A DNA stretch of 64,000 nucleotides from contig JBFMAW010000023.1 in the NCBI GenBank assembly GCA_040755515.1, positions 39,383-103,382 of the forward strand, written 5' to 3'. Both the position numbers and the translations under genes were made by a program. The notes below the pieces were generated by a model. That model was given only the letters and a program-made list of their open reading frames with translations. It was not told the DNA's origin and ran no database searches. Below, in pieces: positions 1 to 64,000 of the stretch. Positions within the stretch are counted from its first letter, which is position 1, and each line of letters opens with the position of its first letter. This DNA is from Thermodesulfobacteriota bacterium. Lineage in GTDB: Bacteria > Desulfobacterota > Desulfarculia > Adiutricales > JAGVGV01.

Positions 1-154
1 AGCGGTCAGGGATTTCTGCCTGAAAAGGCTGCCCGCCGCCTCGGTCCCGGATATCATTCATTTCACCGAGACCTTCCCCATGACCGCCACCGGCAAGATA
101 CAGAAGTTCAAGATGAGAGAGATAACGCTCGAGCTGCTGGCGGGAAAAGGGTGA
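1..154 (+). CDS. Acyl-CoA synthetase (AMP-forming) / long-chain fatty-acid-CoA ligase, C-terminal fragment (5' end lies outside the window)
   Basis: Frame 2 translates to ...DIIHFTETFPMTATGKIQKFKMREITLELLAGKG*. The ...P(K/M)TATGKIQ(K/R)... motif is the conserved C-terminal signature of adenylate-forming acyl-CoA synthetases. Stop codon at 152-154. Confidence 0.6.
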   Translation, partial: AVRDFCLKRLPAASVPDIIHFTETFPMTATGKIQKFKMREITLELLAGKG

Positions 155-174
155 TTGATTATATCATCGCTTGA

Positions 175-1719
175 TCAATCACCGTCCAGCACGAGAATGA
201 AACAGCCGCCGCCTCCACCGCCCGATCCGCCTCCGCCGTTGCCGCCGGATTGACCGAAAATAGCCGTGACGGACTTGGATTCGCTTAGCACCACGGTGCA
301 AGCGCCGGTGCCGGAGCAAGCGTCCCGCCATCCCAGGAAAGTGGAACCGGCGTCGGGTGTGGCGGTCAAAACGACGACGGTGTTCTGGTCAAAACCCTGA
401 TGACAGGTCGGGCCGCAGTCAATACCGGCCGGGTTGCTTAGAACGCGGCCGCCGCCCGGACCTATTTTATAAACCACCAGCCCTACGGCGATCCGCTCGA
501 AGGAGCCGATGTCGCTGATAGCCACGCCGTCGCCGTCTCCGTCCCGGGGCCTGGTGGTCCCTCTTTGGTCGGCCAGGCCGGGCTGGACCGGATCGGCAGC
601 GTCCACGGCCGGGCTGCCCGTCAGGAGGGCGTGGGTCTGGGTCGGGCCGCCGTTGTCGGCCAGCGGGCCGAGTCTGGGATCAGGATCCACCAGGTCGCCG
701 GCCGTCAAGGTCACAACGCAGGAAGTTAAGTCGCCAATCAGGTTGTACCCGGCGCTGGTAAGCGTGCCGGCGCAGTCCGGTCCGTCAGGGCCGGCGTTCC
801 CGGCCAGGAGAGAACCCCGGGCCGTGATGGCGCCCGCGGCCCGCAGGCCGCCACCCCTGGTCGTGGTCGTATTGCCGGATACGGTGCAATGGGCCAGGTT
901 CACGTTGCCGCCGGCGGCGTTGTAGAGGCCTCCTCCGAAATTGGACGAGTTGCCGCTGATCGTGGAGTTGCTCAAGGTTAAAACGGGCGAGCCGGCGCCG
1001 TTGTATAATCCTCCACCTTGGGTCGCGGCCGTATTGCTGTTGAAGGTGCTGTTCTCGACGGTGGCCGAGGCCCCCCAGTCGTTATGTACGCCGCCGCCGT
1101 AATCGGCCGAGTTCCGGCTGAAGGTGCAGTCGGTGACGGACAGGGTGGCGTTAAGGCTGTTGTATACGCCGCCACCGGTATTAGTGGTAGTGTTGTCCGC
1201 GACCAGGCCTTCCCTCAAGGTCACCGAGCCGCCGGGATTATAGATGCCGCCGCCGAAATTGGCCGCGTTGGCGACCAGGCGGAAGCGGCTCAAGGCGAGG
1301 CTTCCGCTCACTAGGTAGAACCCGCCGCCCAGATTGGCGTTGCCGTTGGTGACGGACAGATCAGTGCAGTTGACCGCGGCGTTGCCGGCGATCTGGAAGA
1401 CTCCCTGGGTTCCGCCGCCGCTGACGGTCAATTGGTCCGCGCCCAGGCCGTTGATGGTCAGGTTCTTATCGATGACCAGGACGCCGGCGATCAAGGTAAT
1501 GGTTTGACCGGAAAGGGAGGAGTCAAAAACGATGGTGTCTCCGGCCGCGGCGTTGGCCACGGTCCAACGCAGGCAGCCCGGATCGGCCACGTTGTCCGTG
1601 GCTTTGGTCACGGTCCAGGTGGCGGCCCAGGAGGTCGAAGCCAGCAGGAGGCAGAAAAGAGGCAAGGCCAAAAAGAAGGCGGCCTGGAGACGCCTGGTGG
1701 AGAGACCCGCAATGATCAT
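175..1719 (-). CDS. Secreted right-handed parallel beta-helix repeat protein (Pmp/pectate-lyase-like GGGxYN repeats) with N-terminal signal peptide (RR-containing n-region, possibly Tat) and Gly-rich C-terminus
   Basis: 514-aa ORF. N-terminus MIIAGLSTRRLQAAFFLALPLFCLLLASTSWA/ATW looks like a signal peptide with an AXA cleavage site. There are more than 12 degenerate repeats of ~22 aa, N(T/S)xxxGGG(L/V/I)YN. Its start lies 4 nt downstream of the PAAR-like gene stop, indicating translational coupling. Confidence 0.65.
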   Translation of the reverse strand: MIIAGLSTRRLQAAFFLALPLFCLLLASTSWAATWTVTKATDNVADPGCLRWTVANAAAGDTIVFDSSLSGQTITLIAGVLVIDKNLTINGLGADQLTVSGGGTQGVFQIAGNAAVNCTDLSVTNGNANLGGGFYLVSGSLALSRFRLVANAANFGGGIYNPGGSVTLREGLVADNTTTNTGGGVYNSLNATLSVTDCTFSRNSADYGGGVHNDWGASATVENSTFNSNTAATQGGGLYNGAGSPVLTLSNSTISGNSSNFGGGLYNAAGGNVNLAHCTVSGNTTTTRGGGLRAAGAITARGSLLAGNAGPDGPDCAGTLTSAGYNLIGDLTSCVVTLTAGDLVDPDPRLGPLADNGGPTQTHALLTGSPAVDAADPVQPGLADQRGTTRPRDGDGDGVAISDIGSFERIAVGLVVYKIGPGGGRVLSNPAGIDCGPTCHQGFDQNTVVVLTATPDAGSTFLGWRDACSGTGACTVVLSESKSVTAIFGQSGGNGGGGSGGGGGGCFILVLDGD

Positions 1720-1723
1720 GTCG

Positions 1724-2131
1724 TCAGCTCAGCACCAGAACCTGGACCTGACTGGGCGCCAGGGCCACGCCGGGACAGTTCATGCTCTGGCCGTTCTGGC
1801 CGGTCGTGCCGGTCATTCTGACGGCCGGCGCTCCTCCCACCAGTACGGTGGCGCTGCCGATCAGGAACCTGGTCGGCCCCATGATCATGCCCGAGACCAC
1901 GCCCATCTGCACGCCGGCCTCATCGCCGTTGCTCAGGGGTATCTGGGACATCAGATTCAGGGCCGGCATGCCACTGACCAGGACCGTGCGGGCCGCGGTC
2001 GAGGGGTTGGCCGTGGCGTTCGTGGATATATTCGGATAGGGGACGGGCACGGGCGCGCCCGCCGCGGCCGGTGTGTTGCACACGTCCGGGAAGCCCAGGT
2101 TCATCCCGCCGGCCATGCACGACATGAACAT
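1724..2131 (-). CDS. DUF4150-family PAAR-like protein (T6SS spike-sharpening/tip protein)
   Basis: 135 aa, MFMSCMAGGMNLGFPDVCNTPAAAGAPVPVPYPNISTNATA...MIMGPTRFLIGSATVLVGG. This matches the DUF4150/PAAR-like pattern (GxPDVCxTP...PxPYPN), from memory of the family. It lies at the end of the vgrG operon. Confidence 0.7.
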   Translation of the reverse strand: MFMSCMAGGMNLGFPDVCNTPAAAGAPVPVPYPNISTNATANPSTAARTVLVSGMPALNLMSQIPLSNGDEAGVQMGVVSGMIMGPTRFLIGSATVLVGGAPAVRMTGTTGQNGQSMNCPGVALAPSQVQVLVLS

Positions 2132-2173
2132 TAGCTGACCCTCCTTTCACATATCCGGATGAAATGGATTCTC

Positions 2174-2827
2174 TCAGCCCAGATGTATCTGCTCGGCCTC
2201 CACCTTAACATGTTTTTCAGACTTGATAATGGAATTCCTGGAGTGCATGATCATGGTTCCGTCCACCAGCCACCGCGTCGAGGCGGCTTGAACCTCTTCA
2301 TGCTCGGCCACATAGCGATACGAAGCAGTCAGCCGTTGAACGACTCTTCGGAAGACCAGGTCCAGCGACTGTCCGATCATCTTGACCCGTTCCACTTGAC
2401 CGTGCAGCATCCGGCCGATATAGGTGAATTTTTTAAACCGGGCCAGACCGAAGGCGGTATTGACCTCCAGAGACTCGGAGGCGGCGGTGAGTTTGTTGGC
2501 GGAAGACAGGGTCAAATCCTGAGCGGCGGTGAGCCGCAGGTCGTCCCGACCCTCGATATGCACCGGCCCGTCAAAGATTATTCGTCGTTCCGAGTCCGGA
2601 CCGCTTGCCCGTTCCAGCACGGCCAGGATGTGGCTTTCACCGGTCGGCGCCAAAGCCAAAAGGACCCGATCCCCTTTTTCCGGTTTCAAGAGGCAACTGG
2701 CGGCCTGAACGGCTTTGATCCGGCCGAAACCATTCTCCACCATGAATAGCCGCTCCACCTCGGACAATACCTGTCCGTATTCCAAGACAGGATGGGAGTC
2801 GGTCATCTTATAAGCCAGGTTCTCCAT
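2174..2827 (-). CDS. DUF3540-like protein, a conserved partner of the DUF2169/pentapeptide/DUF4150 modules in vgrG islands (function unknown)
   Basis: 217-aa ORF tightly packed between the pentapeptide-repeat gene (24-nt gap) and the PAAR-like gene (42-nt gap). Size and position match the DUF3540 member of this recurring gene set. The family assignment is from memory of the gene neighbourhood and is not a direct motif match. Confidence 0.5.
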   Translation of the reverse strand: MENLAYKMTDSHPVLEYGQVLSEVERLFMVENGFGRIKAVQAASCLLKPEKGDRVLLALAPTGESHILAVLERASGPDSERRIIFDGPVHIEGRDDLRLTAAQDLTLSSANKLTAASESLEVNTAFGLARFKKFTYIGRMLHGQVERVKMIGQSLDLVFRRVVQRLTASYRYVAEHEEVQAASTRWLVDGTMIMHSRNSIIKSEKHVKVEAEQIHLG

Positions 2828-2851
2828 ATCGTCTCCTTTAATTGGCCAAGG

Positions 2852-3895
2852 TTACCAGTTTTCGGCTTCGGCCAGGTCCGGGTCAGTGCCCAGAGCAGCC
2901 TCGCGGTTGGCGCCCTCCCAATTGACGTGATCCATCAGGCTCCGGTGCAACTTGGTTCGATATAACCGGGCTGATCCGAAATCGGCCGCGGTCAGATCGG
3001 CGTGCGAGAAATCCGTATAGGCGCAGTTCGCGCCGATGAACAACGCTCCCTGGCAGAAGGCTCGCGTGAAGATGGCCTGCTCGATATCGGCCCTGGAGAA
3101 ATCAGCCCGCTTAAGCTTGCTTTTATCAAAGCAGGATTGATAAAGTCGGGCGTCCTTAAGGCTGGCCGCGGTCAGTGTGGTCTCGAGGAAGACGCTGCGT
3201 TTGCCTTTCACCGCGTCGAGCTTCGCCCCGGTCAGATCGGCGCCGGAAAAGTCGGATTGAGTGATATCCGCGCCGGTGAAGTCGCAGCCGGTGAAGTCCG
3301 CTCCACCGGCCTGGACCATGATGAATTCGGCGCCTCGGAAATCCTGTCCGGGCAGGCGACAATCCCGCAGAAAGGTCTTGTGCAATTTGCAGCCTTTGAG
3401 TCTGGCCCCGCTCAAGTCAGCTTCCATGAAGGTCGCCCTGGTCAGGTCCGCGCCGCTCAGATCCGCGTCAACCAAGGAAGCCTGGTAGAGTACCGTCCAG
3501 TTCAATACCGCTCCGGCCATGACGGCTTTATCCAGCCGGGCGTGATCCAATACGGCGCTGCTTAAGTCGGCCAGGGTAAGATCGGCGCCGGCCAGGTCCG
3601 CGCCGGTCAGGACCGCTTCGCGTAAAACCGCCTCTCGAAGAATGACCCCTTTGAGGTTCATCTTATGCCAGATGACTCCGGTCAGGTCCACTCCGGCCAT
3701 GATCGCCCCGAAGAGATCGCAGCCGGTAAAGCCGGTTCTTTGGATTTTGGCCACGGTGAAATTCACTTTTCTCAAGACCGTGTTCTCGAAGCGGCCGCCG
3801 GACAGGTCCGCGCCGGACAGATCGAGTCCGCTCAAGTCCACGTTCTCGATGGTGTCGTCGCGACGAATGGCGGCTAGGACTTCATCCCTGGTCAT
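2852..3895 (-). CDS. Pentapeptide-repeat protein
   Basis: 347 aa composed almost entirely of A(D/N)LxG / (S/T)GADL pentapeptide repeats (…VDLSGLDLSGADLSGGRFENTVLRKVNFT…ADLSGADLTRATFMEADLSGARL…). Start ATGA overlaps the stop of the upstream giant gene. Confidence 0.9.
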   Translation of the reverse strand: MTRDEVLAAIRRDDTIENVDLSGLDLSGADLSGGRFENTVLRKVNFTVAKIQRTGFTGCDLFGAIMAGVDLTGVIWHKMNLKGVILREAVLREAVLTGADLAGADLTLADLSSAVLDHARLDKAVMAGAVLNWTVLYQASLVDADLSGADLTRATFMEADLSGARLKGCKLHKTFLRDCRLPGQDFRGAEFIMVQAGGADFTGCDFTGADITQSDFSGADLTGAKLDAVKGKRSVFLETTLTAASLKDARLYQSCFDKSKLKRADFSRADIEQAIFTRAFCQGALFIGANCAYTDFSHADLTAADFGSARLYRTKLHRSLMDHVNWEGANREAALGTDPDLAEAENW

Positions 3896-6800
3896 GGCAG
3901 CAGGTCGGTCCGTTTATGCAGCTTGGTCATTTTAAGGTTGGCGCCATCGAGTTTGGTCCGGCCCAGCACGGACCGATGAAATTCAACGCCGTAAAGATTG
4001 GCGCCGGAAAAATCCGTGTCCACCAGTCTGGTCTTGCGCAGGGAACCATTTAAAAGGTTAATCCCCCGCAGGTCCCCCCCACTGAGGTCTGATTTGTTAA
4101 AGCTGGTCTGTTTGGCCTGGGTCCGGTTCAGGTTGGCTTGATGCAGGTCGCACTCCTCGATCAGGCTGCCTTCGAGGCGGGCGCCTCGGAAATCGGCCCG
4201 GTGCAACTCGGCCTGGCGCCAGCAGGCTTGGGACAAATCGGCGCCGGAGAAATCGGCGCCCGGCATCTCGGAGCCGCCGCCGATCCGGCTGTTGTGCATA
4301 TCCGTGTCGGTGAAATTGACTTCCCGGCCTTTCACCTGCCAGAAGAAGGCGGATCGGGCCTTCGCGCGGGAAAAGTCTGTCTTATCCAGTGCTGCTTCCG
4401 AAAAAAGCCCATGGCTTATATCCGCTCCGGCCAGGTTGGCCCCGGTAAGATCAGACGAGAGAAAGGAACCGCCATTGATTTTGGTATCATTCAGCCGGGC
4501 GTCTGACAGTTTCGCTCCTTCCAGAAGAGCACTTTCCATTTCGGCCCCTTGCAGATCGGCCGCGGTCAGGTCCGCGTTTTTCAGCAAGGCTTTCGTCATG
4601 GAAGAGCCGCTTAACACCGCTTTGGTAAACTTGGCTTGTTGAAAGAGCCCGCTGTCCAAACGGACGCCCTTTAACGAGGCCCCGGTGAAATCGGCCTCGT
4701 TGGCCACCGCCTCGGTCAGGTTGGCTCCATCGAGCTTTGAGCCGGCAAGGACGGTCTTTTCCAGAAAGGCTTCTTTTAAATCCAGGCCGGACAAGTCCAG
4801 GCCGGATAAATCGAGACCGGACAAGTTCTTGCCGGCCAGGCTTAGGCCTTGCTTATGGCGTTCGATCACATCTTCCCGGGTTAGAGGCTCCAGGTCATCC
4901 ACATCAATACCCGCTTTTTTAAGCTGTCCCAAGGCCCAGTCCGGGACGGGGGGCCGTGATTCGGCCTCGGCGATCCTGGCCATCCCGGCCTGGTATCTTT
5001 CCGCGGCCGCGCCGGTGACCCGCTTTATCTTGCCTTCGGCCTCGTCGAGTTTGGCCCAGACCTCGGGGTCTACCCGATCCACTTGTTTCAACTTTTCACG
5101 AGCCTGACCTAGGGAAGCGAGCATCGGCGCTGGGTCGAAAGGATTGTCGCCCAGGGCGACCTCTTTCCTGTCCAGGATCGTGTCCGGATTCAGGCCGGAT
5201 TTCCTGAGAGGTTCGTCGAATTTTTTCAGTTCCTGCTGGAAGTGGGCCTGCATCTCTTTTTTCATGGCCGCGATGTTTTCCAGCTCTGGTTTGAGGGCGG
5301 CGTCCACGCTGCCTCTTATTTTTTGATCCAGGGCTTGAACGTCAGGCAAGGGAAAATCTTGGGTGGCTTTTCTTTCTTGGCGCTCTTTTTCGATCAGGGC
5401 CAGTTCTTCCTCGATTTGGGTGGATAATTCCGGCGGGAGCGCGGCCAAAAGCCACGGTCTCAAGTCAAAACCGGTCCGGCGCGCCTCGAGCAGGTTCCGG
5501 CCCACGGGCAGGGGCAGGATTTTGGCTTGGGGATGAACATCGAGCCAGGCCGACAGTGTCTCGTCCACTTGTACTTCGGACCAGGCCGGCCCGGCGATCA
5601 GGAAAGCGCGGGCTGGCTCGATCAACTTGGCGGTTTCCTCGGCCGGCTTCCGGCTTGGATCCGGGGCCGCGATTATGGAGCAAAGGTCTGAAGCCTCTTG
5701 CCGGGCCAGCCAGGCCTCCAACTCGTCCGCCACCCGCAGGAAGACGTCAGGCCGTCGCGGGCTGATAAAGGTCAAAGCCAAGTCTTTCGATCCTTCGACC
5801 GGGAAATCAGTCCCGGCCTCGACCGCGTCACCGGTCCGGATAGTGATCCGGTCCAGGATGGCGCCGTCAAAATGAGGTATCACCAAGCCCGCCGGCAGGC
5901 GCTGATTCCTCGGCCGGCCCTGGTCGTCCCAGGCTTCTTTCAAACCCCAGGCGGATCGCGGTTCGGATAATTCCACCGGATTATAACCCAGCCAGGCCCG
6001 TCTGATGGTCTGGTGGGACAGGCCATGGGAGCGAAGTATTTTCATCAGTTCCTGGTTTTCCTGCAATCTCTGTCGGCAATCTTCCACGAAGCGGAAGCCT
6101 TGTTCCCGCCAGAGCTGATCCGGTTTAGGTTCGAAAAGCATGTCCGGTTCAAAACCCTCGGTCGGGATGCCTCTGGCTTCCAGTCGTTTCTTCTGCTCTT
6201 GGAAGGCCTTTTTAATTTCCTGTTGATGTTGAGTTATCTCGGCCTGGGCCTGGGCCACCTGGCCCGGAACTTCCTGAATGGCCGCGGCGGCCGCGGCCAG
6301 TTCACCCTGGGCCTCCTCGAGCATCGAGAGGTCTATTTTGATCAGGTGGCCGAATTCGGCCTTCAATTCAACGAGTCTCTTCCTGGCCTCGGCCAATCTA
6401 GTTGCCGCCTCGGTCATCTGCCCGGCGCCGCCGGCGGTCAGTTCCGATAAAGGCTGGGTGGAGGCCGGCGCCCGTCCCGCGGCCTCGGCCAAGGCCTCGT
6501 CGAGAAGTTGAGGTATTTTCTCCAGTTCGGCCCTGGCTGCCGCCAGCTCTTTTTCGGCCTGCTCCAAGGGGGTCATATCCACGGCCGGCACCGGCCATTT
6601 CATTCTTTCCTTTTCCAACTCGAGGTATTCTTCCAGGGTCCGGGGCGGGTCATGCAGTTTTTCCGTAAGCAGGAACAGCCGTCGGACGTCCGAGGCCTCG
6701 TCATCGGCCACTTCGGTCACGCCCCGGAAGATCAATACGCCCCGCCAGGCGTTGGGTAAGAGCCAGACCGTATCCAGGTTGGTCTTGACCTCCTTGAAGA

Positions 6801-7644
6801 CGGCGTCGGAAGGACTTCGCCTATCGTTCTTAAGTTGGGTGGCGAAACATTTCACCGCGACGCCGGGCAGGTGCGCCTTGATAAGGGGCCGGGCGTTGTT
6901 CATGTTTTCGATGAGCAGGGCTTCGTCGCCGCGCCAGAACCCGGTCAATCGTTGGTCCGGCGGCGCCGCGTTGAAAAAAGTATAGTCCATGTCCTCGGGG
7001 AAGTAAGGCCAGCGTTCCCTGAGCCATTTGGCGTCATATGTTCCCAGCTTACTCGATCTTTGCGGCCAGGTGATCTCGTACGGGCCGAAGCCGGCCGGAT
7101 TCGGCCGGTCCTCGGGCGAAGAGATCAAATGGCCGGGATCTTCCACGTTGGGCGCCAGGACCATAATTTCGCCCGAAGGCAGGCGGACGGGGTTGAGGCC
7201 CTTGCCCAGGGGGTTGCGCGGAAAGTCCGGACCGCCGAAAGCGTTGCGATAACCGACCTCGATGGCCTGAAACGGTTGGGGATCGCTCAGGGTCAGTAAA
7301 CCATTGGGACGGCGGCGCCAATGGCGACGGCCGAAGATGTAAAGACTCTTGTTGATGGGGCCGAGGCGCAAGGAAACTCTCAGGCCGGTAGTGGTCAGGC
7401 CGCCCGGAGCAAAGCACCGGCCCAGCATCAAAACTTCGCCTTGCGGCTTGGGCAGGCCTTGATCGAAGATGGTTTCCGCTCCCAGTTGGTCCTGAACGCA
7501 TGGCCATAGCTCCTGCTCCGGGAGCAGGTCGGCCGGCTCATTCAGATCGAAGAAGAGCAGGATCGAGACGGTCAGGTAGTATTTATCCGCCAGTCCGAAA
7601 TGATTGAGCAGCAGCGACTGGTCCTGTTCTTTTACCACTTCCAC
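3892..7644 (-). CDS. Giant DUF2169-domain protein fused to a coiled-coil linker and C-terminal pentapeptide-repeat domain
   Basis: 1250 aa. The N-terminal ~330 aa (…FPRNPLGKGLNPV…YDAKWLRERWPYFPEDMDYTFFNAAPPDQRL…) resembles DUF2169, a T6SS-associated adaptor-like domain. The middle ~550 aa is E/A/K/Q-rich with heptad character. The last ~340 aa are pentapeptide repeats (NLSGLDLSGLDLSGLDLKEAFL…ADLTAADLQGAEM…). Confidence 0.8.
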   Translation of the reverse strand: MEVVKEQDQSLLLNHFGLADKYYLTVSILLFFDLNEPADLLPEQELWPCVQDQLGAETIFDQGLPKPQGEVLMLGRCFAPGGLTTTGLRVSLRLGPINKSLYIFGRRHWRRRPNGLLTLSDPQPFQAIEVGYRNAFGGPDFPRNPLGKGLNPVRLPSGEIMVLAPNVEDPGHLISSPEDRPNPAGFGPYEITWPQRSSKLGTYDAKWLRERWPYFPEDMDYTFFNAAPPDQRLTGFWRGDEALLIENMNNARPLIKAHLPGVAVKCFATQLKNDRRSPSDAVFKEVKTNLDTVWLLPNAWRGVLIFRGVTEVADDEASDVRRLFLLTEKLHDPPRTLEEYLELEKERMKWPVPAVDMTPLEQAEKELAAARAELEKIPQLLDEALAEAAGRAPASTQPLSELTAGGAGQMTEAATRLAEARKRLVELKAEFGHLIKIDLSMLEEAQGELAAAAAAIQEVPGQVAQAQAEITQHQQEIKKAFQEQKKRLEARGIPTEGFEPDMLFEPKPDQLWREQGFRFVEDCRQRLQENQELMKILRSHGLSHQTIRRAWLGYNPVELSEPRSAWGLKEAWDDQGRPRNQRLPAGLVIPHFDGAILDRITIRTGDAVEAGTDFPVEGSKDLALTFISPRRPDVFLRVADELEAWLARQEASDLCSIIAAPDPSRKPAEETAKLIEPARAFLIAGPAWSEVQVDETLSAWLDVHPQAKILPLPVGRNLLEARRTGFDLRPWLLAALPPELSTQIEEELALIEKERQERKATQDFPLPDVQALDQKIRGSVDAALKPELENIAAMKKEMQAHFQQELKKFDEPLRKSGLNPDTILDRKEVALGDNPFDPAPMLASLGQAREKLKQVDRVDPEVWAKLDEAEGKIKRVTGAAAERYQAGMARIAEAESRPPVPDWALGQLKKAGIDVDDLEPLTREDVIERHKQGLSLAGKNLSGLDLSGLDLSGLDLKEAFLEKTVLAGSKLDGANLTEAVANEADFTGASLKGVRLDSGLFQQAKFTKAVLSGSSMTKALLKNADLTAADLQGAEMESALLEGAKLSDARLNDTKINGGSFLSSDLTGANLAGADISHGLFSEAALDKTDFSRAKARSAFFWQVKGREVNFTDTDMHNSRIGGGSEMPGADFSGADLSQACWRQAELHRADFRGARLEGSLIEECDLHQANLNRTQAKQTSFNKSDLSGGDLRGINLLNGSLRKTRLVDTDFSGANLYGVEFHRSVLGRTKLDGANLKMTKLHKRTDLLP

Positions 7645-7707
7645 GTTTATCGCCCTCCAAGGCCGATGCGCCGGGCCTCGTTGGTGATGGTGAAGAAGGC
7701 CTTGACT

Positions 7708-10700
7708 TCAACCAAGAATCACATTTCCCTTCAGGCAGGCTATTCTGAAATCAAACAAAGCCATATCGGTCTTATCGATGGCTGTCTTGTTTTGTCTGAT
7801 ATCGAGTTCGTTTTGATCAATCCTTTGATTGGTTCGCCGGATCGCGGTGGTGATTCTCCCGACGCGTGTGTTGAAGTCTTCCAGGCGTTGTTGGTGCATC
7901 CTCACGACCCGCTGGCCGAGTTCGATGTCTCTTTCAGCGGTATCCACACGTTCATTGGTAATTCTAATGTGTCTCCGAATGGCCCTGATTTGATTGGTGA
8001 AGACTCGAACATCTTGTTGGCCGGCCGTTATGGACTGTTCATGTGCCAAAACCATGTGGTTGGTGGCTTGCAAGTGGGTCTGCCAGGCGTTAATTCTATT
8101 GTCAATCGCCTCGATCTTTTTGTCCGAAGCGTTGAAGTGGCCGTTCTGCCACTCGTTGTGCCAGGCCAGGCTTCCTTCGAACTCGACGCCGATATGTATC
8201 TCCGAAGCCAGGCCGACCGTGAAGTAGCTCTCCCAGCCGCCGACGTACTGCATTTCTTCGCCATAGACCTTCCTGCTTTCCCCGGCTTCGATCTCCCAGT
8301 CGGCGAAAGAGCCGACCAGGCCCCGAAAGGCGCCCACGGTATGCATCTGAATTCCGTGTTTCCCTTCGCCGCCTTCGCCCTTCTCACCCTTTTCGCCCTT
8401 TTCGCCTTTTTCCCCTTTTTCGCCCGTAGCGCCGGTGGCGCCAGTGGGACCCCGGGCGCCCGTGGGTCCGATCGCGCCGGTGGCGCCTTTAGGTCCCAGA
8501 GGTCCGACCGGGCCGGTGGCGCCCTTTTCACCCTTCAGATCAACATAGGTGTAGTCAGCCTCATCAGACGTCTTCACTCCCAGGCGGGTGCCGTCCCATT
8601 TGTATTCAAAGTTGGCCCCGCGGTCGCCCTGATCGCCTTTGGCGCCCGGCGCCCCCGGCACTCCAGGCAGTCCTTGTTGACCGCGGTCGCCCTGGTCGCC
8701 CTTTGCTCCGGTTGCTCCACTGGCGCCGGTCGCACCGGTCGCACCGGTGGCGCCGGCGGGACCGGTTGGTCCAGCCGGTCCTGGAATACCCGGAGGGCCT
8801 GGCGGCCCTGGTTCGCCTTTTGCTCCGGCCTCGCCCTTTTCACCCGTGGGTCCGGTAGGCCCGGTCGCGCCGGCGGGGCCGGTTGGTCCTACGGCTCCGG
8901 CCGGTCCGGGAATACCCGGGGGTCCGATCGGTCCGGCTTCACCTTTTGCTCCGGCCTCGCCCTTTTCACCCGCGGGTCCGGTAGGCCCGGTCGCGCCGGC
9001 GGGGCCGGTTGGTCCTACGGCTCCGGCCGGTCCGGGAATGCCCGGAGGTCCGATCGGTCCGGCTTCGCCCTTGTCACCGCGGTCGCCCTTTTCGCCCAAC
9101 GGTCCTTGCGGTCCCGCTGGCCCCTGAGGTCCCGGAGGCCCCTGCGGCCCGGGGGGGCCTGGAGGTCCGGGCGGGCCGGGTTCTCCGTCTCCGGTGGGTG
9201 GGTCGTTGGGCGCGCCGATGCGAATCCAGGAGTTGGCCGTGGGCGACAACAGCACGATCCTTTGGCTGCCAGCCGCGTCTTCGATGTGTATCTTGTTCTG
9301 TCCGGCCGTGGTGATGATGTTCATGGTGCTGTTGTCGGCCGTGACCGGGCTGGGATACTCGGGGTTCGGCACCGCTCCGGTGATGATCGGCCGATCCGGG
9401 TCTCCCTCGATGAAGGTCAAAAGCACTTCCGTTCCTTTGTGCAGGGGGAAGTGCAGGCCGTGGTCCGAACCTCCGTAAGGTTGCATCATGCGCAGATAAG
9501 TCGAGGCCTTGCCGTCCTTCCGGCCCGAAAGATCAAAAGGCAGGACCACCTTATACCGGCCGTATTCGTCCAGTTCGGCGTATTCGCCGCTCGCGGCCGC
9601 GTCCACCACGGCGTTGATCACTCCGTAGAACCTTGGTTTTTCGCTGGCCAATTCGGCCCGGAACTGGGCCTGGGCCGGAATGGCCACAAACGAGTTGCGG
9701 TAATAGAGCTGCTGTTCTCGCTCGCTCAGAGCGCGCTTGAGGCCGTCTATCATGTACGCCGTCTGAGTGCCTTCATGCTCCATCTTGATGGTCAGGTACT
9801 TCTGATTGAAGTTTTCCTGATAATGATCCTGTAGCTCGAAGGTGTATCCTGGTCGGAGATAGGGCACCGCGCTCTCGCCGTAAAATTCGCGTTCCCGGCA
9901 GAGATAGGCTTCGGCTCGAACCTGGGCCAGCGTGTCGCCCTCTTCCGGGGTGAGGAAATGGTCGCCGTAAACGTAGATCTGCCCTCGGCCTTCAGGCAGG
10001 ATTCCGGCCCGGCCGGTCAGTTCGAGAGATGGCGTCAGGTAATTGTAATCCTTGAGCAGAACCTCTTGGGGCAGCATATGCTGGCGGCAGACATAAGATT
10101 GGATGACTTCCCGCATATGTCCGGCTTCCAAGCCGGAAGGGGGGGAATAGTAAAGAGTTCGACCTTGAGGCATGTCGGTGTGGGCGATGCCCGTATCGGT
10201 GATGATGACCTTTTCGGCGCCGGAGTCCTGTTCGAAGTAGTAATAGAGCCCTTGATGTTCGAGCCAGCGGGAGACGAAGTTCAGATGGCTTTCCCGGTAC
10301 TGGCTGACATATTCGAGTGATTGATAGGTCTTGGTGGTCTTTATCTCGAAATCCCGGGAAGTCAAGCCGCCGTCCTTGAGGACTTCGACTATTATGTCCG
10401 GCAGGTTCATCTTGAGGAATATCTGGTTATGGAAGGTCAGGGAGAGCCACCAGAGCCTGGGCGCCAGCACGGCCCGGTAAAAGACGTATTCGCCGAAGGC
10501 CTGCCGTTGTTCAAACCGGCTGAGAATGCCGTGAAAGGGCACGTCGCCTTCTTCGCGCCGGATGATGAAGGTGGCCGGCTTTTGTATTATCCGGCCCAGG
10601 TCCAGGTCCCGGCGGTCCGAGACCAGGTCAATCTCGAAGTGGTAGCACTGATTCAAGCCTTCGCTGCCTTTGAAGCTGACCACGTCAAAGGCGTCGGTCG

Positions 10701-10749
10701 GCAGGGCCTGGGAGACAAAGGCGAATTTTTCTTCGGTGATGAACCTCAT
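7708..10749 (-). CDS. vgrG: T6SS spike protein VgrG with long collagen-like (Gly-X-Y) triple-helix extension, a globular C-terminal domain and a terminal coiled coil
   Basis: 1013 aa. Classic VgrG gp27/gp5 core (…[48 protein letters not shown]…). About 230 aa of uninterrupted GXY repeats follow ([25 protein letters not shown]…). Then a ~35-aa non-collagen spacer, a second GXY block ending in (GEK)5, a ~130-aa globular region, and a ~100-aa heptad-like C-terminus. Confidence 0.9.
8695..9072. repeat. Tandem 126-bp (42-aa, 14 GXY triplets) direct repeats inside the vgrG collagen-like region: two near-identical units at 8821-8946 and 8947-9072, plus a more diverged third copy upstream
   Basis: The string tgctccggcctcgcccttttcaccc… recurs at 8821 and 8947. 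The two units differ at only a handful of positions, and the encoded peptide …[32 protein letters not shown](A/T)[11 protein letters not shown]… is duplicated. A 9-bp (cccttttcg)n microsatellite encoding (GEK)5 lies at ~8385-8432. Confidence 0.8.
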
Positions 10750-10952
10750 GCTAAACCTCCCCCGCGGGTCAGGATTGAGGCGTTTGGGACGGAGAGCAGC
10801 CCCGGCCGAGGAGGGCCGGGCTGGCCGGAGTCAATAAGGCCGCCGCTTCGGAATGAGCGGTTTAAATCATGTAATCCTCCGGTACGGCGTCATTATAGGT
10901 GAATACCGGAAAAAATCAATCCGGAAGCAGAGGCCTGGTTCTCCGGTCAGGC

Positions 10953-13469
10953 TCAGAAATCAACGTCCTGGCGGAAGACCGGCCTCAGAACGACGGTCAG
11001 GTCGGGGCCCAGGTTCCGGCCGGTGAAAAGAAGGCGGTAATAATACATTTCGCCTAAGATCTTTTTAACGTAAAGGCGGGTCTGATCGAAGGGTATCTGC
11101 TCGATGAATTCCTCGATGGTCGTTTCGCCGGCCTGCTCCACCCAGCGTTTGACGTTGAAAGGACCGGCGTTGTAGGCGGCCAGGGCCAGGGGGTATTGGC
11201 CGTCGAATTCCTTGATCAAGGCGGCCAGGTACCACGCGCCGAAGCGGATGTTGTTTTCCGGCGAAAAAAGGTCGGCCGGGTGCGGTTCGGCCCGGCCGAG
11301 GTGGGCCGCGATCTTACGTCCCGTGGAAGGCAGGATTTGCATCAGCCCACGGGCGTTGGCCCAGGACAGGATTTCCGGCTGGTAAAACGATTCCGTGCGC
11401 ATCATTGCCAGCAGCAAGGCCGGGTGCAGATGGAATTCATCGGCCGCTTTCAAGACCGGACCGGGATAGGCCAGGGGATAGAAGCGCCGCCGCGCCTTGA
11501 TCTGGTCCTCGGGGGAGCGGTTCTGGACCAGAAGCCGGAAGTAACTGTATTGGAGGCGGACAAAACCGTCATAATCGCCGACGTGAGCCAGGTAGGCGCT
11601 GCTGAAAGCCAGCAGCCTCAACTCCAGATCACCGGCCGCCGAAGAAGGGGACAGGCCCTGTCTCTTGATCAAGGACCGGACGGCTTCGGCCTCGAGATGC
11701 AGCAGGTCCACGGCTCCGGCCGCGGCCAAGTTTCTCAGCCGAGTCAGGGCCTGATTCAACACCGGCCCGGCGGCCGGTTGATCCGGGAGGCTTTCGATCC
11801 GGCGGCGTTCGACGCTCAATTCGCCCAGGCCCAGTCCAGGATCGCTCAAAGCCCAGACCGCCTGTCCGGCTGATCGGGTCTGGTGGTAGCGGAGGGGCAG
11901 GAAGGAATTGTCCAGACCCGGCTGATCCGAAATGAGCAATCTCCGGAAAATAGGCAGGTCCGGCCAATGGTCCTTGTTCCTGATCAGCCCGAGGCGTTCA
12001 TTCGCCCGCTGCCGGTAGTAGAATTCGGTCTGATCGGCCGCCAGAGGCTGGTAATAACCGGCCGCTTGGGCCTTCAGCCCGGCCTGTTCCAGGGAGCGGC
12101 CCAGCCAGTAAGAAGCGCCGGCGGCGTACCGGCTGCCGGGTTGTTCCTTGAGCAGGGCCTTGAATTGTTCGGCCGCCGCCTGATAGCTCCTCTTTCGGAA
12201 ATAAAAGAGGCCCCGCTGCCAGGGCAGGGCGTCCTTGTATTGTCCCTGGAGGCCCCCAGCGCTGATTCGTTTCCAGGCTTCTTCGGTCTGGTCCGGCTGA
12301 TCCAGTCTAAGCCGGACCAGCCCGGTCTGGAACCAGGCCTCGTCGGCCAGGGCCGAAGGTTGGATCGCTTCGGCCACGATCCGGTAGGCCTCCGCGGCCT
12401 TCTGCCATTGGCCCAGTCTTTCCCAACAGCGGGCGTAGGTCATGGCCGCGCCGGGGTTGGCTCTGACCGTGGCTGGCGCTCCATACGACTGGAAATAGAC
12501 GAGCGCTTCCTTGACTTGGCCGCTAAAATACAAGAGCCAGGCCTTTTCCGCGGCCAGACCGCCTCGAAAGCCTGGAGTCCCGCCTTGTCTGGACAGGCGT
12601 TCGATCAAGGCCAGAGCTTCTTCCAGGCGCCATTCCCGTCGCAGAAACCTGACCAGTTCCAATTTGCGGTCTTCGCTTCCGGGAACTTCCTGGGCCGGAG
12701 CCAGCAATTGGTGATATTTCCGGGCCGCTTCGGCCCGGATCGGTCTCTGGTTACTGGCTTCCATGGCCTGGCGGTAGTATTCCCGGGCCCGGGCTTCTTC
12801 GTTCCGGGCTTCGAAGATTCGGGCCAAGGCCAGCCTGGCTTCACCTCGGCGGTCCAAAGGCAGCAGGGCTTTGAATTCCCTGATGGCCTCCTCTGAGCGG
12901 CCTTCGTGGAACCAAGTTTCGGCTTTGAGCAGTCTGGCTTGGTCAGACCAAATTCCGGCGGGATCAGCCTTGAGATAATCTGAAATAAGGAGTCTGGCTT
13001 CGGGGTAACGGCCGGCCAGGTAGCAGGCTTGTCCGCGGAAATAGAGTCCGTAGCCGGCCAGGCTGGCCGGCATGGCTTCCCGACCGGACAGCCATCCGTC
13101 GGCCGCGTCGGCCAGACCGAGCTTGAGGGCCGTCAGGGCGGCCAAAAAGCCGGCCAGTTGTTTCTGCCGGACGGTGAGATCACCGGAGAGTATCTCGCTC
13201 AGGAGGCCCAGGGTCTCTTCATAATGGCCGTCCGTGTACAGTTCCACGGCCCGGTTATAATCGGACCAGTCCGCTTTCCTGATGGACGCTTGCTTTTTCT
13301 CCGGAGCGGCCGGAGTGATACGTTCCGTCTTGGTTTCTAGGGCCGTCGCGTCTCTGATTTGAAGTCGGACTGGCTGGCCCGGTTCACTCGCCCGGCAGGA
13401 TATGGCCGCCAGGCACACCAGCAAAACAGCGAACCAAGCCGCTGGACGCATCAGCCGGAACTCCAGCAC
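10953..13469 (-). CDS. slt: Soluble lytic murein transglycosylase (Slt70-like): signal peptide, TPR/superhelical N-domain, C-terminal SLT domain
   Basis: 838 aa with an N-terminal signal peptide (MLEFRLMRPAAWFAVLLVCLAAISCRA). The C-terminus carries SLT catalytic signatures …LLLAMMRTESFYQPEILSWANARGLMQILPSTG…FSPENNIRFGAWYLAALIKEF…AAYNAGP…. Confidence 0.85.
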   Translation of the reverse strand: MLEFRLMRPAAWFAVLLVCLAAISCRASEPGQPVRLQIRDATALETKTERITPAAPEKKQASIRKADWSDYNRAVELYTDGHYEETLGLLSEILSGDLTVRQKQLAGFLAALTALKLGLADAADGWLSGREAMPASLAGYGLYFRGQACYLAGRYPEARLLISDYLKADPAGIWSDQARLLKAETWFHEGRSEEAIREFKALLPLDRRGEARLALARIFEARNEEARAREYYRQAMEASNQRPIRAEAARKYHQLLAPAQEVPGSEDRKLELVRFLRREWRLEEALALIERLSRQGGTPGFRGGLAAEKAWLLYFSGQVKEALVYFQSYGAPATVRANPGAAMTYARCWERLGQWQKAAEAYRIVAEAIQPSALADEAWFQTGLVRLRLDQPDQTEEAWKRISAGGLQGQYKDALPWQRGLFYFRKRSYQAAAEQFKALLKEQPGSRYAAGASYWLGRSLEQAGLKAQAAGYYQPLAADQTEFYYRQRANERLGLIRNKDHWPDLPIFRRLLISDQPGLDNSFLPLRYHQTRSAGQAVWALSDPGLGLGELSVERRRIESLPDQPAAGPVLNQALTRLRNLAAAGAVDLLHLEAEAVRSLIKRQGLSPSSAAGDLELRLLAFSSAYLAHVGDYDGFVRLQYSYFRLLVQNRSPEDQIKARRRFYPLAYPGPVLKAADEFHLHPALLLAMMRTESFYQPEILSWANARGLMQILPSTGRKIAAHLGRAEPHPADLFSPENNIRFGAWYLAALIKEFDGQYPLALAAYNAGPFNVKRWVEQAGETTIEEFIEQIPFDQTRLYVKKILGEMYYYRLLFTGRNLGPDLTVVLRPVFRQDVDF

Positions 13470-13588
13470 CTGAATAAGTCGAGAGACTCGATACGTCCCT
13501 TGATGGATGGTGTAATCCCTGGGGGCACAAGTCGGTTCCCACCGCCGGTTGATGAAAGTGGGGCCTAGGCCGGCGGCAACACATCGAG

Positions 13589-13774
13589 TTATTTTTCCGT
13601 GACCGTAATGGCTCCTTGTTCACAGGCTTCGACGCAAGATTCGCAACCCACGCACTCATCGGCGTTGACCGGTACTGATTTTTTGTTCTGCAGTTCAAAT
13701 ACGTCCGTGGGACAGACTTCCACGCATTCGCCGCAACCGTTACACTTGTCATGGTCAACCGTCACTTGCCACAT
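13589..13774 (-). CDS. 2x[4Fe-4S] ferredoxin
   Basis: 61 aa with two CxxCxxCxxxCP motifs (CNGCGECVEVCP and CVGCESCVEAC). Confidence 0.85.
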   Translation of the reverse strand: MWQVTVDHDKCNGCGECVEVCPTDVFELQNKKSVPVNADECVGCESCVEACEQGAITVTEK

Positions 13775-14021
13775 TGATCAAACCTCCGTTTTCCCCGGCC
13801 AGCGGTTTCGCTGGCGATTCCGGTGGAAACATCTCGCTGGACGACTTCGAGGGCCGGACTGTATTACGCCGATATGGTTCTTCTTGCCCTTTAGGCTGTG
13901 ACTTTGTTTGTATACTTGACCTTCAAGTCTGTCAAGAGGGGCGGACCGCCCCAGGAGCTTGTTGTTTTCGACGGTTTTTTATGGCAGATTCGATCAGGCC
14001 GAGAGAGATTTAGATTATGAT

Positions 14022-14489
14022 ATGGGAGGACCCGTGAGCGGACCGACACTTGAAGACGCCATCGCTTTGGCGGCCCAGGCCCACCGCGGCCAGATGGACA
14101 AAGTGGGGCAGCCTTACATCCTGCACCCGCTCCGGGTGATGCTCCGGCTCGATTCCCTGACCGAGAAGATGGTGGGCGTCTTGCACGATCTGATCGAGGA
14201 TACGGGTTGGACCTTGGAAAAACTGACCGGCCAAGGCTATCCGCCCGAGGTCATCGTGGCCCTGGATCGTTTGACCAGAAGGCCTAAAGAGGAGTATGAA
14301 GACTTTATCGAACGGCTTAAAAACGATTCCCTGGCCCGACGGGTGAAACTGGCCGACCTGGAAGACAACCTGGACGTTTCACGCCTGCCGGAGATTACAT
14401 CTAGGGACCTCGCCAGATTGGATAAATATCGGCGGGCCAGAGAGGTTTTGATGGCGGTTCAAGCATTGGCCCGGGTGCAACCAAAATGA
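14022..14489 (+). CDS. Small HD-domain phosphohydrolase (RelA/SpoT-like HD, ppGpp-hydrolase-like)
   Basis: …AIALAAQAHRGQMDKVGQPYILHPLRVMLRL…VLHDLIEDT… contains the H…HD…D metal-binding pattern. The start was moved to the internal ATG (MGGPVSGPTLED); the upstream part of the tracked ORF looks non-coding. Confidence 0.65.
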   Translation: MGGPVSGPTLEDAIALAAQAHRGQMDKVGQPYILHPLRVMLRLDSLTEKMVGVLHDLIEDTGWTLEKLTGQGYPPEVIVALDRLTRRPKEEYEDFIERLKNDSLARRVKLADLEDNLDVSRLPEITSRDLARLDKYRRAREVLMAVQALARVQPK

Positions 14490-14608
14490 CGACCTGATCG
14501 AGCCGTTCGAAGGAGCGATAGGTTCTCGGCGGCGATCGCGCGCTGGATATTCAGGACCGGAATTAAGGGCTTTGATTACAGTTTTTCTCTTTCTCCATCG
14601 AGGGCAAG

Positions 14609-15010
14609 ATGATCGACTTGGTCAAATGGTTTAAAAGGCTCTTCCGGAACAACCGCCGCCAGCATAAGCGGTACAAGGTTCTGGATCAAGCCTACTGCGT
14701 CATCGGCTCGGACCCGGCCGAAGGCGAAAGGATGCGCCTGCTGGACATAGGCGAAGGCGGATTGGCCATGGCCTATGCCTTTTCGGACCCATTGATCCAG
14801 AAGACGGGCGAAATAAGCCTCATGGCCGGCGACAAGGTATATATCAAAAATGTCCTGGTCGAAACCATCACCGATCTGGAGATCAAGGATCTGTCCGAGA
14901 CCATGGTCACCATGAGGCGCCGGGGAGTACGTTTTAAAAGGCTTAAAAACGTGGATAAGAAACACCTGATGGATTTTATTAAAAACTGTACGGTTTGCGG
15001 GCCGGATTAG
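14609..15010 (+). CDS. Single-domain PilZ protein (c-di-GMP binding)
   Basis: RRQHKRYKV (RxxxR motif) and DIGEGGLAM (D/NxSxxG motif). Confidence 0.75.
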   Translation: MIDLVKWFKRLFRNNRRQHKRYKVLDQAYCVIGSDPAEGERMRLLDIGEGGLAMAYAFSDPLIQKTGEISLMAGDKVYIKNVLVETITDLEIKDLSETMVTMRRRGVRFKRLKNVDKKHLMDFIKNCTVCGPD

Positions 15011-15111
15011 GCGTCATTGTCTTGAACCCGAAGAGTGGCCGTTCAGATCGAATATTGATATAATATAATTGTATTCTTTCCCAGGCTCCTTAGTACGCCG
15101 GGAGATGTTCA

Positions 15112-15498
15112 ATGAGGACCGGCAGAGGACTGATCAGCCGGCTGATTAAACCCAGGCGCTTCAAACGTTTTCAAGCCAGGGACGGCGCCTTCGTTATCTT
15201 GGGTTCATCGCCCGCCCGTGGTCCAAAGTTAAAGATTCTGGATATAGGTCAGGGTGGTCTTTCCTTTCTATACCAGGGCAACCCCGCGGAACAGGAATAC
15301 CACGGTCAGCTCAGCCTCATGGCCGGAAGGGGACTCTACCTGGATTACGTGCCCTTCGAAGCCGTATCCGACGTTGGTCTGAGCGAACTGACGGGTCAGG
15401 AAAGCCCGTGGCGGCGCCGCAGCATACGCTTCAAGCAATTGGGATATCTGGACGTCAGGCAGCTTCGGGAGTTCATTCGCCGTCACTGCCGCTTCTGA
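15112..15498 (+). CDS. Single-domain PilZ protein, tandem paralog of the previous gene
   Basis: PRRFKRFQ (RxxxR) and DIGQGGLSF (DxSxxG); same architecture and length as the upstream PilZ. Confidence 0.75.
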   Translation: MRTGRGLISRLIKPRRFKRFQARDGAFVILGSSPARGPKLKILDIGQGGLSFLYQGNPAEQEYHGQLSLMAGRGLYLDYVPFEAVSDVGLSELTGQESPWRRRSIRFKQLGYLDVRQLREFIRRHCRF

Positions 15499-15599
15499 CC
15501 CAATCCGACTCGACCTTTCCATCATAACTTGTGATATAAGCCGGGCCGAATGAGGGTGGCGATTCGTTTAGGCCGTCATCCCTCGATTCCGGCTGGAAC

Positions 15600-16628
15600 T
15601 CAGTACGCCTCCTCCGAGCTAAGGTCCTTCTCCTTCACCTTTCCGCTGAATAAAATGTTGACCCAGACCTGGTAAGCGATGACCACGGGCACGAAGATCA
15701 AGGCCAGGACCAGCATTATGGTCAAGGTCAGCGAACTGGAGGCGGCGCCGGCCACGGTCACGCTGAACTTAGGGTCCAGGGTCGAGGGCAGCATATAGGG
15801 ATAAAGGCCGACCACTCCGAAAAAGGTCACGCCGATAATGGCCAGGGCCGAGCTGGCCCAGGCCAGCCAGTAGTTCCGCCGGATCAGTAGATGTTTGATG
15901 CCGGCCAGACCGGCCACCGCGATCACGATTATCAAGAACAAGGCCGGATGGGCCAGATAAATATCGTACAGTCGGGTGGACCAGGCGCTGGCGGCCAGGC
16001 AGAGGACGGCCGCGGCCAGCAGCACCGGCCAGAGTTGATGGGCCAGCTTGACCGCTGAGTCGTGAAGGTCTCCCTCCGTCTTGACGGCCAACATAATGGC
16101 GCCGTGGACCAGAAAGAGAAGCAGGAACAGCACGCCGCCCAAAAGACCGTAGGGATTGAGCAAGGTCAGCAGGTTGCCCTGGAACACGCCCTGGCCGTCA
16201 AGGGGCAGCCCGCGGAAGATGTTGGCGAAGGCCACGCCGAGGAGCACGGCCGGAATCAGGCTGCCCAGGAAGACTCCCCAGTCCCATATTTTCTTCCATT
16301 TTTCATCTTCGATCTGGTGGCGGAACTCGAAGGAGACGCCCCGGAAGATCAAGGCAAAGAGCAGTATCATCAAAGGAGTGTAGAAGGCGCTGAACATGAC
16401 CGCGTACATTTTAGGGAAGGCGGCGAAGGTCACCCCGCCGGCGGTCAGCAGCCAGACTTCGTTGCCGTCCCAGAGAGGGCCTATCACGTTATACATGATC
16501 CTTTTTTTTCCTTCGTCCCGGCCCAGGAAGGGTGACAGGACGCCGATGCCCAGGTCATAGCCGTCGGTGATGAAATAAACGGCCCACAAAAGGCCCCACA
16601 ACAAGAACCAGACCGTGGCCAAATCCAT
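15600..16628 (-). CDS. cydB: Cytochrome bd ubiquinol oxidase subunit II
   Basis: MDLATVWFLLWGLLWAVYFITDGYDLGIGVLSPFLGRDE…WDGNEVWLL… conserved CydB N-terminus; polytopic membrane protein. Confidence 0.9.
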   Translation of the reverse strand: MDLATVWFLLWGLLWAVYFITDGYDLGIGVLSPFLGRDEGKKRIMYNVIGPLWDGNEVWLLTAGGVTFAAFPKMYAVMFSAFYTPLMILLFALIFRGVSFEFRHQIEDEKWKKIWDWGVFLGSLIPAVLLGVAFANIFRGLPLDGQGVFQGNLLTLLNPYGLLGGVLFLLLFLVHGAIMLAVKTEGDLHDSAVKLAHQLWPVLLAAAVLCLAASAWSTRLYDIYLAHPALFLIIVIAVAGLAGIKHLLIRRNYWLAWASSALAIIGVTFFGVVGLYPYMLPSTLDPKFSVTVAGAASSSLTLTIMLVLALIFVPVVIAYQVWVNILFSGKVKEKDLSSEEAY

Positions 16629-16662
16629 TTCTCAACCTCCTTGTTTCAACCGACCCGTCGGT

Positions 16663-17967
16663 TCAGGCCGATTCCGGCGCCTTGGCGGCGATCCTGGCCA
16701 TGAGCGCGAAAGTCGTCACGGATAAAAAGGAATAGACCAGGAAAAAGGCGATCAGGGACGCACCGCCCTGGACGGCGGTTATGGGCGAGAAGGCGTCGGC
16801 CGTCTTCATGACCCGGTAGACGATCCAGGGTTGGCGTCCGACTTCGGCCAAAATCCAACCCAGTTCGCAGGCCAGATAGGGCAGAGGGAGCGACCAGACC
16901 ATGAGCTTGAGATAGGTCGGCTTTTCGGTCAGCCTGTTTCTGAACAGAAAACCGAGAGCGGTCATCAGCACGAACCAACCACCCAGGGCGACCATGGTCC
17001 GGAAGGAGAGAAAGCTGATCAGGACCGGCGGGCGCTCCTCGGCCGGGAAGTCCCTCAATCCCTTGACTTCGGCCCCGGGATCGTGAAAGGCCAGCAGGCT
17101 CAGAAAGCCGGGCAGACGGCCGATGGCCACGCTGTTGGCGGCCTTGGCCTCGTCCGGCCAGGCGAACAGATAAATAGGCGCGCCTTTGGACGTCTCCCAG
17201 TGGGTTTCCATGGCCGCCAGCTTGGTCGGCTGGGTCTGGGCCAGGTCGCTGCCGTGTAGATGGCCTTCCACCACTATAAAAAAGGAAAAAATCAGCCCCA
17301 AGACCAGTCCGATCCGGAAGGAACGGCTGAAAAAGTCAACCCGGCGGCCTTTGAGGAGATGATAGGCGCTGACGCCCATGACGAAGAAGGCCGATAGGAT
17401 ATAGGCCGCGCTTATGGTGTGCAGGATCATCAGCAGGGCGAACTTATTGGTCAGGACGGCGACGAAATCAACGAGTTCGGCCCGGCCGTTCCTGATGGCA
17501 TAGCCCACGGGGTGCTGCATCCAGGAGTTGGCGGTCAATATCCAGATCGCGCTGCCGGTCGAAGCGAAGGCCACCAGCCACATGACCACGGCGTGTGCCT
17601 TGGCCGAGATGCGTCGCCAGCCGAAAATCCATACGCCCAGCAAGGTCGATTCCAGGAAAAAGAAGCCCAAGGCCTCGATGGCCAGCAGGGACCCGAAAAT
17701 ATCGCCCACGAAGGCCGAATAACGCGACCAGTTGGTGCCGAACTGAAACTCCAGGGTTATACCCGAAACCACGCCCATGGCGAAATTGATGAGGAAAATC
17801 TTGCCCCAGAACCTGGCCATCTCGAGATAGACTTTTTCGTTGGTCCGGACGTATTGGGTTTCCATCACCGCCACCAGAACCGACAGGCCCAGGGTCAGGG
17901 GCACGAATAAGAAATGAATAAAGGTGGCGAAAGCGAACTGAAGCCTGGACAACATTAAGACATCCAT
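16663..17967 (-). CDS. cydA: Cytochrome bd ubiquinol oxidase subunit I
   Basis: …LSRLQFAFATFIHFLFVPLTLGL…ETQYVRT…FWGKIFLINFAMGVVSGITLEFQFGTNWS… conserved CydA N-terminus. Confidence 0.9.
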   Translation of the reverse strand: MDVLMLSRLQFAFATFIHFLFVPLTLGLSVLVAVMETQYVRTNEKVYLEMARFWGKIFLINFAMGVVSGITLEFQFGTNWSRYSAFVGDIFGSLLAIEALGFFFLESTLLGVWIFGWRRISAKAHAVVMWLVAFASTGSAIWILTANSWMQHPVGYAIRNGRAELVDFVAVLTNKFALLMILHTISAAYILSAFFVMGVSAYHLLKGRRVDFFSRSFRIGLVLGLIFSFFIVVEGHLHGSDLAQTQPTKLAAMETHWETSKGAPIYLFAWPDEAKAANSVAIGRLPGFLSLLAFHDPGAEVKGLRDFPAEERPPVLISFLSFRTMVALGGWFVLMTALGFLFRNRLTEKPTYLKLMVWSLPLPYLACELGWILAEVGRQPWIVYRVMKTADAFSPITAVQGGASLIAFFLVYSFLSVTTFALMARIAAKAPESA

Positions 17968-18004
17968 ACTACCTCCTTTCCTTGTTTACGCTTTAGTCTG
18001 GGCC

Positions 18005-18430
18005 CTAGGGCCGGCCTTTGGTTGAAAGGCTCTCTTGGACCAGATCCGCCAGACTGGCCCGGGCCAGTTCCGCGCGCAGGGCTTGACCGGCCCGATTCCA
18101 GGCCCGGTGCACTGGACAGGTACGGCTCCGGGAACAGGAATCCTCATACATCAGGCACTCATTAAGAAATATCCGACCCTCCACGGCTTCCACCACGTCC
18201 AGCAGGGTTATCTGATCCGAGGCCCGGGCCAGGCCATAGCCGCCTTGAGCGCCTTGTACGATTCGGATCAGACCGGCCTCGGCCAATTTCGGCCCGATCT
18301 TGCCTAGGAATTGATAAGGAATTTCCATGGCCTGGGCGATTTCCCGGCGTGAAGCCAGGCGGCCTGGTTTAAGCCCGGCTAGATGCAGGGCGCAACGGAT
18401 GGCGTATTCGCCGGCTCGAGTGAGTCTCAA
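18005..18430 (-). CDS. Rrf2-family (IscR/NsrR-like) transcriptional regulator, first gene of the rrf2-cydAB operon
   Basis: MRLTRAGEYAIRCALHLA… wHTH domain with a C-terminal Cys cluster (CLMYEDSCSRSRTCPVH) typical of Fe-S-sensing Rrf2 regulators. TTG start. Confidence 0.85.
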   Translation of the reverse strand: MRLTRAGEYAIRCALHLAGLKPGRLASRREIAQAMEIPYQFLGKIGPKLAEAGLIRIVQGAQGGYGLARASDQITLLDVVEAVEGRIFLNECLMYEDSCSRSRTCPVHRAWNRAGQALRAELARASLADLVQESLSTKGRP

Positions 18431-18444
18431 TTTATTTGACCCTA

Positions 18445-18476
18445 AATAAGATAATTATGACCATATTTATCTTATA
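18445..18476. promoter_or_regulatory. AT-rich imperfect inverted repeat (AATAAGATAA-N12-TTATCTTATA), candidate Rrf2 operator immediately upstream of rrf2
   Basis: AAGATAA (18448-18454) and TTATCTT (18467-18473) are exact reverse complements. The flanking bases extend this to a 9/10-matching 10-nt arm. It lies 15-45 nt upstream of the rrf2 start codon. Confidence 0.45.
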
Positions 18477-18800
18477 TCAATTTAATTCGGGCTTGGCAAG
18501 CTTTTTTTTCGAGACTTGGAAAGAACCGCGGAATTTCTGGCCAGTCCGCTTAAAAACCCAATTGAATCGAGTCCTGATCTTCCTGGTCCGGCCCGAGTCT
18601 TGAGCGAGTCTTAAGGGTCGAGAAATGCGGTCTACTAAAAAAGTGTTAATCGTCCCGATTAAAAATAGTACTCCTTACCTATTGCTCTCCGGCCGAAATT
18701 TTTGTATTAAATTAGCTATAATATGACCGCCGCGCTGAAAGTCGGGGGCGGAGGCTTGAAAAACCAGGGCCGCCGCCGTGGGAGCGGATGAGGATCGGAG

Positions 18801-20525
18801 ATGCGTAAAGCCGATAGAAAGCCGAAATTATTGAACATTGATCTCAATGTGGGCCGAACCGAGGCTGAACTAAAGTATTCGGTCAGCCCCCTCGGCAAAA
18901 GATTCAAGCTGCCCGAAGAAGAGGATTACCGCCTGGAATTCGACAGACTGGAGAGATTAGCCCGGGCTCACCGCCGCGAGGGCCGGGAAATAGTCGTGGT
19001 CCTGGGGTTGGGCTTTGTCGGGGCGGTCATGGCCGGAGTGGTGGCCGACTCGGTGGATGAAAAAACCGGCCGGCCCGGCAAGTTCGTGATTGGAATGCAG
19101 AGGCCCAGCCCGCGCAGCTACTGGAAGATACCGCTTTTAAACCAGGGCGTCTCGCCGGTCGAGGCCGAAGACCCGGAGGTGGCGGTCCTGATCGCCCGAT
19201 GCGTCGGGGAGAAGAAGACCCTGGCCGCCACTTACACCAGCGACGCCCTGAAACTGGCGGACGTGGTCATAGTGGACGTCCAATGCGACTTCCTCAAGCA
19301 GGACCTGGGCAATCTGCGGAGCGGCCACGCGGACATCAGCGCCCTTGAGGACAGCTTCAAGGTGATCGGCGAGAAGATCAATCCGGACTGCTTGGTCCTG
19401 ATCGAGACCACGGTTCCGCCGGGCGCCACGGAATACGTGGCTTATCCTCTCTTGAAGAAAGCCTTTCAAAAGAGAGGCCTGGCCGACGAGCCTCTTCTGG
19501 CGCACAGTTTCGAAAGGGTCATGCCCGGCCGGGAGTACGTGCGTTCGATTCGGGATTTCTGGCGGGTCTGCAGCGGTCTCAACGAAACCAGCCGGCAGAG
19601 GGTGGTGAAGTTCCTGTCCGAAGTCATCAACGTCAAGGAATATCCCTTGACCGTTCTGGACCGGCCCATCGAGAGCGAGACCTGCAAGATCGTGGAAAAC
19701 AGCTACCGGGCCACCATCCTGGCCTTTCTGCACGAATGGAGCCTTTTCGCCGAAACCAACGGCGTGGACTTGATCAAGGTGATCCAGGCCATCAAGGTCC
19801 GGCCCACCCACGACAACATCATCTTCCCGGGTCCGGGCATCGGCGGCTATTGTCTGCCCAAGGACGGCGGCTTGGGCCTGTGGGCCTACCGGCACCTGAT
19901 GGGCTTTGACCAGGATATCTTCCGCATCACGCCCGAGGCCATAAACGTGAACGACACCCGGGCCCTCCACGCGGCCCAATTGGTCCGGGACGCCCTCAGG
20001 AACATGGGGCGGATCGTGGCCGCCTCCCAGATCGCCGTGCTGGGCGTCTCCTATCGGGAGGACGTGGGCGACACCCGTTACAGCGGTTCGGAAGTATTGG
20101 TGCGCAAGCTGACCGAGATGGGGGCCGAGGTGAAGGCTCATGATCCCTACGTCAAGCACTGGTGGGAGCTGGAAAAGCAGGACTCCTATCCGGCCACGGG
20201 GCTCAGCTTGGCCCGTTTTTTCCGCAATCAGGAATTCCTGCGCGACTTTCACATGACCCCTGACCTGGCCGAGACTCTGCAAGGAGCGGATGCCGTGGTC
20301 CTGGCGGTCCGTCACGGCCAGTACCTGAATCTGTCCCCGGATGAAGTCGTACGAATGGCCGGAAATCCCCTGGCCGTGGTGGACTGTTTCGGCATCCTGG
20401 ACGACGGGCGGATTAAGAGATACCTGGAACTGGGCTGCGAAGTCAAGGGACTGGGTCGAGGCCATATAAAACGGATCAAGGATCAGATCGTTCGTCCGGC
20501 GACCGGTTCGGGGTCCGATGGATGA
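18801..20525 (+). CDS. Nucleotide-sugar dehydrogenase (UDP-glucose/GDP-mannose dehydrogenase superfamily; UDP-N-acetyl-hexosamine or UDP-glucose 6-dehydrogenase-like)
   Basis: N-terminal Rossmann motif VVVLGLGFVGAVMAG and catalytic-Cys motif PGPGIGGYCLPKD. It is long for the family at 574 aa. Confidence 0.8.
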   Translation: MRKADRKPKLLNIDLNVGRTEAELKYSVSPLGKRFKLPEEEDYRLEFDRLERLARAHRREGREIVVVLGLGFVGAVMAGVVADSVDEKTGRPGKFVIGMQRPSPRSYWKIPLLNQGVSPVEAEDPEVAVLIARCVGEKKTLAATYTSDALKLADVVIVDVQCDFLKQDLGNLRSGHADISALEDSFKVIGEKINPDCLVLIETTVPPGATEYVAYPLLKKAFQKRGLADEPLLAHSFERVMPGREYVRSIRDFWRVCSGLNETSRQRVVKFLSEVINVKEYPLTVLDRPIESETCKIVENSYRATILAFLHEWSLFAETNGVDLIKVIQAIKVRPTHDNIIFPGPGIGGYCLPKDGGLGLWAYRHLMGFDQDIFRITPEAINVNDTRALHAAQLVRDALRNMGRIVAASQIAVLGVSYREDVGDTRYSGSEVLVRKLTEMGAEVKAHDPYVKHWWELEKQDSYPATGLSLARFFRNQEFLRDFHMTPDLAETLQGADAVVLAVRHGQYLNLSPDEVVRMAGNPLAVVDCFGILDDGRIKRYLELGCEVKGLGRGHIKRIKDQIVRPATGSGSDG

Positions 20526-22137
20526 AGGTATGTCGGATCAGGAATTAAGCCTCCAGGATCTGAAAGACGCCTTACGGCGGCGTTGGCTCGGCTTTCTTAT
20601 CTGCGCCAGCCTGGTGGGTCTGGCCGCGATCATAATAGCCTTGGCCCTGCCGCCTATTTATCGGGCTAAGACCGTTATCCTTATCGAAGCTCAGCAGATA
20701 CCGCCAGAGTACATCAGGACTACCGTCACCAGCTACATCGATGAAAGGTTGAAAATAATCACTCAGCAAGTGATGAGCCGGACCAAACTGATGGAAATAA
20801 TCAACCAGTTCAAGCTGTATACCGACTTGACGGGACAGTACACCACCGATGAAATAATCGATAAAATGCGGGAGGACATTACCTTCACTACTATCAGTGC
20901 CGACGTTACCGGCAAGAAAGCCGACAAAGGCGACAGCGCCACCGTGGCCTTCATGGTGGCTTATGCCGGAAGCAACCCCACCACCGTGCAAAGGGTGACC
21001 AACGCGTTGGCGGCGCTGTATCTGCAAGAGAACACCCGCACCAGGGAAGCCCGGGCCGCCGGCGCCACCGAATTTCTGGAAAAAGAGCGCCGGAACATCA
21101 AGACCGAAATTGACGCCCTGGAACAGCGCATCAGCGATTTCAAGGCGGCCCACGCCGGCGAACTTCCGGAGTTCGCCCTGATAAATAACCAGACTCTAAA
21201 TAATCTCCGCCGGGACCTGGACCATGTAAACAGCCAGTTCAACATGCTCCAGGAAAGAATTGTATATCTTCAAGGACAGTTGTCCGGGGTGACTCCGGCC
21301 GCTCAAGTGCCGGTTTCAGGCGGCCGGGCCGCGACTGGTCCGGCCGAACGCTTGAAAACCCTGAGGATGCAACTCACTTCCTTGCGGGTCACTCATTCGG
21401 ATAAGCATCCGGATGTGATCAGAATAATGAATGAAATAAAACAACTGGAAGATCAGCTAGCGGCCGGGGGAGGCTCCGCGGGCGCGGCCTCCGGATATCG
21501 GATGCAGGAAAATCCGGCCTATATCAGCCTGAAGACTCAACTGGACTCGTCCAAGCTGGAACTGGCCAACCTGAACACGGAAAAGGCCAGGATCGTCGAA
21601 AAAATAGAATTATATGAAAAGCGGATACAAGTCGCGCCGGTGGTGGAGAAGGATTACAACAACCTGGTCAGAAGTTATGACATGGCCAAGTTGAGATACC
21701 GGGAGCTGACCAACAAGCTGATGGAAGCCCGCAGCGCCCAGGACCTGGAAGATGCTCAGAAAGGGGAAAGGTTTGTCATTGTCGAGCCGGCCACTGTCCC
21801 GCAAAAGCCGTACAAACCCAACCGTCTGGCCATACTCCTGGTCGGGTGTGTTCTGGCCCTGGGAACGGGCGCGGGCTTCGCCTTTCTCCGGGAAATGTTC
21901 GACCATTCGATCAAAAACCAGACCGAACTGGTGGCGCAGACCGGTTTGAATCTGCTTACCACGATCAGGTTTATAGAATCTTTCGAGGAGTTGAGGGCCA
22001 AGCGGCGCAGGAAGATAATAATCGCCTGCACCGCCTCGGTTTTTATTGTCGTCTGTCTGATCGCGGTTCATGTCTTCTATACCCCGCTGGACATCCTGTG
22101 GATAAGGGTTCAGAAACGGTTGATGCTGGGAGTATGA
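20518..22137 (+). CDS. Polysaccharide chain-length determinant protein (Wzz/GumC/EpsF-like, PCP family)
   Basis: N-terminal …LQDLKDALRRRWLGFLICASLVGLAAIIIALALPPIYRAKTVILIE… (TM1 plus Wzz motif), a long periplasmic coiled-coil region, and a C-terminal TM. Overlaps the dehydrogenase stop by 8 nt. Confidence 0.8.
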   Translation: MDEGMSDQELSLQDLKDALRRRWLGFLICASLVGLAAIIIALALPPIYRAKTVILIEAQQIPPEYIRTTVTSYIDERLKIITQQVMSRTKLMEIINQFKLYTDLTGQYTTDEIIDKMREDITFTTISADVTGKKADKGDSATVAFMVAYAGSNPTTVQRVTNALAALYLQENTRTREARAAGATEFLEKERRNIKTEIDALEQRISDFKAAHAGELPEFALINNQTLNNLRRDLDHVNSQFNMLQERIVYLQGQLSGVTPAAQVPVSGGRAATGPAERLKTLRMQLTSLRVTHSDKHPDVIRIMNEIKQLEDQLAAGGGSAGAASGYRMQENPAYISLKTQLDSSKLELANLNTEKARIVEKIELYEKRIQVAPVVEKDYNNLVRSYDMAKLRYRELTNKLMEARSAQDLEDAQKGERFVIVEPATVPQKPYKPNRLAILLVGCVLALGTGAGFAFLREMFDHSIKNQTELVAQTGLNLLTTIRFIESFEELRAKRRRKIIIACTASVFIVVCLIAVHVFYTPLDILWIRVQKRLMLGV

Positions 22138-22243
22138 AACGGGGTGGAACTGATTGAGAGGACGTGAGCCGAAGACCGGCCTGGATAAGTGAGACGAAAA
22201 GACAACCGCTTGGAATCAGTAGGGAGACGAAACGGATAGGAAC

Positions 22244-23260
22244 ATGGACATATTGGTGACCGGAGCCGCGGGATTCATTGGCTTTCATCTTTCCAAGAGG
22301 TTGTTGGAAGATGGACACCGCGTCATCGGCGTGGACAACCTGAATGAGTACTACAGCGTTCAGTTGAAGAAGGATCGCTTGAACCTACTCACGAGTTTTG
22401 ACGCTTTTTCTTTCTTGCCTCTGGATATCGCCCAGCAGACGGGTATGGCCGATCTTTTCTCCAGATATCGTTTCGACCGAGTCGTCAATCTGGCGGCCCA
22501 GGCCGGAGTGAGACACAGCCTGACGCACCCCCATGATTACCTGGAAAGCAACATAACCGGCTTCATGAACGTCCTCGAGGGTTGCCGCCACTCGAAGACG
22601 CCGCATTTGATATTCGCTTCCAGCAGTTCGGTTTACGGCCTGAACACCAGCATGCCGTTTTCCGTGCATGACAACGTGGACCATCCGGTCAGCCTGTACG
22701 CGGCGACCAAGAAGGCCAACGAGCTCATGGCCCATGCTTACAGTCATCTATACGCCCTGCCGGTGACCGGCCTGAGGTTTTTCACGGTCTATGGTCCGTG
22801 GGGCCGGCCGGACATGGCGCTTTTTCTCTTCACCGAGGCGATTTTGAACGATCGGCCGATCAAGGTCTTCAATCAGGGACGAATGGTCCGGGATTTTACT
22901 TTCGTGGATGATATAATTGAAGGCGTGGTCAGGGTCATGGATGCTATTCCTGAAGGCAATCAGGACTGGTCCGGCGAGAGGCCGGATCCGGGTTCCAGCC
23001 CGGCCCCTTATCGGCTATATAATATAGGCAATCATAACCCGGTCAAACTTCTGGACTTTATCGAAGCGATCGAGAAGGCTCTAGGCAAGTCGTCCACCAA
23101 GGAACTTTTACCCATGCAACCAGGGGACATCCCGGCCAGTTTCGCGGACGTGGCCGACCTGGCCCGGGCGGTAGGTTTTAAACCAAATACTGACATTCAA
23201 GAAGGGGTGAAAAGGTTCGTGGCCTGGTATAGTAGCTATTACGGCGACACCAGGACTTGA
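22244..23260 (+). CDS. NAD-dependent epimerase/dehydratase, UDP-glucuronate 4-epimerase-like
   Basis: MDILVTGAAGFIGFHLSKRLLEDGHRVIGVDNLNEYYSVQLKKDRL… and the YAATKKANE (YxxxK) catalytic motif. Confidence 0.8.
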   Translation: MDILVTGAAGFIGFHLSKRLLEDGHRVIGVDNLNEYYSVQLKKDRLNLLTSFDAFSFLPLDIAQQTGMADLFSRYRFDRVVNLAAQAGVRHSLTHPHDYLESNITGFMNVLEGCRHSKTPHLIFASSSSVYGLNTSMPFSVHDNVDHPVSLYAATKKANELMAHAYSHLYALPVTGLRFFTVYGPWGRPDMALFLFTEAILNDRPIKVFNQGRMVRDFTFVDDIIEGVVRVMDAIPEGNQDWSGERPDPGSSPAPYRLYNIGNHNPVKLLDFIEAIEKALGKSSTKELLPMQPGDIPASFADVADLARAVGFKPNTDIQEGVKRFVAWYSSYYGDTRT

Positions 23261-23355
23261 ATATCCATCCCTGGGCCTATAACCCTGACCGCAGGGGAAA
23301 GGGCGCCTAGGCAACCTGGCCTGGCGCTGGGCCAGAAAGATCAAGGGGAATTGCT

Positions 23356-25128
23356 ATGAACAAGAAAGTGTTTTTTATTGTATTGGCGCTTCTTATTATT
23401 TACCCCGCCGCCTCATGGGCCAGGGACTGGTATGTCCGGCCGGCCGGCGGCCAGTACGGAACACAAGACGGCACCAGCTATGACAACGCCTGGAACGGCC
23501 TGCACGCGATCAAATGGCTCGAGGGCGGCGTGCAGCCGGGCGACACCTTGTGGGTCTGCGGCCTGCATGTTTGGGATATGAAGACCAAGTCCTACATTGA
23601 CAAACAGGCGGTCATTCCAACGATCAACGGCGCGAGCGATACCCAGAGAATCATGATCCGGGGCGACTATTCTAACGATCCGGGCATTGTCTGGGGTGCG
23701 TACAGAATGAGCAGTTCTCCCTGGGTGGACGAGGGCGGAGGAGTGTGGAGTACCCTTCTTGCGGCCAATTCATTTCCTGAATGGTTCTTCCAGGATATCG
23801 GTAAACCAAAACCGGATTCCTATATTGTTCTGAACAGGCAAAAAAGCATTGACGGCGTCCGAGCCAATCCCGGGTCGTTTTACAGTGAAACCTATACCGC
23901 GGGTTCCAAGCTATACGTTAAAACTACTGACAGCCTGCCACCTCAAGGACGAATTTACGCTAACAGATACGGGTATAGATTCAACCTGGCGGATAATAAA
24001 TTTATAACTTTTTATAAGCTGAAAATGTTTAATTTCTTTCGTATATCCGGGATAAAACCCGTTTCCCCTCCCAGCAATATTACTTGGCAGGGCTGCACCC
24101 TGACTCATGGTGAACACAGTATCATATGGCTCTATGATGGCATGGATAATATGAAAGTCATTGACTGCGAACTGGCTTGGGCCGGAAACGGCATTTACAA
24201 CATCAGTAGTACTCTGGACAAAGCGGCCAGCAATTACCACTTCAAAGGTAATTATATCCATGACATGGGCGTCCGGGAAGCCACCCAGAACAACGATGGC
24301 CATTGCGTCGGGGCTCAAGGAGGGCGGAACGGAATCATAGAGGATAACGTTTGCGTAAACTGCGGTACCGGGCCATTGATTTACACTGGCGCCAGCCAGA
24401 TCGCCACCAACAACATTATCAGAAGGAACCTGGTCAAGGACCCGCATACGCTCGGCGGCGCCAATGGATACGGAATAGCTTTGCTGACCACCAACCTGAA
24501 TACTTCCGACAAGAGCGGCAATATAGTGGTCCAAAATATAGTCATCAACGCGAAGATAGCCTTCAGGTTTCATTGGGAACAGGTTCAACTCGTGGCTAAC
24601 AACGTGGCTTATAATTGCGAAATAGGCCTGGAGTCAAAGCGTAACTACAATGGTCTAGGGGCCAATGTCTATTTTGTCAATAACGTGTTTTTGAACACCA
24701 AGCAATATCACATCAACTGGGACACGGGCGCAAGTAATTTCGTTATATACGCCGACCGTAACATTTATTATCCGTCAACGGGTGCCATGTTCAGGTATAG
24801 GGGAAAGGACTATACTTGGGATGGTTGGCGCGCCTTGACCCGCCCGTCTTGCCTGTTTGACCCGAAGTCCTTCGCTTTGGACCCGAAATTTAAGAACATC
24901 ACGGGCAAGTTCACTGACGCTTTGGACTTCATGTTAAAAAGCGACTCGCCAGCCATTGGTACCGGACAGACGGTCCAGGTAATCACTAGTGATTTTGCCG
25001 GCGGGCCTATCCTGGGCACGCCGGATATCGGCGCTTTTCAGCATACCACGATTCCGCGGGGAGGTATTTCCGCCACTGCGCCAGGGTCGGGACCAATGCC
25101 TGCCCCAGGAGTGCCTGGCACTCCTTGA
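23356..25128 (+). CDS. Secreted right-handed beta-helix protein (possible polysaccharide lyase/depolymerase or EPS-modifying enzyme)
   Basis: Signal peptide MNKKVFFIVLALLIIYPAASWA. The region after the signal peptide (WYV…GG…G.S…) is typical of pectate-lyase-fold proteins, and Asn-rich beta-helix rungs are present (NNVAYNCE…NNVFLNTK). Confidence 0.6.
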   Translation: MNKKVFFIVLALLIIYPAASWARDWYVRPAGGQYGTQDGTSYDNAWNGLHAIKWLEGGVQPGDTLWVCGLHVWDMKTKSYIDKQAVIPTINGASDTQRIMIRGDYSNDPGIVWGAYRMSSSPWVDEGGGVWSTLLAANSFPEWFFQDIGKPKPDSYIVLNRQKSIDGVRANPGSFYSETYTAGSKLYVKTTDSLPPQGRIYANRYGYRFNLADNKFITFYKLKMFNFFRISGIKPVSPPSNITWQGCTLTHGEHSIIWLYDGMDNMKVIDCELAWAGNGIYNISSTLDKAASNYHFKGNYIHDMGVREATQNNDGHCVGAQGGRNGIIEDNVCVNCGTGPLIYTGASQIATNNIIRRNLVKDPHTLGGANGYGIALLTTNLNTSDKSGNIVVQNIVINAKIAFRFHWEQVQLVANNVAYNCEIGLESKRNYNGLGANVYFVNNVFLNTKQYHINWDTGASNFVIYADRNIYYPSTGAMFRYRGKDYTWDGWRALTRPSCLFDPKSFALDPKFKNITGKFTDALDFMLKSDSPAIGTGQTVQVITSDFAGGPILGTPDIGAFQHTTIPRGGISATAPGSGPMPAPGVPGTP

Positions 25129-25446
25129 GGCCTGAACCGTTGCCGAGAGGTGTAGTATAAAGCCGACGGCCGTGAGAGCGGTTCGGTACAGAGGAAGAGT
25201 TATTGGAATACGGAGTGGATCAGGCTGAATAAATTATTAATCTTTGTGCTTCTATATTGTGTAGGCATGGAATAGACTTAGTTCTTAAGAAATGGAAGCA
25301 GTTTCATCGGGGTCAAGGCCGAATCCTTAATCAACTTACGCCCCTTGACTCCGATTTTTATTTTGACCGGAAGCCACGAGGCCTCATGACCTTTATAGAG
25401 GCTAAATCAGCATAATTTCGCTCTTGAGGTAAATGGAGGTGGTGTT

Positions 25447-26589
25447 TTGGGGTATAATATTTTGGAAACCAAATCGTTTGTTACGGAAGAAAATGAAAGC
25501 GTGGTGACAATAAAATTTACTATTGATGCTAATGAGCATACTGTCTATTTTAAGAGTAAGCAGATCCGATTGCAGGATAGCGCGGAAGCTCTTCTGAATT
25601 TTTCAATTCTGCCAAATCTTTATGCTGGTAGTAATTTGAGATTGAATAGACCGATTAGCCGACGGTTATGTAATTCTACCAAGAAGATAATAGATATATT
25701 CTGTAAATGGAATCCAAAATATAACTACGTCGAAATTATTGATGCCGTCCCGGGTAGAACGGAAGATCAGGTTGAACGGAGAGTTGGAGTCTTTTTTTCC
25801 ACCGGGTTAGATTCGATATATACGCTGCTAAAGAATTTACATGAAATTACCGACATGATCTTCATTCATGGTTATGATTTGCGAATTAGCGAGATTGACT
25901 TGAGAAAAAAAACATCCGACATAATAGAACAGATTGGAAGAGAATTTAATAAAAATGTAATTCATGTAGAGACAAATTTAAAGGATGTGTTGGGACAATA
26001 TATCCCCTGGGCCAAGCTTTTACACGGAGCCGCGTTGACTACTATTGGACATATGATGTCACGGCATTTCAGGAAAATATTTATTTCGGCTAATCATACT
26101 TATGCTAATCTTCAACCAAATGGAGCTCATCCTATACTTGATCCCCTGTGGAGTACGGAATCTCTCGAGTTTGAGCATTTCGGCTGCGAGGCAGATAGAA
26201 TAGAGAAAGCTGCTTATATTGCTCAATTCGAAATTGCTTTAAATTCCCTGAGAGTTTGCTGGAAAAAAACAGGTGGGGCCTATAACTGCGGCGAATGCAA
26301 CAAGTGTCTTATTACAATGATTAACTTATATTTGGCAGGCGCATTAGATCGTTGTTCCACATTTGATAAGAAGATAAGTTATTGGAAAATGAAAATGGAA
26401 CTGAACTTCATGCCAGAGGGTTGGCGAGCATACGTAAGGCAAAACATAGATCATCTGGAAAAAACCAATAGTGATAAGAAAATGTTAAAAGCCTTAAGAA
26501 AGATATATAACAGAACTATTTGGGGGTGTTACTTTATAGCTGCTATCAAAAAGGCAGGCATGTTGTATGAAAAATACAAAAAAAGATAG
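25447..26589 (+). CDS. Uncharacterised enzyme-like protein, paralog A: PP-loop-like motif (…GVFFSTGLDS…) plus C-terminal Cys cluster (CWKKTGGAYNCGECNKC)
   Basis: 380 aa. The beta-strand-STGxDS-helix arrangement at ~aa 115 resembles the SGGxDS PP-loop of ATP pyrophosphatases (QueC/WbpG/LarE class) with Gly replaced by Thr. A CxxC-containing Cys cluster is present. TTG start with GGAGG 8 nt upstream. Confidence 0.55.
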   Translation: MGYNILETKSFVTEENESVVTIKFTIDANEHTVYFKSKQIRLQDSAEALLNFSILPNLYAGSNLRLNRPISRRLCNSTKKIIDIFCKWNPKYNYVEIIDAVPGRTEDQVERRVGVFFSTGLDSIYTLLKNLHEITDMIFIHGYDLRISEIDLRKKTSDIIEQIGREFNKNVIHVETNLKDVLGQYIPWAKLLHGAALTTIGHMMSRHFRKIFISANHTYANLQPNGAHPILDPLWSTESLEFEHFGCEADRIEKAAYIAQFEIALNSLRVCWKKTGGAYNCGECNKCLITMINLYLAGALDRCSTFDKKISYWKMKMELNFMPEGWRAYVRQNIDHLEKTNSDKKMLKALRKIYNRTIWGCYFIAAIKKAGMLYEKYKKR

Positions 26590-26639
26590 GAAAAGAAATA
26601 AAATTATACAAAAAAATCTATATATATGGATAGGCAAGA

Positions 26640-28247
26640 ATGAAAGATATTGAAGCACAGGATAACAATGGTGCATCAAACAGAAAGATAAGCGATAAAA
26701 TTAAGATAAGTAAATCGCTGATAATGATAAATTCCGGTAGTTTTATGTTAGCATTTTTGTTGAACATTACCGTCGTCGTTTGGCTACAGCAGTATTTACT
26801 AAAAAGAATTTCGGTGGATGAATATAGCATTTATCCTATAGTTGTTTCAATGATGGTCTTTATATCTTTATTAGAAACAATATTAGTCCCGAGTTTAGTT
26901 AGATATGCGATAGAAGCATTCGCCGTTGGTGATGAAAAGCGGTTAAATCAGGTGTTTTCAACCATGTTATCGCTAACATCCTTTTCCGGAATAGCGATAT
27001 TGTCGGGTGGGATTATATTTTCATGGTATATTGATAGCATTTTCAACATAGCTTCACATCTTGCTTGGGATGCGAGAATCATGATGGCCTTGTTGATTTT
27101 GAATATAAGCGCCGACATTATATTGTCCCCTTATAGAGTTGGATTGAATATACAACAGAAGTATTACCTTATGAATATAATTAAATCACTAGGAGAATTT
27201 TTTCGTTTATTAATTCTATTTGTTCTTTTATTTTCTATAAGCACTAGGATATTATGGGTAGTAGTAGCTACCATAATTAGCAATATAAGTGTTATATTAG
27301 CAAAAGTATACTATTCTCAAAAAGCGATGCCCGGGTTAAGATTTAACAAAAAGGATATTAGGGTCGACCTCTTAAAGAAAATGTTGAATTTTGGCGGTTG
27401 GAATTTCATGTATATGGCAGGCAGGACAATAAGAAATAATTCTGATGTAATAATACTAAACAAGTTTGCCACGGCTTATGATGTCAGCGCGTTTCATATT
27501 GGCAGATTGTTCCATAGATATGCACTTATGAGTTGGGAAATGATACGACTTTCAACTTTTCCTGCCCTGACGGCCATGCACTCTCTTAAAATGGAACAGA
27601 GTCTCAAAAACGCTTATCTACGTGGCGGCAGGTATGCTTTGTGGATAGTGCTTTTTATCGGCGCTCCCCTAGTTGCCTTTAGAGAGGAAGTTATTATATT
27701 ATATTTATCGGAAAAATTTGTAGTTTCAGCTCAAGTACTATTATATTTATTTTTAGCTCTTCCCGCTGAATTAAGCGATATAATGTTAAGTATCATTGCG
27801 AGAGCTAGAGGAAGAATGAAAGAGTTGGCGACGATATACTTGATTATGCAGATAGCAAATATCATACTTACGTTGTACCTTGTCATCGCCTTGAAATCAG
27901 GCTGCGTGGGTTCGGCATTCGGCACTTTCATAACGGCACTAATTTTTGAACCATTGTTTCTTTGGCCGATCGGATTGAAATTGGTAAATCTTTCTCTGAT
28001 GAGATTCATAAGAGAAACAGTCATTCCAGGTATTATACCGGCGTCAGCGGTGGGGTTGTTATATTATGTAATAAAGACACAATTTGAAGTATTAACATTT
28101 ACGCACATTATTGAATGGGTAGCCATCGGTAGTTTAGTTTATACTGGTGTTTTATTCGGATTCTGTTTACAAGCAAGCGATAAAAAAGATTTAGCGGAAG
28201 CTTATATGAAAATACGAGAGATGATATATAGAAAGTTAAGGAGGTGA
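26640..28247 (+). CDS. Oligosaccharide/polysaccharide flippase (Wzx-like, MOP superfamily)
   Basis: 535 aa with ~14 predicted TM helices; size and composition match Wzx/MurJ-type 'polysaccharide biosynthesis protein'. Sits in a glycan locus. Confidence 0.75.
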   Translation: MKDIEAQDNNGASNRKISDKIKISKSLIMINSGSFMLAFLLNITVVVWLQQYLLKRISVDEYSIYPIVVSMMVFISLLETILVPSLVRYAIEAFAVGDEKRLNQVFSTMLSLTSFSGIAILSGGIIFSWYIDSIFNIASHLAWDARIMMALLILNISADIILSPYRVGLNIQQKYYLMNIIKSLGEFFRLLILFVLLFSISTRILWVVVATIISNISVILAKVYYSQKAMPGLRFNKKDIRVDLLKKMLNFGGWNFMYMAGRTIRNNSDVIILNKFATAYDVSAFHIGRLFHRYALMSWEMIRLSTFPALTAMHSLKMEQSLKNAYLRGGRYALWIVLFIGAPLVAFREEVIILYLSEKFVVSAQVLLYLFLALPAELSDIMLSIIARARGRMKELATIYLIMQIANIILTLYLVIALKSGCVGSAFGTFITALIFEPLFLWPIGLKLVNLSLMRFIRETVIPGIIPASAVGLLYYVIKTQFEVLTFTHIIEWVAIGSLVYTGVLFGFCLQASDKKDLAEAYMKIREMIYRKLRR

Positions 28248-29413
28248 ATGCCTTGAGTTTCAATGTTCAGAATGTTAGGACGTTCACCACGCAAGAAGGC
28301 GCCAATGAGGTTGCGCTTGACCTTAACATTGAAAAAGAGATACATCACATTTATTTTAGAAGTGAGAATATAACTCTATTTGATTGCCCAGAGGCTGAAG
28401 TCGCACTCTCCCTACTTTGGCACTTAAAATTCGGAATAGACTTGTCGGTTGATAGATGTGTAAGCAAGCGTTTCCTGGATTCAATGGAACGAGTGATGGA
28501 TATTTATAACACCTGGGATCGCAGCTTAAATCGTATCCGGATAAATACAAAAGAAACCTGCATAAAAGAGAATATAGGATCTGGTAGAGTCGGTTTATTC
28601 TTTTCTACCGGAATAGATTCCTTGTTTACTTTATTGAAGAATCTTGATGAGATCAATGATTTAATTTTTATCCATGGATTTGACTTACGATTAGACGAAA
28701 TTGAATTGAGAAATAAGACTTCTGATATTATAGAAAATATAGGTAAAGAATTCAAGAAAAACGTGATACATATAGAAACCAATTTCCGAGAACGACTTGG
28801 AGATCACTTCTCGTGGGCCAAAATTATGCACGGAGTTACCCTGGCGACGGTGGGACATTTAATATCTCGACACTATAAAAAGATATACATTTCCGCGAAT
28901 CACACTTACGCAAATCTACACCCGGCTGGGGCTCATCCTATCCTTGATCCGCTATGGAGCACCGAATCAACTGAATTCGTTCATTATGGCTGCCAGGCAG
29001 ATAGAATTGAAAAGGCGGCGTTAATCGCGCAATATCCTACGGCCTTAAATTCAATCCGAGTATGCTGGAAAAAAACCGGTGGAGCCTATAATTGCGGAGA
29101 GTGTAACAAATGCGTAAACGCCATGACAAACTTATATTTGGCTGGAGCCTTAGATCATTGTTCCACTTTTAGTAATAAAATAAATTATCGAAAAATGAAA
29201 ATGGCCTTAAACTTTTTAACGGAAGGTGGAAAAGCTTTTGTAATGCAAAATATTTCATATATAGAACGAAACAACGGTGATAAAAAATTGTTGAAAGCTT
29301 TAAAAAAGATACACGATAGACCTTTGTGGAAATGCTATTTTATAGCGGCGATAAAAAAGACAAATATGATTTATGAAACAATGTTAAAAAGAAAGAATAT
29401 AGATCTTAGATAA
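28244..29413 (+). CDS. Uncharacterised enzyme-like protein, paralog B (~70% identical to paralog A over the C-terminal ~270 aa; divergent N-terminal ~110 aa)
   Basis: …VGLFFSTGIDSLFTLLKNLDEINDLIFIHGFDLR…ISANHTYANL…GAHPILDPLWSTES…RVCWKKTGGAYNCGECNKC… aligns colinearly with paralog A. The start overlaps the wzx stop. Confidence 0.55.
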   Translation: MNALSFNVQNVRTFTTQEGANEVALDLNIEKEIHHIYFRSENITLFDCPEAEVALSLLWHLKFGIDLSVDRCVSKRFLDSMERVMDIYNTWDRSLNRIRINTKETCIKENIGSGRVGLFFSTGIDSLFTLLKNLDEINDLIFIHGFDLRLDEIELRNKTSDIIENIGKEFKKNVIHIETNFRERLGDHFSWAKIMHGVTLATVGHLISRHYKKIYISANHTYANLHPAGAHPILDPLWSTESTEFVHYGCQADRIEKAALIAQYPTALNSIRVCWKKTGGAYNCGECNKCVNAMTNLYLAGALDHCSTFSNKINYRKMKMALNFLTEGGKAFVMQNISYIERNNGDKKLLKALKKIHDRPLWKCYFIAAIKKTNMIYETMLKRKNIDLR

Positions 29414-29692
29414 AATATTTATGGAAATAAAGTTCTCCAAAAAAATCAATTCGATTACGAGGCCAATATTTTCGTATATTAAGATCAAGTTCAACATAAA
29501 TATTGGATTAGAAAATGAAACATTTATAGAGAAGTTTAAAGGTAACGAATATGAATAAATGAGGATGTTACATGTAATCGGTAAAGATAACGGTTTCATA
29601 GCTATGTAAAAAGCATTATACAGTATAAACATGAAAAAAATATTGAATAAATCGCGCGAGAGAATATTTTTATAAACAAGAGGAATGGTATT

Positions 29693-31123
29693 TTGACCGG
29701 ACACGACCGGAACCTGGAAGCGTTCATATCTCCACGATCGGTGGCGGTCATAGGCGCCACCGAAAGACCTGGCTCCTGGGGATCGTTCATCATGTTAGGC
29801 CTGAAGTCCCTGGATTATAACGGAGATATATTCCCAGTGAATACGAGCGCCAGCGAAATTTATGGCCTACCAGCGTACAAAGACATACGGGAAATAAGCG
29901 GACCCGTGGATCTGGCCGTGCTAGCCATTCCAGAAGAATATGTAGAGACGGCTATAGAAGCCTGCGGTCAAAAAGGCGTTAAAGGAATAACGATTATCAC
30001 GGCAGGGTACGGAGAGGAATCTGAAGAAGGAAGGGAGCGGCAACGACATCTGGCCCGATTGGCCGCCTTAAATGACCTGCGCGTTCTTGGTCCAAACGTG
30101 AGCGGCACGTTCAATCTTCACGCCGGCTTCAATGCCTCCTCGACGCCAGGCCATGATCTTCTGGCCACGCCGGTCGCGGCCGTATGTCAGGGCGGGTACG
30201 CCTTCTACGACATGCTTTCGGTGGGCGGAGAGCAAGGCTACGGCGTGGGTTGGTTCATCCACACCGGGAACGAAGCTGACCTGACCATCACGGATTTTCT
30301 GGAGCACTTCGGCCGAAAGGACGAGGTCAAGGCAGTGGTCATGTACATCGAGACCGTTCGGGACGGACAGCACTTTCTGGACGCGGCCAGGGCCGCGGCG
30401 GCGAAAAAGCCGGTGCTGGTATATAAAGCCGGCCGCACGGCCGGTTCGGCCCGAGCCGCCCGCAGTCATACAGGCGCCCTGGCCGGTAACAAAGACATAT
30501 ACCAGGGACTGTTCAGGCAGACCGGCCTGGTCATGTGTCCAACCATGGAACTGCTGTTGCCCGCGGCTCATGCCCTGATCGAACGTCCAGCCATGCGCGG
30601 ACGGCGAGTGGGCATCATCACCGTGGGCGGATCGTGGGGCGTATCCCTGACCGACGCCCTGGAGGAAACCGGGCTGCTGGTCCCCGAATTCAGCCCCGGG
30701 TTGCAAGAAACCTTGCGGGAGAAGGGATTGCCGGAGCGGGCTTCGGTAAGGAATCCCGTGGATTTCGGAGCATCGGGTCTGTTCCTGTCCCAGGACACGC
30801 CGGGTCTCCTGGCCCGGGAAATCCTGGCTTCCGGCGAAGTGGACGCCCTGGTGGCGCACGGCCTCGGCCGGCCGGGACTACATGATCGGAACACGCCGGA
30901 CGAATGGAAGTTGTTCCTGGAGATCGAAAAGAACCAGGTGAGGAGCCTGGCCGCCCTGGAGAAAGAGTTCGATCTGCCGGTCCTGATAGGCAGTTATTAC
31001 CACCCCTGGCAAAGCCAGGCGGTCAGCGACCTGAACAAGGAAGGATATAGAATTTATAATCGCCTGGTGGAGACGGCGCAAATATTGTTGATGATGAGCG
31101 AGTACTGGAGCCGGCGCCGTTGA
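29693..31123 (+). CDS. CoA-binding acyl-CoA synthetase (NDP-forming)-like protein / acetate-CoA ligase alpha-domain family
   Basis: …PRSVAVIGATERPGSWGSFIM…GDIFPVN… (CoA-binding Rossmann, succinyl-CoA-synthetase alpha-like) and …VKAVVMYIETVRDGQHFLDAARAAAAKKPVLVYKAGRTAGSARAARSHTGALAG… (ligase-CoA domain). Confidence 0.7.
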   Translation: MTGHDRNLEAFISPRSVAVIGATERPGSWGSFIMLGLKSLDYNGDIFPVNTSASEIYGLPAYKDIREISGPVDLAVLAIPEEYVETAIEACGQKGVKGITIITAGYGEESEEGRERQRHLARLAALNDLRVLGPNVSGTFNLHAGFNASSTPGHDLLATPVAAVCQGGYAFYDMLSVGGEQGYGVGWFIHTGNEADLTITDFLEHFGRKDEVKAVVMYIETVRDGQHFLDAARAAAAKKPVLVYKAGRTAGSARAARSHTGALAGNKDIYQGLFRQTGLVMCPTMELLLPAAHALIERPAMRGRRVGIITVGGSWGVSLTDALEETGLLVPEFSPGLQETLREKGLPERASVRNPVDFGASGLFLSQDTPGLLAREILASGEVDALVAHGLGRPGLHDRNTPDEWKLFLEIEKNQVRSLAALEKEFDLPVLIGSYYHPWQSQAVSDLNKEGYRIYNRLVETAQILLMMSEYWSRRR

Positions 31124-31163
31124 TCCGTTCAAAATAATTCCGGCTGTCCGGTCGTCCCGCTGA

Positions 31164-32837
31164 TTATTGGTCTGCGGCGCCGCCCTGTTCCTTGGGCGTA
31201 AAAGCTTTGACCAGTCCGTGGGCTTCCAGCAGGGAAAAGATCTCCGCTAGAAGGTTCGAAAGCGGCGAAGAGCCCGACCGGTCCAGGACCGTATAGCGAT
31301 CAATTTTCTGGGCGGCCGCGATCTCCGGCAGCCTGGCGGTCAGTTCGGTCAGGACCCGGTTCGGGGAGACCGTGTTTCTCATTTCTTCTTCCAGCCGCAG
31401 GTGCTCGAGACGTTTGGCCTCGGCTTCGTGTTCCACGAGGATAGTTTCCCGCCTCTCTTTCAGGGAATGGGCCAGCCTTTCGGCGGCCAATTCCAGTTCG
31501 GTCTTCTGGCGCGACGCTTTGGCCTGCTGTTCCACGGCCAAGGCCTGGGAGCTTCTTTCCGCTTCCAGCGCCTGTTCCCTTAAAGTCTTCTTATGCCGGG
31601 CCTCGGCTTGGGCCAGTTCGTTGGTGGCCAAGGCTTCGGTGATTTTGGTTTCCGCGGCGGCGGCGTTGATCCGGACCGAAGCCTCGGTCTCGGCTTTCAA
31701 CAGCGCCAGCTTCACTTTCTCATTTTCCTGGTGGGCCGCGATCTCCATTTCCCGGGTGGCCTGACGCCTGGCCTGCTGGGCCAGATGCTCGTTCATCCGC
31801 TCCGTCGCTTCGGCTTCGGACCTCCGGCGATCCTCGTCGGCCTTGCGCAGTTCCTGCTCCCTTTTGGCCTTTTCGTCCAGTTCGACCTTATGGATGCCGG
31901 TTTCGGTGGTGGCCCGCAAGACGCGCGCCTCCGCTTCGGTCTTGGCCTTTATCCGCTCCATCTCCTCGCTGTACTGGGCCTGCTTCTTCTCGATCTCCTG
32001 GTCGGTCTGCATGCGGCTCTCGGCCGAACTCAATCTGAGTTGGTCCCGGGTCTTCTGCTGCAGGTCTTCAAAAACCCGGGCCGAGAGGATGGTCACCCTT
32101 TCTATGCCCACCTGATCGAAGATCAGACCCCAGGTCCGCTCGATCCTCTGCAACTGGCCTTTCAGGTCCCGGCCGATCTCGTCCTTCTTGGTCAGGGATT
32201 CTTCGATGGTGATATTGGCGATGATATGCCGGATGGCCTCGGTGCAAATGGTCCTGATGATCCGGTTGGTGTTGCCCATGGGGTTTTCCTGGTCGCTGAA
32301 GTCCAGGGTCCGGGCCGCCAGTTCCGGGGCCTCGGGATTCACCCGCCAGCAGGCGTAACCGTCTATCTTCAGGCCCTGGTAGTTCTTGTTGGCGTTGTCC
32401 GAGGTAAAATAAACCGTCTGGACCGTGGCCGGGAACTTCAAGAAATGCTTGCCCCACTTGAAGAACTTGCCGCCCAGGACAGGCTTGACCTCTTTTCTGC
32501 CGATCTCGACGATATACTCGTTGGGCAGGGCGTGCTCATATAGCAGCGAGCGTATCTGGCTTACCTTGGCGGGACGGGCCTTGATGGTCTGTGATTCGGG
32601 TAGATAAGGATCGGTCATGGCTGGCATCCTCCGTTTGGCGGCCTTCCTGGCCGGGCTCGGAGCGGCGGCGACTGGTTCCTCGAGGTCAGGTTCGGTAGAT
32701 AATGAAAAAGCCAGGGCGGGTTCTTCCTCCTCTGGGGCCTCCCGCAGGATATGTTCGATTTCGGTTTCGCTCAAGCCTAATTGAGATTTCTGATCCTTGA
32801 GAAACTGCTCGACCTCTTCCCGTGACTTGGCTTTCAT
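31164..32837 (-). CDS. Flotillin-like SPFH/band-7 protein with long C-terminal coiled coil
   Basis: SPFH core (…IDGYACWRVNPEAPELAARTLDF…IIRTICTEAIRHIIANITIEESLTKKDEIGRDL…) followed by ~250 aa of EA-rich heptads. The N-terminal ~100 aa is acidic with no obvious TM. Confidence 0.75.
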   Translation of the reverse strand: MKAKSREEVEQFLKDQKSQLGLSETEIEHILREAPEEEEPALAFSLSTEPDLEEPVAAAPSPARKAAKRRMPAMTDPYLPESQTIKARPAKVSQIRSLLYEHALPNEYIVEIGRKEVKPVLGGKFFKWGKHFLKFPATVQTVYFTSDNANKNYQGLKIDGYACWRVNPEAPELAARTLDFSDQENPMGNTNRIIRTICTEAIRHIIANITIEESLTKKDEIGRDLKGQLQRIERTWGLIFDQVGIERVTILSARVFEDLQQKTRDQLRLSSAESRMQTDQEIEKKQAQYSEEMERIKAKTEAEARVLRATTETGIHKVELDEKAKREQELRKADEDRRRSEAEATERMNEHLAQQARRQATREMEIAAHQENEKVKLALLKAETEASVRINAAAAETKITEALATNELAQAEARHKKTLREQALEAERSSQALAVEQQAKASRQKTELELAAERLAHSLKERRETILVEHEAEAKRLEHLRLEEEMRNTVSPNRVLTELTARLPEIAAAQKIDRYTVLDRSGSSPLSNLLAEIFSLLEAHGLVKAFTPKEQGGAADQ

Positions 32838-32904
32838 GCGGACCTCCCGCGTGGCAGGGTAAACGGATCAAGCGGTCGGGTCGTGTCTTCGGCCGATGAA
32901 GCTT

Positions 32905-34413
32905 CTATTCGTCGGTATCTTCCAGGGCTTCCATCTGGCCGGATTTAATCTGCAACCATAAGCCGCGGCCAATGGAAAGAAAGGCCAGGATCATAAAGGC
33001 CGCGGCGATGGGCCGGGTGAAAAAGATGCCCAGGGACCCCCGCGAGATCAACAGGGACTGGGAAAGAGAAGTCTCGAGCATCTGGGCCAGCACGCTGGCC
33101 AGAACCAGCGGGGCCACGGGGAATTTGAACTTGCGCATGAAGTAACCGATGACTCCGAAAATCAGGGCCACCCACACGTCGAACAAAAGGAAGCGGAGAC
33201 TGTAGGCGCCGATGACGGAAAAGACCACGATCAACGGCCCCAGGATAGGGAAGGGGATGGTGGCGATGCGGGCCCACAACCCCACCAGGGGGAGATTCAA
33301 AACCAGGCAGATGACGTTGCCGATGTACATGCTGGCGATGACCGCCCAGACGAAGCTAGGGTTGTTCTTGAAAAGCAGTGGCCCGGGTTGCAGGCCGTAC
33401 ATCATCAATCCGCCCAGAAGCACGGCCAGGGCCGGGCCGGTGGGCAGGCCGAAGGCGAACAGGGGCACGAAGCCGCCGCTGCACGTGGCGTTGTTGGCCC
33501 CTTCCGGCGCGGCGACCCCTTCTATGGCCCCTTTCCCGAATTCCTCGGGATGCTTCGAGAGTCTCTTTTCAATGTCGTAAGCCACGAAAGTGGTCACCGC
33601 GGGCGCGCAGCCGGGAAGCAAACCCAGGAAAAAGCCTATGCCGGTGGACCTCAGCATGGCGGCCCAGCTGCGTTTGAGGTCGGCCCAGGTGGGCATCCAG
33701 TCAATCTTCTTCCCGCTGTCGTAAATCAGGGCGATCTTTTGTTCGACGTTGGTCAGGACTTCCGCGATGGCGAACAGGCCGATGATGATGCTGATGAAGT
33801 TGACGCCGGCCATCAGGTGGTCGCTGCCGAAAGTGAGGCGGGTGGCGCCGGTGAGAGGGTTCTGGCCGATGAGGGAGACGATCAGGCCGATGGCCATGCC
33901 GATGAACCCCTTGAGCAAGGCCTTGCCGGACAGGCTGATGACCAGGCTCAAGCCCATGAACATCAGGGCGAAATATTCCGGCGGACCGAAGGACAAAGCG
34001 AAATCGGCCAGCACCGGAGTGAAGAAGGTCAAGCCTATGAGACTGACGGTTCCGGCCACGAAGGAGGAAATGGCGGCGATGGCCAGAGCCGGTCCGGCCC
34101 GACCCTGTTTCGACAGGGCGTAACCATCCATGGCCGTGGGCACGGAAGAGGCTTCGCCGGGGATATTGACCACGATGGCGGTGGTCGAGCCGCCGTACAT
34201 GGCCCCGTAATAAATGGCGGCCATCATGATTATGGCCGACGTGGGCGGCAGGAAAGTGGTCAGTGGCAGAAGAATGGCTATGCCGGACGAGGGACCGATG
34301 CCGGGCAGCACTCCGATCAAGGTGCCGATCAGACAACCCACCAGGGCCCAGAGCAGGTTCATCGGAGAAATCGAAGTGATGAAACCCTGCCATAACAGAT
34401 CGAAGGTAAACAT
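32905..34413 (-). CDS. tctA: Tripartite tricarboxylate transporter large permease
   Basis: …GTLIGVLPGIGPSSGIAILLPLTTFLPPTSAIIMMAAIYYGAMYGGSTTAIVVNIPGEASSVPTAMDGYALSKQGRAGPAL… canonical TctA motifs. Confidence 0.9.
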   Translation of the reverse strand: MFTFDLLWQGFITSISPMNLLWALVGCLIGTLIGVLPGIGPSSGIAILLPLTTFLPPTSAIIMMAAIYYGAMYGGSTTAIVVNIPGEASSVPTAMDGYALSKQGRAGPALAIAAISSFVAGTVSLIGLTFFTPVLADFALSFGPPEYFALMFMGLSLVISLSGKALLKGFIGMAIGLIVSLIGQNPLTGATRLTFGSDHLMAGVNFISIIIGLFAIAEVLTNVEQKIALIYDSGKKIDWMPTWADLKRSWAAMLRSTGIGFFLGLLPGCAPAVTTFVAYDIEKRLSKHPEEFGKGAIEGVAAPEGANNATCSGGFVPLFAFGLPTGPALAVLLGGLMMYGLQPGPLLFKNNPSFVWAVIASMYIGNVICLVLNLPLVGLWARIATIPFPILGPLIVVFSVIGAYSLRFLLFDVWVALIFGVIGYFMRKFKFPVAPLVLASVLAQMLETSLSQSLLISRGSLGIFFTRPIAAAFMILAFLSIGRGLWLQIKSGQMEALEDTDE

Positions 34414-34437
34414 GGATCACCCGTTATAACCCAGCCG

Positions 34438-34899
34438 TCACCAGGAGAGAGGCCCAACCGGAAAAGCCAGGCCCAGAAAGCGTATGAAAACGAACAGGAT
34501 CAAGACGCTGGTGGCAAGTCCTACTATGGCCGCCCGCCCTATTTTCTTTTCCAGAAACCAAATGTGGAAAGACAGATAGAGCAGCGTGGCCAGCGGGAAG
34601 CCCAAAGGACTGATCAAGACGAGGTAAAGACAGAACGCGGCGTAGCTGATGGCCAGGCGGCCCCACCCGCCGCGGTCGGGCCACTCGATCAACACCGCCG
34701 GCCCCTGGTATTGCCAGGCCCGGAAGCTGAGCAGCAAGCCGGTGACGATCAGCAGGACGCCCATGACCACAGGCAAGGTCCGGGGGGGTAGCTTTTCGGC
34801 AAAGGCGGCCTCGATTTGAAAGGCGGCGATGATTATCCCCAGACCCACCGCCGCCAGCACCAGGCCGACCACCAGGTCCGCTACACGTTGGGTTTTCAT
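34438..34899 (-). CDS. tctB: Tripartite tricarboxylate transporter small subunit
   Basis: 153 aa, 4 TM helices, positioned between tctC and tctA. Confidence 0.7.
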   Translation of the reverse strand: MKTQRVADLVVGLVLAAVGLGIIIAAFQIEAAFAEKLPPRTLPVVMGVLLIVTGLLLSFRAWQYQGPAVLIEWPDRGGWGRLAISYAAFCLYLVLISPLGFPLATLLYLSFHIWFLEKKIGRAAIVGLATSVLILFVFIRFLGLAFPVGPLSW

Positions 34900-34929
34900 G
34901 GCCTGCCCCGCTTCAGCCCGGCCGTGATT

Positions 34930-35901
34930 CTATTTCTTGATGGCCCTTACTTCCTTGACCAGGTCCTTGTACACGGCCACCTTGTTCTTGATGTAGTCCA
35001 CGCTCTCGGCATGGCCCATGGCCAGGGGCACGAAGCCCTGCTCGGTCATTTCCTTCATTATGGCCGGGTCCTGGGCGATCTTCAGGAAGACCGATTCGAG
35101 TTTGGCGATTATTTCTTTGGGCGTGCCCGGAGGAACGGCCACGCCTCGATCAACGGAGTGGATCACTTCATAGCCCAGTTCCTTGAAGGTGGGCGCTTCC
35201 GGGAAAGCGCTGAAACGTTGGGTCGAGGCAAAGGCCAGGACGCGGACCTTGTCTTTATAACGCACCAGGTCGTCGGAGTTGCCCAGGCAGGCGTCGGTGT
35301 GCCCTCCCAGGAAGGCGGTCATCTGGGGGGCCGAGCCGGTGAAAGGCACGTAGGTCACCTTGCAGCCCGTGGCCTTCTCGAAATGCAGGGTGGTGAAGTG
35401 AGGTCCGGAAAATACGGCCGATCCGCCCACGGTCAGTTTTTCCGGGTCCTTCTTGGCCGCTTCGACCAAGTCCTTCAGAGTTTTGTACGGGCTGGTGTTG
35501 AGAACGGTCAAGGCCATCCAGGTCCGTTGAAACAGGGCCACGGGCACGATCTGTTCCGTCTTGTAACCTACGTTTTGCTGCATGGGCTGGAGGATGACGT
35601 GGGGAATATTAAAACCGGCGAAAAAATACCCGTCGGGTTTGCCGTTGGCCAGTTCCTTCCAGCCAAGGGCTCCCCCGCCGCCGACTTTATAATCTATTAT
35701 CACCTGCTGGCCCAGGAGCTTGATCAGATGGGGTTGCTGGCGCCGGGCTTCCCGGTCGGACTGGCCGCCCGGATCGAAGGTGATCAGGTAGGTGAGCTGT
35801 TTGGACGGATAATCTTTTTCCGCGCTCCAGGCCAGAGGAGGGAATGGTTTGAGGCATAAAGCCAGGGTAAAGATCAGGGCCAGGATCATGATCCGCTTCA
35901 T
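34930..35901 (-). CDS. tctC: Tripartite tricarboxylate transporter substrate-binding protein (Bug/TctC family)
   Basis: Signal peptide plus …YPSKQLTYLITFDPGGQSD…IDYKVGGGGALGWKELANGKPDGYFFAGFN… TctC signatures. Confidence 0.85.
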   Translation of the reverse strand: MKRIMILALIFTLALCLKPFPPLAWSAEKDYPSKQLTYLITFDPGGQSDREARRQQPHLIKLLGQQVIIDYKVGGGGALGWKELANGKPDGYFFAGFNIPHVILQPMQQNVGYKTEQIVPVALFQRTWMALTVLNTSPYKTLKDLVEAAKKDPEKLTVGGSAVFSGPHFTTLHFEKATGCKVTYVPFTGSAPQMTAFLGGHTDACLGNSDDLVRYKDKVRVLAFASTQRFSAFPEAPTFKELGYEVIHSVDRGVAVPPGTPKEIIAKLESVFLKIAQDPAIMKEMTEQGFVPLAMGHAESVDYIKNKVAVYKDLVKEVRAIKK

Positions 35902-36217
35902 AATCTAAGTCCTCCTTGTCGCCTTCACCCGACCGGGTTTCTGATCGGGCGTCGTGATGACATTTGGTTTTATAAAAACTCCGAGCGTTAATGATTTATC
36001 CTTAAGCCAACCCCGGCTTCCTGTCAAGCCGAGGGTTCGGCTGCTGGACAAGAGAGGCTTTGACTATAGACCACGGCCCCATTTGAGTCCTTGTTCAAGT
36101 CGGCCTGTTCATGTCCTGGTAGTGGTTTTATATTGGATGCCTTTTTGGTATTATGGGGTTTCCCTGGAACGGCGGTCCGCCATCGGGCCAGGGAAACGTT
36201 ACAGATCATAGGGAGGT

Positions 36218-36502
36218 TTGAGAATGATTCAATTCCTGGTTCACGAACAGGCCGACTCGGTGGGCGTGGCGACGGTGGACATCAAGGCCGGCGAAACCGT
36301 TCGGGGCCTTTTCATGGACAACCAGACGCCCATTGAAATCAAGGCCCTCGACGACATCCCCCTGGGGCACAAGATCGCTCTCAAGGATCACGCCGCGGGC
36401 GAGGCGGTTATCAAATACGGACATGACATCGGTCGGGTCGTTCAGCCTATTAAAAAGGCGGAACACGTCCACATTCACAATTTGAAAACCAAAAGGTGGT
36501 AG
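36218..36502 (+). CDS. UxaA-family dehydratase small subunit (SAF domain; altronate/galactarate dehydratase N-terminal part)
   Basis: 94 aa …[12 protein letters not shown]…[37 protein letters not shown]… SAF-domain pattern. Overlaps the large-subunit start. Confidence 0.75.
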
Positions 36503-37668
36503 CCATGAAGAATTACCAAGTCCAGGGATATCGTCGCGAGAACGGGCGGGTGGGTATCCGCAACCATGTGGTCATCCTGCCTTTGGACGACCTGTCCAAC
36601 GCGGCCTGCGAGGCCGTGGCCAACAACATAAAGGGAACCAGGGCCATACCCCATGCCTACGGCCGGCTGCAGTTCGGCGAAGACTTGAAGCTGTTCTTTC
36701 GCACCATCATCGGCACCGGCGCCAATCCCAACGTGGCCGCCTGCGTGGTGATCGGGATCGAGCCGGAGTGGACCAACCTCGTGGTGGAAGGCATAGCCCG
36801 GACGGGCAAGCCGGTCACCGGTTTTGCCATCGAACGCGCGGGCGACCTGGCCACCATCGCCGCCGCTTCCCAAAAGGCCAAGGAATACGTTCAATGGGCT
36901 TCCGAACTCAGGCGGGCAGAATGCGAGCTCAGGGATATCTGGGTATCGGTCAAATGCGGCGAATCGGACACCACCTCGGGGCTGGCCTCCAACCCCACCG
37001 TGGGCAACGCCATTGACAAGCTGGTGGAACTAGGCGCGACCTGTTCCTTCGGCGAGACTTCCGAGATAACCGGCGCGGAAATGGTCTGCCGGGAAAGGGC
37101 GGCCAACAAGGAGATCGGCGACCGGTTCTATAAAGTCTGGTCCGACTACAACGACTTTATCAACGCCAACAAGACCGATGACCTGTCCGGCTCGCAGCCG
37201 ACCAAGGGCAACATCCGGGGCGGGCTGACCACCATCGAGGAAAAGGCTTTCGGCAATCTGCAGAAAATAGGGAAGAAGGCCCGCTACGTCGGCGTGTTGG
37301 AGCCGGCCGAGGCGCCGGCCGGGCCGGGCCTCTGGTTCATGGACACTTCCTCGGCGGCGGCCGAAGCGGTCACGCTCTGGGCCGCGGCCGGCTTCGTGGC
37401 CCATTTCTTCCCCACCGGCCAGGGCAACATCATCGGTAATCCCATCGAACCGGTAATAAAGCTCTCGGCCAACCCCTTGACCGTCAGGACCATGCGGGAG
37501 CACATTGATTTTGACTGCTCGGCCATCCTGCGAGGAGAGATGACCCTGGATCAAGCCGGCGATGGCCTGCTGGACATGCTGGTCAGGACCGGCAACGGCC
37601 GTCTGACCGCCAACGAGGTCTTGGGGCACTTCGAGTTCGTACTGACCAAACTCTACCGCAGCGCCTGA
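36496..37668 (+). CDS. UxaA-family sugar-acid dehydratase large subunit (D-galactarate/altronate dehydratase-like)
   Basis: …[32 protein letters not shown]…[14 protein letters not shown]…[23 protein letters not shown]…[16 protein letters not shown]… UxaA C-domain motifs. Confidence 0.8.
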
Positions 37669-37715
37669 TCGCCGGCGGTCCCAACCCCGCGGCCTTTTTC
37701 AGGGCCGCGGGGCTT

Positions 37716-38987
37716 TCAGTCGCCATTTCCTTCGGCCCGATAGAAATAGGTGGTGTTGGCGTTGGGCACCACGGCCACCCGGGGCCGGCCCGGCCGCTCA
37801 GCCAGCCAGCGGTCCAGGGTCTCCTGGGCCGGCCGCGGCGCCAGATAACAGCGCCGCAGGTCTTCGGCGGACATCTCCGACTCGATCGCCACCTCGTACC
37901 GGCTCAAGGTCCGGCCAAAAAGATAGGCTTTGTGAGCCCCCATCCTGAAGCCGCCCCTTCTAAAGTCTTCCATGGCTTCCCGGCAGGAATCGAAGCGGCT
38001 GACGTAATCGAAATAAACCTGGTCCCCGACGCCCTGGTCGCAGGAGGCCAGCAGCAATATTCCGCCGCCCGGCTTGACGGCCCGGGAGGCCAGGTTGAGC
38101 CCTTTTTGAGCCTGATATAAACAGATGTCCTTGGGATATCCCCCGCAGGAAGCCACAGCCAGGTCATACTGTTCCGAGATGGCCACGCCGTAAACCCTGG
38201 CGCAGGTTTGAGCCCCCCGCCGGAGCACGGCCATTGGTTCGCCGGCCCAGAGTCCCACCGCCCTTTTGTCCGGATCCAGGACCACGTTTACTGCCAGGTC
38301 CACGCCGGCCAGACGGCCGATGTCGTTCAGGTCTTCCCGGACGGGGTTGCCGTCCAGCCGGCCGGCTTCGGCGCCGTCCTGGAACATCAGACTATGGTTG
38401 TGTTCGATGGTCGCCGGCGAAGCGCAACCGATGGCCACGCCTTTGGCTCCGCCGGTGAAGCCCACGAACTGATGGGGGTCAATCTGGCCGATAACCATCT
38501 TCAAGTCGGCCTGGGAATATTCGGTGTTGATCGCCACCGGTGTTCCCCGGCTGGTGCGCCCGAGGTCGGTCAAGGGCGAAAGGTGGGGATCGTGGATCAC
38601 CATCCGGCATTCCAGAGACACTTCCGGAGGAACCCAGAGCCGGGCTCGATCTGAACCCATCCGCGGATGGAGCCCGCCGCCTATGATAATGCTGATGTCC
38701 TCCGGCTCTAAGTTCGAATAAGCGTTGAAGAGGCGCCGCAGAACGACCGGTAGGATTGCTTTAAAGGGAACCGGTCGGCTTTCATCGGGTAGGGCGATAG
38801 CCACGCGTCGGGGCGGCGGTCGATCTTCCAACCTGGCGGCCTCGAGAGGTGAATCGAGGGCCTGCTTTACGGCATGTTCGAGGTCCGTCAGGGTTGGGTG
38901 GGGAGAAGGGGCCAGAAAGACGATCTCGGCCCGATCCGGAAGGCTCAGGGTTTTGTATCCTTGTCCATATTTTAGCTTTATCTCCAT
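37716..38987 (-). CDS. LarA-like (lactate racemase family / DUF2088) protein; candidate Ni-pincer-dependent alpha-hydroxy-acid racemase or epimerase
   Basis: 423 aa; the N-terminal domain pattern (…RRVAIALPDESRPVP…IIIGGGLHP…) and overall length match the LarA family, from memory of the family. Confidence 0.6.
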   Translation of the reverse strand: MEIKLKYGQGYKTLSLPDRAEIVFLAPSPHPTLTDLEHAVKQALDSPLEAARLEDRPPPRRVAIALPDESRPVPFKAILPVVLRRLFNAYSNLEPEDISIIIGGGLHPRMGSDRARLWVPPEVSLECRMVIHDPHLSPLTDLGRTSRGTPVAINTEYSQADLKMVIGQIDPHQFVGFTGGAKGVAIGCASPATIEHNHSLMFQDGAEAGRLDGNPVREDLNDIGRLAGVDLAVNVVLDPDKRAVGLWAGEPMAVLRRGAQTCARVYGVAISEQYDLAVASCGGYPKDICLYQAQKGLNLASRAVKPGGGILLLASCDQGVGDQVYFDYVSRFDSCREAMEDFRRGGFRMGAHKAYLFGRTLSRYEVAIESEMSAEDLRRCYLAPRPAQETLDRWLAERPGRPRVAVVPNANTTYFYRAEGNGD

Positions 38988-39543
38988 GCGCCGCCTCGTT
39001 CTTGATTCCGTAACATTATGGTCCGCCGGGTCGGTTTTGGCAACCCAAGACGTGGGATATCGTCTGGAACGGCCGCGCTCGATTCGAATAGACCTCGACG
39101 TTCACCGTTCACCCGTAGGCTGGGCGGGACCATAAGCGGGCGAGCCCTGGGTCTCATCTTCTGAAGGGATGGATTGAAGGGAGACTTGCCCGCCTCCGGC
39201 ATAGTGAAACTTCCTCAACTTAATTCCAACCCTGGAGGGGGATAGCCCTCTCCCGGCGATAAAATTCATCGTCGTTTTTATTAAAAATGATTTCTTGACT
39301 GGTATGTTTTTACAAATATACTAATCCTTATGTAGGTAGAGGGAAATATAAGGTCTGCCGCCAGGTTGCCTTATCCAGTCTTCCATAAGCTCAGCCTGCT
39401 CAAAAGACATCACTGGCGTTCCAGGCCGCGGAAGAAAAGACGCGAGGAAGGCCTCAAGGACTTTTTACGGGTTTCCGCCTTCAAGCCATCGCCGCGGGCG
39501 GATATGACCTGATGACGTCCCTATTCCTGGAAAGGAGGTCGAA

Positions 39544-40881
39544 ATGGAGCGTTTCGAAAAATTGATCGCCCAGGGCGTGCGCGAATACTATTCCGATGTC
39601 CATATGACCGGCGGACATCCCCTGGTCTTCAGGAGAAACGGGGTCATTGACTTTCAGAAAGAGGTCAAATGGTCCCATGAAGAGATTGACGACCTGGTGG
39701 AAGAATTACTGACCCCCCGGGAAAGACAGCTTCTCCAGGTTTATCAGGCCGTGGACATCGGCCGAAGCATCAACATGGTCCGGGTCCGCGTCAACGTGTT
39801 CAACACGACCCGGGGCCTCAGCCTGGCCGTCCGGTTGTTGCCGGGAATGGTCCCCGAGATAGGCAGCTTGAACCTACACCCGTCGCTAAGGGATTTCGCC
39901 CATAGAAAGAACGGTCTTTTCCTTATCTGTGGAGCCACCGGCTGCGGGAAATCAACGACCATGGCCGCCATGATCGAGGAAATCAATCGGACCCGTTCAG
40001 CGCACATAGTCACCCTGGAAGACCCGGTCGAGTACCGTTTCAAGTCCAAGAAGTCTTTCATCGAGCAACGGGAACTGGGCACGCATTTCCCCACCTTCGA
40101 CCGCGGTCTGTACGACGTGCTGAGGGAAGACCCGGACGTCATACTGGTCGGTGAGCTCCGCGATCCGGAGACGATCCGCCTCACGCTCAACGCGGTCGAA
40201 TCCGGACACATGGTCATCGCTTCTTTACACGCCACCAATTCAGAGGACGCCGTGTACCGCATCGGCAACTCTTTTGCCCAGGAGGCCCAGGACATTGTCC
40301 GGCATCAACTGGCCTCCACCCTCGCCGTTCTCATCGTTCAGACGCTCTCCTTCCTGCCCAGGGTCGGATTCAGGGTCCCGGTGCTGTCGATCATGACCGG
40401 AAGCTCGGCGGTAAAGGGCATGATCAGGGAGAACAGGCTGGCCCAGATAGAGAGCACCATGCAGACCAGCCGCAAGGACGGCATGATGACCATGGAACAA
40501 TACCAGCAGGAATTCGTGGACCAGCGCCAGTTTTTCACCCTGCCGGAGGAAAACTTCCGGCCCTCCACTGAAATCACCACGGAGATTATTTATACCTCCC
40601 GCTTGATGAAGGACAGGGAGGCCATGGTCCGGTCCGCCGTAGCGGCGCAGGCGGAAGCGAGGGCCGCCAGGCCCGTCCCCGAGAAGCCGTCCCCCGTCTC
40701 GACCCTCCCCTCGCAATTGATCGCCAGGACACCGTTTCCTCTATCGCCGGCCGAACAATCCCTGGCCAGCGCCGGGGCTCTGCCCGAAACCCAGCCCCAG
40801 GAAGGCTCATCATTCTATGTGTTGACCGAGGAAAAACCCATCCACGAACTCATTGCCGAAATGAAGAAATTAGAACACTGA
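39544..40881 (+). CDS. pilT: PilT-family type IV pilus retraction ATPase with ~95-aa Pro/Ala-rich C-terminal extension
   Basis: Walker A GATGCGKSTT, Asp box and His box (…VILVGELRDPETI…VESGHMVIASLHA…). Confidence 0.85.
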   Translation: MERFEKLIAQGVREYYSDVHMTGGHPLVFRRNGVIDFQKEVKWSHEEIDDLVEELLTPRERQLLQVYQAVDIGRSINMVRVRVNVFNTTRGLSLAVRLLPGMVPEIGSLNLHPSLRDFAHRKNGLFLICGATGCGKSTTMAAMIEEINRTRSAHIVTLEDPVEYRFKSKKSFIEQRELGTHFPTFDRGLYDVLREDPDVILVGELRDPETIRLTLNAVESGHMVIASLHATNSEDAVYRIGNSFAQEAQDIVRHQLASTLAVLIVQTLSFLPRVGFRVPVLSIMTGSSAVKGMIRENRLAQIESTMQTSRKDGMMTMEQYQQEFVDQRQFFTLPEENFRPSTEITTEIIYTSRLMKDREAMVRSAVAAQAEARAARPVPEKPSPVSTLPSQLIARTPFPLSPAEQSLASAGALPETQPQEGSSFYVLTEEKPIHELIAEMKKLEH

Positions 40882-41074
40882 GGACGTCTCCCACCGGCCG
40901 CCCAGTCCTGGCGGCAAGTGGAAAAACCAACCTGACCGAGACCCTTCCGGGATGTTTGTGACTTATTAAAGTCTGGAATGTATCTAGAGAAGACAAAAGG
41001 ATTCGAAGCCGTCAATCTTTTCGTCTGATGCCTTATTGATCCCTGGCGACGGGCGTGGACAAGAAAGAGGCTAG

Positions 41075-41407
41075 TTGGTTATGGCTGAAGACAGCAGGTC
41101 CAAGAAACGATTTCAGGTGGTTGCACCGGCGGTAGTGGAGATCGAAAAACCTTCCGGAACTGAGGTTGAAACCGAATTTCTGAACTTACTAAGCCGGGAC
41201 GTGAGCGCCGGCGGCGCGTTCTTTTACACTGATTCGCCCCTGCCTGAAGGGACCAGGGTCAAGGTGGACCTGGTTCTGATGACCGATCAGTTGAAAAAGA
41301 TCGAGTCAGATCAAGCCATGATCAAGCTGGTCGGCGAGGTGGTCCGGGTGGAATCAGGCGGCATGGCCGTCCGGTTCAATAAACGTTGTCATATTCTGCC
41401 CCTCTAG
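41075..41407 (+). CDS. Single-domain PilZ protein
   Basis: RSKKRFQV (RxxxR) and DVSAGGAF (DxSxGG). Confidence 0.65.
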   Translation: MVMAEDSRSKKRFQVVAPAVVEIEKPSGTEVETEFLNLLSRDVSAGGAFFYTDSPLPEGTRVKVDLVLMTDQLKKIESDQAMIKLVGEVVRVESGGMAVRFNKRCHILPL

Positions 41408-41637
41408 ACTTTAGGCCCTGGATTTATCCCTCCCCTGGGGCCGGCGGTAATATTCTGGCGGATGCTTCTGATTCGAGACCTCCGTAAAACGAGTAATTTG
41501 AACCGAGATCGCGAAAGGCGATATTTTAAGCCGCGGGAATATTAGATATATTTCGAGGACTTAAAATTGAGCCTGACAAAGAGCTTGGCCAAAGGACGAA
41601 GTTTTGCAGGGGTCTCGATTCAACCTTGAGGCTGACT

Positions 41638-42636
41638 TCAGATCACGGAAGCCAAAGCCGTTTTGAGATGAGCCAGGGAAGTGTTGCCGCCGGAACAGAT
41701 CAGACCGACTTTGGTCCCGGCCAAGACTGATTTGAGGCGATAGGCCGCGGCCAGAGGGCTGGCTCCAGCGGCTTCGGCCAAAGTGTGGGCGCATTCGATC
41801 ATCCAGACCATGGCCTGCCTGATCTCGTCATCGTCGACCAGGATGAAGTCGTCCAAATCCCGCCATAGAATGCTCTGAGGCAGTTCAAAACCGGCTCCCG
41901 TGGCCAGACCTTCGGCGAAGGTGCGGCAAGGGGCCGTGACCATCTTTCTTTGGCGCCAGCATTCATAGGCCGCCGGAGCTTGAGCGCTTTGAACGCCGAT
42001 GATCCTTATCCGGGGATTGACGGCCTTGGCCGCCAGACAGGCGCCGGCCGCGCCGCTGCCTCCGCCCACGGGCACGATCAAAGTCTCGAGGTCGGGCTGG
42101 TCTTCCAGCATCTCCAGGGTCTCCGTGGCCACTCCGGCGATCAACAGCGGTTCGTTGCCCGAATTGATGTAACGGCACCCAATAGTCTCGGTCAGGACCT
42201 CGCAATGGCGTTTGGCTTCTTCAAAGTCCCGTCCGTGAAGGATGACTTCCGCGCCCAGACCCCGCATGGCCGCCACCTTCCCGGGATTAGCCCCTTCCGG
42301 GACCACGATGCGGGCCTGGACGTTGAACAGGCGGGCGGCATAGGCTATGGATTGTCCGTGGTTGCCCGTGGAAGCTCCGATGACTCCCCTGGAACGCTCT
42401 TCCGATGTGAGCCGCGCCATCAAGTTGATTCCGCCCCGCACCTTGAAGGCTCCAACCGGCTGGTAGTTTTCATGTTTGATGAAAACGTCGGCGCCGATCA
42501 ATTGGCTGACCGCCGGGAAGGCGTGCAGAGGGGTCCGGGGTAGATATCGGGAAATGACCCGCCGGGCCGAAAGAACGTCTTTGAATTCAAGAAGGGCTGG
42601 GTTATCCGCGGCTTTAATATCCGATTCAGTTTTCAT
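41638..42636 (-). CDS. PLP-dependent threonine/serine dehydratase (threonine ammonia-lyase family, no ACT domain)
   Basis: …FIKHENYQPVGAFKVRGGINLMARL… (PLP Lys motif) and …GGGSGAAG… glycine loop. Confidence 0.8.
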   Translation of the reverse strand: MKTESDIKAADNPALLEFKDVLSARRVISRYLPRTPLHAFPAVSQLIGADVFIKHENYQPVGAFKVRGGINLMARLTSEERSRGVIGASTGNHGQSIAYAARLFNVQARIVVPEGANPGKVAAMRGLGAEVILHGRDFEEAKRHCEVLTETIGCRYINSGNEPLLIAGVATETLEMLEDQPDLETLIVPVGGGSGAAGACLAAKAVNPRIRIIGVQSAQAPAAYECWRQRKMVTAPCRTFAEGLATGAGFELPQSILWRDLDDFILVDDDEIRQAMVWMIECAHTLAEAAGASPLAAAYRLKSVLAGTKVGLICSGGNTSLAHLKTALASVI

Positions 42637-42748
42637 TTAGTCTGGAGTCCTCCGCCGGTCGATGGCTTTCTTCTTGGAGTTTGCCCCGGCCGGATCATCT
42701 CTTTCGCTGGCGGCGGTCATGATCCGGCTATCCCTCTCCGTTCCAGGT

Positions 42749-43717
42749 CTATTCCTTTCCGTAGAACTCGGGATAAAGCTTCCGGGCGCATTCCGGGCAG
42801 ATACTATGACTGAAAAGGGCTTCCGTCCGGTCCTGTATATACTTTTCCAACTGTTGCCAGTAGCCCGCATCGTCCCTTATTTTCTTACAACAAGTGCAGA
42901 TGGGCAAAAAGCCCCGCAGGGTCTTGACTTCATCCAGGGCCGCCCTGAGGCTGGTCAGGGCTGACTTGAGTTCGGTTACGTCCCGGTTGCTGCCCCGCCG
43001 GCCCAACCATTCGCCCGTGGATGATAAAATGGACTGGCATTGGTGGCTTATCCATTTCTCCTGGCCTTCGGCGTCAATGATTCGGAAATCGAGTTGCATC
43101 GGGCCGGATTCCACTTGATAGAGATTTTCGTGCTTGATCAGGGCCTCTTGGTCTTCGGGGTGGGTTATCCTTTGCATCAGGCCTGAGTCGCGCAGGAACT
43201 CCTCGTGGCCGTGTCCGGTAATTCTCCGGCAGGAAGGCGTCACGTAGATATAACGGCCTTTCGGGTCCAGCCACGTTTCCCAGTCGTAGGTGTAATCGGC
43301 GAAAGCCCTGAATCTTTCCTCGCTGGCCTTCAGTTTCTTCTCCATCTCTGATTTGTATAGGGCTATCTCGATGCTGGCCTGCAGTTGCTGGTCATTGAAG
43401 GGTTTGAGCACTAGACCAAAAGGCTCGGTGGCCTTGGCCCGACTGACCATTCCTTCGTCTCCATGGGCGGTTAGAAAGATGATGGGCAGCACGTGGCGTC
43501 GGTTGATCTCTTCGGCCGCCTCGATGCCGTCCATGCGCCCTTGCAAGGTTATGTCCATTAAAATGATGTCCGGATCTGTATGTTTCACCTGAAAAACGGC
43601 CTCCTCGCCGGTAGTGGCCTGGGCGCAGACCAGGTATCCCATTTCCTCGAGGCGATTATTAAGGTCGGCAGCCACGATCAGGTCGTCTTCCACAATCATG
43701 ATTCTGGCTGATTTCAT
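42749..43717 (-). CDS. Response regulator (REC) - PAS - C-terminal Cys4 (zinc-ribbon-like) domain protein
   Basis: REC domain with phospho-acceptor Asp (…IILMDITLQG…). PAS-like middle region. C-terminus …LPICTCCKKIRDDAGYWQQLEKYIQDRTEALFSHSICPECARKL. No HTH or enzymatic output domain. Confidence 0.75.
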   Translation of the reverse strand: MKSARIMIVEDDLIVAADLNNRLEEMGYLVCAQATTGEEAVFQVKHTDPDIILMDITLQGRMDGIEAAEEINRRHVLPIIFLTAHGDEGMVSRAKATEPFGLVLKPFNDQQLQASIEIALYKSEMEKKLKASEERFRAFADYTYDWETWLDPKGRYIYVTPSCRRITGHGHEEFLRDSGLMQRITHPEDQEALIKHENLYQVESGPMQLDFRIIDAEGQEKWISHQCQSILSSTGEWLGRRGSNRDVTELKSALTSLRAALDEVKTLRGFLPICTCCKKIRDDAGYWQQLEKYIQDRTEALFSHSICPECARKLYPEFYGKE

Positions 43718-43985
43718 TGGTTCGTTCCTTTCAGCTTAACGCTGTTTCCCGGTATGGTCCAGGCCGGGTTTCCCCTGGACGACCGGGGTAAAGGCCCGTC
43801 TCGGTTCAAGACCAAAGATATTCCAACCTGAGAAAACCGGTGGACCCGGCGTCTTCCACCGCGGTCGGCCGTGGAGAACTTCGGTATTATTTTGTCACAA
43901 AAAAACGGGCAAGGGAAGACGTTCATCGGCTTATCAATAAGCAATTGGTTAAAGGTCTTTAGTACCGGGCAGACCAGGAAACGGA

Positions 43986-44015
43986 TTGACCCTGGCGAAT
44001 GGGGCAAGTTAGAAT
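43986..44015 (+). promoter_or_regulatory. Candidate sigma70-type promoter (TTGACC-18-TAGAAT) for the ferredoxin-aor operon
   Basis: TTGACC at 43986-91 and TAGAAT at 44010-15, ~55 nt upstream of the ferredoxin start. Confidence 0.35.
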
Positions 44016-44068
44016 AGCCTGGGTATGGCGGTGGATTCTATTTGGGTCAGGGCGAAATAGGGCGAAAC

Positions 44069-44308
44069 ATGGCGGCGGATGATATTAAAGTGGATGAGGG
44101 ATTGTGCGCTGGTTGCCTTCGCTGCGCGCTGGCCTGTTCGAGTCTGTACACCGGGGAGTACAACGCGGAGCTGGGTCGGATTCGCGTCGAGGCTGACGGC
44201 GTTCAGATGAAGGTTTGGTTTACCGAAGAATGCCCGAACTGCGGTCATTGCGTCGGTTTCTGCTTTTACGGCGCCTTGAGCCAGGTCGGGCCCGAGACTC
44301 GGTCATGA
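44069..44308 (+). CDS. Small ferredoxin-like 4Fe-4S protein, probable electron acceptor/partner of the downstream AOR
   Basis: CAGCLRCALAC… and …CPNCGHCVGFC Cys motifs; the stop overlaps the AOR start (ATGA). Confidence 0.6.
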   Translation: MAADDIKVDEGLCAGCLRCALACSSLYTGEYNAELGRIRVEADGVQMKVWFTEECPNCGHCVGFCFYGALSQVGPETRS

Positions 44309-46161
44309 CCGGTCGTGGTTTCGCCGGCCGTGTATTACGGGTGGACCTGACCGCCGGCCGATGTCAATCCGAACCGTTGGATATGACATTGGCTGAAAAA
44401 TTCGCCGGGGGTCTGGGCCTGACCATCAGGCTGGCGGCGAATGAGGTCCGGCCCGGCGTCGAGCCGTTGGCGCCGGAGAACGCCGTCGTTTTGGGAGTGG
44501 GGCCGTTGGTCGGGACGGAAGTCCCGTCCTCATCCAGACTGTACTCTGTGACCGTCCTGCCGGCCAGTGGGACCTTGGGCTGGTGCGGCGCGGGCGGGGT
44601 GACCCTGGCCGCTCAACTCAAACAGGCCGGATTCGACCACATAGTCATCACCGGCCGGTCGGCCCGGCCGGCCATGCTCAGGATCGAAGACGGACGAGCC
44701 GAACTCGTCGAGGCCGGACGCCTCTGGGGACTGGGCACGGCTGAAACGGCCCGGGCCGTCTGGGAAAGCGATCCCTGGCCGGCCGGCGTTCTGACCATCG
44801 GTCCGGCCGGTGAAAACCGATCGTCCCTGGCCATGGCCTACGTCAATCGACTGGCCACCCTGGGCCGCGGCGGACTGGGAGCCGTTCTGGGCGCCAAGAA
44901 CCTGAAAGCGGTTCTGGTACGGGGCCACGGCGGAGTTGAAGTCCATGATCAGAAGCGGATTCGCGGCCTGGTGGATGGCTTGCTGGCCCGAATGCGAAAC
45001 TGGCCGCAACTGGCCGCCTGGCATGACCTGGGCATGATCAATTCCTTCCCTTTCATACCCGTTGACGTCTACCGGGAGATCAAATTGCGTCGGGTGGCCT
45101 GCGTGAGCTGCCCGATCGGCTGCAAGGACGTGGTCCGAATAAGGGACGGCCGCTTCGCCGGGTTCACCACCTGCTCCAGTTCGGCGATCAATCTGTTCAC
45201 GCCGGTCATCTACGGTTTCAAGGATTATCGGGAGGCGGTCAGACTGGTGGCCGAACTGGACGAATACGGGCTGGACATGTTCGAGTTTTTCGGCGTCATG
45301 AAAGCCGTTTCCAACCTGGTGGAACAGGGAACCATACCGGCCCGGGAAATCGAACCTCCCCTCGTTCTGGATTCCTTCGACTCCATGTCGGCCTGGGCCG
45401 GAAAGACTGCCCGCCGGGAAGGTTTGGGGCAAATCCTGGCCGACGGTTTCAAAGGCCTGCTGGACTCTTTCGGCGCTCAGGCCCGCCCGGCCCTGCCGGC
45501 CTTGGTTAAAAACATGCACCCTTATACCGGTCCCGGTTCAGCCCTGCCTTGGGACCTGTTCGGCACCATGGAACTGGGCCAGGTCCTGGACCCCCGGGGC
45601 CCTCACGTGGGCTCGGGAGGTTCGCCCACCTATTTCGCCAAAAGACCCCTGGAAGTATTTCCCGGCCACCTGCAAAGAATGGGCGTTCCGGACGAGGCGG
45701 CGGCGCGGATACTGGACAATTCCAGACTCGACGTGGGCCGGCTGCTTAAATACTCGCATACCTGGTTCGCTGCTTTGGGCTGCCTGGGATTATGCGCCCG
45801 GGCCCAGATAAACCGTTTTTACAGCGCCCGTCTCTGCGCCGATATCTACCAGGCCGTGACCGGCTTCCCCGGCGGCGTGGACGAGCTTAGACTCAAGGCC
45901 GAGCGGGCCTGGAACCTGTTGAGGCTTTTAAACCTGCGCTTGGGTTTTGATCCCCGTAACCTTGAAACTCCGCCGGACAGATGGTTCCAGACGCCGGGGT
46001 TCAAGGAATACGTCGCGGAGCAACCGCTGAACCGCGGCCAGGTCGAGCGCATGATTGAGGACTACTATGACGAGTGGGGCTGGGATCTGGCCACTGGAGC
46101 TCCCAAGGCGGAAACCCTGGCCAGGCTCGGCCTGACCGAATATGCCCTGAAAAAGGAATGA
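44305..46161 (+). CDS. Aldehyde:ferredoxin oxidoreductase (tungsten/molybdopterin AOR family)
   Basis: N-terminus MTGRGFAGRVLRVDLTAGR… is the typical AOR family start. [4Fe-4S] Cys ligands are present (…VACVSCPIGCKD…). Full length of ~620 aa. Confidence 0.85.
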   Translation: MTGRGFAGRVLRVDLTAGRCQSEPLDMTLAEKFAGGLGLTIRLAANEVRPGVEPLAPENAVVLGVGPLVGTEVPSSSRLYSVTVLPASGTLGWCGAGGVTLAAQLKQAGFDHIVITGRSARPAMLRIEDGRAELVEAGRLWGLGTAETARAVWESDPWPAGVLTIGPAGENRSSLAMAYVNRLATLGRGGLGAVLGAKNLKAVLVRGHGGVEVHDQKRIRGLVDGLLARMRNWPQLAAWHDLGMINSFPFIPVDVYREIKLRRVACVSCPIGCKDVVRIRDGRFAGFTTCSSSAINLFTPVIYGFKDYREAVRLVAELDEYGLDMFEFFGVMKAVSNLVEQGTIPAREIEPPLVLDSFDSMSAWAGKTARREGLGQILADGFKGLLDSFGAQARPALPALVKNMHPYTGPGSALPWDLFGTMELGQVLDPRGPHVGSGGSPTYFAKRPLEVFPGHLQRMGVPDEAAARILDNSRLDVGRLLKYSHTWFAALGCLGLCARAQINRFYSARLCADIYQAVTGFPGGVDELRLKAERAWNLLRLLNLRLGFDPRNLETPPDRWFQTPGFKEYVAEQPLNRGQVERMIEDYYDEWGWDLATGAPKAETLARLGLTEYALKKE

Positions 46162-46165
46162 CGAC

Positions 46166-47059
46166 ATGTCCCGGCCACTTAGCGGCGTGATGCCGCCCGT
46201 GATCACTCCTTTTCAAGACGAGGAACTGGACCTCGAGGCTTTTAAAGCCAACTTCGAGCGCTGGAACGAGACCGGACTGACAGGTTATCTGGTCTTAGGG
46301 TCTAACGGCGAAAACGCTTATCTGTCGGATGGGGAAAAAGAACAGGTCCTGGCCGCGGCCAGGGAAGCAGTGCCGCCGGAGAAAATCTTCCTAGCCGGCG
46401 CCGGTTGCGAATCCACCCGGGCCACCATTCATCTATGCCGGCGCGCCGCCGATCTGGGCGCCGACGGCTGCCTGATCCTCACGCCGGCCTACTTCAAAGG
46501 TCAAATGACGGCCGAGCGTTTGGAAAGCCATTACCGCCGGGTGGCCGATGCCTCGCCTCGACCCGTGCTGATATATAATTTCCCCCAAGCGACCGGCTTG
46601 AACCTCGGGCCGGATTCCGTGGCCCGCCTGGCCGAACATCCTAATATAGTCGGCCTGAAGGACAGCTCGGGCAACGTGTCCCAGCTAGGCGAGATTCTGC
46701 GCCAGGTTCCGGCCGGCTTTTCGGTGTTCTCCGGGAACGCCGAGGTTTTTTATCCGGCCTTGTGCCTGGGAGCCGTGGGCGGCATTCTGGCCGTGGCCAA
46801 CGTGGTTCCGGAAATATGCCTGGCCATATATGATCGGTTTTTGTCCGGCGACTACACCCGAGCTCGGGACCTCCAGCTAAAGGTCGGCCGTCTGGCCGCC
46901 CTCGTGACCAGGATACATGGAGTGCCCGGCCTCAAGGCGGCCATGATGCAAGCGGGGTATCAGCCGGGAGGCGTTCGTTCGCCGCTGACCATGCCGGTTT
47001 CGGAAGTGACGGCCGGCCTGGCCGCGGAATTGAAAGACCTGCTCCAAGGATGCGAGTGA
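46166..47059 (+). CDS. DapA-family lyase/aldolase (dihydrodipicolinate synthase / KDG-aldolase / N-acetylneuraminate lyase family)
   Basis: …GVMPPVITPF…TGYLVLGSNGE…IYNFP… and a Schiff-base Lys region (…VGLKDSSG…). Confidence 0.8.
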   Translation: MSRPLSGVMPPVITPFQDEELDLEAFKANFERWNETGLTGYLVLGSNGENAYLSDGEKEQVLAAAREAVPPEKIFLAGAGCESTRATIHLCRRAADLGADGCLILTPAYFKGQMTAERLESHYRRVADASPRPVLIYNFPQATGLNLGPDSVARLAEHPNIVGLKDSSGNVSQLGEILRQVPAGFSVFSGNAEVFYPALCLGAVGGILAVANVVPEICLAIYDRFLSGDYTRARDLQLKVGRLAALVTRIHGVPGLKAAMMQAGYQPGGVRSPLTMPVSEVTAGLAAELKDLLQGCE

Positions 47060-47222
47060 AATTTCTATACAAGACCTGTCGGCCATGGTAATAATTCGAG
47101 CTTGTTTTTCCCCGGAACGGGGCGGAATGATATGGGACGGACGGCGGGAAGTTTCCACTGACCGGCGGGAAGTCATAATAAATATTGAAATCAACGTAAA
47201 GGTAGGAGGAACGTTTTACAAC

Positions 47223-48206
47223 ATGTCGGCGATTTCATTAAACCGGCGTAACCATTTCCAGCCGGTAGGCGTTTTGTGGATAGTGCTTCTGGTGCTGGGG
47301 CTGATGCTGGTCGTTCCGGTGTCGGCCCAGCCGGCGGACAAGAAGGCCGGCGCTGAAGGGCTCAAGACCCCCTCCGCCGCCGTGGCCACGGCCGGCCAGA
47401 CCGGCTCGGCCCCGGCGTTGCTGCCGCCGGGGCTGCCGGTCGCGCAGGTAAATCCGCCCAAGGACAGCGTGGACAATTTCGTGAAATACATGAAGGAGCA
47501 ACGCCAGGAGGATGACAAGTACCTCCGCCAGCGGTTCAGCCGCACCCAGGCCCTGATCCATAACAAGGACCTTTGGCGGGACAAGGAGATTCGCGCCTTC
47601 CTGATGACGCCGCGCGAAGAGTTCTGCCGCAAGTGGAACCTGTCGCGGGCCTATGAAAGCAACTTCATGGACATAAAATACGGCGTGACCATCTCCGGGC
47701 CTCACCTGGTGGGTCGCATGACTTCGGCCCTGGACATACTACCCGGCGAGAAAGTGCTGGAGATAGGCACCGGCTCCGGGTACCAGTCGGCCATGCTGGC
47801 TTACCTGACCGATAAGGTCTACACCGTCGAAATCATCGAGCCCCTGGCCAAGGAGACGGATCAGATCTACGCTGATCTGGGCAAGACCAAGTACAAGGAA
47901 TACGGGAGCATTGTCCGCAAGGCCGACGACGGCTATTATGGCTGGGAGCAGTATGCGCCTTTCGACAAGATCATTGTCACCTGCGGCATTGACCATATTC
48001 CGCCGGCCTTGCTGAACCAGTTGAAGGAAGGCGGGGCCATGGTCATCCCGGTGGGTCCGCCGGGAGCGCAGATAGTCCTGAAGGTCACCAAAACCAAGGA
48101 CAAGGACGGCAATTTCGTCATCGCCAGGGAAGACATCTACCAAGGCAAAAAGAAGGTGCCGTTTGTTCCTTTCACCAAGAAGGGCGGCGGGGCTCATACC
48201 AAATGA
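47223..48206 (+). CDS. pcm: Protein-L-isoaspartate O-methyltransferase with N-terminal signal/TM anchor and ~130-aa linker (exported or periplasm-facing Pcm)
   Basis: C-terminus …VLEIGTGSGYQSAMLAYL…(SAM motif I)…GGAMVIPVGP… gives a canonical PCMT fold. N-terminus MSAISLNRRNHFQPVGVLWIVLLVLGLMLVVPVSAQPA is a signal-anchor. AGGAGGA RBS upstream. Confidence 0.8.
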   Translation: MSAISLNRRNHFQPVGVLWIVLLVLGLMLVVPVSAQPADKKAGAEGLKTPSAAVATAGQTGSAPALLPPGLPVAQVNPPKDSVDNFVKYMKEQRQEDDKYLRQRFSRTQALIHNKDLWRDKEIRAFLMTPREEFCRKWNLSRAYESNFMDIKYGVTISGPHLVGRMTSALDILPGEKVLEIGTGSGYQSAMLAYLTDKVYTVEIIEPLAKETDQIYADLGKTKYKEYGSIVRKADDGYYGWEQYAPFDKIIVTCGIDHIPPALLNQLKEGGAMVIPVGPPGAQIVLKVTKTKDKDGNFVIAREDIYQGKKKVPFVPFTKKGGGAHTK

Positions 48207-48297
48207 CGGGCTTCTTTAGTCCGTCATCGAGCCGAGGGCGATCAAGCAGAGTGGTGCGGCGGGCCTCCCGGCCCGTTTTTTACGAGGTTATCAATAA

Positions 48298-50841
48298 ATG
48301 AATTTCCCCCGGAAAGCGGGCGAAGAGTTGACCTCTTCGCCCGCCGCATATCTGGCCATCGCCCTGGTTTCCGGCGCCATTATCGCCTACGAGTTGTTCG
48401 TGATGCGGGTCTTCGCCAACGGTGGCTGGGCCCACTTCGGCTCGACGGTGATAAGCATAGCCATGTTCGGCTTCGGTGTCTTCAGCACCGTCTTGTGCCT
48501 TTGGAAGCAGGTGTTCAAGGCCAGGCTGGTCTTCTTCACCAACCTCAGCCTGCTGCTCCTGGGGCCGGCCATGGTCGCGGCCAACTCGGCGGCCCAGACG
48601 CTGTCCTTCAATCCCATCTTTCTCGTTTCCGATCCGGACCAGAAATATCATCTGGCCCTGCTCTTCCTGATCTATTTCGTACCCTTCCTGTTCGGCGCCG
48701 GTTTCATTGGCCTCGTGTTTCTGGCGGGTCAGAGTAATTTCGGCCTGGTTTACTTCGCCAATATGGCCGGGTCCGGCCTGGGCGGTTTGGTTCTTTTCGC
48801 CGCCCTGTATTACCTGCTCCCGGAGAAGCTGTTCGTCATCCCGGTGGCCATCTGGGCCGTCGGAGCCCTCTTGTGGTACCTGGGGCAAGGCCGGTCCGGG
48901 CTGGCCGTCCTGCTCTTGGCCGCGACGGCCCTGACGGTGATCGCCGGTGGTCTGGCGCCCCAGATCAACGTCTCGACCTTCAAGGGCGTCAGTTACGCCC
49001 GGAATTTTCCGGATGCCCAGAAGGTCTATCAGAGCGCCAGCCCTTTTGGCTACGTGGAGGTGTATTCCAGTTCCTATTTCCACTTCGCCCCTGGTTTAAG
49101 CGACGTGGCCTCGCTGTATCTGAAGGAGATGCCGGAAAAAGCCTACCTGGGCATGTATATGGACGGCGACGGCCCTATTGGCATAATGAAAAAACTGCCC
49201 GACCGCCAGGTGGAATACTTCAAGTTCCTGCCGCTCTCCATGCCCTACCTGCTCAAGCCAGACCCGGAAGTCCTGATAATGCAGTTCGGCGGCGGCATTT
49301 CCACTAACGTGGCCTTGAAGATGGGCGCCCGGAAGGTGACCGTGGCCGAGGGCAATCCCATGGTCATCCAGGCCGTCCGCGACAGTGAAGTCATCTCCGA
49401 GTTCACCGGCCGCATACTCGATGACCCCAAGGTCAATCTCGTGCCTTACGACGGCCGCATCTACGTAAACGAAGCGCCGGGCGGCTTTGACGTGGTTGAT
49501 CTAAGCCTGGCCGATTCGACCGGGTTGTCCATGCCCGGCGGTTCCTCCATTTATGAAAAATACACCTACACGCGGGAAACCTTGTCTTCCTGCCTGCGGG
49601 CCTTGAAAAGAGGCGGATTGCTTTCCATAACCGTGTGGAACAAGGAAGACCCGCCCAAGTCCACCTTGAAACTGATTGGCAGCCTGATTCTGGCCGCCCG
49701 GGCAGCGGCCGGCCGGGATGTGAGCCGCCATCTCTTCCTGGCCCACACCTATCTATCCACCCTAACCATCCTGTTCAAGGACGGCGGGTTCAGTGATGAA
49801 GAGGTCCGGCGCTTGTCGGACTACTGCCGGAAGATGAGCTTCGAAATCATCCACCAGCCCGGACAGGCGCCGGTTCCGGATGATCTGGACCGGGTGTTCA
49901 AAGCCTATCGCAACGCCTACTTCCTGCCCCAGGAGAACGAGGGGCAGGAGCAGGACGTAAATATGACCGCCGGACATCTTTACCGCCTGGCGGTCAGCCG
50001 ACTGCTGAGCGGCGATTTCAAGTCGGTCGAGGACGGCTACGTCTTCAACGTCAAACCCTTGACCAACGACCGGCCCTACTTCGCCGGGTTTGTCAAACCG
50101 GAAGACATCCCCAGGTTCCTGGACAAGCTGGAGGTCATCTCCGACGAATGGGGCTATCTGCTCCTAGGGGCCACCTTGCTGCTGTCCATGATTTTCGGTT
50201 GTCTGCTGCTGCTCTTCCCGATGATCTTCGGCTGGAAGGCGTTTTTCTCCAGCCACCGCGGCAAGACGGGCATAGTGGTCTATTTTTCCTGTCTGGGCGT
50301 CGGATATATGTTGGTCGAAATCGGCCTGATCGCCAAGTATATCCTTTGCCTGGGCAATCCCACCGTGTCCGTGGCCGTGCTCATCCCGGGCATGTTGATC
50401 TTTTCCGGCCTGGGAAGCTATTTTTCGGGACGGCTGGCGGATAAGGCCGGCCGGGCCATGATCTTAATCTGCGGGGCCATCGCCGGCCTGCTTTTGGTCT
50501 ATATGCTGGGTCTGGACGTTGTATTCCGGGCCGTGGGCTTGTGGCCGTACTCCCTGAGGATTCTGGTCTGCCTGGCCTTGCTGTTTCCCCTGGCCTTCCT
50601 GATGGGCTTCCCCTTCGCCCTGGGCATGTCCAAGTTGTCTTCCCTGAAGAAGGAGCCCTTCTTTGTCTGGGCCTGGGGTATCAATGGGTCCTTTTCCGTG
50701 GTGGGCTCGGTCCTGGTGCCGATCCTTTCGGTCCTCCTCGGCCTCTCCGCGGTGATGATCATTTCGGCCGCCGTCTATCTATTGGCCTTGCCGGCCTTCT
50801 TCCGGCTTATGACCCCTGACGTGGGAGACCCGGCGTCGTGA
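48298..50841 (+). CDS. Polytopic membrane protein with central spermidine-synthase-like (PABS/class I MTase fold) domain
   Basis: 847 aa: ~7 N-terminal TM helices, a central soluble domain (…VLIMQFGGGISTNVALKMGARKVTVAEGNPMVIQAVRD…DGRIYVNEAPGGFDVVDLSLADS…), then ~7 C-terminal TM helices. Confidence 0.7.
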   Translation: MNFPRKAGEELTSSPAAYLAIALVSGAIIAYELFVMRVFANGGWAHFGSTVISIAMFGFGVFSTVLCLWKQVFKARLVFFTNLSLLLLGPAMVAANSAAQTLSFNPIFLVSDPDQKYHLALLFLIYFVPFLFGAGFIGLVFLAGQSNFGLVYFANMAGSGLGGLVLFAALYYLLPEKLFVIPVAIWAVGALLWYLGQGRSGLAVLLLAATALTVIAGGLAPQINVSTFKGVSYARNFPDAQKVYQSASPFGYVEVYSSSYFHFAPGLSDVASLYLKEMPEKAYLGMYMDGDGPIGIMKKLPDRQVEYFKFLPLSMPYLLKPDPEVLIMQFGGGISTNVALKMGARKVTVAEGNPMVIQAVRDSEVISEFTGRILDDPKVNLVPYDGRIYVNEAPGGFDVVDLSLADSTGLSMPGGSSIYEKYTYTRETLSSCLRALKRGGLLSITVWNKEDPPKSTLKLIGSLILAARAAAGRDVSRHLFLAHTYLSTLTILFKDGGFSDEEVRRLSDYCRKMSFEIIHQPGQAPVPDDLDRVFKAYRNAYFLPQENEGQEQDVNMTAGHLYRLAVSRLLSGDFKSVEDGYVFNVKPLTNDRPYFAGFVKPEDIPRFLDKLEVISDEWGYLLLGATLLLSMIFGCLLLLFPMIFGWKAFFSSHRGKTGIVVYFSCLGVGYMLVEIGLIAKYILCLGNPTVSVAVLIPGMLIFSGLGSYFSGRLADKAGRAMILICGAIAGLLLVYMLGLDVVFRAVGLWPYSLRILVCLALLFPLAFLMGFPFALGMSKLSSLKKEPFFVWAWGINGSFSVVGSVLVPILSVLLGLSAVMIISAAVYLLALPAFFRLMTPDVGDPAS

Positions 50842-51869
50842 GCCAAGGTGGAGGGCCACCTTCTGTTTTTGAACTCGTATTAATCGCTCTCTTCCTGATC
50901 GCCGGGAACCTGGTCCCGCCGTCGGCCCAGGCCAAGGCGACCAGACCGGCGGGGACGTCGGTCCAGGAACCGGTTCAATCGGCCGCCAAGAACCCGACCC
51001 GCCAATCAAGGAATCAACCCCTGACCTTCATCGCCCGGCTGGACCACGCGCCCTTTCCCTATACGGGCAAGGTCGGGGATACGGACCATGATTTTTTCGA
51101 TTACGTGGACCCGGCCACGGGTGAAAGGTTCCACACCGGCCGCAACGGCGAACGTTTCTCCGAGACGGCCTGCTATGGCGACAGCAGCGTTTTATTTCAT
51201 CTACCCAACGGCTTCAGCGCGGCCAGACCGTTGATTTACGTAGTCTTCTTCCACGGTATCCTAACGGAAGTAAACGAATTTGTCCGGGACTTCTATCTCG
51301 TGGATCAGGTGGAGAACTCGGGCCGGAACGCCATCCTGATCGTGCCTCAACTGGCCAAGCACGCTACCGACACCAGCCCGGGCAAGTTTTTTCAAAGGAA
51401 AGCCTTCCGGCGCTTCATGGACGAAGTCAGCCAGGTCCTGGCCGCCCGCCTGGGCCGACGGCATCTCAAGAAGCTGAACCAGGCCCCGGTGATTCTGGCC
51501 GCCTTTAGTGGGGGATACAAGGCCACGGCGCTTGTTCTGGACCGGGGCGGCCTTGACGCCAGGTTAAAAGGCGTAATGCTGCTGGACGCCTTGTACGATG
51601 ACGTGGACCGGTTCGAAAAGTGGTGGCTCAAGAATAACCGGCGGACCTTCTTGTTGAACATTTTCGGAGCCGGGTCCTGCGAGGAAAACAGCCGGCTCCT
51701 GGCCGACGGCTTGGTCCGACGCGGCTTTAGACCTTCCCCGGAGTGGCCGCGCCAGGTGGACAAGCGGGGCCTTTACTTCATCCGCAGCAATAATGAGCAC
51801 CTGCAAATACCCCTGCTGGGCCCGCCCGAAAGACCGCTGGAAAAACTACTGCGGAACCTGGCTTTTTGA
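50838..51869 (+). CDS. Secreted hypothetical protein, possible alpha/beta-hydrolase-like
   Basis: Signal-anchor N-terminus (…VFELVLIALFLIAGNLVPPSAQA). No confident family match. …ILAAFSGGYKA… is a weak GxSxG-like nucleophile elbow. Start overlaps the upstream stop. Confidence 0.45.
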   Translation: MSQGGGPPSVFELVLIALFLIAGNLVPPSAQAKATRPAGTSVQEPVQSAAKNPTRQSRNQPLTFIARLDHAPFPYTGKVGDTDHDFFDYVDPATGERFHTGRNGERFSETACYGDSSVLFHLPNGFSAARPLIYVVFFHGILTEVNEFVRDFYLVDQVENSGRNAILIVPQLAKHATDTSPGKFFQRKAFRRFMDEVSQVLAARLGRRHLKKLNQAPVILAAFSGGYKATALVLDRGGLDARLKGVMLLDALYDDVDRFEKWWLKNNRRTFLLNIFGAGSCEENSRLLADGLVRRGFRPSPEWPRQVDKRGLYFIRSNNEHLQIPLLGPPERPLEKLLRNLAF

Positions 51870-51900
51870 GGTTCCCGGAGGTCGGATTTCGAGGGAAGAA

Positions 51901-52023
51901 TCAGGTCTCCGGCTGGCGTCGGAGTATGTACCCGGCCTGAGCGCCGGCGCCTAGGCTAAGGGCGTGAAGGGCGGCCACGTGGCCGCTCGGGCCGGCGCCG
52001 ATGACGCAAATTCTCTTGGACAT
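51901..52023 (-). pseudogene. Approximately 40-codon remnant of the N-terminus of an FAD/NAD(P)-binding oxidoreductase
   Basis: Minus-strand translation MSKRICVIGAGPSGHVAALHALSLGAGAQAGYILRRQPET* contains the GxGxxG dinucleotide-binding motif but terminates after 40 aa. Coordinates are approximate. Confidence 0.35.
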
Positions 52024-52161
52024 GTCGGCTGGGCCTCCTCTAATGGGGTATTATCACCCCGCGAAATCGACCGTCCCGCCAGAAATCGTCGGTGACTGCG
52101 TGAGTGATTTCATGATTATTAAATAATATTTTTATGAAATGTTAAGTACAATAAATAAATA

Positions 52162-52190
52162 TTGACTAATAACTCAATAGTGGATATAAA
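52162..52190 (+). promoter_or_regulatory. Candidate sigma70 promoter (TTGACT-17-TATAAA) in the AT-rich region upstream of lrp
   Basis: TTGACT at 52162-67, a 17-nt spacer and TATAAA at 52185-90. The surrounding sequence is strongly AT-rich, so Lrp autoregulatory sites are plausible. Confidence 0.35.
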
Positions 52191-52223
52191 AAATTGACTC
52201 TGGAGCAGGCGTGAGGGGGCGGG

Positions 52224-52667
52224 ATGAGGATTGATGAGACCAGTCTGGAAATCATCAAGCGTCTGAAAGACGGCCGGAAATCCTTTCGCGAAATCGCCCA
52301 GGAGTTGTCCATCTCCGAAAACACGGTCCGCTCCAGGGTGAACAGACTCCAGGAAGAAGGAATCCTGGAAATCGCCGGTTTGGTTGATCCTTCCGCCATG
52401 CCCGGCCACGCCCTGATTCTGGTGGGAGTGAAGCTCCTGACCATGGAATTGGTCAAGAAAGGAGAAGAATTAAGCCGGCTGCGGGGTGTGGTGTCCGTCA
52501 GCGTGGTCACCGGCCGTTTCGATATCATCCTGTTGGTTTTATTGAACCAGGAATTCGGATTATTGCAGTTTTACACCGAGGAAATGTCCAGGGTGAAGGA
52601 CGTGGGTTCGGTGGAAACCTTTGTGGTTTACAAATCCTTCAATCTTAAGGTTTCTTATATTTTGTGA
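52224..52667 (+). CDS. lrp: Lrp/AsnC-family transcriptional regulator
   Basis: …LEIIKRLKDGRKSFREIAQELSISENTVRSRVNRLQEEGIL… HTH domain plus C-terminal RAM/ACT-like domain. Confidence 0.85.
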   Translation: MRIDETSLEIIKRLKDGRKSFREIAQELSISENTVRSRVNRLQEEGILEIAGLVDPSAMPGHALILVGVKLLTMELVKKGEELSRLRGVVSVSVVTGRFDIILLVLLNQEFGLLQFYTEEMSRVKDVGSVETFVVYKSFNLKVSYIL

Positions 52668-52755
52668 ACGCGGCCGGCGCCGGCGGAGTCAAGGGTCGGC
52701 CGCGTCCTTCCGCCTCGAATGGTTCGCCAAGGATTCTAAAGCCAAGGAGGTTGAC

Positions 52756-53160
52756 ATGAAAGAAATCAGCGAACTCGTTCTGCCCGAATATGTCCGCTAC
52801 GCCAAGGACCACGAATGGGTCCGGCCCCTGAACGGCCGGGTCAAGATAGGTGTTTCGGATTATGCCCAGGATCAATTGGGCGACATCACTTTTGTCGAAC
52901 TGCCCGAGACGGGTGACGTTTTCGAGGCCGGCGAAGAATTCGGGACCCTGGAGTCCACCAAAGCGGTGGGCGAACTGTTCATGCCTCTGGCCGGCGAGGT
53001 TACGGCCGTGAACAAGGCCCTTCTGGACGAACCGGGCCTGGTCAACAGGGACCCGTACGGAGAAGGCTGGTTGGTGGAATTGGAGCCGGAGGACCCCGAA
53101 GCCGTCGAGGAAATGATGAATCGGGAAGAGTACCTGGACATGCTGGAAAGGATGGTGTAG
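52756..53160 (+). CDS. gcvH: Glycine cleavage system H protein
   Basis: …HEWVR…VKIGVSDYAQDQLGDITFVELPETGDVFEAGEEFGTLESTKAV… lipoyl-Lys motif (ESTKA). Start at the internal ATG preceded by AAGGAGG. Confidence 0.9.
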   Translation: MKEISELVLPEYVRYAKDHEWVRPLNGRVKIGVSDYAQDQLGDITFVELPETGDVFEAGEEFGTLESTKAVGELFMPLAGEVTAVNKALLDEPGLVNRDPYGEGWLVELEPEDPEAVEEMMNREEYLDMLERMV

Positions 53161-54483
53161 ATGCGCTATCTGCCCCATACGCCGGAGGACGTGGCGGCCA
53201 TGCTGTCGGCGATCGGCCTTTCCGACCTGGACGATCTTTTCTCCATGGTGCCGCCGGACTGCCGCTGGCCGGACGATCTGAATCTGCCGCCGGCCCTGTC
53301 CGAACTGGAGTTGATCCGCCACTTGTCCGATCTGGCCGACCGATCGGCCCAGGGATATAAGGTCTTCCTGGGGGCGGGTCGGTACGAGCACTTCGTGCCT
53401 GAGACCGTTCGCTATCTGCTGGGCCGCTCCGAGTTCAGCACCGCCTACACGCCTTATCAACCCGAACTCAGCCAGGGCACCCTCCAGGCCATCTACGAGT
53501 ATCAGACCCTGATCGCCAGGCTGTTGGGACTGGATGTGGCCAACGCCTCTCTTTACGACGGGGCCACGGCCCTGGCCGAGGCCCTTTTCATGGCCGTCCG
53601 GATAACCAGGCGCACCCGGGTGGCGCTGTCCCGGGCCATCCACCCGGCCTATCGGCAGGTGGTCAAGACATATTTCCGGCCGACCGGTTACGAGGTGATC
53701 GAGTTGCCCTACGGGTCTGACGGCCGGACCGATCTGACGGCCCTGGAGGGAGGGGGAGGCCTGGCGGCCGTGGCCGTGCAGTCACCCAACTTCTTTGGAT
53801 GCATTGAAGACCTGCCGGCCGCCTCTGACCTGGCTCACCGCAGGGAGGCCTTGATGGTGGCCACGTTCACCGAGGCCCTGGCTTATGGCTGGCTCAAGAA
53901 TCCGGGCGGCTCAGGCGCGGACATCGCCTGCGGCGAAGGTCAGAGCCTGGGGCTGCCGCGCGGTTTCGGCGGGCCCGGCCTGGGCCTGTTCGCCTGTCGG
54001 AATCAGTTCGTCCGCAACATGCCGGGGCGTCTGGTCGGCCAGACCCAGGACCTGGAAGGCCGCCGGGGTTTTGTCCTGACCCTGGCCACCCGGGAACAGC
54101 ATATCCGGCGGGAAAAGGCGGTCTCGAACATATGCACCAACAACAGCCTCTGCGCGCTGACCGCGGCCATGTTCCTGGCTTCGGCCGGGTCCCAGGGCCT
54201 GAAAAACATGGCCAGGCTCAATTACGACAAAAGCGAGTACTTGAAGAACAGACTGGACCGGGCCGGCCTGGCCCCGAGTTTCTCCGCTCCGACTTTCAAT
54301 GAGTTCGTGTTCCAGGGACCGGGTGACGCCGGATTCTACCGGCGTTTGCTCGATAAAGGCATGGCGGCCGGCCTGCCGTTAGGGACCTGGTACCCCGAGT
54401 TGGAAGGCCATTTTCTTATCTGCGTCACCGAAGTCAAGACCAGGAGCGATTTGGACCACCTGGTCGAGGAGATGATAAAATGA
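53161..54483 (+). CDS. gcvPA: Glycine dehydrogenase (decarboxylating) subunit 1
   Basis: MRYLPHTPEDVAAMLSAIGLSDLDDLF… canonical GcvPA N-terminus. Confidence 0.9.
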   Translation: MRYLPHTPEDVAAMLSAIGLSDLDDLFSMVPPDCRWPDDLNLPPALSELELIRHLSDLADRSAQGYKVFLGAGRYEHFVPETVRYLLGRSEFSTAYTPYQPELSQGTLQAIYEYQTLIARLLGLDVANASLYDGATALAEALFMAVRITRRTRVALSRAIHPAYRQVVKTYFRPTGYEVIELPYGSDGRTDLTALEGGGGLAAVAVQSPNFFGCIEDLPAASDLAHRREALMVATFTEALAYGWLKNPGGSGADIACGEGQSLGLPRGFGGPGLGLFACRNQFVRNMPGRLVGQTQDLEGRRGFVLTLATREQHIRREKAVSNICTNNSLCALTAAMFLASAGSQGLKNMARLNYDKSEYLKNRLDRAGLAPSFSAPTFNEFVFQGPGDAGFYRRLLDKGMAAGLPLGTWYPELEGHFLICVTEVKTRSDLDHLVEEMIK

Positions 54484-55934
54484 CCATCTTTCCGGGCGCG
54501 GGCGGTCTGGTTTTCAACGAACCGCTCCTCTGGGAAAAGGGGAAAAAGGGTCGCTGCGGTCTCAGTCTTCCCCAGACCGACGTTCCGGCCGCCGCGTTGG
54601 ACGAAAGCCTGACCGCCGAAACGCCGGACCTGCCCGACCTGTCCGAACTGGAGATAGTGCGGCACTACACCCGCCTCTCGCAGTGGAACGTGGGGGTGGA
54701 TTCCGTCTTCTATCCCCTGGGTTCCTGCACCATGAAGTACAACCCGAAGATCAACGAAAAACTGGCCGGGTTGGCCGGACTGGCCGAAGCCCATCCCCTG
54801 CTGCCGGTCGAGTTGAACCAGGGACCGCTCAAGCTGATATACGATATGGAACGCTTCCTGGCCGCCATTACCGGCCTGGACGCGGTCAGCCTTCAACCCA
54901 CGGCCGGGGCCCACGGAGAATTGACGGGCATGCTCATTCTGAACGCCTATCACCACCATCTGGGACGCCCCAGGTCCAAAATCATCGTGCCGGACACGGC
55001 CCACGGAACCAACCCGGCCAGCGCGGCCATGTGCGGTCTGACGCCGGTGAACGTCAAATCCGGCGAACGGGGGGTGCTGACGCCCCAAGCCGTGACCGAA
55101 GTCATGGACGAAGACACGGCCGGAGTCATGATCACCAATCCCAACACCCTGGGCCTGTTTGAGGAACACATCAAGGAGATCGCCGATATAGTCCACGGCC
55201 GGGGAGGACTGGTCTATTTAGACGGCGCCAACCTGAACGCGGTCATGGGTATCGTCCATCAGGGACGAGCCGGCGTGGACGTAATGCACCTGAACCTGCA
55301 TAAGACTTTCAGTACGCCGCACGGCGGCGGAGGCCCGGGCGCCGGCCCGGTCTGCGTCAACCAAAACCTGGCCAGGTTTCTGCCCGTGCCTCGGGTCGTG
55401 GAAAAAGAAGGCCGTTACCTTGTGTCCGAGGACTTTCCCGACTCCGTGGGCCGGCTGCACGCCTTTCACGGCAACTTCGGGGTGATAGTCAAGGCCTATT
55501 GTTATATCCTCAGCCTGGGGCCTGATCTGAAAAAGGTGAGTCAACTGGCGGTGCTCAACGCCAACTACCTCAAAGAAAAGCTCAAGGGAACGCTTCATCT
55601 GCCCTACGACCGTCCCTGCCTGCACGAGTGCGTCTTTTCGGACAAGTATCAGAAGGGCCACAAGACCACTACCTTGGATTTGGTCAAAGGCCTGATGGAT
55701 TACGGCTTTCATCCGCCCACGATCTACTTTCCGCTGGTGGTCCCGGGCGCCATCATGATCGAACCTACCGAAACCGAGACCAAAGAGGAACTGGACCTGT
55801 TCATCGAGGCGTTCCAGGCCGTGGCGGCCGAGGCGGAGGCCGACCCCGAAAGCCTGCGCCGCGCGCCGAAAAGAACCAAGGTGACCAGACTGGACGAAAC
55901 CGCGGCGGCCCGGCGGCCCTGTCTGGCGGGTTGA
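54480..55934 (+). CDS. gcvPB: Glycine dehydrogenase (decarboxylating) subunit 2
   Basis: …NLHKTFSTPHGGGGPGAGPVCV… PLP-Lys region of GcvPB. Confidence 0.9.
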   Translation: MTIFPGAGGLVFNEPLLWEKGKKGRCGLSLPQTDVPAAALDESLTAETPDLPDLSELEIVRHYTRLSQWNVGVDSVFYPLGSCTMKYNPKINEKLAGLAGLAEAHPLLPVELNQGPLKLIYDMERFLAAITGLDAVSLQPTAGAHGELTGMLILNAYHHHLGRPRSKIIVPDTAHGTNPASAAMCGLTPVNVKSGERGVLTPQAVTEVMDEDTAGVMITNPNTLGLFEEHIKEIADIVHGRGGLVYLDGANLNAVMGIVHQGRAGVDVMHLNLHKTFSTPHGGGGPGAGPVCVNQNLARFLPVPRVVEKEGRYLVSEDFPDSVGRLHAFHGNFGVIVKAYCYILSLGPDLKKVSQLAVLNANYLKEKLKGTLHLPYDRPCLHECVFSDKYQKGHKTTTLDLVKGLMDYGFHPPTIYFPLVVPGAIMIEPTETETKEELDLFIEAFQAVAAEAEADPESLRRAPKRTKVTRLDETAAARRPCLAG

Positions 55935-55966
55935 ACCGGCCGGCGGTCGAGAAGCGGAGTCAGGCG

Positions 55967-56491
55967 ATGAAAAAGTACATGATTCTTTTCGTGGTGGGTA
56001 AAGACAGGCCCGGCATCGTGGACGACGTCTCCACCATGCTCTTCGAACGCGGGGCCAACATCGAAGACAGCCGCATGGCCACTTTGGGCGGGTGCTTTTC
56101 CATCATGGTGCTGATCTCCTGTCCCGAGGAGAAGGCCGTGGAAGTCAGAAGGGGCCTGGAGGTACTGTCAGGCCTGGGCTTCGACGCCTATCTTCACGAA
56201 GCCGCCGATCCGGTTTCGGTCCCCAGGCAGGTGGAAATACCCATGTCACTTGAAATCAGAGCCATGGATCATCCGGGCATAGTCCAAAAGGTGGTCCGCC
56301 TCCTGCGCCGCCGCAACGTTAACATTGAGAGCCTGGACACCCACGTGACCAGCGCCCCCTGGTCCGGCGCGCCGCTCTTCAACCTGCGGCTGTCCGCCGG
56401 CGTGCCGGCCGGCCAGTCCATCATGAAGATCAAGGAGGAACTGACGGCCTTGGCCGCGGAGATGAACCTGGACTTGAGTTTCGGACGATAG
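55967..56491 (+). CDS. Tandem-ACT-domain protein, GcvR-like (glycine cleavage system regulatory protein homolog)
   Basis: 174 aa with two ACT domains (MKKYMILFVVGKDRPGIVDDVSTMLFERGANIEDSRM… and …IRAMDHPGIVQKVVRLLRRRNVNIESLD…). The architecture matches the E. coli GcvR/YbeD class. Confidence 0.65.
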   Translation: MKKYMILFVVGKDRPGIVDDVSTMLFERGANIEDSRMATLGGCFSIMVLISCPEEKAVEVRRGLEVLSGLGFDAYLHEAADPVSVPRQVEIPMSLEIRAMDHPGIVQKVVRLLRRRNVNIESLDTHVTSAPWSGAPLFNLRLSAGVPAGQSIMKIKEELTALAAEMNLDLSFGR

Positions 56492-56534
56492 CCGGCGCCC
56501 CGCGGCAGGACGCGGAAATCCTTCCCGGCGCCGG

Positions 56535-56709
56535 CGTATCGAGGAAAACCGGCTTCCCAACTTCTCGCCTCGCTGCTACGTCATGGACACCGGCAACGTC
56601 ACTCTTGCCGGGCGTTCCTCGGACCTGTTGAACGATCCCGAGGTGAAACGGGTGTACCTGGGGGGTAAGAATATCAGCCACGAAGGGCACGAAGAACACG
56701 AAGGTTTAT
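56535..56709 (+). pseudogene. 3'-terminal remnant (~55 codons) of a livF-like branched-chain amino-acid ABC transporter ATPase gene
   Basis: Translation …IEENRLPNFSPRCYVMDTGNVTLAGRSSDLLNDPEVKRVYLGGKNISHEGHEEHEGL* aligns with the C-terminus of the intact LivF in this window (…VEQNALMALQVASRGYVLQSGRIVLHDSTDNLSENEMVRKAYLGES). No upstream ABC domain is present. Confidence 0.5.
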
Positions 56710-56943
56710 GAGGTAATTGCAAAACCCCAGCGTCTCTGTGGATTTCCGATTTTTCACCCAGACCAAAACCGTGACGTCGCGATGGTTCGATGATCCCGCC
56801 ATCGGCCAAAGCCCCTGACGCCACCCTGCACTCCATACAATGAAGGCAGGGGCGCACCAAGCTTAAAACGGAATGGGGCGCGATCCGACCGCCCAATCCG
56901 ACCGCCTCATAAAGCTCACCGCATTCGGAAGATGCTTTACTCA

Positions 56944-56987
56944 TCGGTCAACTCATGTGCTACCTAATTCGGTCAGATCATGTGCTA
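56944..56987. repeat. Two 19-bp direct repeats (TCGGTCAACTCATGTGCTA / TCGGTCAGATCATGTGCTA, 25-bp period) in the AT-rich non-coding region
   Basis: 17/19 identity between copies; each contains CATGTG. Candidate regulator-binding iteron or recombination scar. Confidence 0.5.
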
Positions 56988-57121
56988 GCGACATTATCCC
57001 CTAAAATGTCTTGACTTAAGGGTCGCACTACAGTAATTTGGGACAAAGGCAAATTATGAGATTTATGAGGAGGTAGAGAAGAATTTTAGCGAGTAAAGTG
57101 GGATAACCCCTTTTTTTCTTC

Positions 57122-57151
57122 TTGACATGAAATTTTCATTTGTTATATATT
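57122..57151 (+). promoter_or_regulatory. Candidate sigma70 promoter (TTGACA-17-ATATAT), giving a ~450-nt leader upstream of livJ
   Basis: Perfect -35 TTGACA at 57122-27, a 17-nt spacer and an AT-rich -10 at 57145-51. Downstream ORFs up to livJ look spurious. Confidence 0.4.
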
Positions 57152-57610
57152 TTATAGATTCTAAAGTGAGTTCTTATTATTTCATCTAAATCGGGAAATA
57201 AGGAGCCTAGAGGGAACGGCGCCAAGCACTTCATACCCGCCGCTCCGCAACAGGGAAAGCAATTTACAGTGTGGGTGGGCTTGCGGGGAGGAGATCTCCA
57301 GGTTGTAGCGACCGACATCCCCATCTTGTTCCCCGGCGACATGATCGGAGGGAGCCAAAAGAGGAGATTACGCGCTTGAACGCGCTGGACGAGTGATTGG
57401 CCAATGGACTACGTGAGGCATATGACTCGGACGCCGTAAAGGAGGTATGTCCTGTCATTAGAAAGGGAGGAATGAGCCATCGAAAATCCTCCGCCGGGGT
57501 ATGCGAAGCTGCGACCATACCACTGTTATTGACCGAGGCAAGGGATCGGCTCCCAAATCGAGTTTCGGTATGTTTAAATCTCCATAAAAACTTCGAAGGA
57601 GGGTCTTGCA

Positions 57611-58867
57611 ATGAAAAAGCTTCGTATCATTTCCCTTATTGTTTTAGGCGGTCTGTTCATTGTTCTAGCAGCCCATCCGGCTGCGGCTCAAACAAAGGTC
57701 ATCAAGGTCTATCAGAGTTGGCCGTTACAGGGGGCCATGATCCCCGAAGGCAAGGCCATGCTGAATGCCGCCCAGATGGCGTTGGACGAGGTAAAAGGGC
57801 AGGTTGCCGGCTACAAGATTGAGTTGGTTTTCCTGGATGATGCCTCTCCGACCACCGGCTCGTGGGACGGCACGATCGAAGCGAACAACGCGCAAAAAGC
57901 CATCGCCGACCCACAATGCCTCGTCTACTTCGGCACCTACAACTCCGGCGCCGCCAAGGTCTCCATGCCCCTGACCAACGAGGCCGGCATGGCGCAGATC
58001 ACCCCGGCGAACAGTTATCCCGGCTTGACCAAACCCGGCTATGCCCCCGGTGAACCGGGTATCTACCGTCCGACGGGCAAGGTCAACTACTTCCGCACGT
58101 TCGGCGCGGATGATTTCCAGGGCGCCTCCGGTGCGGCCTGGGCGAAATGCCTCGGCTTCAAGAAGGTTTACATCCTTGATGACCGCCAGCTTTACGGCAA
58201 GGGCATAGCCGATGTTTTCGAGAAGAGCGCCAAGCAACTCGGGCTGCAAGTCGCCGCCCACGACGGCATCGAGTCCGTGAACATAGACTTTCGCGCGCTG
58301 CTCACCAAGGTCAAGGCCTCCGGTGCGGACCTCGTCTACTTCGGCGGGTTGGTGGATTCCGGCGGTCCCCAGATCGCGCAGCAATTGGACGCCCTGGGAT
58401 TGTTCAAGGCAGGCGCCAAACTGCTCTCCGATGACGCCATGTATTCAGACGCCGTTCCCAAGGCGGTCAGCCCCAACGTTCTCAACGGCAACCTGTACGT
58501 GACCTTCGCCAGCCCGGCTTTGGACCAACTGCCGACCGACGTGGGCAAGAACTTTTACAAGAACTACAAGGCCAAGTTCGGCGGGGAACCCATCGGGTGG
58601 TCCATTTACTCTTACAACGCCATGTTGGTGATCCTGGATTCGATCAAGAGGGCTGCGCCAATGCTCGATAAGGCCGCTGACGTCAAGGCCAAGCGCGCCG
58701 CGGTCCTCGAGGCAATGCGCGCCACCAAGGACCTGGATGGCGTCTCCGGCAAGATCACCTTCGACCAAAACGGCGATCCGACGACCTACCTGATGTCCGG
58801 CTTTTTGTTCAAAGACGGCAAGTACGTCTGGCAGCGGAATATCAGCGGCGACATGACCTGCAAGTAG
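57611..58867 (+). CDS. livJ: Branched-chain amino-acid ABC transporter substrate-binding protein (LivJ/LivK family)
   Basis: Signal peptide plus type-I periplasmic binding protein features (…VIKVYQSWPLQG…VKGQVAGYKIELVFLDDAS…). Confidence 0.85.
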   Translation: MKKLRIISLIVLGGLFIVLAAHPAAAQTKVIKVYQSWPLQGAMIPEGKAMLNAAQMALDEVKGQVAGYKIELVFLDDASPTTGSWDGTIEANNAQKAIADPQCLVYFGTYNSGAAKVSMPLTNEAGMAQITPANSYPGLTKPGYAPGEPGIYRPTGKVNYFRTFGADDFQGASGAAWAKCLGFKKVYILDDRQLYGKGIADVFEKSAKQLGLQVAAHDGIESVNIDFRALLTKVKASGADLVYFGGLVDSGGPQIAQQLDALGLFKAGAKLLSDDAMYSDAVPKAVSPNVLNGNLYVTFASPALDQLPTDVGKNFYKNYKAKFGGEPIGWSIYSYNAMLVILDSIKRAAPMLDKAADVKAKRAAVLEAMRATKDLDGVSGKITFDQNGDPTTYLMSGFLFKDGKYVWQRNISGDMTCK

Positions 58868-59033
58868 CATTCGCGGAATCTCGTCTTACCCTGGCGATCG
58901 GATTTTTTCGTCGCCAGGGTAAGTTTTTGGACCGCGGCGGTTAAACGCATTTTCGCCTATATCATCAGCCGTTGGCGCATGTGCGCGGTGTTGAAAAGAT
59001 CCTCAGATTACCCGATGAGGGGGATGGGGTTAG

Positions 59034-59972
59034 ATGACCGAGACTGAGCTTTTCATGCAGCTCCTTATCAACGGGGTCACGATCGGCTCTTACCTGGCCT
59101 TGATCGCCTTGGGCTACACCATGGTGTACGGCATCATCGAGCTGATCAATTTCGCCCACGGCGACATCTACATGTTGGGTTTCCTGATCTCGCTGACCTT
59201 CCTGGGGTTTCTCGATGTCAACTCGACCCTGGGAGGCTGGTACCTGTGGGTCATTATCTTCGGGGTGATGTTCGTGACCATGATCTGCACGGGAACGATC
59301 AACATGCTGATCGATCGCATCGGCTATAAACCGCTGCGCCGCGCCCCGCGCTTGGCCGCGCTCATCACGGCGGTCGGCATGTCCTTCATGTTGGAGAACT
59401 TGGCCATGATCTGGAGGGGACCCAGCCAGATCAATTATCCGAACATCTTCCCCACGATCGACATTCTGAACGATATGCTGGGAATGAAGACCGCCGTGCT
59501 CTTTACGACCAAGGACGTGTTTCTCATGGGCTTCACCGTGCCGTTGATGGTACTCTTGAGCCTGTTCATTCGGAAAACCAAGATGGGCAAGGCCATGCGG
59601 GCCACGGCCCAGGATCGCGAGGCGGCGGCGTTCATGGGCATCAACGTCGAGACGGTGATTCGCAACACGTTCTTTATCGGCGGCGCCCTCGCCGGTGCGG
59701 CCGGTATGGTGGTCGGCATTTACCTGAACACAGGCCGTTACCTGATGGGTTTTGACGCCGGCCTTCTGGCGTTCACCTCGGCGGTCTTGGGAGGCATTGG
59801 CAATATCGGTGGTGCGGTGTTGGGCGGCTACGTCATCGGTTTTCTCAACGCCTTCAGCGATCAATATTTATCCTCGGAATGGACGCGTGCCCTGGTCTTT
59901 ACGATACTCATCCTGGTGCTGGTCTTCAAACCATCCGGGCTCCTGGGCATTCGCACACAGGAGAGAGACTGA
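59034..59972 (+). CDS. livH: Branched-chain amino-acid ABC transporter permease
   Basis: …LLINGVTIGSYLALIALGYTMVYGIIELINFAHGDIYMLG… canonical LivH. Confidence 0.9.
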   Translation: MTETELFMQLLINGVTIGSYLALIALGYTMVYGIIELINFAHGDIYMLGFLISLTFLGFLDVNSTLGGWYLWVIIFGVMFVTMICTGTINMLIDRIGYKPLRRAPRLAALITAVGMSFMLENLAMIWRGPSQINYPNIFPTIDILNDMLGMKTAVLFTTKDVFLMGFTVPLMVLLSLFIRKTKMGKAMRATAQDREAAAFMGINVETVIRNTFFIGGALAGAAGMVVGIYLNTGRYLMGFDAGLLAFTSAVLGGIGNIGGAVLGGYVIGFLNAFSDQYLSSEWTRALVFTILILVLVFKPSGLLGIRTQERD

Positions 59973-59982
59973 GCGGGGGGCT

Positions 59983-61131
59983 ATGGCTGAACTCTGGCAT
60001 TCGTTGACTGGTCCCTGGCGGGCACTGCCAGTTCGGCAGCGCCAGATCCTCACCTGGTCCTGCTCGATTCTTCTGCTCCTGACATTTCCCCTGTTGGACA
60101 AGGCGTTCAGATGGGGAATCGTCAATGATGTCACAGACGTGCTGGTCCTGGTGATCCTGGCTCTCGGCCTGAACATCGTCGTCGGCTATGCCGGTCTTCT
60201 CGACCTGGGTTACGCCGCGTTCTTTGCGATCGGCGCCTATACCACGGGGGTCCTCACCTGGCCTGGGCATCCCTTGCAATGGAATTTTTGGATCGTTATC
60301 TGGGCCGCCGTGATTGTCGCCGCGTTTTGCGGCATCATCATCGGTACCCCAACATTGCGCCTGCGCGGCGACTATCTCGCCATCGTTACGCTGGCTTTCG
60401 GCGAAATCGTGCCCGTCGTCATGCGCAATTTGGGCAGTGTGTCGATCGGCATCGGGCCCTGGCGGCTGGTCAGCGACTTCAACTTGACCAACGGGGTGCA
60501 GGGGCTGAACCCGGTCGGGCGGCCGTCGGTTTTTGGATTTACCTTCAGCTTCGACCCCACACCCTGGTATTACCTGATCTTGATTATCGCCGCCCTCGTC
60601 ATTTTCGCGAACGTGCGCTTGCAGTATTCACGCCTGGGCAGGGCCTGGATGGCGCTGCGCGAGGACGAAACCGCCGCGGACTGCATGGGGGTTGACCCCA
60701 TTCGAACCAAACTCCTGGCTTTTGCCATCGGTGCCTCTTTCTCTGGGTTTGCGGGAGCGTTTTACGCGGCCAAACTGCAAGCGATCTTCCCGGAGTTGTT
60801 CAAGTTCAATTTGTCGATCATGATCCTGTGTATGGTCATTCTCGGCGGCATGGGCAACATCAAAGGGGTCGTGATCGGTGGCTTGATGCTCCAACTCTTT
60901 GACCGCGTCATCCTGACTCAGACCACTTTCTTTGTACGCTACGTCGGCCAGTCGCTTCACATTGCTCCGCTGGCAACGGTTGACCTCTCTTTGTGGCGGT
61001 GGTTCTTCTTTGGTTTGGCGATGGTGGTTGTTATGGTGCTCAAACCTGAAGGGCTCTTTCCCAGCGCCGTGCGGCGCGCTGAATTCCACGCGGCGGAAGA
61101 AGAAATGCCCCAGCCGGCCGAAAGAGGATAG
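59983..61131 (+). CDS. livM: Branched-chain amino-acid ABC transporter permease
   Basis: …VLVLVILALGLNIVVGYAGLLDLGYAAFFAIGAYT… canonical LivM. Start chosen at the internal ATG 10 nt after the livH stop. Confidence 0.85.
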   Translation: MAELWHSLTGPWRALPVRQRQILTWSCSILLLLTFPLLDKAFRWGIVNDVTDVLVLVILALGLNIVVGYAGLLDLGYAAFFAIGAYTTGVLTWPGHPLQWNFWIVIWAAVIVAAFCGIIIGTPTLRLRGDYLAIVTLAFGEIVPVVMRNLGSVSIGIGPWRLVSDFNLTNGVQGLNPVGRPSVFGFTFSFDPTPWYYLILIIAALVIFANVRLQYSRLGRAWMALREDETAADCMGVDPIRTKLLAFAIGASFSGFAGAFYAAKLQAIFPELFKFNLSIMILCMVILGGMGNIKGVVIGGLMLQLFDRVILTQTTFFVRYVGQSLHIAPLATVDLSLWRWFFFGLAMVVVMVLKPEGLFPSAVRRAEFHAAEEEMPQPAERG

Positions 61132-61145
61132 CGGAGGAGACGGCC

Positions 61146-61979
61146 ATGGCCTTGTTGGAAGCTCGAAGGATCAGCAAGCGATTTGGCGGCTTGACCGCGG
61201 TGTCTGAACTCGACCTCGATATCGAGAACGGCACGATCGCAAGTCTGATCGGCCCGAACGGCGCGGGCAAGACGACCTTTTTCAACATGGTCTCCGGCAT
61301 CTACAAGCCAACGTCCGGTCAGATGTTGCTCGATGGCAAGGAGATCGGCGGCCTGCGCCCCAATCGCGTTACTGCGCTGGGGCTGGGACGGACCTTCCAA
61401 AATATCCGTCTCTTCAGCAACATGACCGCCCTCGAGAATGTATTGGTCGGAATGAACTGCCGCCTGGAATCGACTTGGTACGGTGCACTGCTGCGAACGC
61501 GGTCCGTGGTGCAGGAGGAGGCCAATGCGCGCGGGCGCGCGCAGGAGCTCTTGGCGTATGTAGGCTTGGGTGGCAAGGCCGAGACCACCGCCAAGAACCT
61601 TCCTTACGGACTTCAGCGGCGGTTGGAGATCGCCCGGGCTCTGGCGTCCCAGCCGAAGCTCATGCTCCTGGACGAGCCTACCGCCGGCATGAACCCGCAG
61701 GAAACCGTCGACGCGATGGCGCTGATCAAGCGCGTGCGCGACGATTTGGGCATCACGATCCTACTGATCGAGCACGATATGAAAGTGGTGATGAGCATCT
61801 CGGAATTTATCACCGTTCTGGATTATGGCGCCAAGATCGCGGAAGGAACGCCGGATCAGGTGCGTACCAACCCGAAAGTCATCGAAGCCTACCTCGGCAA
61901 AGGGGTCGCCACCGGGATCAGGCGAGCAAAACGAAAGGTCGTGGCCCAAACAGAGAGCGAGGAAGATGGCGCTGCTTGA
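61146..61979 (+). CDS. livG: Branched-chain amino-acid ABC transporter ATP-binding protein
   Basis: Walker A GPNGAGKTT, ABC signature and Walker B LLLDEP. Confidence 0.9.
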   Translation: MALLEARRISKRFGGLTAVSELDLDIENGTIASLIGPNGAGKTTFFNMVSGIYKPTSGQMLLDGKEIGGLRPNRVTALGLGRTFQNIRLFSNMTALENVLVGMNCRLESTWYGALLRTRSVVQEEANARGRAQELLAYVGLGGKAETTAKNLPYGLQRRLEIARALASQPKLMLLDEPTAGMNPQETVDAMALIKRVRDDLGITILLIEHDMKVVMSISEFITVLDYGAKIAEGTPDQVRTNPKVIEAYLGKGVATGIRRAKRKVVAQTESEEDGAA

Positions 61980-62679
61980 ACTCCATAACGTCCACACATA
62001 TTACGGCAATATCCACGCCCTTAAAGGCATCTCGGTTACCGTCGACAAGGGCGAGGTCGTTACGCTCATCGGCTCGAACGGGGCCGGAAAAACGACCACA
62101 CTCAAGACGATCTCCGGCGTGCTGCGGCCCAAAGAGGGAACGATAACGCTCGATGGACGGCGGATAGACCGCGTCCCGGCCCACGACATCGTCGCAATCG
62201 GCATCTGCCAGGCGCCGGAAGGCCGCCGCATCTTCCCCCGGCTGACGACCCTCGAAAATCTGGAAATGGGTGCCTTCCACCGTGACGACAAGATCGGCAT
62301 CCAGCAAGACCTGGAGCGCGTGTTTGAGCTCTTTCCAAGGTTGAAAGAAAGACGGAGTCAGTTGGGCGGGACACTCTCCGGCGGAGAGCAGCAAATGCTG
62401 GCGATCGGACGCGCCCTGATGTCGCGTCCGAGTATCCTGCTTCTGGACGAGCCAAGTATGGGACTTTCGCCGGTTCTAGTCGAAGCGATTTTCCAGATCA
62501 TCCAAGACATTCACACGCAGGGCATTACGATCCTTTTGGTCGAACAGAACGCCCTCATGGCACTCCAGGTGGCGAGTCGGGGTTATGTGCTGCAGAGCGG
62601 ACGCATCGTGCTGCATGACAGCACAGATAATCTGAGCGAAAACGAGATGGTGCGCAAAGCATACTTGGGAGAATCATGA
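61966..62679 (+). CDS. livF: Branched-chain amino-acid ABC transporter ATP-binding protein
   Basis: MALLELHNVHTYYGNIHALKGISVTVDKGEVVTLIGSNGAGKTT… ; overlaps the livG stop by 14 nt. Confidence 0.9.
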   Translation: MALLELHNVHTYYGNIHALKGISVTVDKGEVVTLIGSNGAGKTTTLKTISGVLRPKEGTITLDGRRIDRVPAHDIVAIGICQAPEGRRIFPRLTTLENLEMGAFHRDDKIGIQQDLERVFELFPRLKERRSQLGGTLSGGEQQMLAIGRALMSRPSILLLDEPSMGLSPVLVEAIFQIIQDIHTQGITILLVEQNALMALQVASRGYVLQSGRIVLHDSTDNLSENEMVRKAYLGES

Positions 62680-62975
62680 CCGCGTGAGGCAATGACAGGC
62701 TATAAATGGAGTACACCTCACCCTGGCTGCCGGAGAAAAACTGGATAGGTCAATAGGCTCAGGCATCTTCCTCCTCCTTTTTATTTTATCATTCATCAGA
62801 GCGTCCAACTAGCACCTTTTTCCCTTTCATCTTGTCCAGATTGGACTGAAACATTATAGATGGCCGCACCTATAACTTTATGGACAAGGTCCTCCAATTC
62901 ATCGGTAAGTACGCTTTCGACCCTCAGCTTCATTCTTGCTTATAAGGAAAAAAAATTCCTTCGTGTTCTTCGTGG

Positions 62976-63968
62976 CTAAAATATCTTCTCCGGGACGAAG
63001 TCCGAGCTTCTGACCTCTTTCATGGTAATGGCCTCGGACGGACAGGTGACTTGGCAGAGGCCGCAGCCCAGGCATTTCTCCGCGGCCACCCTGGCCGACT
63101 CATCCTCGATGGCAATGGCCTTGAAGAAACAGCGGGTCAGGCAGGTCTCGCAGGCGGTGCACCTGTCCGGGTCCACTTCGGCCGCGAACCGGCTCGGCTC
63201 GATGACCTTGATGCCGTGCTCGATCAGGATGGGCATGGTCTGGCAGCAGCAGGCGCAGCAGTTGCAAATAAAGTGGTCCACGTCCCGCTTGTTGATCACC
63301 ACGTGAATGAGGCCGGCTTCCTCGCACTTCTTCATCAGGTCCAGGGTCTCCTCTTTAGTCAACTCCCGGCCCGTGCCGCGGTTAAGGGAATAGGCCGCGG
63401 CGTTGTTGATCTGGAGGCAGACTTGGAGCGGTTTGTCGCATTTGTGGGCGGTGAGGCGGCAGGTGCAATTGGTCACGGCCAGTTTCCAGGCCCGGGACAC
63501 GATCTCCTTGATGTCTTCGTAAGCCAGTATCTGGCTCCTGGCCGGCACGGTCACGCCCACCGGTATGATCCGGGTGAACGGCCGGGGCAGGAGTTGATTG
63601 TACGTCCTGGCCATCTCCGGCCATTCCACTTCCATCAGTTCCTGCCAGAGGTCGAGAAACTCCCGGGGGGCCTCCGGCCAGAGTATGGTGGCGTCATGGA
63701 ACTGGACGAAATCCCGGCAGAGCCGGTATGAAGGCGGACTGGTCTTGGAAGAAGGGAAGACCAGACCCTTGAGAAAAAGCTCCCGCAAGGACCGGGCAAC
63801 CTCTTCCTCCGGGCGTCCCAACTTCGCGGCCACGGCCGGGGCCTGGCCCGGCAGCGTCAATAGAATATCGGCTTCGGCCGGATCGGCCAGCATCTTGAAC
63901 AGTTTCGGCGCTCTTTCCGATTGGCCCAGCCCGATTCTTCGGGCCAACTCCAGGTACCGGGATGCCAT
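62976..63968 (-). CDS. Iron-sulfur cluster-binding protein (4Fe-4S dicluster domain plus CNCCACCC Cys-rich segment)
   Basis: C-terminal …CTACETCLTRC…CLGCGLCQVTCP… is ferredoxin-like, preceded by HFICNCCACCCQ. The N-terminal ~150 aa lacks a recognisable family. Confidence 0.65.
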   Translation of the reverse strand: MASRYLELARRIGLGQSERAPKLFKMLADPAEADILLTLPGQAPAVAAKLGRPEEEVARSLRELFLKGLVFPSSKTSPPSYRLCRDFVQFHDATILWPEAPREFLDLWQELMEVEWPEMARTYNQLLPRPFTRIIPVGVTVPARSQILAYEDIKEIVSRAWKLAVTNCTCRLTAHKCDKPLQVCLQINNAAAYSLNRGTGRELTKEETLDLMKKCEEAGLIHVVINKRDVDHFICNCCACCCQTMPILIEHGIKVIEPSRFAAEVDPDRCTACETCLTRCFFKAIAIEDESARVAAEKCLGCGLCQVTCPSEAITMKEVRSSDFVPEKIF

Positions 63969-64000
63969 AGGCCGCTCCTGACTGAAGACGCGGGATCGCC

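What the first reader, a model, noticed from the sequence alone, without database searches (positions are those of the whole stretch)
56492..62679. livF 3' remnant + 0.9 kb AT-rich non-coding stretch with direct repeats and a strong promoter, followed by a compositionally distinct intact livJHMGF operon: signature of operon replacement
Directly after gcvR, a frame encodes only the last ~55 residues of a LivF-like ATPase with no upstream ABC domain. Then comes ~900 bp of atypically AT-rich, ORF-poor DNA. It contains two 19-bp direct repeats 25 bp apart, a TTGACA-17-ATATAT promoter, and a ~450-nt leader before livJ. The intact liv operon that follows looks lower in GC than the neighbouring gcv genes. 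The likely history is that an ancestral liv operon was deleted or rearranged and a xenologous copy inserted. The long leader could hold an attenuator or riboswitch-like element; I could not recognise a T-box or any other known motif.
Basis: partly seen in the sequence, partly recalled or inferred. Interest (0 to 1): 0.55.

Follow-up and report, generated by a model that had tools for sequence, protein, structure and literature searches.

The report
Transporter operon swap scar
Next to the glycine-cleavage genes lies the dead tail of an old amino-acid-transporter gene, followed by an intact, horizontally spread transporter operon whose long "leader" is partly (about 70 of ~450 bases recognisably) the wreck of an aminotransferase gene; this is an ordinary case of gene replacement, not a new RNA switch.

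Summary
A true LivF C-terminal remnant (56538-56669, frame to 56711) follows gcvR. The 19-bp direct repeats, the TTGACA promoter at 57122 and a ~455-nt leader are all real. Two points fail. Only ~300 bp (56950-57250) is AT-rich. The liv operon is not compositionally distinct: GC 0.582, the 35th percentile of same-size windows.

The replacement idea is supported by comparison with other genomes instead. The livJHMGF block (57111-62704) recurs at 84-90% nucleotide identity in about 20 metagenomic loci, in at least 12-14 different contexts. Its four-fold-site identity to four of those loci is 0.69-0.85; the adjacent gcv genes in the same genome pairs give 0.42-0.53. The remnant is 57% identical to the LivF of a different liv operon that follows gcvR in a relative, and about 30% identical to the window's own LivF.

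The distal leader contains a recognisable fragment of a decayed class-III aminotransferase gene. The proximal 170 nt is retained in nearly all relatives. It has no Rfam match, no covariation, no excess folding energy and near-neutral divergence. The riboswitch reading is therefore unsupported.

Verdict: an ordinary xenologous operon displacement scar. The recurrence of LivF tails next to this operon elsewhere is a mildly interesting side observation.

The parts
55958..56491 (+). gcvR-like gene with two ACT domains, intact; last gene of the gcvH-PA-PB-gcvR cluster
   Evidence: Pfam ACT_6/ACT. NCBIfam glycine cleavage repressor match below cutoff. 100% identical to P0046 from an NCBI Thermodesulfobacteriota MAG; the next homologue is 68% identical.
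56538..56711 (+). 3' remnant (tail) of a LivF-type ABC ATPase gene, corresponding to about residues 194-241 of LivF plus a 14-codon extension to the stop. No Walker A/B, signature or start. The breakpoint lies within 56492-56537.
   Evidence: 57% identity to L067 LivF (47 bits) against 30-36% to every type-B LivF.
56712..57110 (.). Orphan spacer with no homologue in any fetched locus or in plasmids, stops in all frames, GC 0.50. It contains the repeat elements listed in the next four entries.
56702..56713 (+). Copy 1 of the 12-mer AGRTTTATGAGG. The other copies are at 56905-56916 (- strand, 1 mismatch) and 57059-57070 (+).
   Evidence: Three copies within 370 bp against 0.43 expected in the whole 64 kb.
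56901..56918 (.). Left arm of an 18-nt inverted repeat (16 of 18 complementary) that brackets a 174-bp segment holding the direct repeats and the start of the AT-rich stretch. The right arm is 57057-57074.
   Evidence: No other copy in the window or in the loci.
56944..56987 (+). Two 19-bp direct repeats, TCGGTCAACTCATGTGCTA and TCGGTCAGATCATGTGCTA, starting 25 bp apart
57057..57074 (.). Right arm of the 18-nt inverted repeat; it contains 12-mer copy 3
57111..62704 (+). The shared 'type-B liv module': promoter, leader and livJHMGF plus 25 bp after the livF stop. This is the maximal extent of nucleotide homology to other loci.
   Evidence: Block boundaries from blastn. Four-fold-site identity 0.69-0.85 against 0.42-0.53 for the adjacent gcv genes.
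57122..57151 (+). Sigma-70-type promoter, TTGACA-18-TATATT, 11 of 12 consensus positions
   Evidence: Conserved in seven related loci. Lies 459 nt upstream of the ATG.
57158..57354 (+). Distal leader. It is homologous to the leaders of L020, L027, L049 and others. AAGGAG lies at 57200-57205; the ATG seen in relatives reads AGG here (57211-57213). Relatives carry different deletions and insertions in this stretch.
57355..57426 (+). Fragment of a class-III aminotransferase pseudogene (KEEITRLNALDE*LANGLREAYD, with an in-frame stop at 57394-57396)
   Evidence: 91% nucleotide identity to L064 8136-8217, which lies downstream of L064's aminotransferase pseudogene. The longer L025/L064 version matches PDB 6k8h 'Aminotransferase class-III' residues 338-387, E=6.7e-8. 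Intact aminotransferase genes lie upstream of livJ in L004, L011, L033, L046, L052 and L058.
57440..57610 (+). Proximal leader retained in 22 distinct loci. It includes anti-SD AUCUCC (57578-57583) and SD GGAGG (57598-57602), predicted to pair.
   Evidence: Found only upstream of type-B livJ: 15 true hits among 42 metagenome pattern hits.
57611..58867 (+). livJ-like periplasmic substrate-binding protein (Peripla_BP_6); substrate unknown
59034..59972 (+). livH-like permease
59980..61131 (+). livM-like permease
61146..61979 (+). livG-like ATPase (ABC_tran + BCA_ABC_TP_C)
61960..62679 (+). livF-like ATPase, intact

Best explanation
The stretch is an evolutionary junction, not a device.

(1) 56538-56711 is the dead 3' tail of a LivF gene. 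It belonged to an older HAAT-family ('type A') liv operon that most likely lay downstream of gcvR, as it still does in one relative. A deletion removed everything from just after gcvR to about LivF residue 190.

(2) 56712-57110 is orphan spacer of unknown origin carrying a few short repeats.

(3) From 57111 to 62704 lies a self-contained 'type B' liv module that has spread horizontally among anaerobic lineages. It brings its own strong sigma-70 promoter (57122-57151) and a ~455-nt transcribed leader. The distal part of that leader contains what is left of a class-III aminotransferase gene that once preceded livJ. The proximal 170 nt is retained in nearly all copies. The module also carries intact livJHMGF.

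How it works now (inferred): transcription starts near 57158 and runs through the junk leader into livJ. livJ is translated from GGAGG (57598-57602). This can pair with an upstream AUCUCC, so translation may be damped by a simple SD-sequestering hairpin.

Shown here: identity of the tail, extent and spread of the module, pseudogene origin of a recognisable fragment of the leader, conservation of the promoter.

Inferred: resident origin of the tail, order of events, the transcription start, any regulation.
For: Tail
- It is LivF-like at database scale.
- Among all LivF-like sequences in 70 loci its best match is L067 LivF (57%, 47 bits). Every type-B LivF, including the window's own, scores 30-36% (25-31 bits).
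- L067 has gcvT-H-PA-PB-gcvR-adh-livJHMGF on one strand. Its GcvR is 66% identical to the window's; its LivJ is only 25% identical to the window's LivJ.

Horizontal spread of the module
- Nucleotide homology to about 20 loci starts at 57111, 57310 or ~57450 and ends at 62679-62704 in all of them.
- Four-fold-site identity between the window and L001, L005, L006 and L063 is 0.69-0.85 for liv. It is 0.42-0.53 for gcvPA/PB, and lower for gcvH, in the same genome pairs.
- This is not a codon-bias floor: more distant liv operons fall to 0.37-0.56.
- There are 14 distinct downstream contexts among 17 loci and 12 upstream contexts among 23.
- IS91/Y2-transposase fragments abut the module in L020, L024, L027 and L055.

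Leader
- Intact class-III aminotransferase genes lie upstream of livJ in L004, L011, L033, L046, L052 and L058; pseudogenes with stops lie there in L003 and L064.
- The L025/L064 fragment matches PDB aminotransferases at E=6.7e-8, and the window's 57345-57426 is 91% identical to it.
- Relatives show different internal deletions.
- The promoter is conserved.
Against: - No close relative of the window genome exists in the databases; the next GcvR is 68% identical. The pre-replacement state of this exact locus was therefore never observed.
- Only one relative, L067, has a liv operon directly after gcvR. L066 and L070 have none in the region shown; L065 has only a HAAT operon on the opposite strand about 5 kb downstream; L068 and L069 end just past gcvR and are uninformative.
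- 57% identity over 35 residues is within the range of the best unrelated database LivFs (50-64%), so orthology of the tail with L067 LivF is not proven.
- Composition gives no sign of foreign origin.
- The window has no mobility gene or tRNA near the module.
- gcv and type-B liv are also adjacent, in the other orientation, in L001, L005, L006, L026 and L063. This could mean an old linkage rather than a recent arrival.
Confidence: 0.65

Rival explanations
1. Tandem paralogues, not replacement. The genome once had two HAAT operons in tandem after gcvR (type A, then type B), both long resident. The upstream one simply decayed by deletion. No incoming DNA was involved at this locus.
For: HAAT operons are numerous and often clustered in these genomes: a second LivJ-like gene lies in L020, and another HAAT operon lies near gcvR in L065. 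liv composition equals the genome average. gcv-liv(type B) adjacency recurs in five other loci.
Against: Type-B liv is far less diverged at four-fold sites than the adjacent gcv genes in the same genome pairs (0.69-0.85 against 0.42-0.53). It lies in 12-14 unrelated contexts, with sharp homology ends at the promoter and 25 bp after livF. Long residence in this lineage is therefore unlikely.
Confidence: 0.15
2. The LivF tail and the 400-bp spacer are donor flank. They arrived together with the type-B module from an unsampled donor in which the module had been inserted next to a liv operon.
For: LivF tails lie next to the type-B module in at least three other independent contexts: L006, L007 (with L025/L064) and L020. 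Such tails can therefore travel or arise with the module. Nothing in 56492-57110 matches any other sequence.
Against: The four tails differ in sequence (47-48% identity to the window's tail), position (upstream or downstream) and strand. Homology to the nearest relatives of the module (L020, L027, L059) stops at 57111, although their own upstream flanks are mutually homologous. L067 shows a type-A liv operon at the syntenic position.
Confidence: 0.2
3. The long leader, or at least its proximal 170 nt (57440-57610), is a cis-regulatory RNA that controls livJ translation. This could be a riboswitch, or an RNA that senses a protein or temperature. It is not exclusive of the history given under Best explanation.
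For: The proximal segment is kept in 22 distinct loci although the DNA upstream of it has been replaced or deleted in several different ways. Strong promoters lie 199-582 nt from the ATG in every locus where one was scored. The pattern is found only upstream of type-B livJ. The proposed helices are 94% compatible across sequences, and an AUCUCC/GGAGG hairpin that sequesters the SD is predicted.
Against: - No Rfam family matches, even at E<=10, in the window or in seven other loci.
- There is no covariation: 93.6% paired against 93.5% in shuffles; score 0.079 against 0.073, reached by 76 of 500 shuffles.
- MFE z-scores are +0.9 and +1.0.
- Divergence equals that of the pseudogene part (0.77-0.84 against 0.80-0.87 identity) and is close to that of four-fold sites.
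- A covariance model finds nothing in more distant type-B-like leaders except L010, and there mainly through the SD region.
- L006 has an unrelated leader.
- No + strand terminator is predicted.
Confidence: 0.25

Closest known systems
Xenologous gene/operon displacement in situ (mosaic operons; Omelchenko et al. 2003, Genome Biol 4:R55, cited from my own knowledge; the concept is cited in PMC1779527 and PMC9425974)
   Same: A functional class (a HAAT ABC transporter) at a locus is now provided by a phylogenetically discordant copy. A relic of the displaced homologue remains alongside.
   Different: The whole operon, not one gene, is the incoming unit. It sits beside the relic rather than exactly in its place. 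The pre-displacement state is inferred from a single distant relative.
E. coli livJ / livKHMGF high-affinity branched-chain amino-acid transporter (LIV-I)
   Same: Same five-component architecture and the same Pfam families. The best NCBIfam hits are LivH, LivM, LivG and LivF.
   Different: All scores are well below the equivalog cutoffs (e.g. LivJ 94 bits against 477), so the substrate is unknown. Repeated adjacency to gcv genes and to a class-III aminotransferase hints at glycine or omega-/beta-amino acids rather than branched-chain amino acids (inference). E. coli liv is regulated by Lrp (my own knowledge). No Lrp-type control was tested here.
IS91 / ISCR (Y2 transposase) one-ended rolling-circle mobilisation of adjacent genes
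   Same: Truncated Y2_Tnp fragments lie about 190 bp upstream of the module's promoter in L020, L024, L027 and L055, and on both sides of the module in L055.
   Different: The window has no transposase fragment near the module; the only match is a chance-level hit at ~41.9 kb, E=5.6. The fragments are truncated, and no element ends were identified.
Glycine riboswitch (RF00504 / RF03166)
   Same: By eye, the leader segment CCGAGGCAAGGGGUCGG resembles the glycine aptamer core CUCAGGCAAAAGGAC. The operon is often next to gcv genes. True glycine riboswitches sit next to the module in L026, on the other strand, serving its divergent gcv operon.
   Different: The Rfam covariance models give no match to the liv leader at E<=10 in the window or in seven loci. 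It is not a member.

Membership tests
HAAT-family (Liv-type) ABC importer operon | A Peripla_BP_6 binding protein, two BPD_transp_2 permeases and two ABC ATPases, one with the BCA_ABC_TP_C tail | tested here: met
   Pfam: Peripla_BP_6 4e-39; BPD_transp_2 1e-40 and 9e-49; ABC_tran 4e-31 and 1e-31; BCA_ABC_TP_C 1e-13 in LivG.
E. coli-type LIV-I (true LivJ/H/M/G/F equivalogs, branched-chain substrate) | Score at or above the NCBIfam equivalog cutoffs | tested here: not met
   LivJ 94 against 477 bits; LivH 225 against 379; LivM 218 against 366; LivG 299 against 362; LivF 281 against 441.
LivF gene remnant (pseudogene fragment) | Significant similarity to a LivF C-terminus, with the ATP-binding core, a start codon and an upstream frame all absent | tested here: met
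   phmmer E down to 2e-6 against LivF C-termini in 1.84e9 proteins. Only residues ~194-241 are present, directly after the gcvR stop. Pfam finds no ABC_tran domain.
Horizontally acquired block (comparative definition) | Much lower synonymous divergence than the flanking genes in the same genome pairs, and different genomic contexts | tested here: met
   Four-fold identity 0.69-0.85 (liv) against 0.42-0.53 (gcvPA/PB). 12-14 distinct flank contexts.
Genomic island (compositional / structural definition) | Deviant GC or codon usage, a flanking tRNA, an integrase or transposase, flanking direct repeats | tested here: not met
   GC at the 35th percentile; codon distance not an outlier. No tRNA in the window. 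No transposase match near the module in the window.
Xenologous displacement in situ | Relatives carry the displaced type at the same position | tested here: inconclusive
   Only L067 has a type-A liv operon directly after gcvR. L066 and L070 have none; L065 has only an opposite-strand HAAT operon ~5 kb away; L068 and L069 are cut off just past gcvR. The nearest relative has a GcvR only 66-68% identical.
Known riboswitch or RNA leader families (Rfam 15, including Glycine and T-box) | A covariance-model match | tested here: not met
   No relevant match at E<=10 in 56300-57800. None in the leaders of seven related loci. The whole window gives 0 families at gathering score.
Structured cis-regulatory RNA (generic) | Covarying base pairs, or folding energy beyond that of shuffled sequence | tested here: not met
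   Covariation 0.079 against 0.073 in shuffles, reached by 76 of 500. z = +0.90 and +1.01. Power is low: 22 sequences, mean column identity 84%.
Transcription attenuator (terminator/antiterminator leader) | An intrinsic terminator in the leader on the coding strand | tested here: not met
   The only terminator-like site in 56300-57800 is on the minus strand.
Class-III aminotransferase pseudogene (distal leader) | Collinear similarity to aminotransferase proteins, interrupted by stops or deletions | tested here: met
   L064 pseudogene against aminotransferase proteins, E=1e-29, with an internal stop. The L025/L064 C-terminal fragment against PDB 6k8h, E=6.7e-8. The window's 57345-57426 is 91% identical to that fragment and carries an in-frame stop. 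In the window itself only about 24 codons remain recognisable.
IS91/ISCR-mobilised cassette | A Y2 transposase gene, or its ends, adjacent to the cargo | tested here: not met
   Present as fragments in L020, L024, L027 and L055 (Pfam Y2_Tnp 22.3 bits against cutoff 20.9). Absent near the module in the window.

The most novel reading that the evidence does not exclude
The type-B liv module may be a discrete mobile 'operon cassette' (promoter to 25 bp past livF). On this reading it lands repeatedly in or beside resident HAAT operons and leaves only the last 45-85 codons of the resident livF. Four independent tails were seen (window, L006, L007/L025/L064, L020), and no LivJ, LivH or LivM relics. 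IS91-like rolling-circle elements might mobilise it. Its always-retained 170-nt proximal leader might be an undescribed translational control RNA, tied to glycine or omega-amino-acid uptake next to gcv genes.
Probability: 0.15. Interest if true: 0.6.

Novelty: new member of a known kind. Interest (0 to 1): 0.3.

Why it matters
The locus is a clean worked example of three things. A transporter operon can be exchanged between lineages without any compositional trace. Only synonymous-site and context comparison revealed the exchange here. A long 'leader' that looks regulatory can be partly a decayed gene.

For annotation: the LivF tail should be flagged as a pseudogene, and the leader should not be called a riboswitch.

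If the recurrence of LivF tails beside this operon reflects a real targeting or recombination preference, it would be a small but new point about how ABC-transporter operons replace one another.

The repeated juxtaposition with glycine-cleavage genes and an aminotransferase gives a testable hint about the transporter's substrate.

Tried and rejected
1. Compositional test of foreign origin (GC, GC3, codon distance, sliding windows): negative.
2. Rfam at permissive E-value on the leader, on seven related loci and on the whole window: nothing relevant.
3. Glycine-riboswitch resemblance seen by eye: not confirmed by the covariance models.
4. RNAalifold on 11 sequences plus a hand-built four-helix model on 22 sequences: compatible, but no covariation. 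A covariance model (R1) reached only L010 outside the clade.
5. Upstream ORF in the proximal leader (MSHRKSSAG..., with a TGA overlapping the livJ ATG in most relatives): rejected. The indels between relatives are not multiples of three, the window's frame differs, and the similar L012 and L013 sequences are read in different frames.
6. Minus-strand and overlapping ORFs in 56246-57822: no Pfam hit.
7. Exact-protein look-ups of the window's LivJ and GcvR: not on record.
8. Search for the orphan spacer: nothing in the fetched loci or in plasmids. LivJ in plasmids reaches at most 33% identity.
9. Transposase remnants in the window: none.
10. Contexts of six GcvR relatives, to find the ancestral arrangement: only L067 was informative.
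11. Literature search for a 'livK motif': no paper in the library.

Full report
LAYOUT OF THE LOCUS

The window is about 58-59% G+C outside a 36% G+C island at 25.4-29.7 kb. The region of the finding contains, all on the + strand:
- gcvH (52756-53160), gcvPA (53161-54483), gcvPB (54480-55934);
- a two-ACT-domain gcvR-like gene (55958-56491);
- 1,119 bp without a credible gene;
- livJ (57611-58867), livH (59034-59972), livM (59980-61131), livG (61146-61979) and livF (61960-62679).

A minus-strand Fe-S protein gene follows at 62976-63968. GcvR is 100% identical to a protein from an NCBI Thermodesulfobacteriota MAG. The next best homologue is only 68% identical, so no close relative of this genome is available.

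OBSERVATION CHECK

The frame that opens right after the gcvR stop reads RRPAAGRGNPSRRRRIEENRLPNFSPRCYVMDTGNVTLAGRSSDLLNDPEVKRVYLGGKNISHEGHEEHEGL*.
- It aligns to the last 44 residues of the window's own LivF (30% identity, E=4e-5).
- In a filter-free phmmer search of 1.84 billion representatives it has 45 hits below 1e-3. Four top-ranked hits are repeat proteins and are discarded. The other hits inspected are LivF C-termini, e.g. ...SDRAYIMESGNITLEGRSSELIDDPRVKDAYLGG at 58% identity, and full-length 243-250-aa LivFs.
- The remnant is therefore real. It covers about residues 194-241 of a LivF and has no ATP-binding core.

Other features:
- The 19-bp direct repeats (56944-56962 and 56969-56987, 17 of 19 identical) are unique in the window and far beyond chance.
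- The promoter TTGACA-18-TATATT at 57122-57151 scores 11 of 12.
- Only 56950-57250 is truly AT-rich (GC 0.39). The whole gap has GC 0.49-0.52, like other intergenic regions here.
- The liv operon is not compositionally distinct. Its GC of 0.582 is the 35th percentile of same-size windows. GC3 is 0.70-0.79, and codon-usage distance is at the upper end of size-matched genes but not an outlier.

IS THE INTACT OPERON FOREIGN? COMPARATIVE EVIDENCE

A LivJ-based scan of one genome per species returned 22 loci. A DNA-pattern scan of metagenomes returned 15 more true loci.

Extent of the shared block:
- About 20 loci share 84-90% nucleotide identity with the window.
- The shared block always ends 0-25 bp after the livF stop (62679-62704).
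- It begins at 57111, at 57310 or at about 57450, depending on the locus.
- Outside the block the loci are mostly unrelated: 14 distinct downstream contexts among 17 loci, and 12 upstream contexts among 23.

Divergence compared with the backbone:
- In L001, L005, L006 and L063 the block lies next to gcvH-PA-PB, as in the window but in the opposite orientation. This allows an internal control.
- Between the window and these loci, four-fold-degenerate sites are 69-85% identical in the five liv genes. They are only 42-53% identical in gcvPA/PB. Amino-acid identity is 85-93% for liv against 63-69% for gcvPA/PB.
- This is not a codon-bias ceiling. More distant members of the same liv family fall to 37-56%.
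- The liv block therefore shares a far younger ancestor across these genomes than their backbones do. That means horizontal transfer.
- The MAG labels span Desulfobacterales, Desulfarculaceae, Anaerolineae, NC10, Spirochaetia and Nitrospiria. I treat those labels with caution.
- In L020, L024, L027 and L055, truncated IS91-type (Y2_Tnp) transposase fragments lie about 190 bp upstream of the module's promoter. In L055 one also lies downstream. The window has none.

WHERE DOES THE LivF TAIL COME FROM?

- Among all LivF-like sequences in the 70 loci held, the best match to the remnant is the LivF of L067 (57%, 47 bits). Every type-B LivF, the window's included, scores 30-36% (25-31 bits).
- L067 was reached through its GcvR (66% identical). 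It carries AsnC-gcvT-gcvH-gcvPA-gcvPB-gcvR-adh-livJHMGF on one strand. Its LivJ is only 25% identical to the window's LivJ, so it belongs to a different HAAT lineage, called 'type A' here.
- This is the arrangement expected for the ancestor. A deletion from just after gcvR into livF would leave exactly what is seen.

The support is moderate:
- L066 and L070 have no liv operon after gcvR. L065 has only a HAAT operon on the opposite strand about 5 kb downstream. L068 and L069 are cut off just past gcvR.
- 57% identity over 35 residues is no higher than for the best unrelated database LivFs.
- The alternative that the tail and the 400-bp spacer came in as donor flank cannot be excluded. Against it, homology to the module's nearest relatives stops sharply at 57111, although those relatives share their own upstream flank with each other.

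THE LEADER

The promoter and the first ~180 nt of the transcript are conserved in L020, L024/L055, L026, L027, L049 and L059.

Evidence that the distal leader derives from a decayed gene:
- In those relatives an AAGGAG is followed by an ATG. The window reads AGG at that position (57211-57213).
- Further on, the window encodes ...KEEITRLNALDE*LANGLREAYD (57355-57426). This is 91% identical in DNA to a stretch of L064 that lies downstream of an aminotransferase pseudogene with internal stops (tblastn E=1e-29).
- The longer L025/L064 version (...EEIARLNALGERLANGLREAFDEVGMAGQVTGLGSMLNVHLTPHP) matches residues 338-387 of PDB 6k8h 'Aminotransferase class-III' (E=6.7e-8), and also matches glutamate-1-semialdehyde aminomutases.
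- Intact class-III aminotransferase genes sit immediately upstream of livJ in L004, L011, L033, L046, L052 and L058.
- Relatives carry different deletions of this region (L026 and L059), a 130-bp insertion with a second promoter (L014, L020), or complete loss with a new promoter about 185 nt from the ATG (L001, L005, L063).
- The distal leader is therefore best read as the wreck of a gene that once headed the operon. In the window itself only about 24 codons are still recognisable as aminotransferase.

THE PROXIMAL 170 nt (57440-57610)

Points in favour of a function:
- It is kept in 22 distinct loci.
- The core pattern occurs in metagenomes only upstream of type-B livJ: 15 true hits among 42, the rest being chance hits in GC-rich coding DNA.
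- A hairpin pairing AUCUCC (57578-57583) with the SD GGAGG (57598-57602) is predicted in the window and in the alignment.

Points against a structured RNA:
- No Rfam family matches at E<=10 in the window or in seven other loci, and the whole window has no Rfam hit at gathering score.
- A four-helix model is 93.6% compatible, but so are column shuffles (93.5%). The covariation score is 0.079 against 0.073, reached by 76 of 500 shuffles.
- Folding energies are no better than for shuffled sequence (z = +0.9 and +1.0).
- Sequence identity to relatives (0.77-0.84) equals that of the pseudogene fragment (0.80-0.87). It is only marginally above four-fold sites (mean 0.79 against 0.75).
- A covariance model built from the alignment finds only L010 among more distant leaders.
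- L006 has an unrelated leader.
- A candidate upstream ORF is not frame-conserved.

A riboswitch is therefore unsupported. With 22 sequences at 84% mean column identity the covariation test has little power, so a simple translational hairpin or a lineage-specific element remains possible (about 25%).

THE ORPHAN SPACER (56712-57110)

It has no homologue in any locus or in plasmids. It carries three kinds of repeat:
- the two 19-bp direct repeats;
- three copies of AGRTTTATGAGG within 370 bp (0.43 expected in 64 kb);
- an 18-nt inverted repeat (16 of 18 complementary) bracketing a 174-bp segment that contains the direct repeats.

These could be operator sites or a degenerate miniature element. 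I could not distinguish between the two.

A SIDE OBSERVATION

The only partial liv-gene relics in the fetched loci, apart from contig-edge truncations, are LivF tails. They retain LivF residues about 156-240. They occur next to the type-B module in L006 (downstream), in L007 with L025/L064 (downstream), in L020 (upstream, opposite strand) and in the window (upstream). No LivJ, LivH or LivM relics were found. The L007 and L020 tails, like the window's, resemble non-type-B LivFs. Four events are too few to claim a mechanism, but the pattern is worth a systematic survey.

VERDICT

This is an ordinary evolutionary scar, though a well-documented one. It consists of a LivF pseudogene tail, an orphan spacer, and a horizontally spread liv module whose leader is partly a decayed aminotransferase gene.
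- The compositional claim is wrong.
- The replacement interpretation is supported in substance by independent evidence.
- The riboswitch suggestion is not supported.

Novelty: a new member of a known kind (xenologous operon displacement). Interest: about 0.3.

Noticed in passing
window 25400-29750: A 4.3-kb island of 36% G+C (the rest of the window is ~58.5%). It has 3-4 ORFs (25447-26589, 26640-28247, 28244-29413, and 29384-29704 on the minus strand) with no Pfam match. It lies directly after Wzz/GNVR (20518-22137) and NAD-epimerase (22244-23260) genes. It looks like the foreign, variable part of a polysaccharide (O-antigen/EPS) cluster. This is the real compositional anomaly of the window.
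   Followed up: partly
window 56702-57074: Three copies of the 12-mer AGRTTTATGAGG (56702 +, 56905 -, 57059 +; 0.43 expected in 64 kb). An 18-nt inverted repeat (56901-56918 / 57057-57074) brackets the two 19-bp direct repeats. These may be an operator cluster or a degenerate miniature element. No copy occurs elsewhere.
   Followed up: partly
L006 10590-10727; L007 15896-16078 (same flank in L025/L064); L020 4907-5179 (minus strand): Further independent LivF 3' tails lie right next to the same type-B liv module. No relics of LivJ, LivH or LivM occur anywhere in the fetched loci.
   Followed up: partly
L020 5116-5634; L024 1531-1725; L027 904-1029; L055 4571-4765 and 11335-11481: Truncated IS91-type (Pfam Y2_Tnp) transposase fragments lie about 190 bp upstream of the liv promoter, and on both sides of the operon in L055.
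   Followed up: partly
L001, L005, L006, L063, L026 (and window 52756-58867): The type-B liv module sits next to gcvH-PA-PB in six loci. It is divergent in five and co-directional in the window. The gcv genes are far more diverged than liv, which suggests repeated juxtaposition and a functional link, such as glycine or a related substrate.
   Followed up: no
L026 2869-3075 and 4574-4796 (minus strand): Genuine glycine riboswitches (RF00504 tandem pair at 68 and 40 bits; RF03166 at 65 bits, below its gathering score) lie upstream of that locus's divergent gcv genes. The second abuts the liv promoter. The window's own gcv cluster has no Rfam-detectable riboswitch; an AsnC/Lrp-type regulator gene lies at 52224-52667.
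   Followed up: no
L012 and L013 (about -225 to -1 of livJ); L019: More distant members of the same LivJ family also have strong TTGACA-17-TAnnnT promoters 199-225 nt upstream of livJ. Their leaders differ in sequence but begin with a similar purine-rich GGAGGUGAGAC-like element, which can pair with a downstream (G)UCACCUC or CCUC.
   Followed up: partly
L020 6444-7708; L021 2984-4154: livJ is split into two tblastn segments in these loci. This is an apparent frameshift, either an assembly error or a pseudogene.
   Followed up: no
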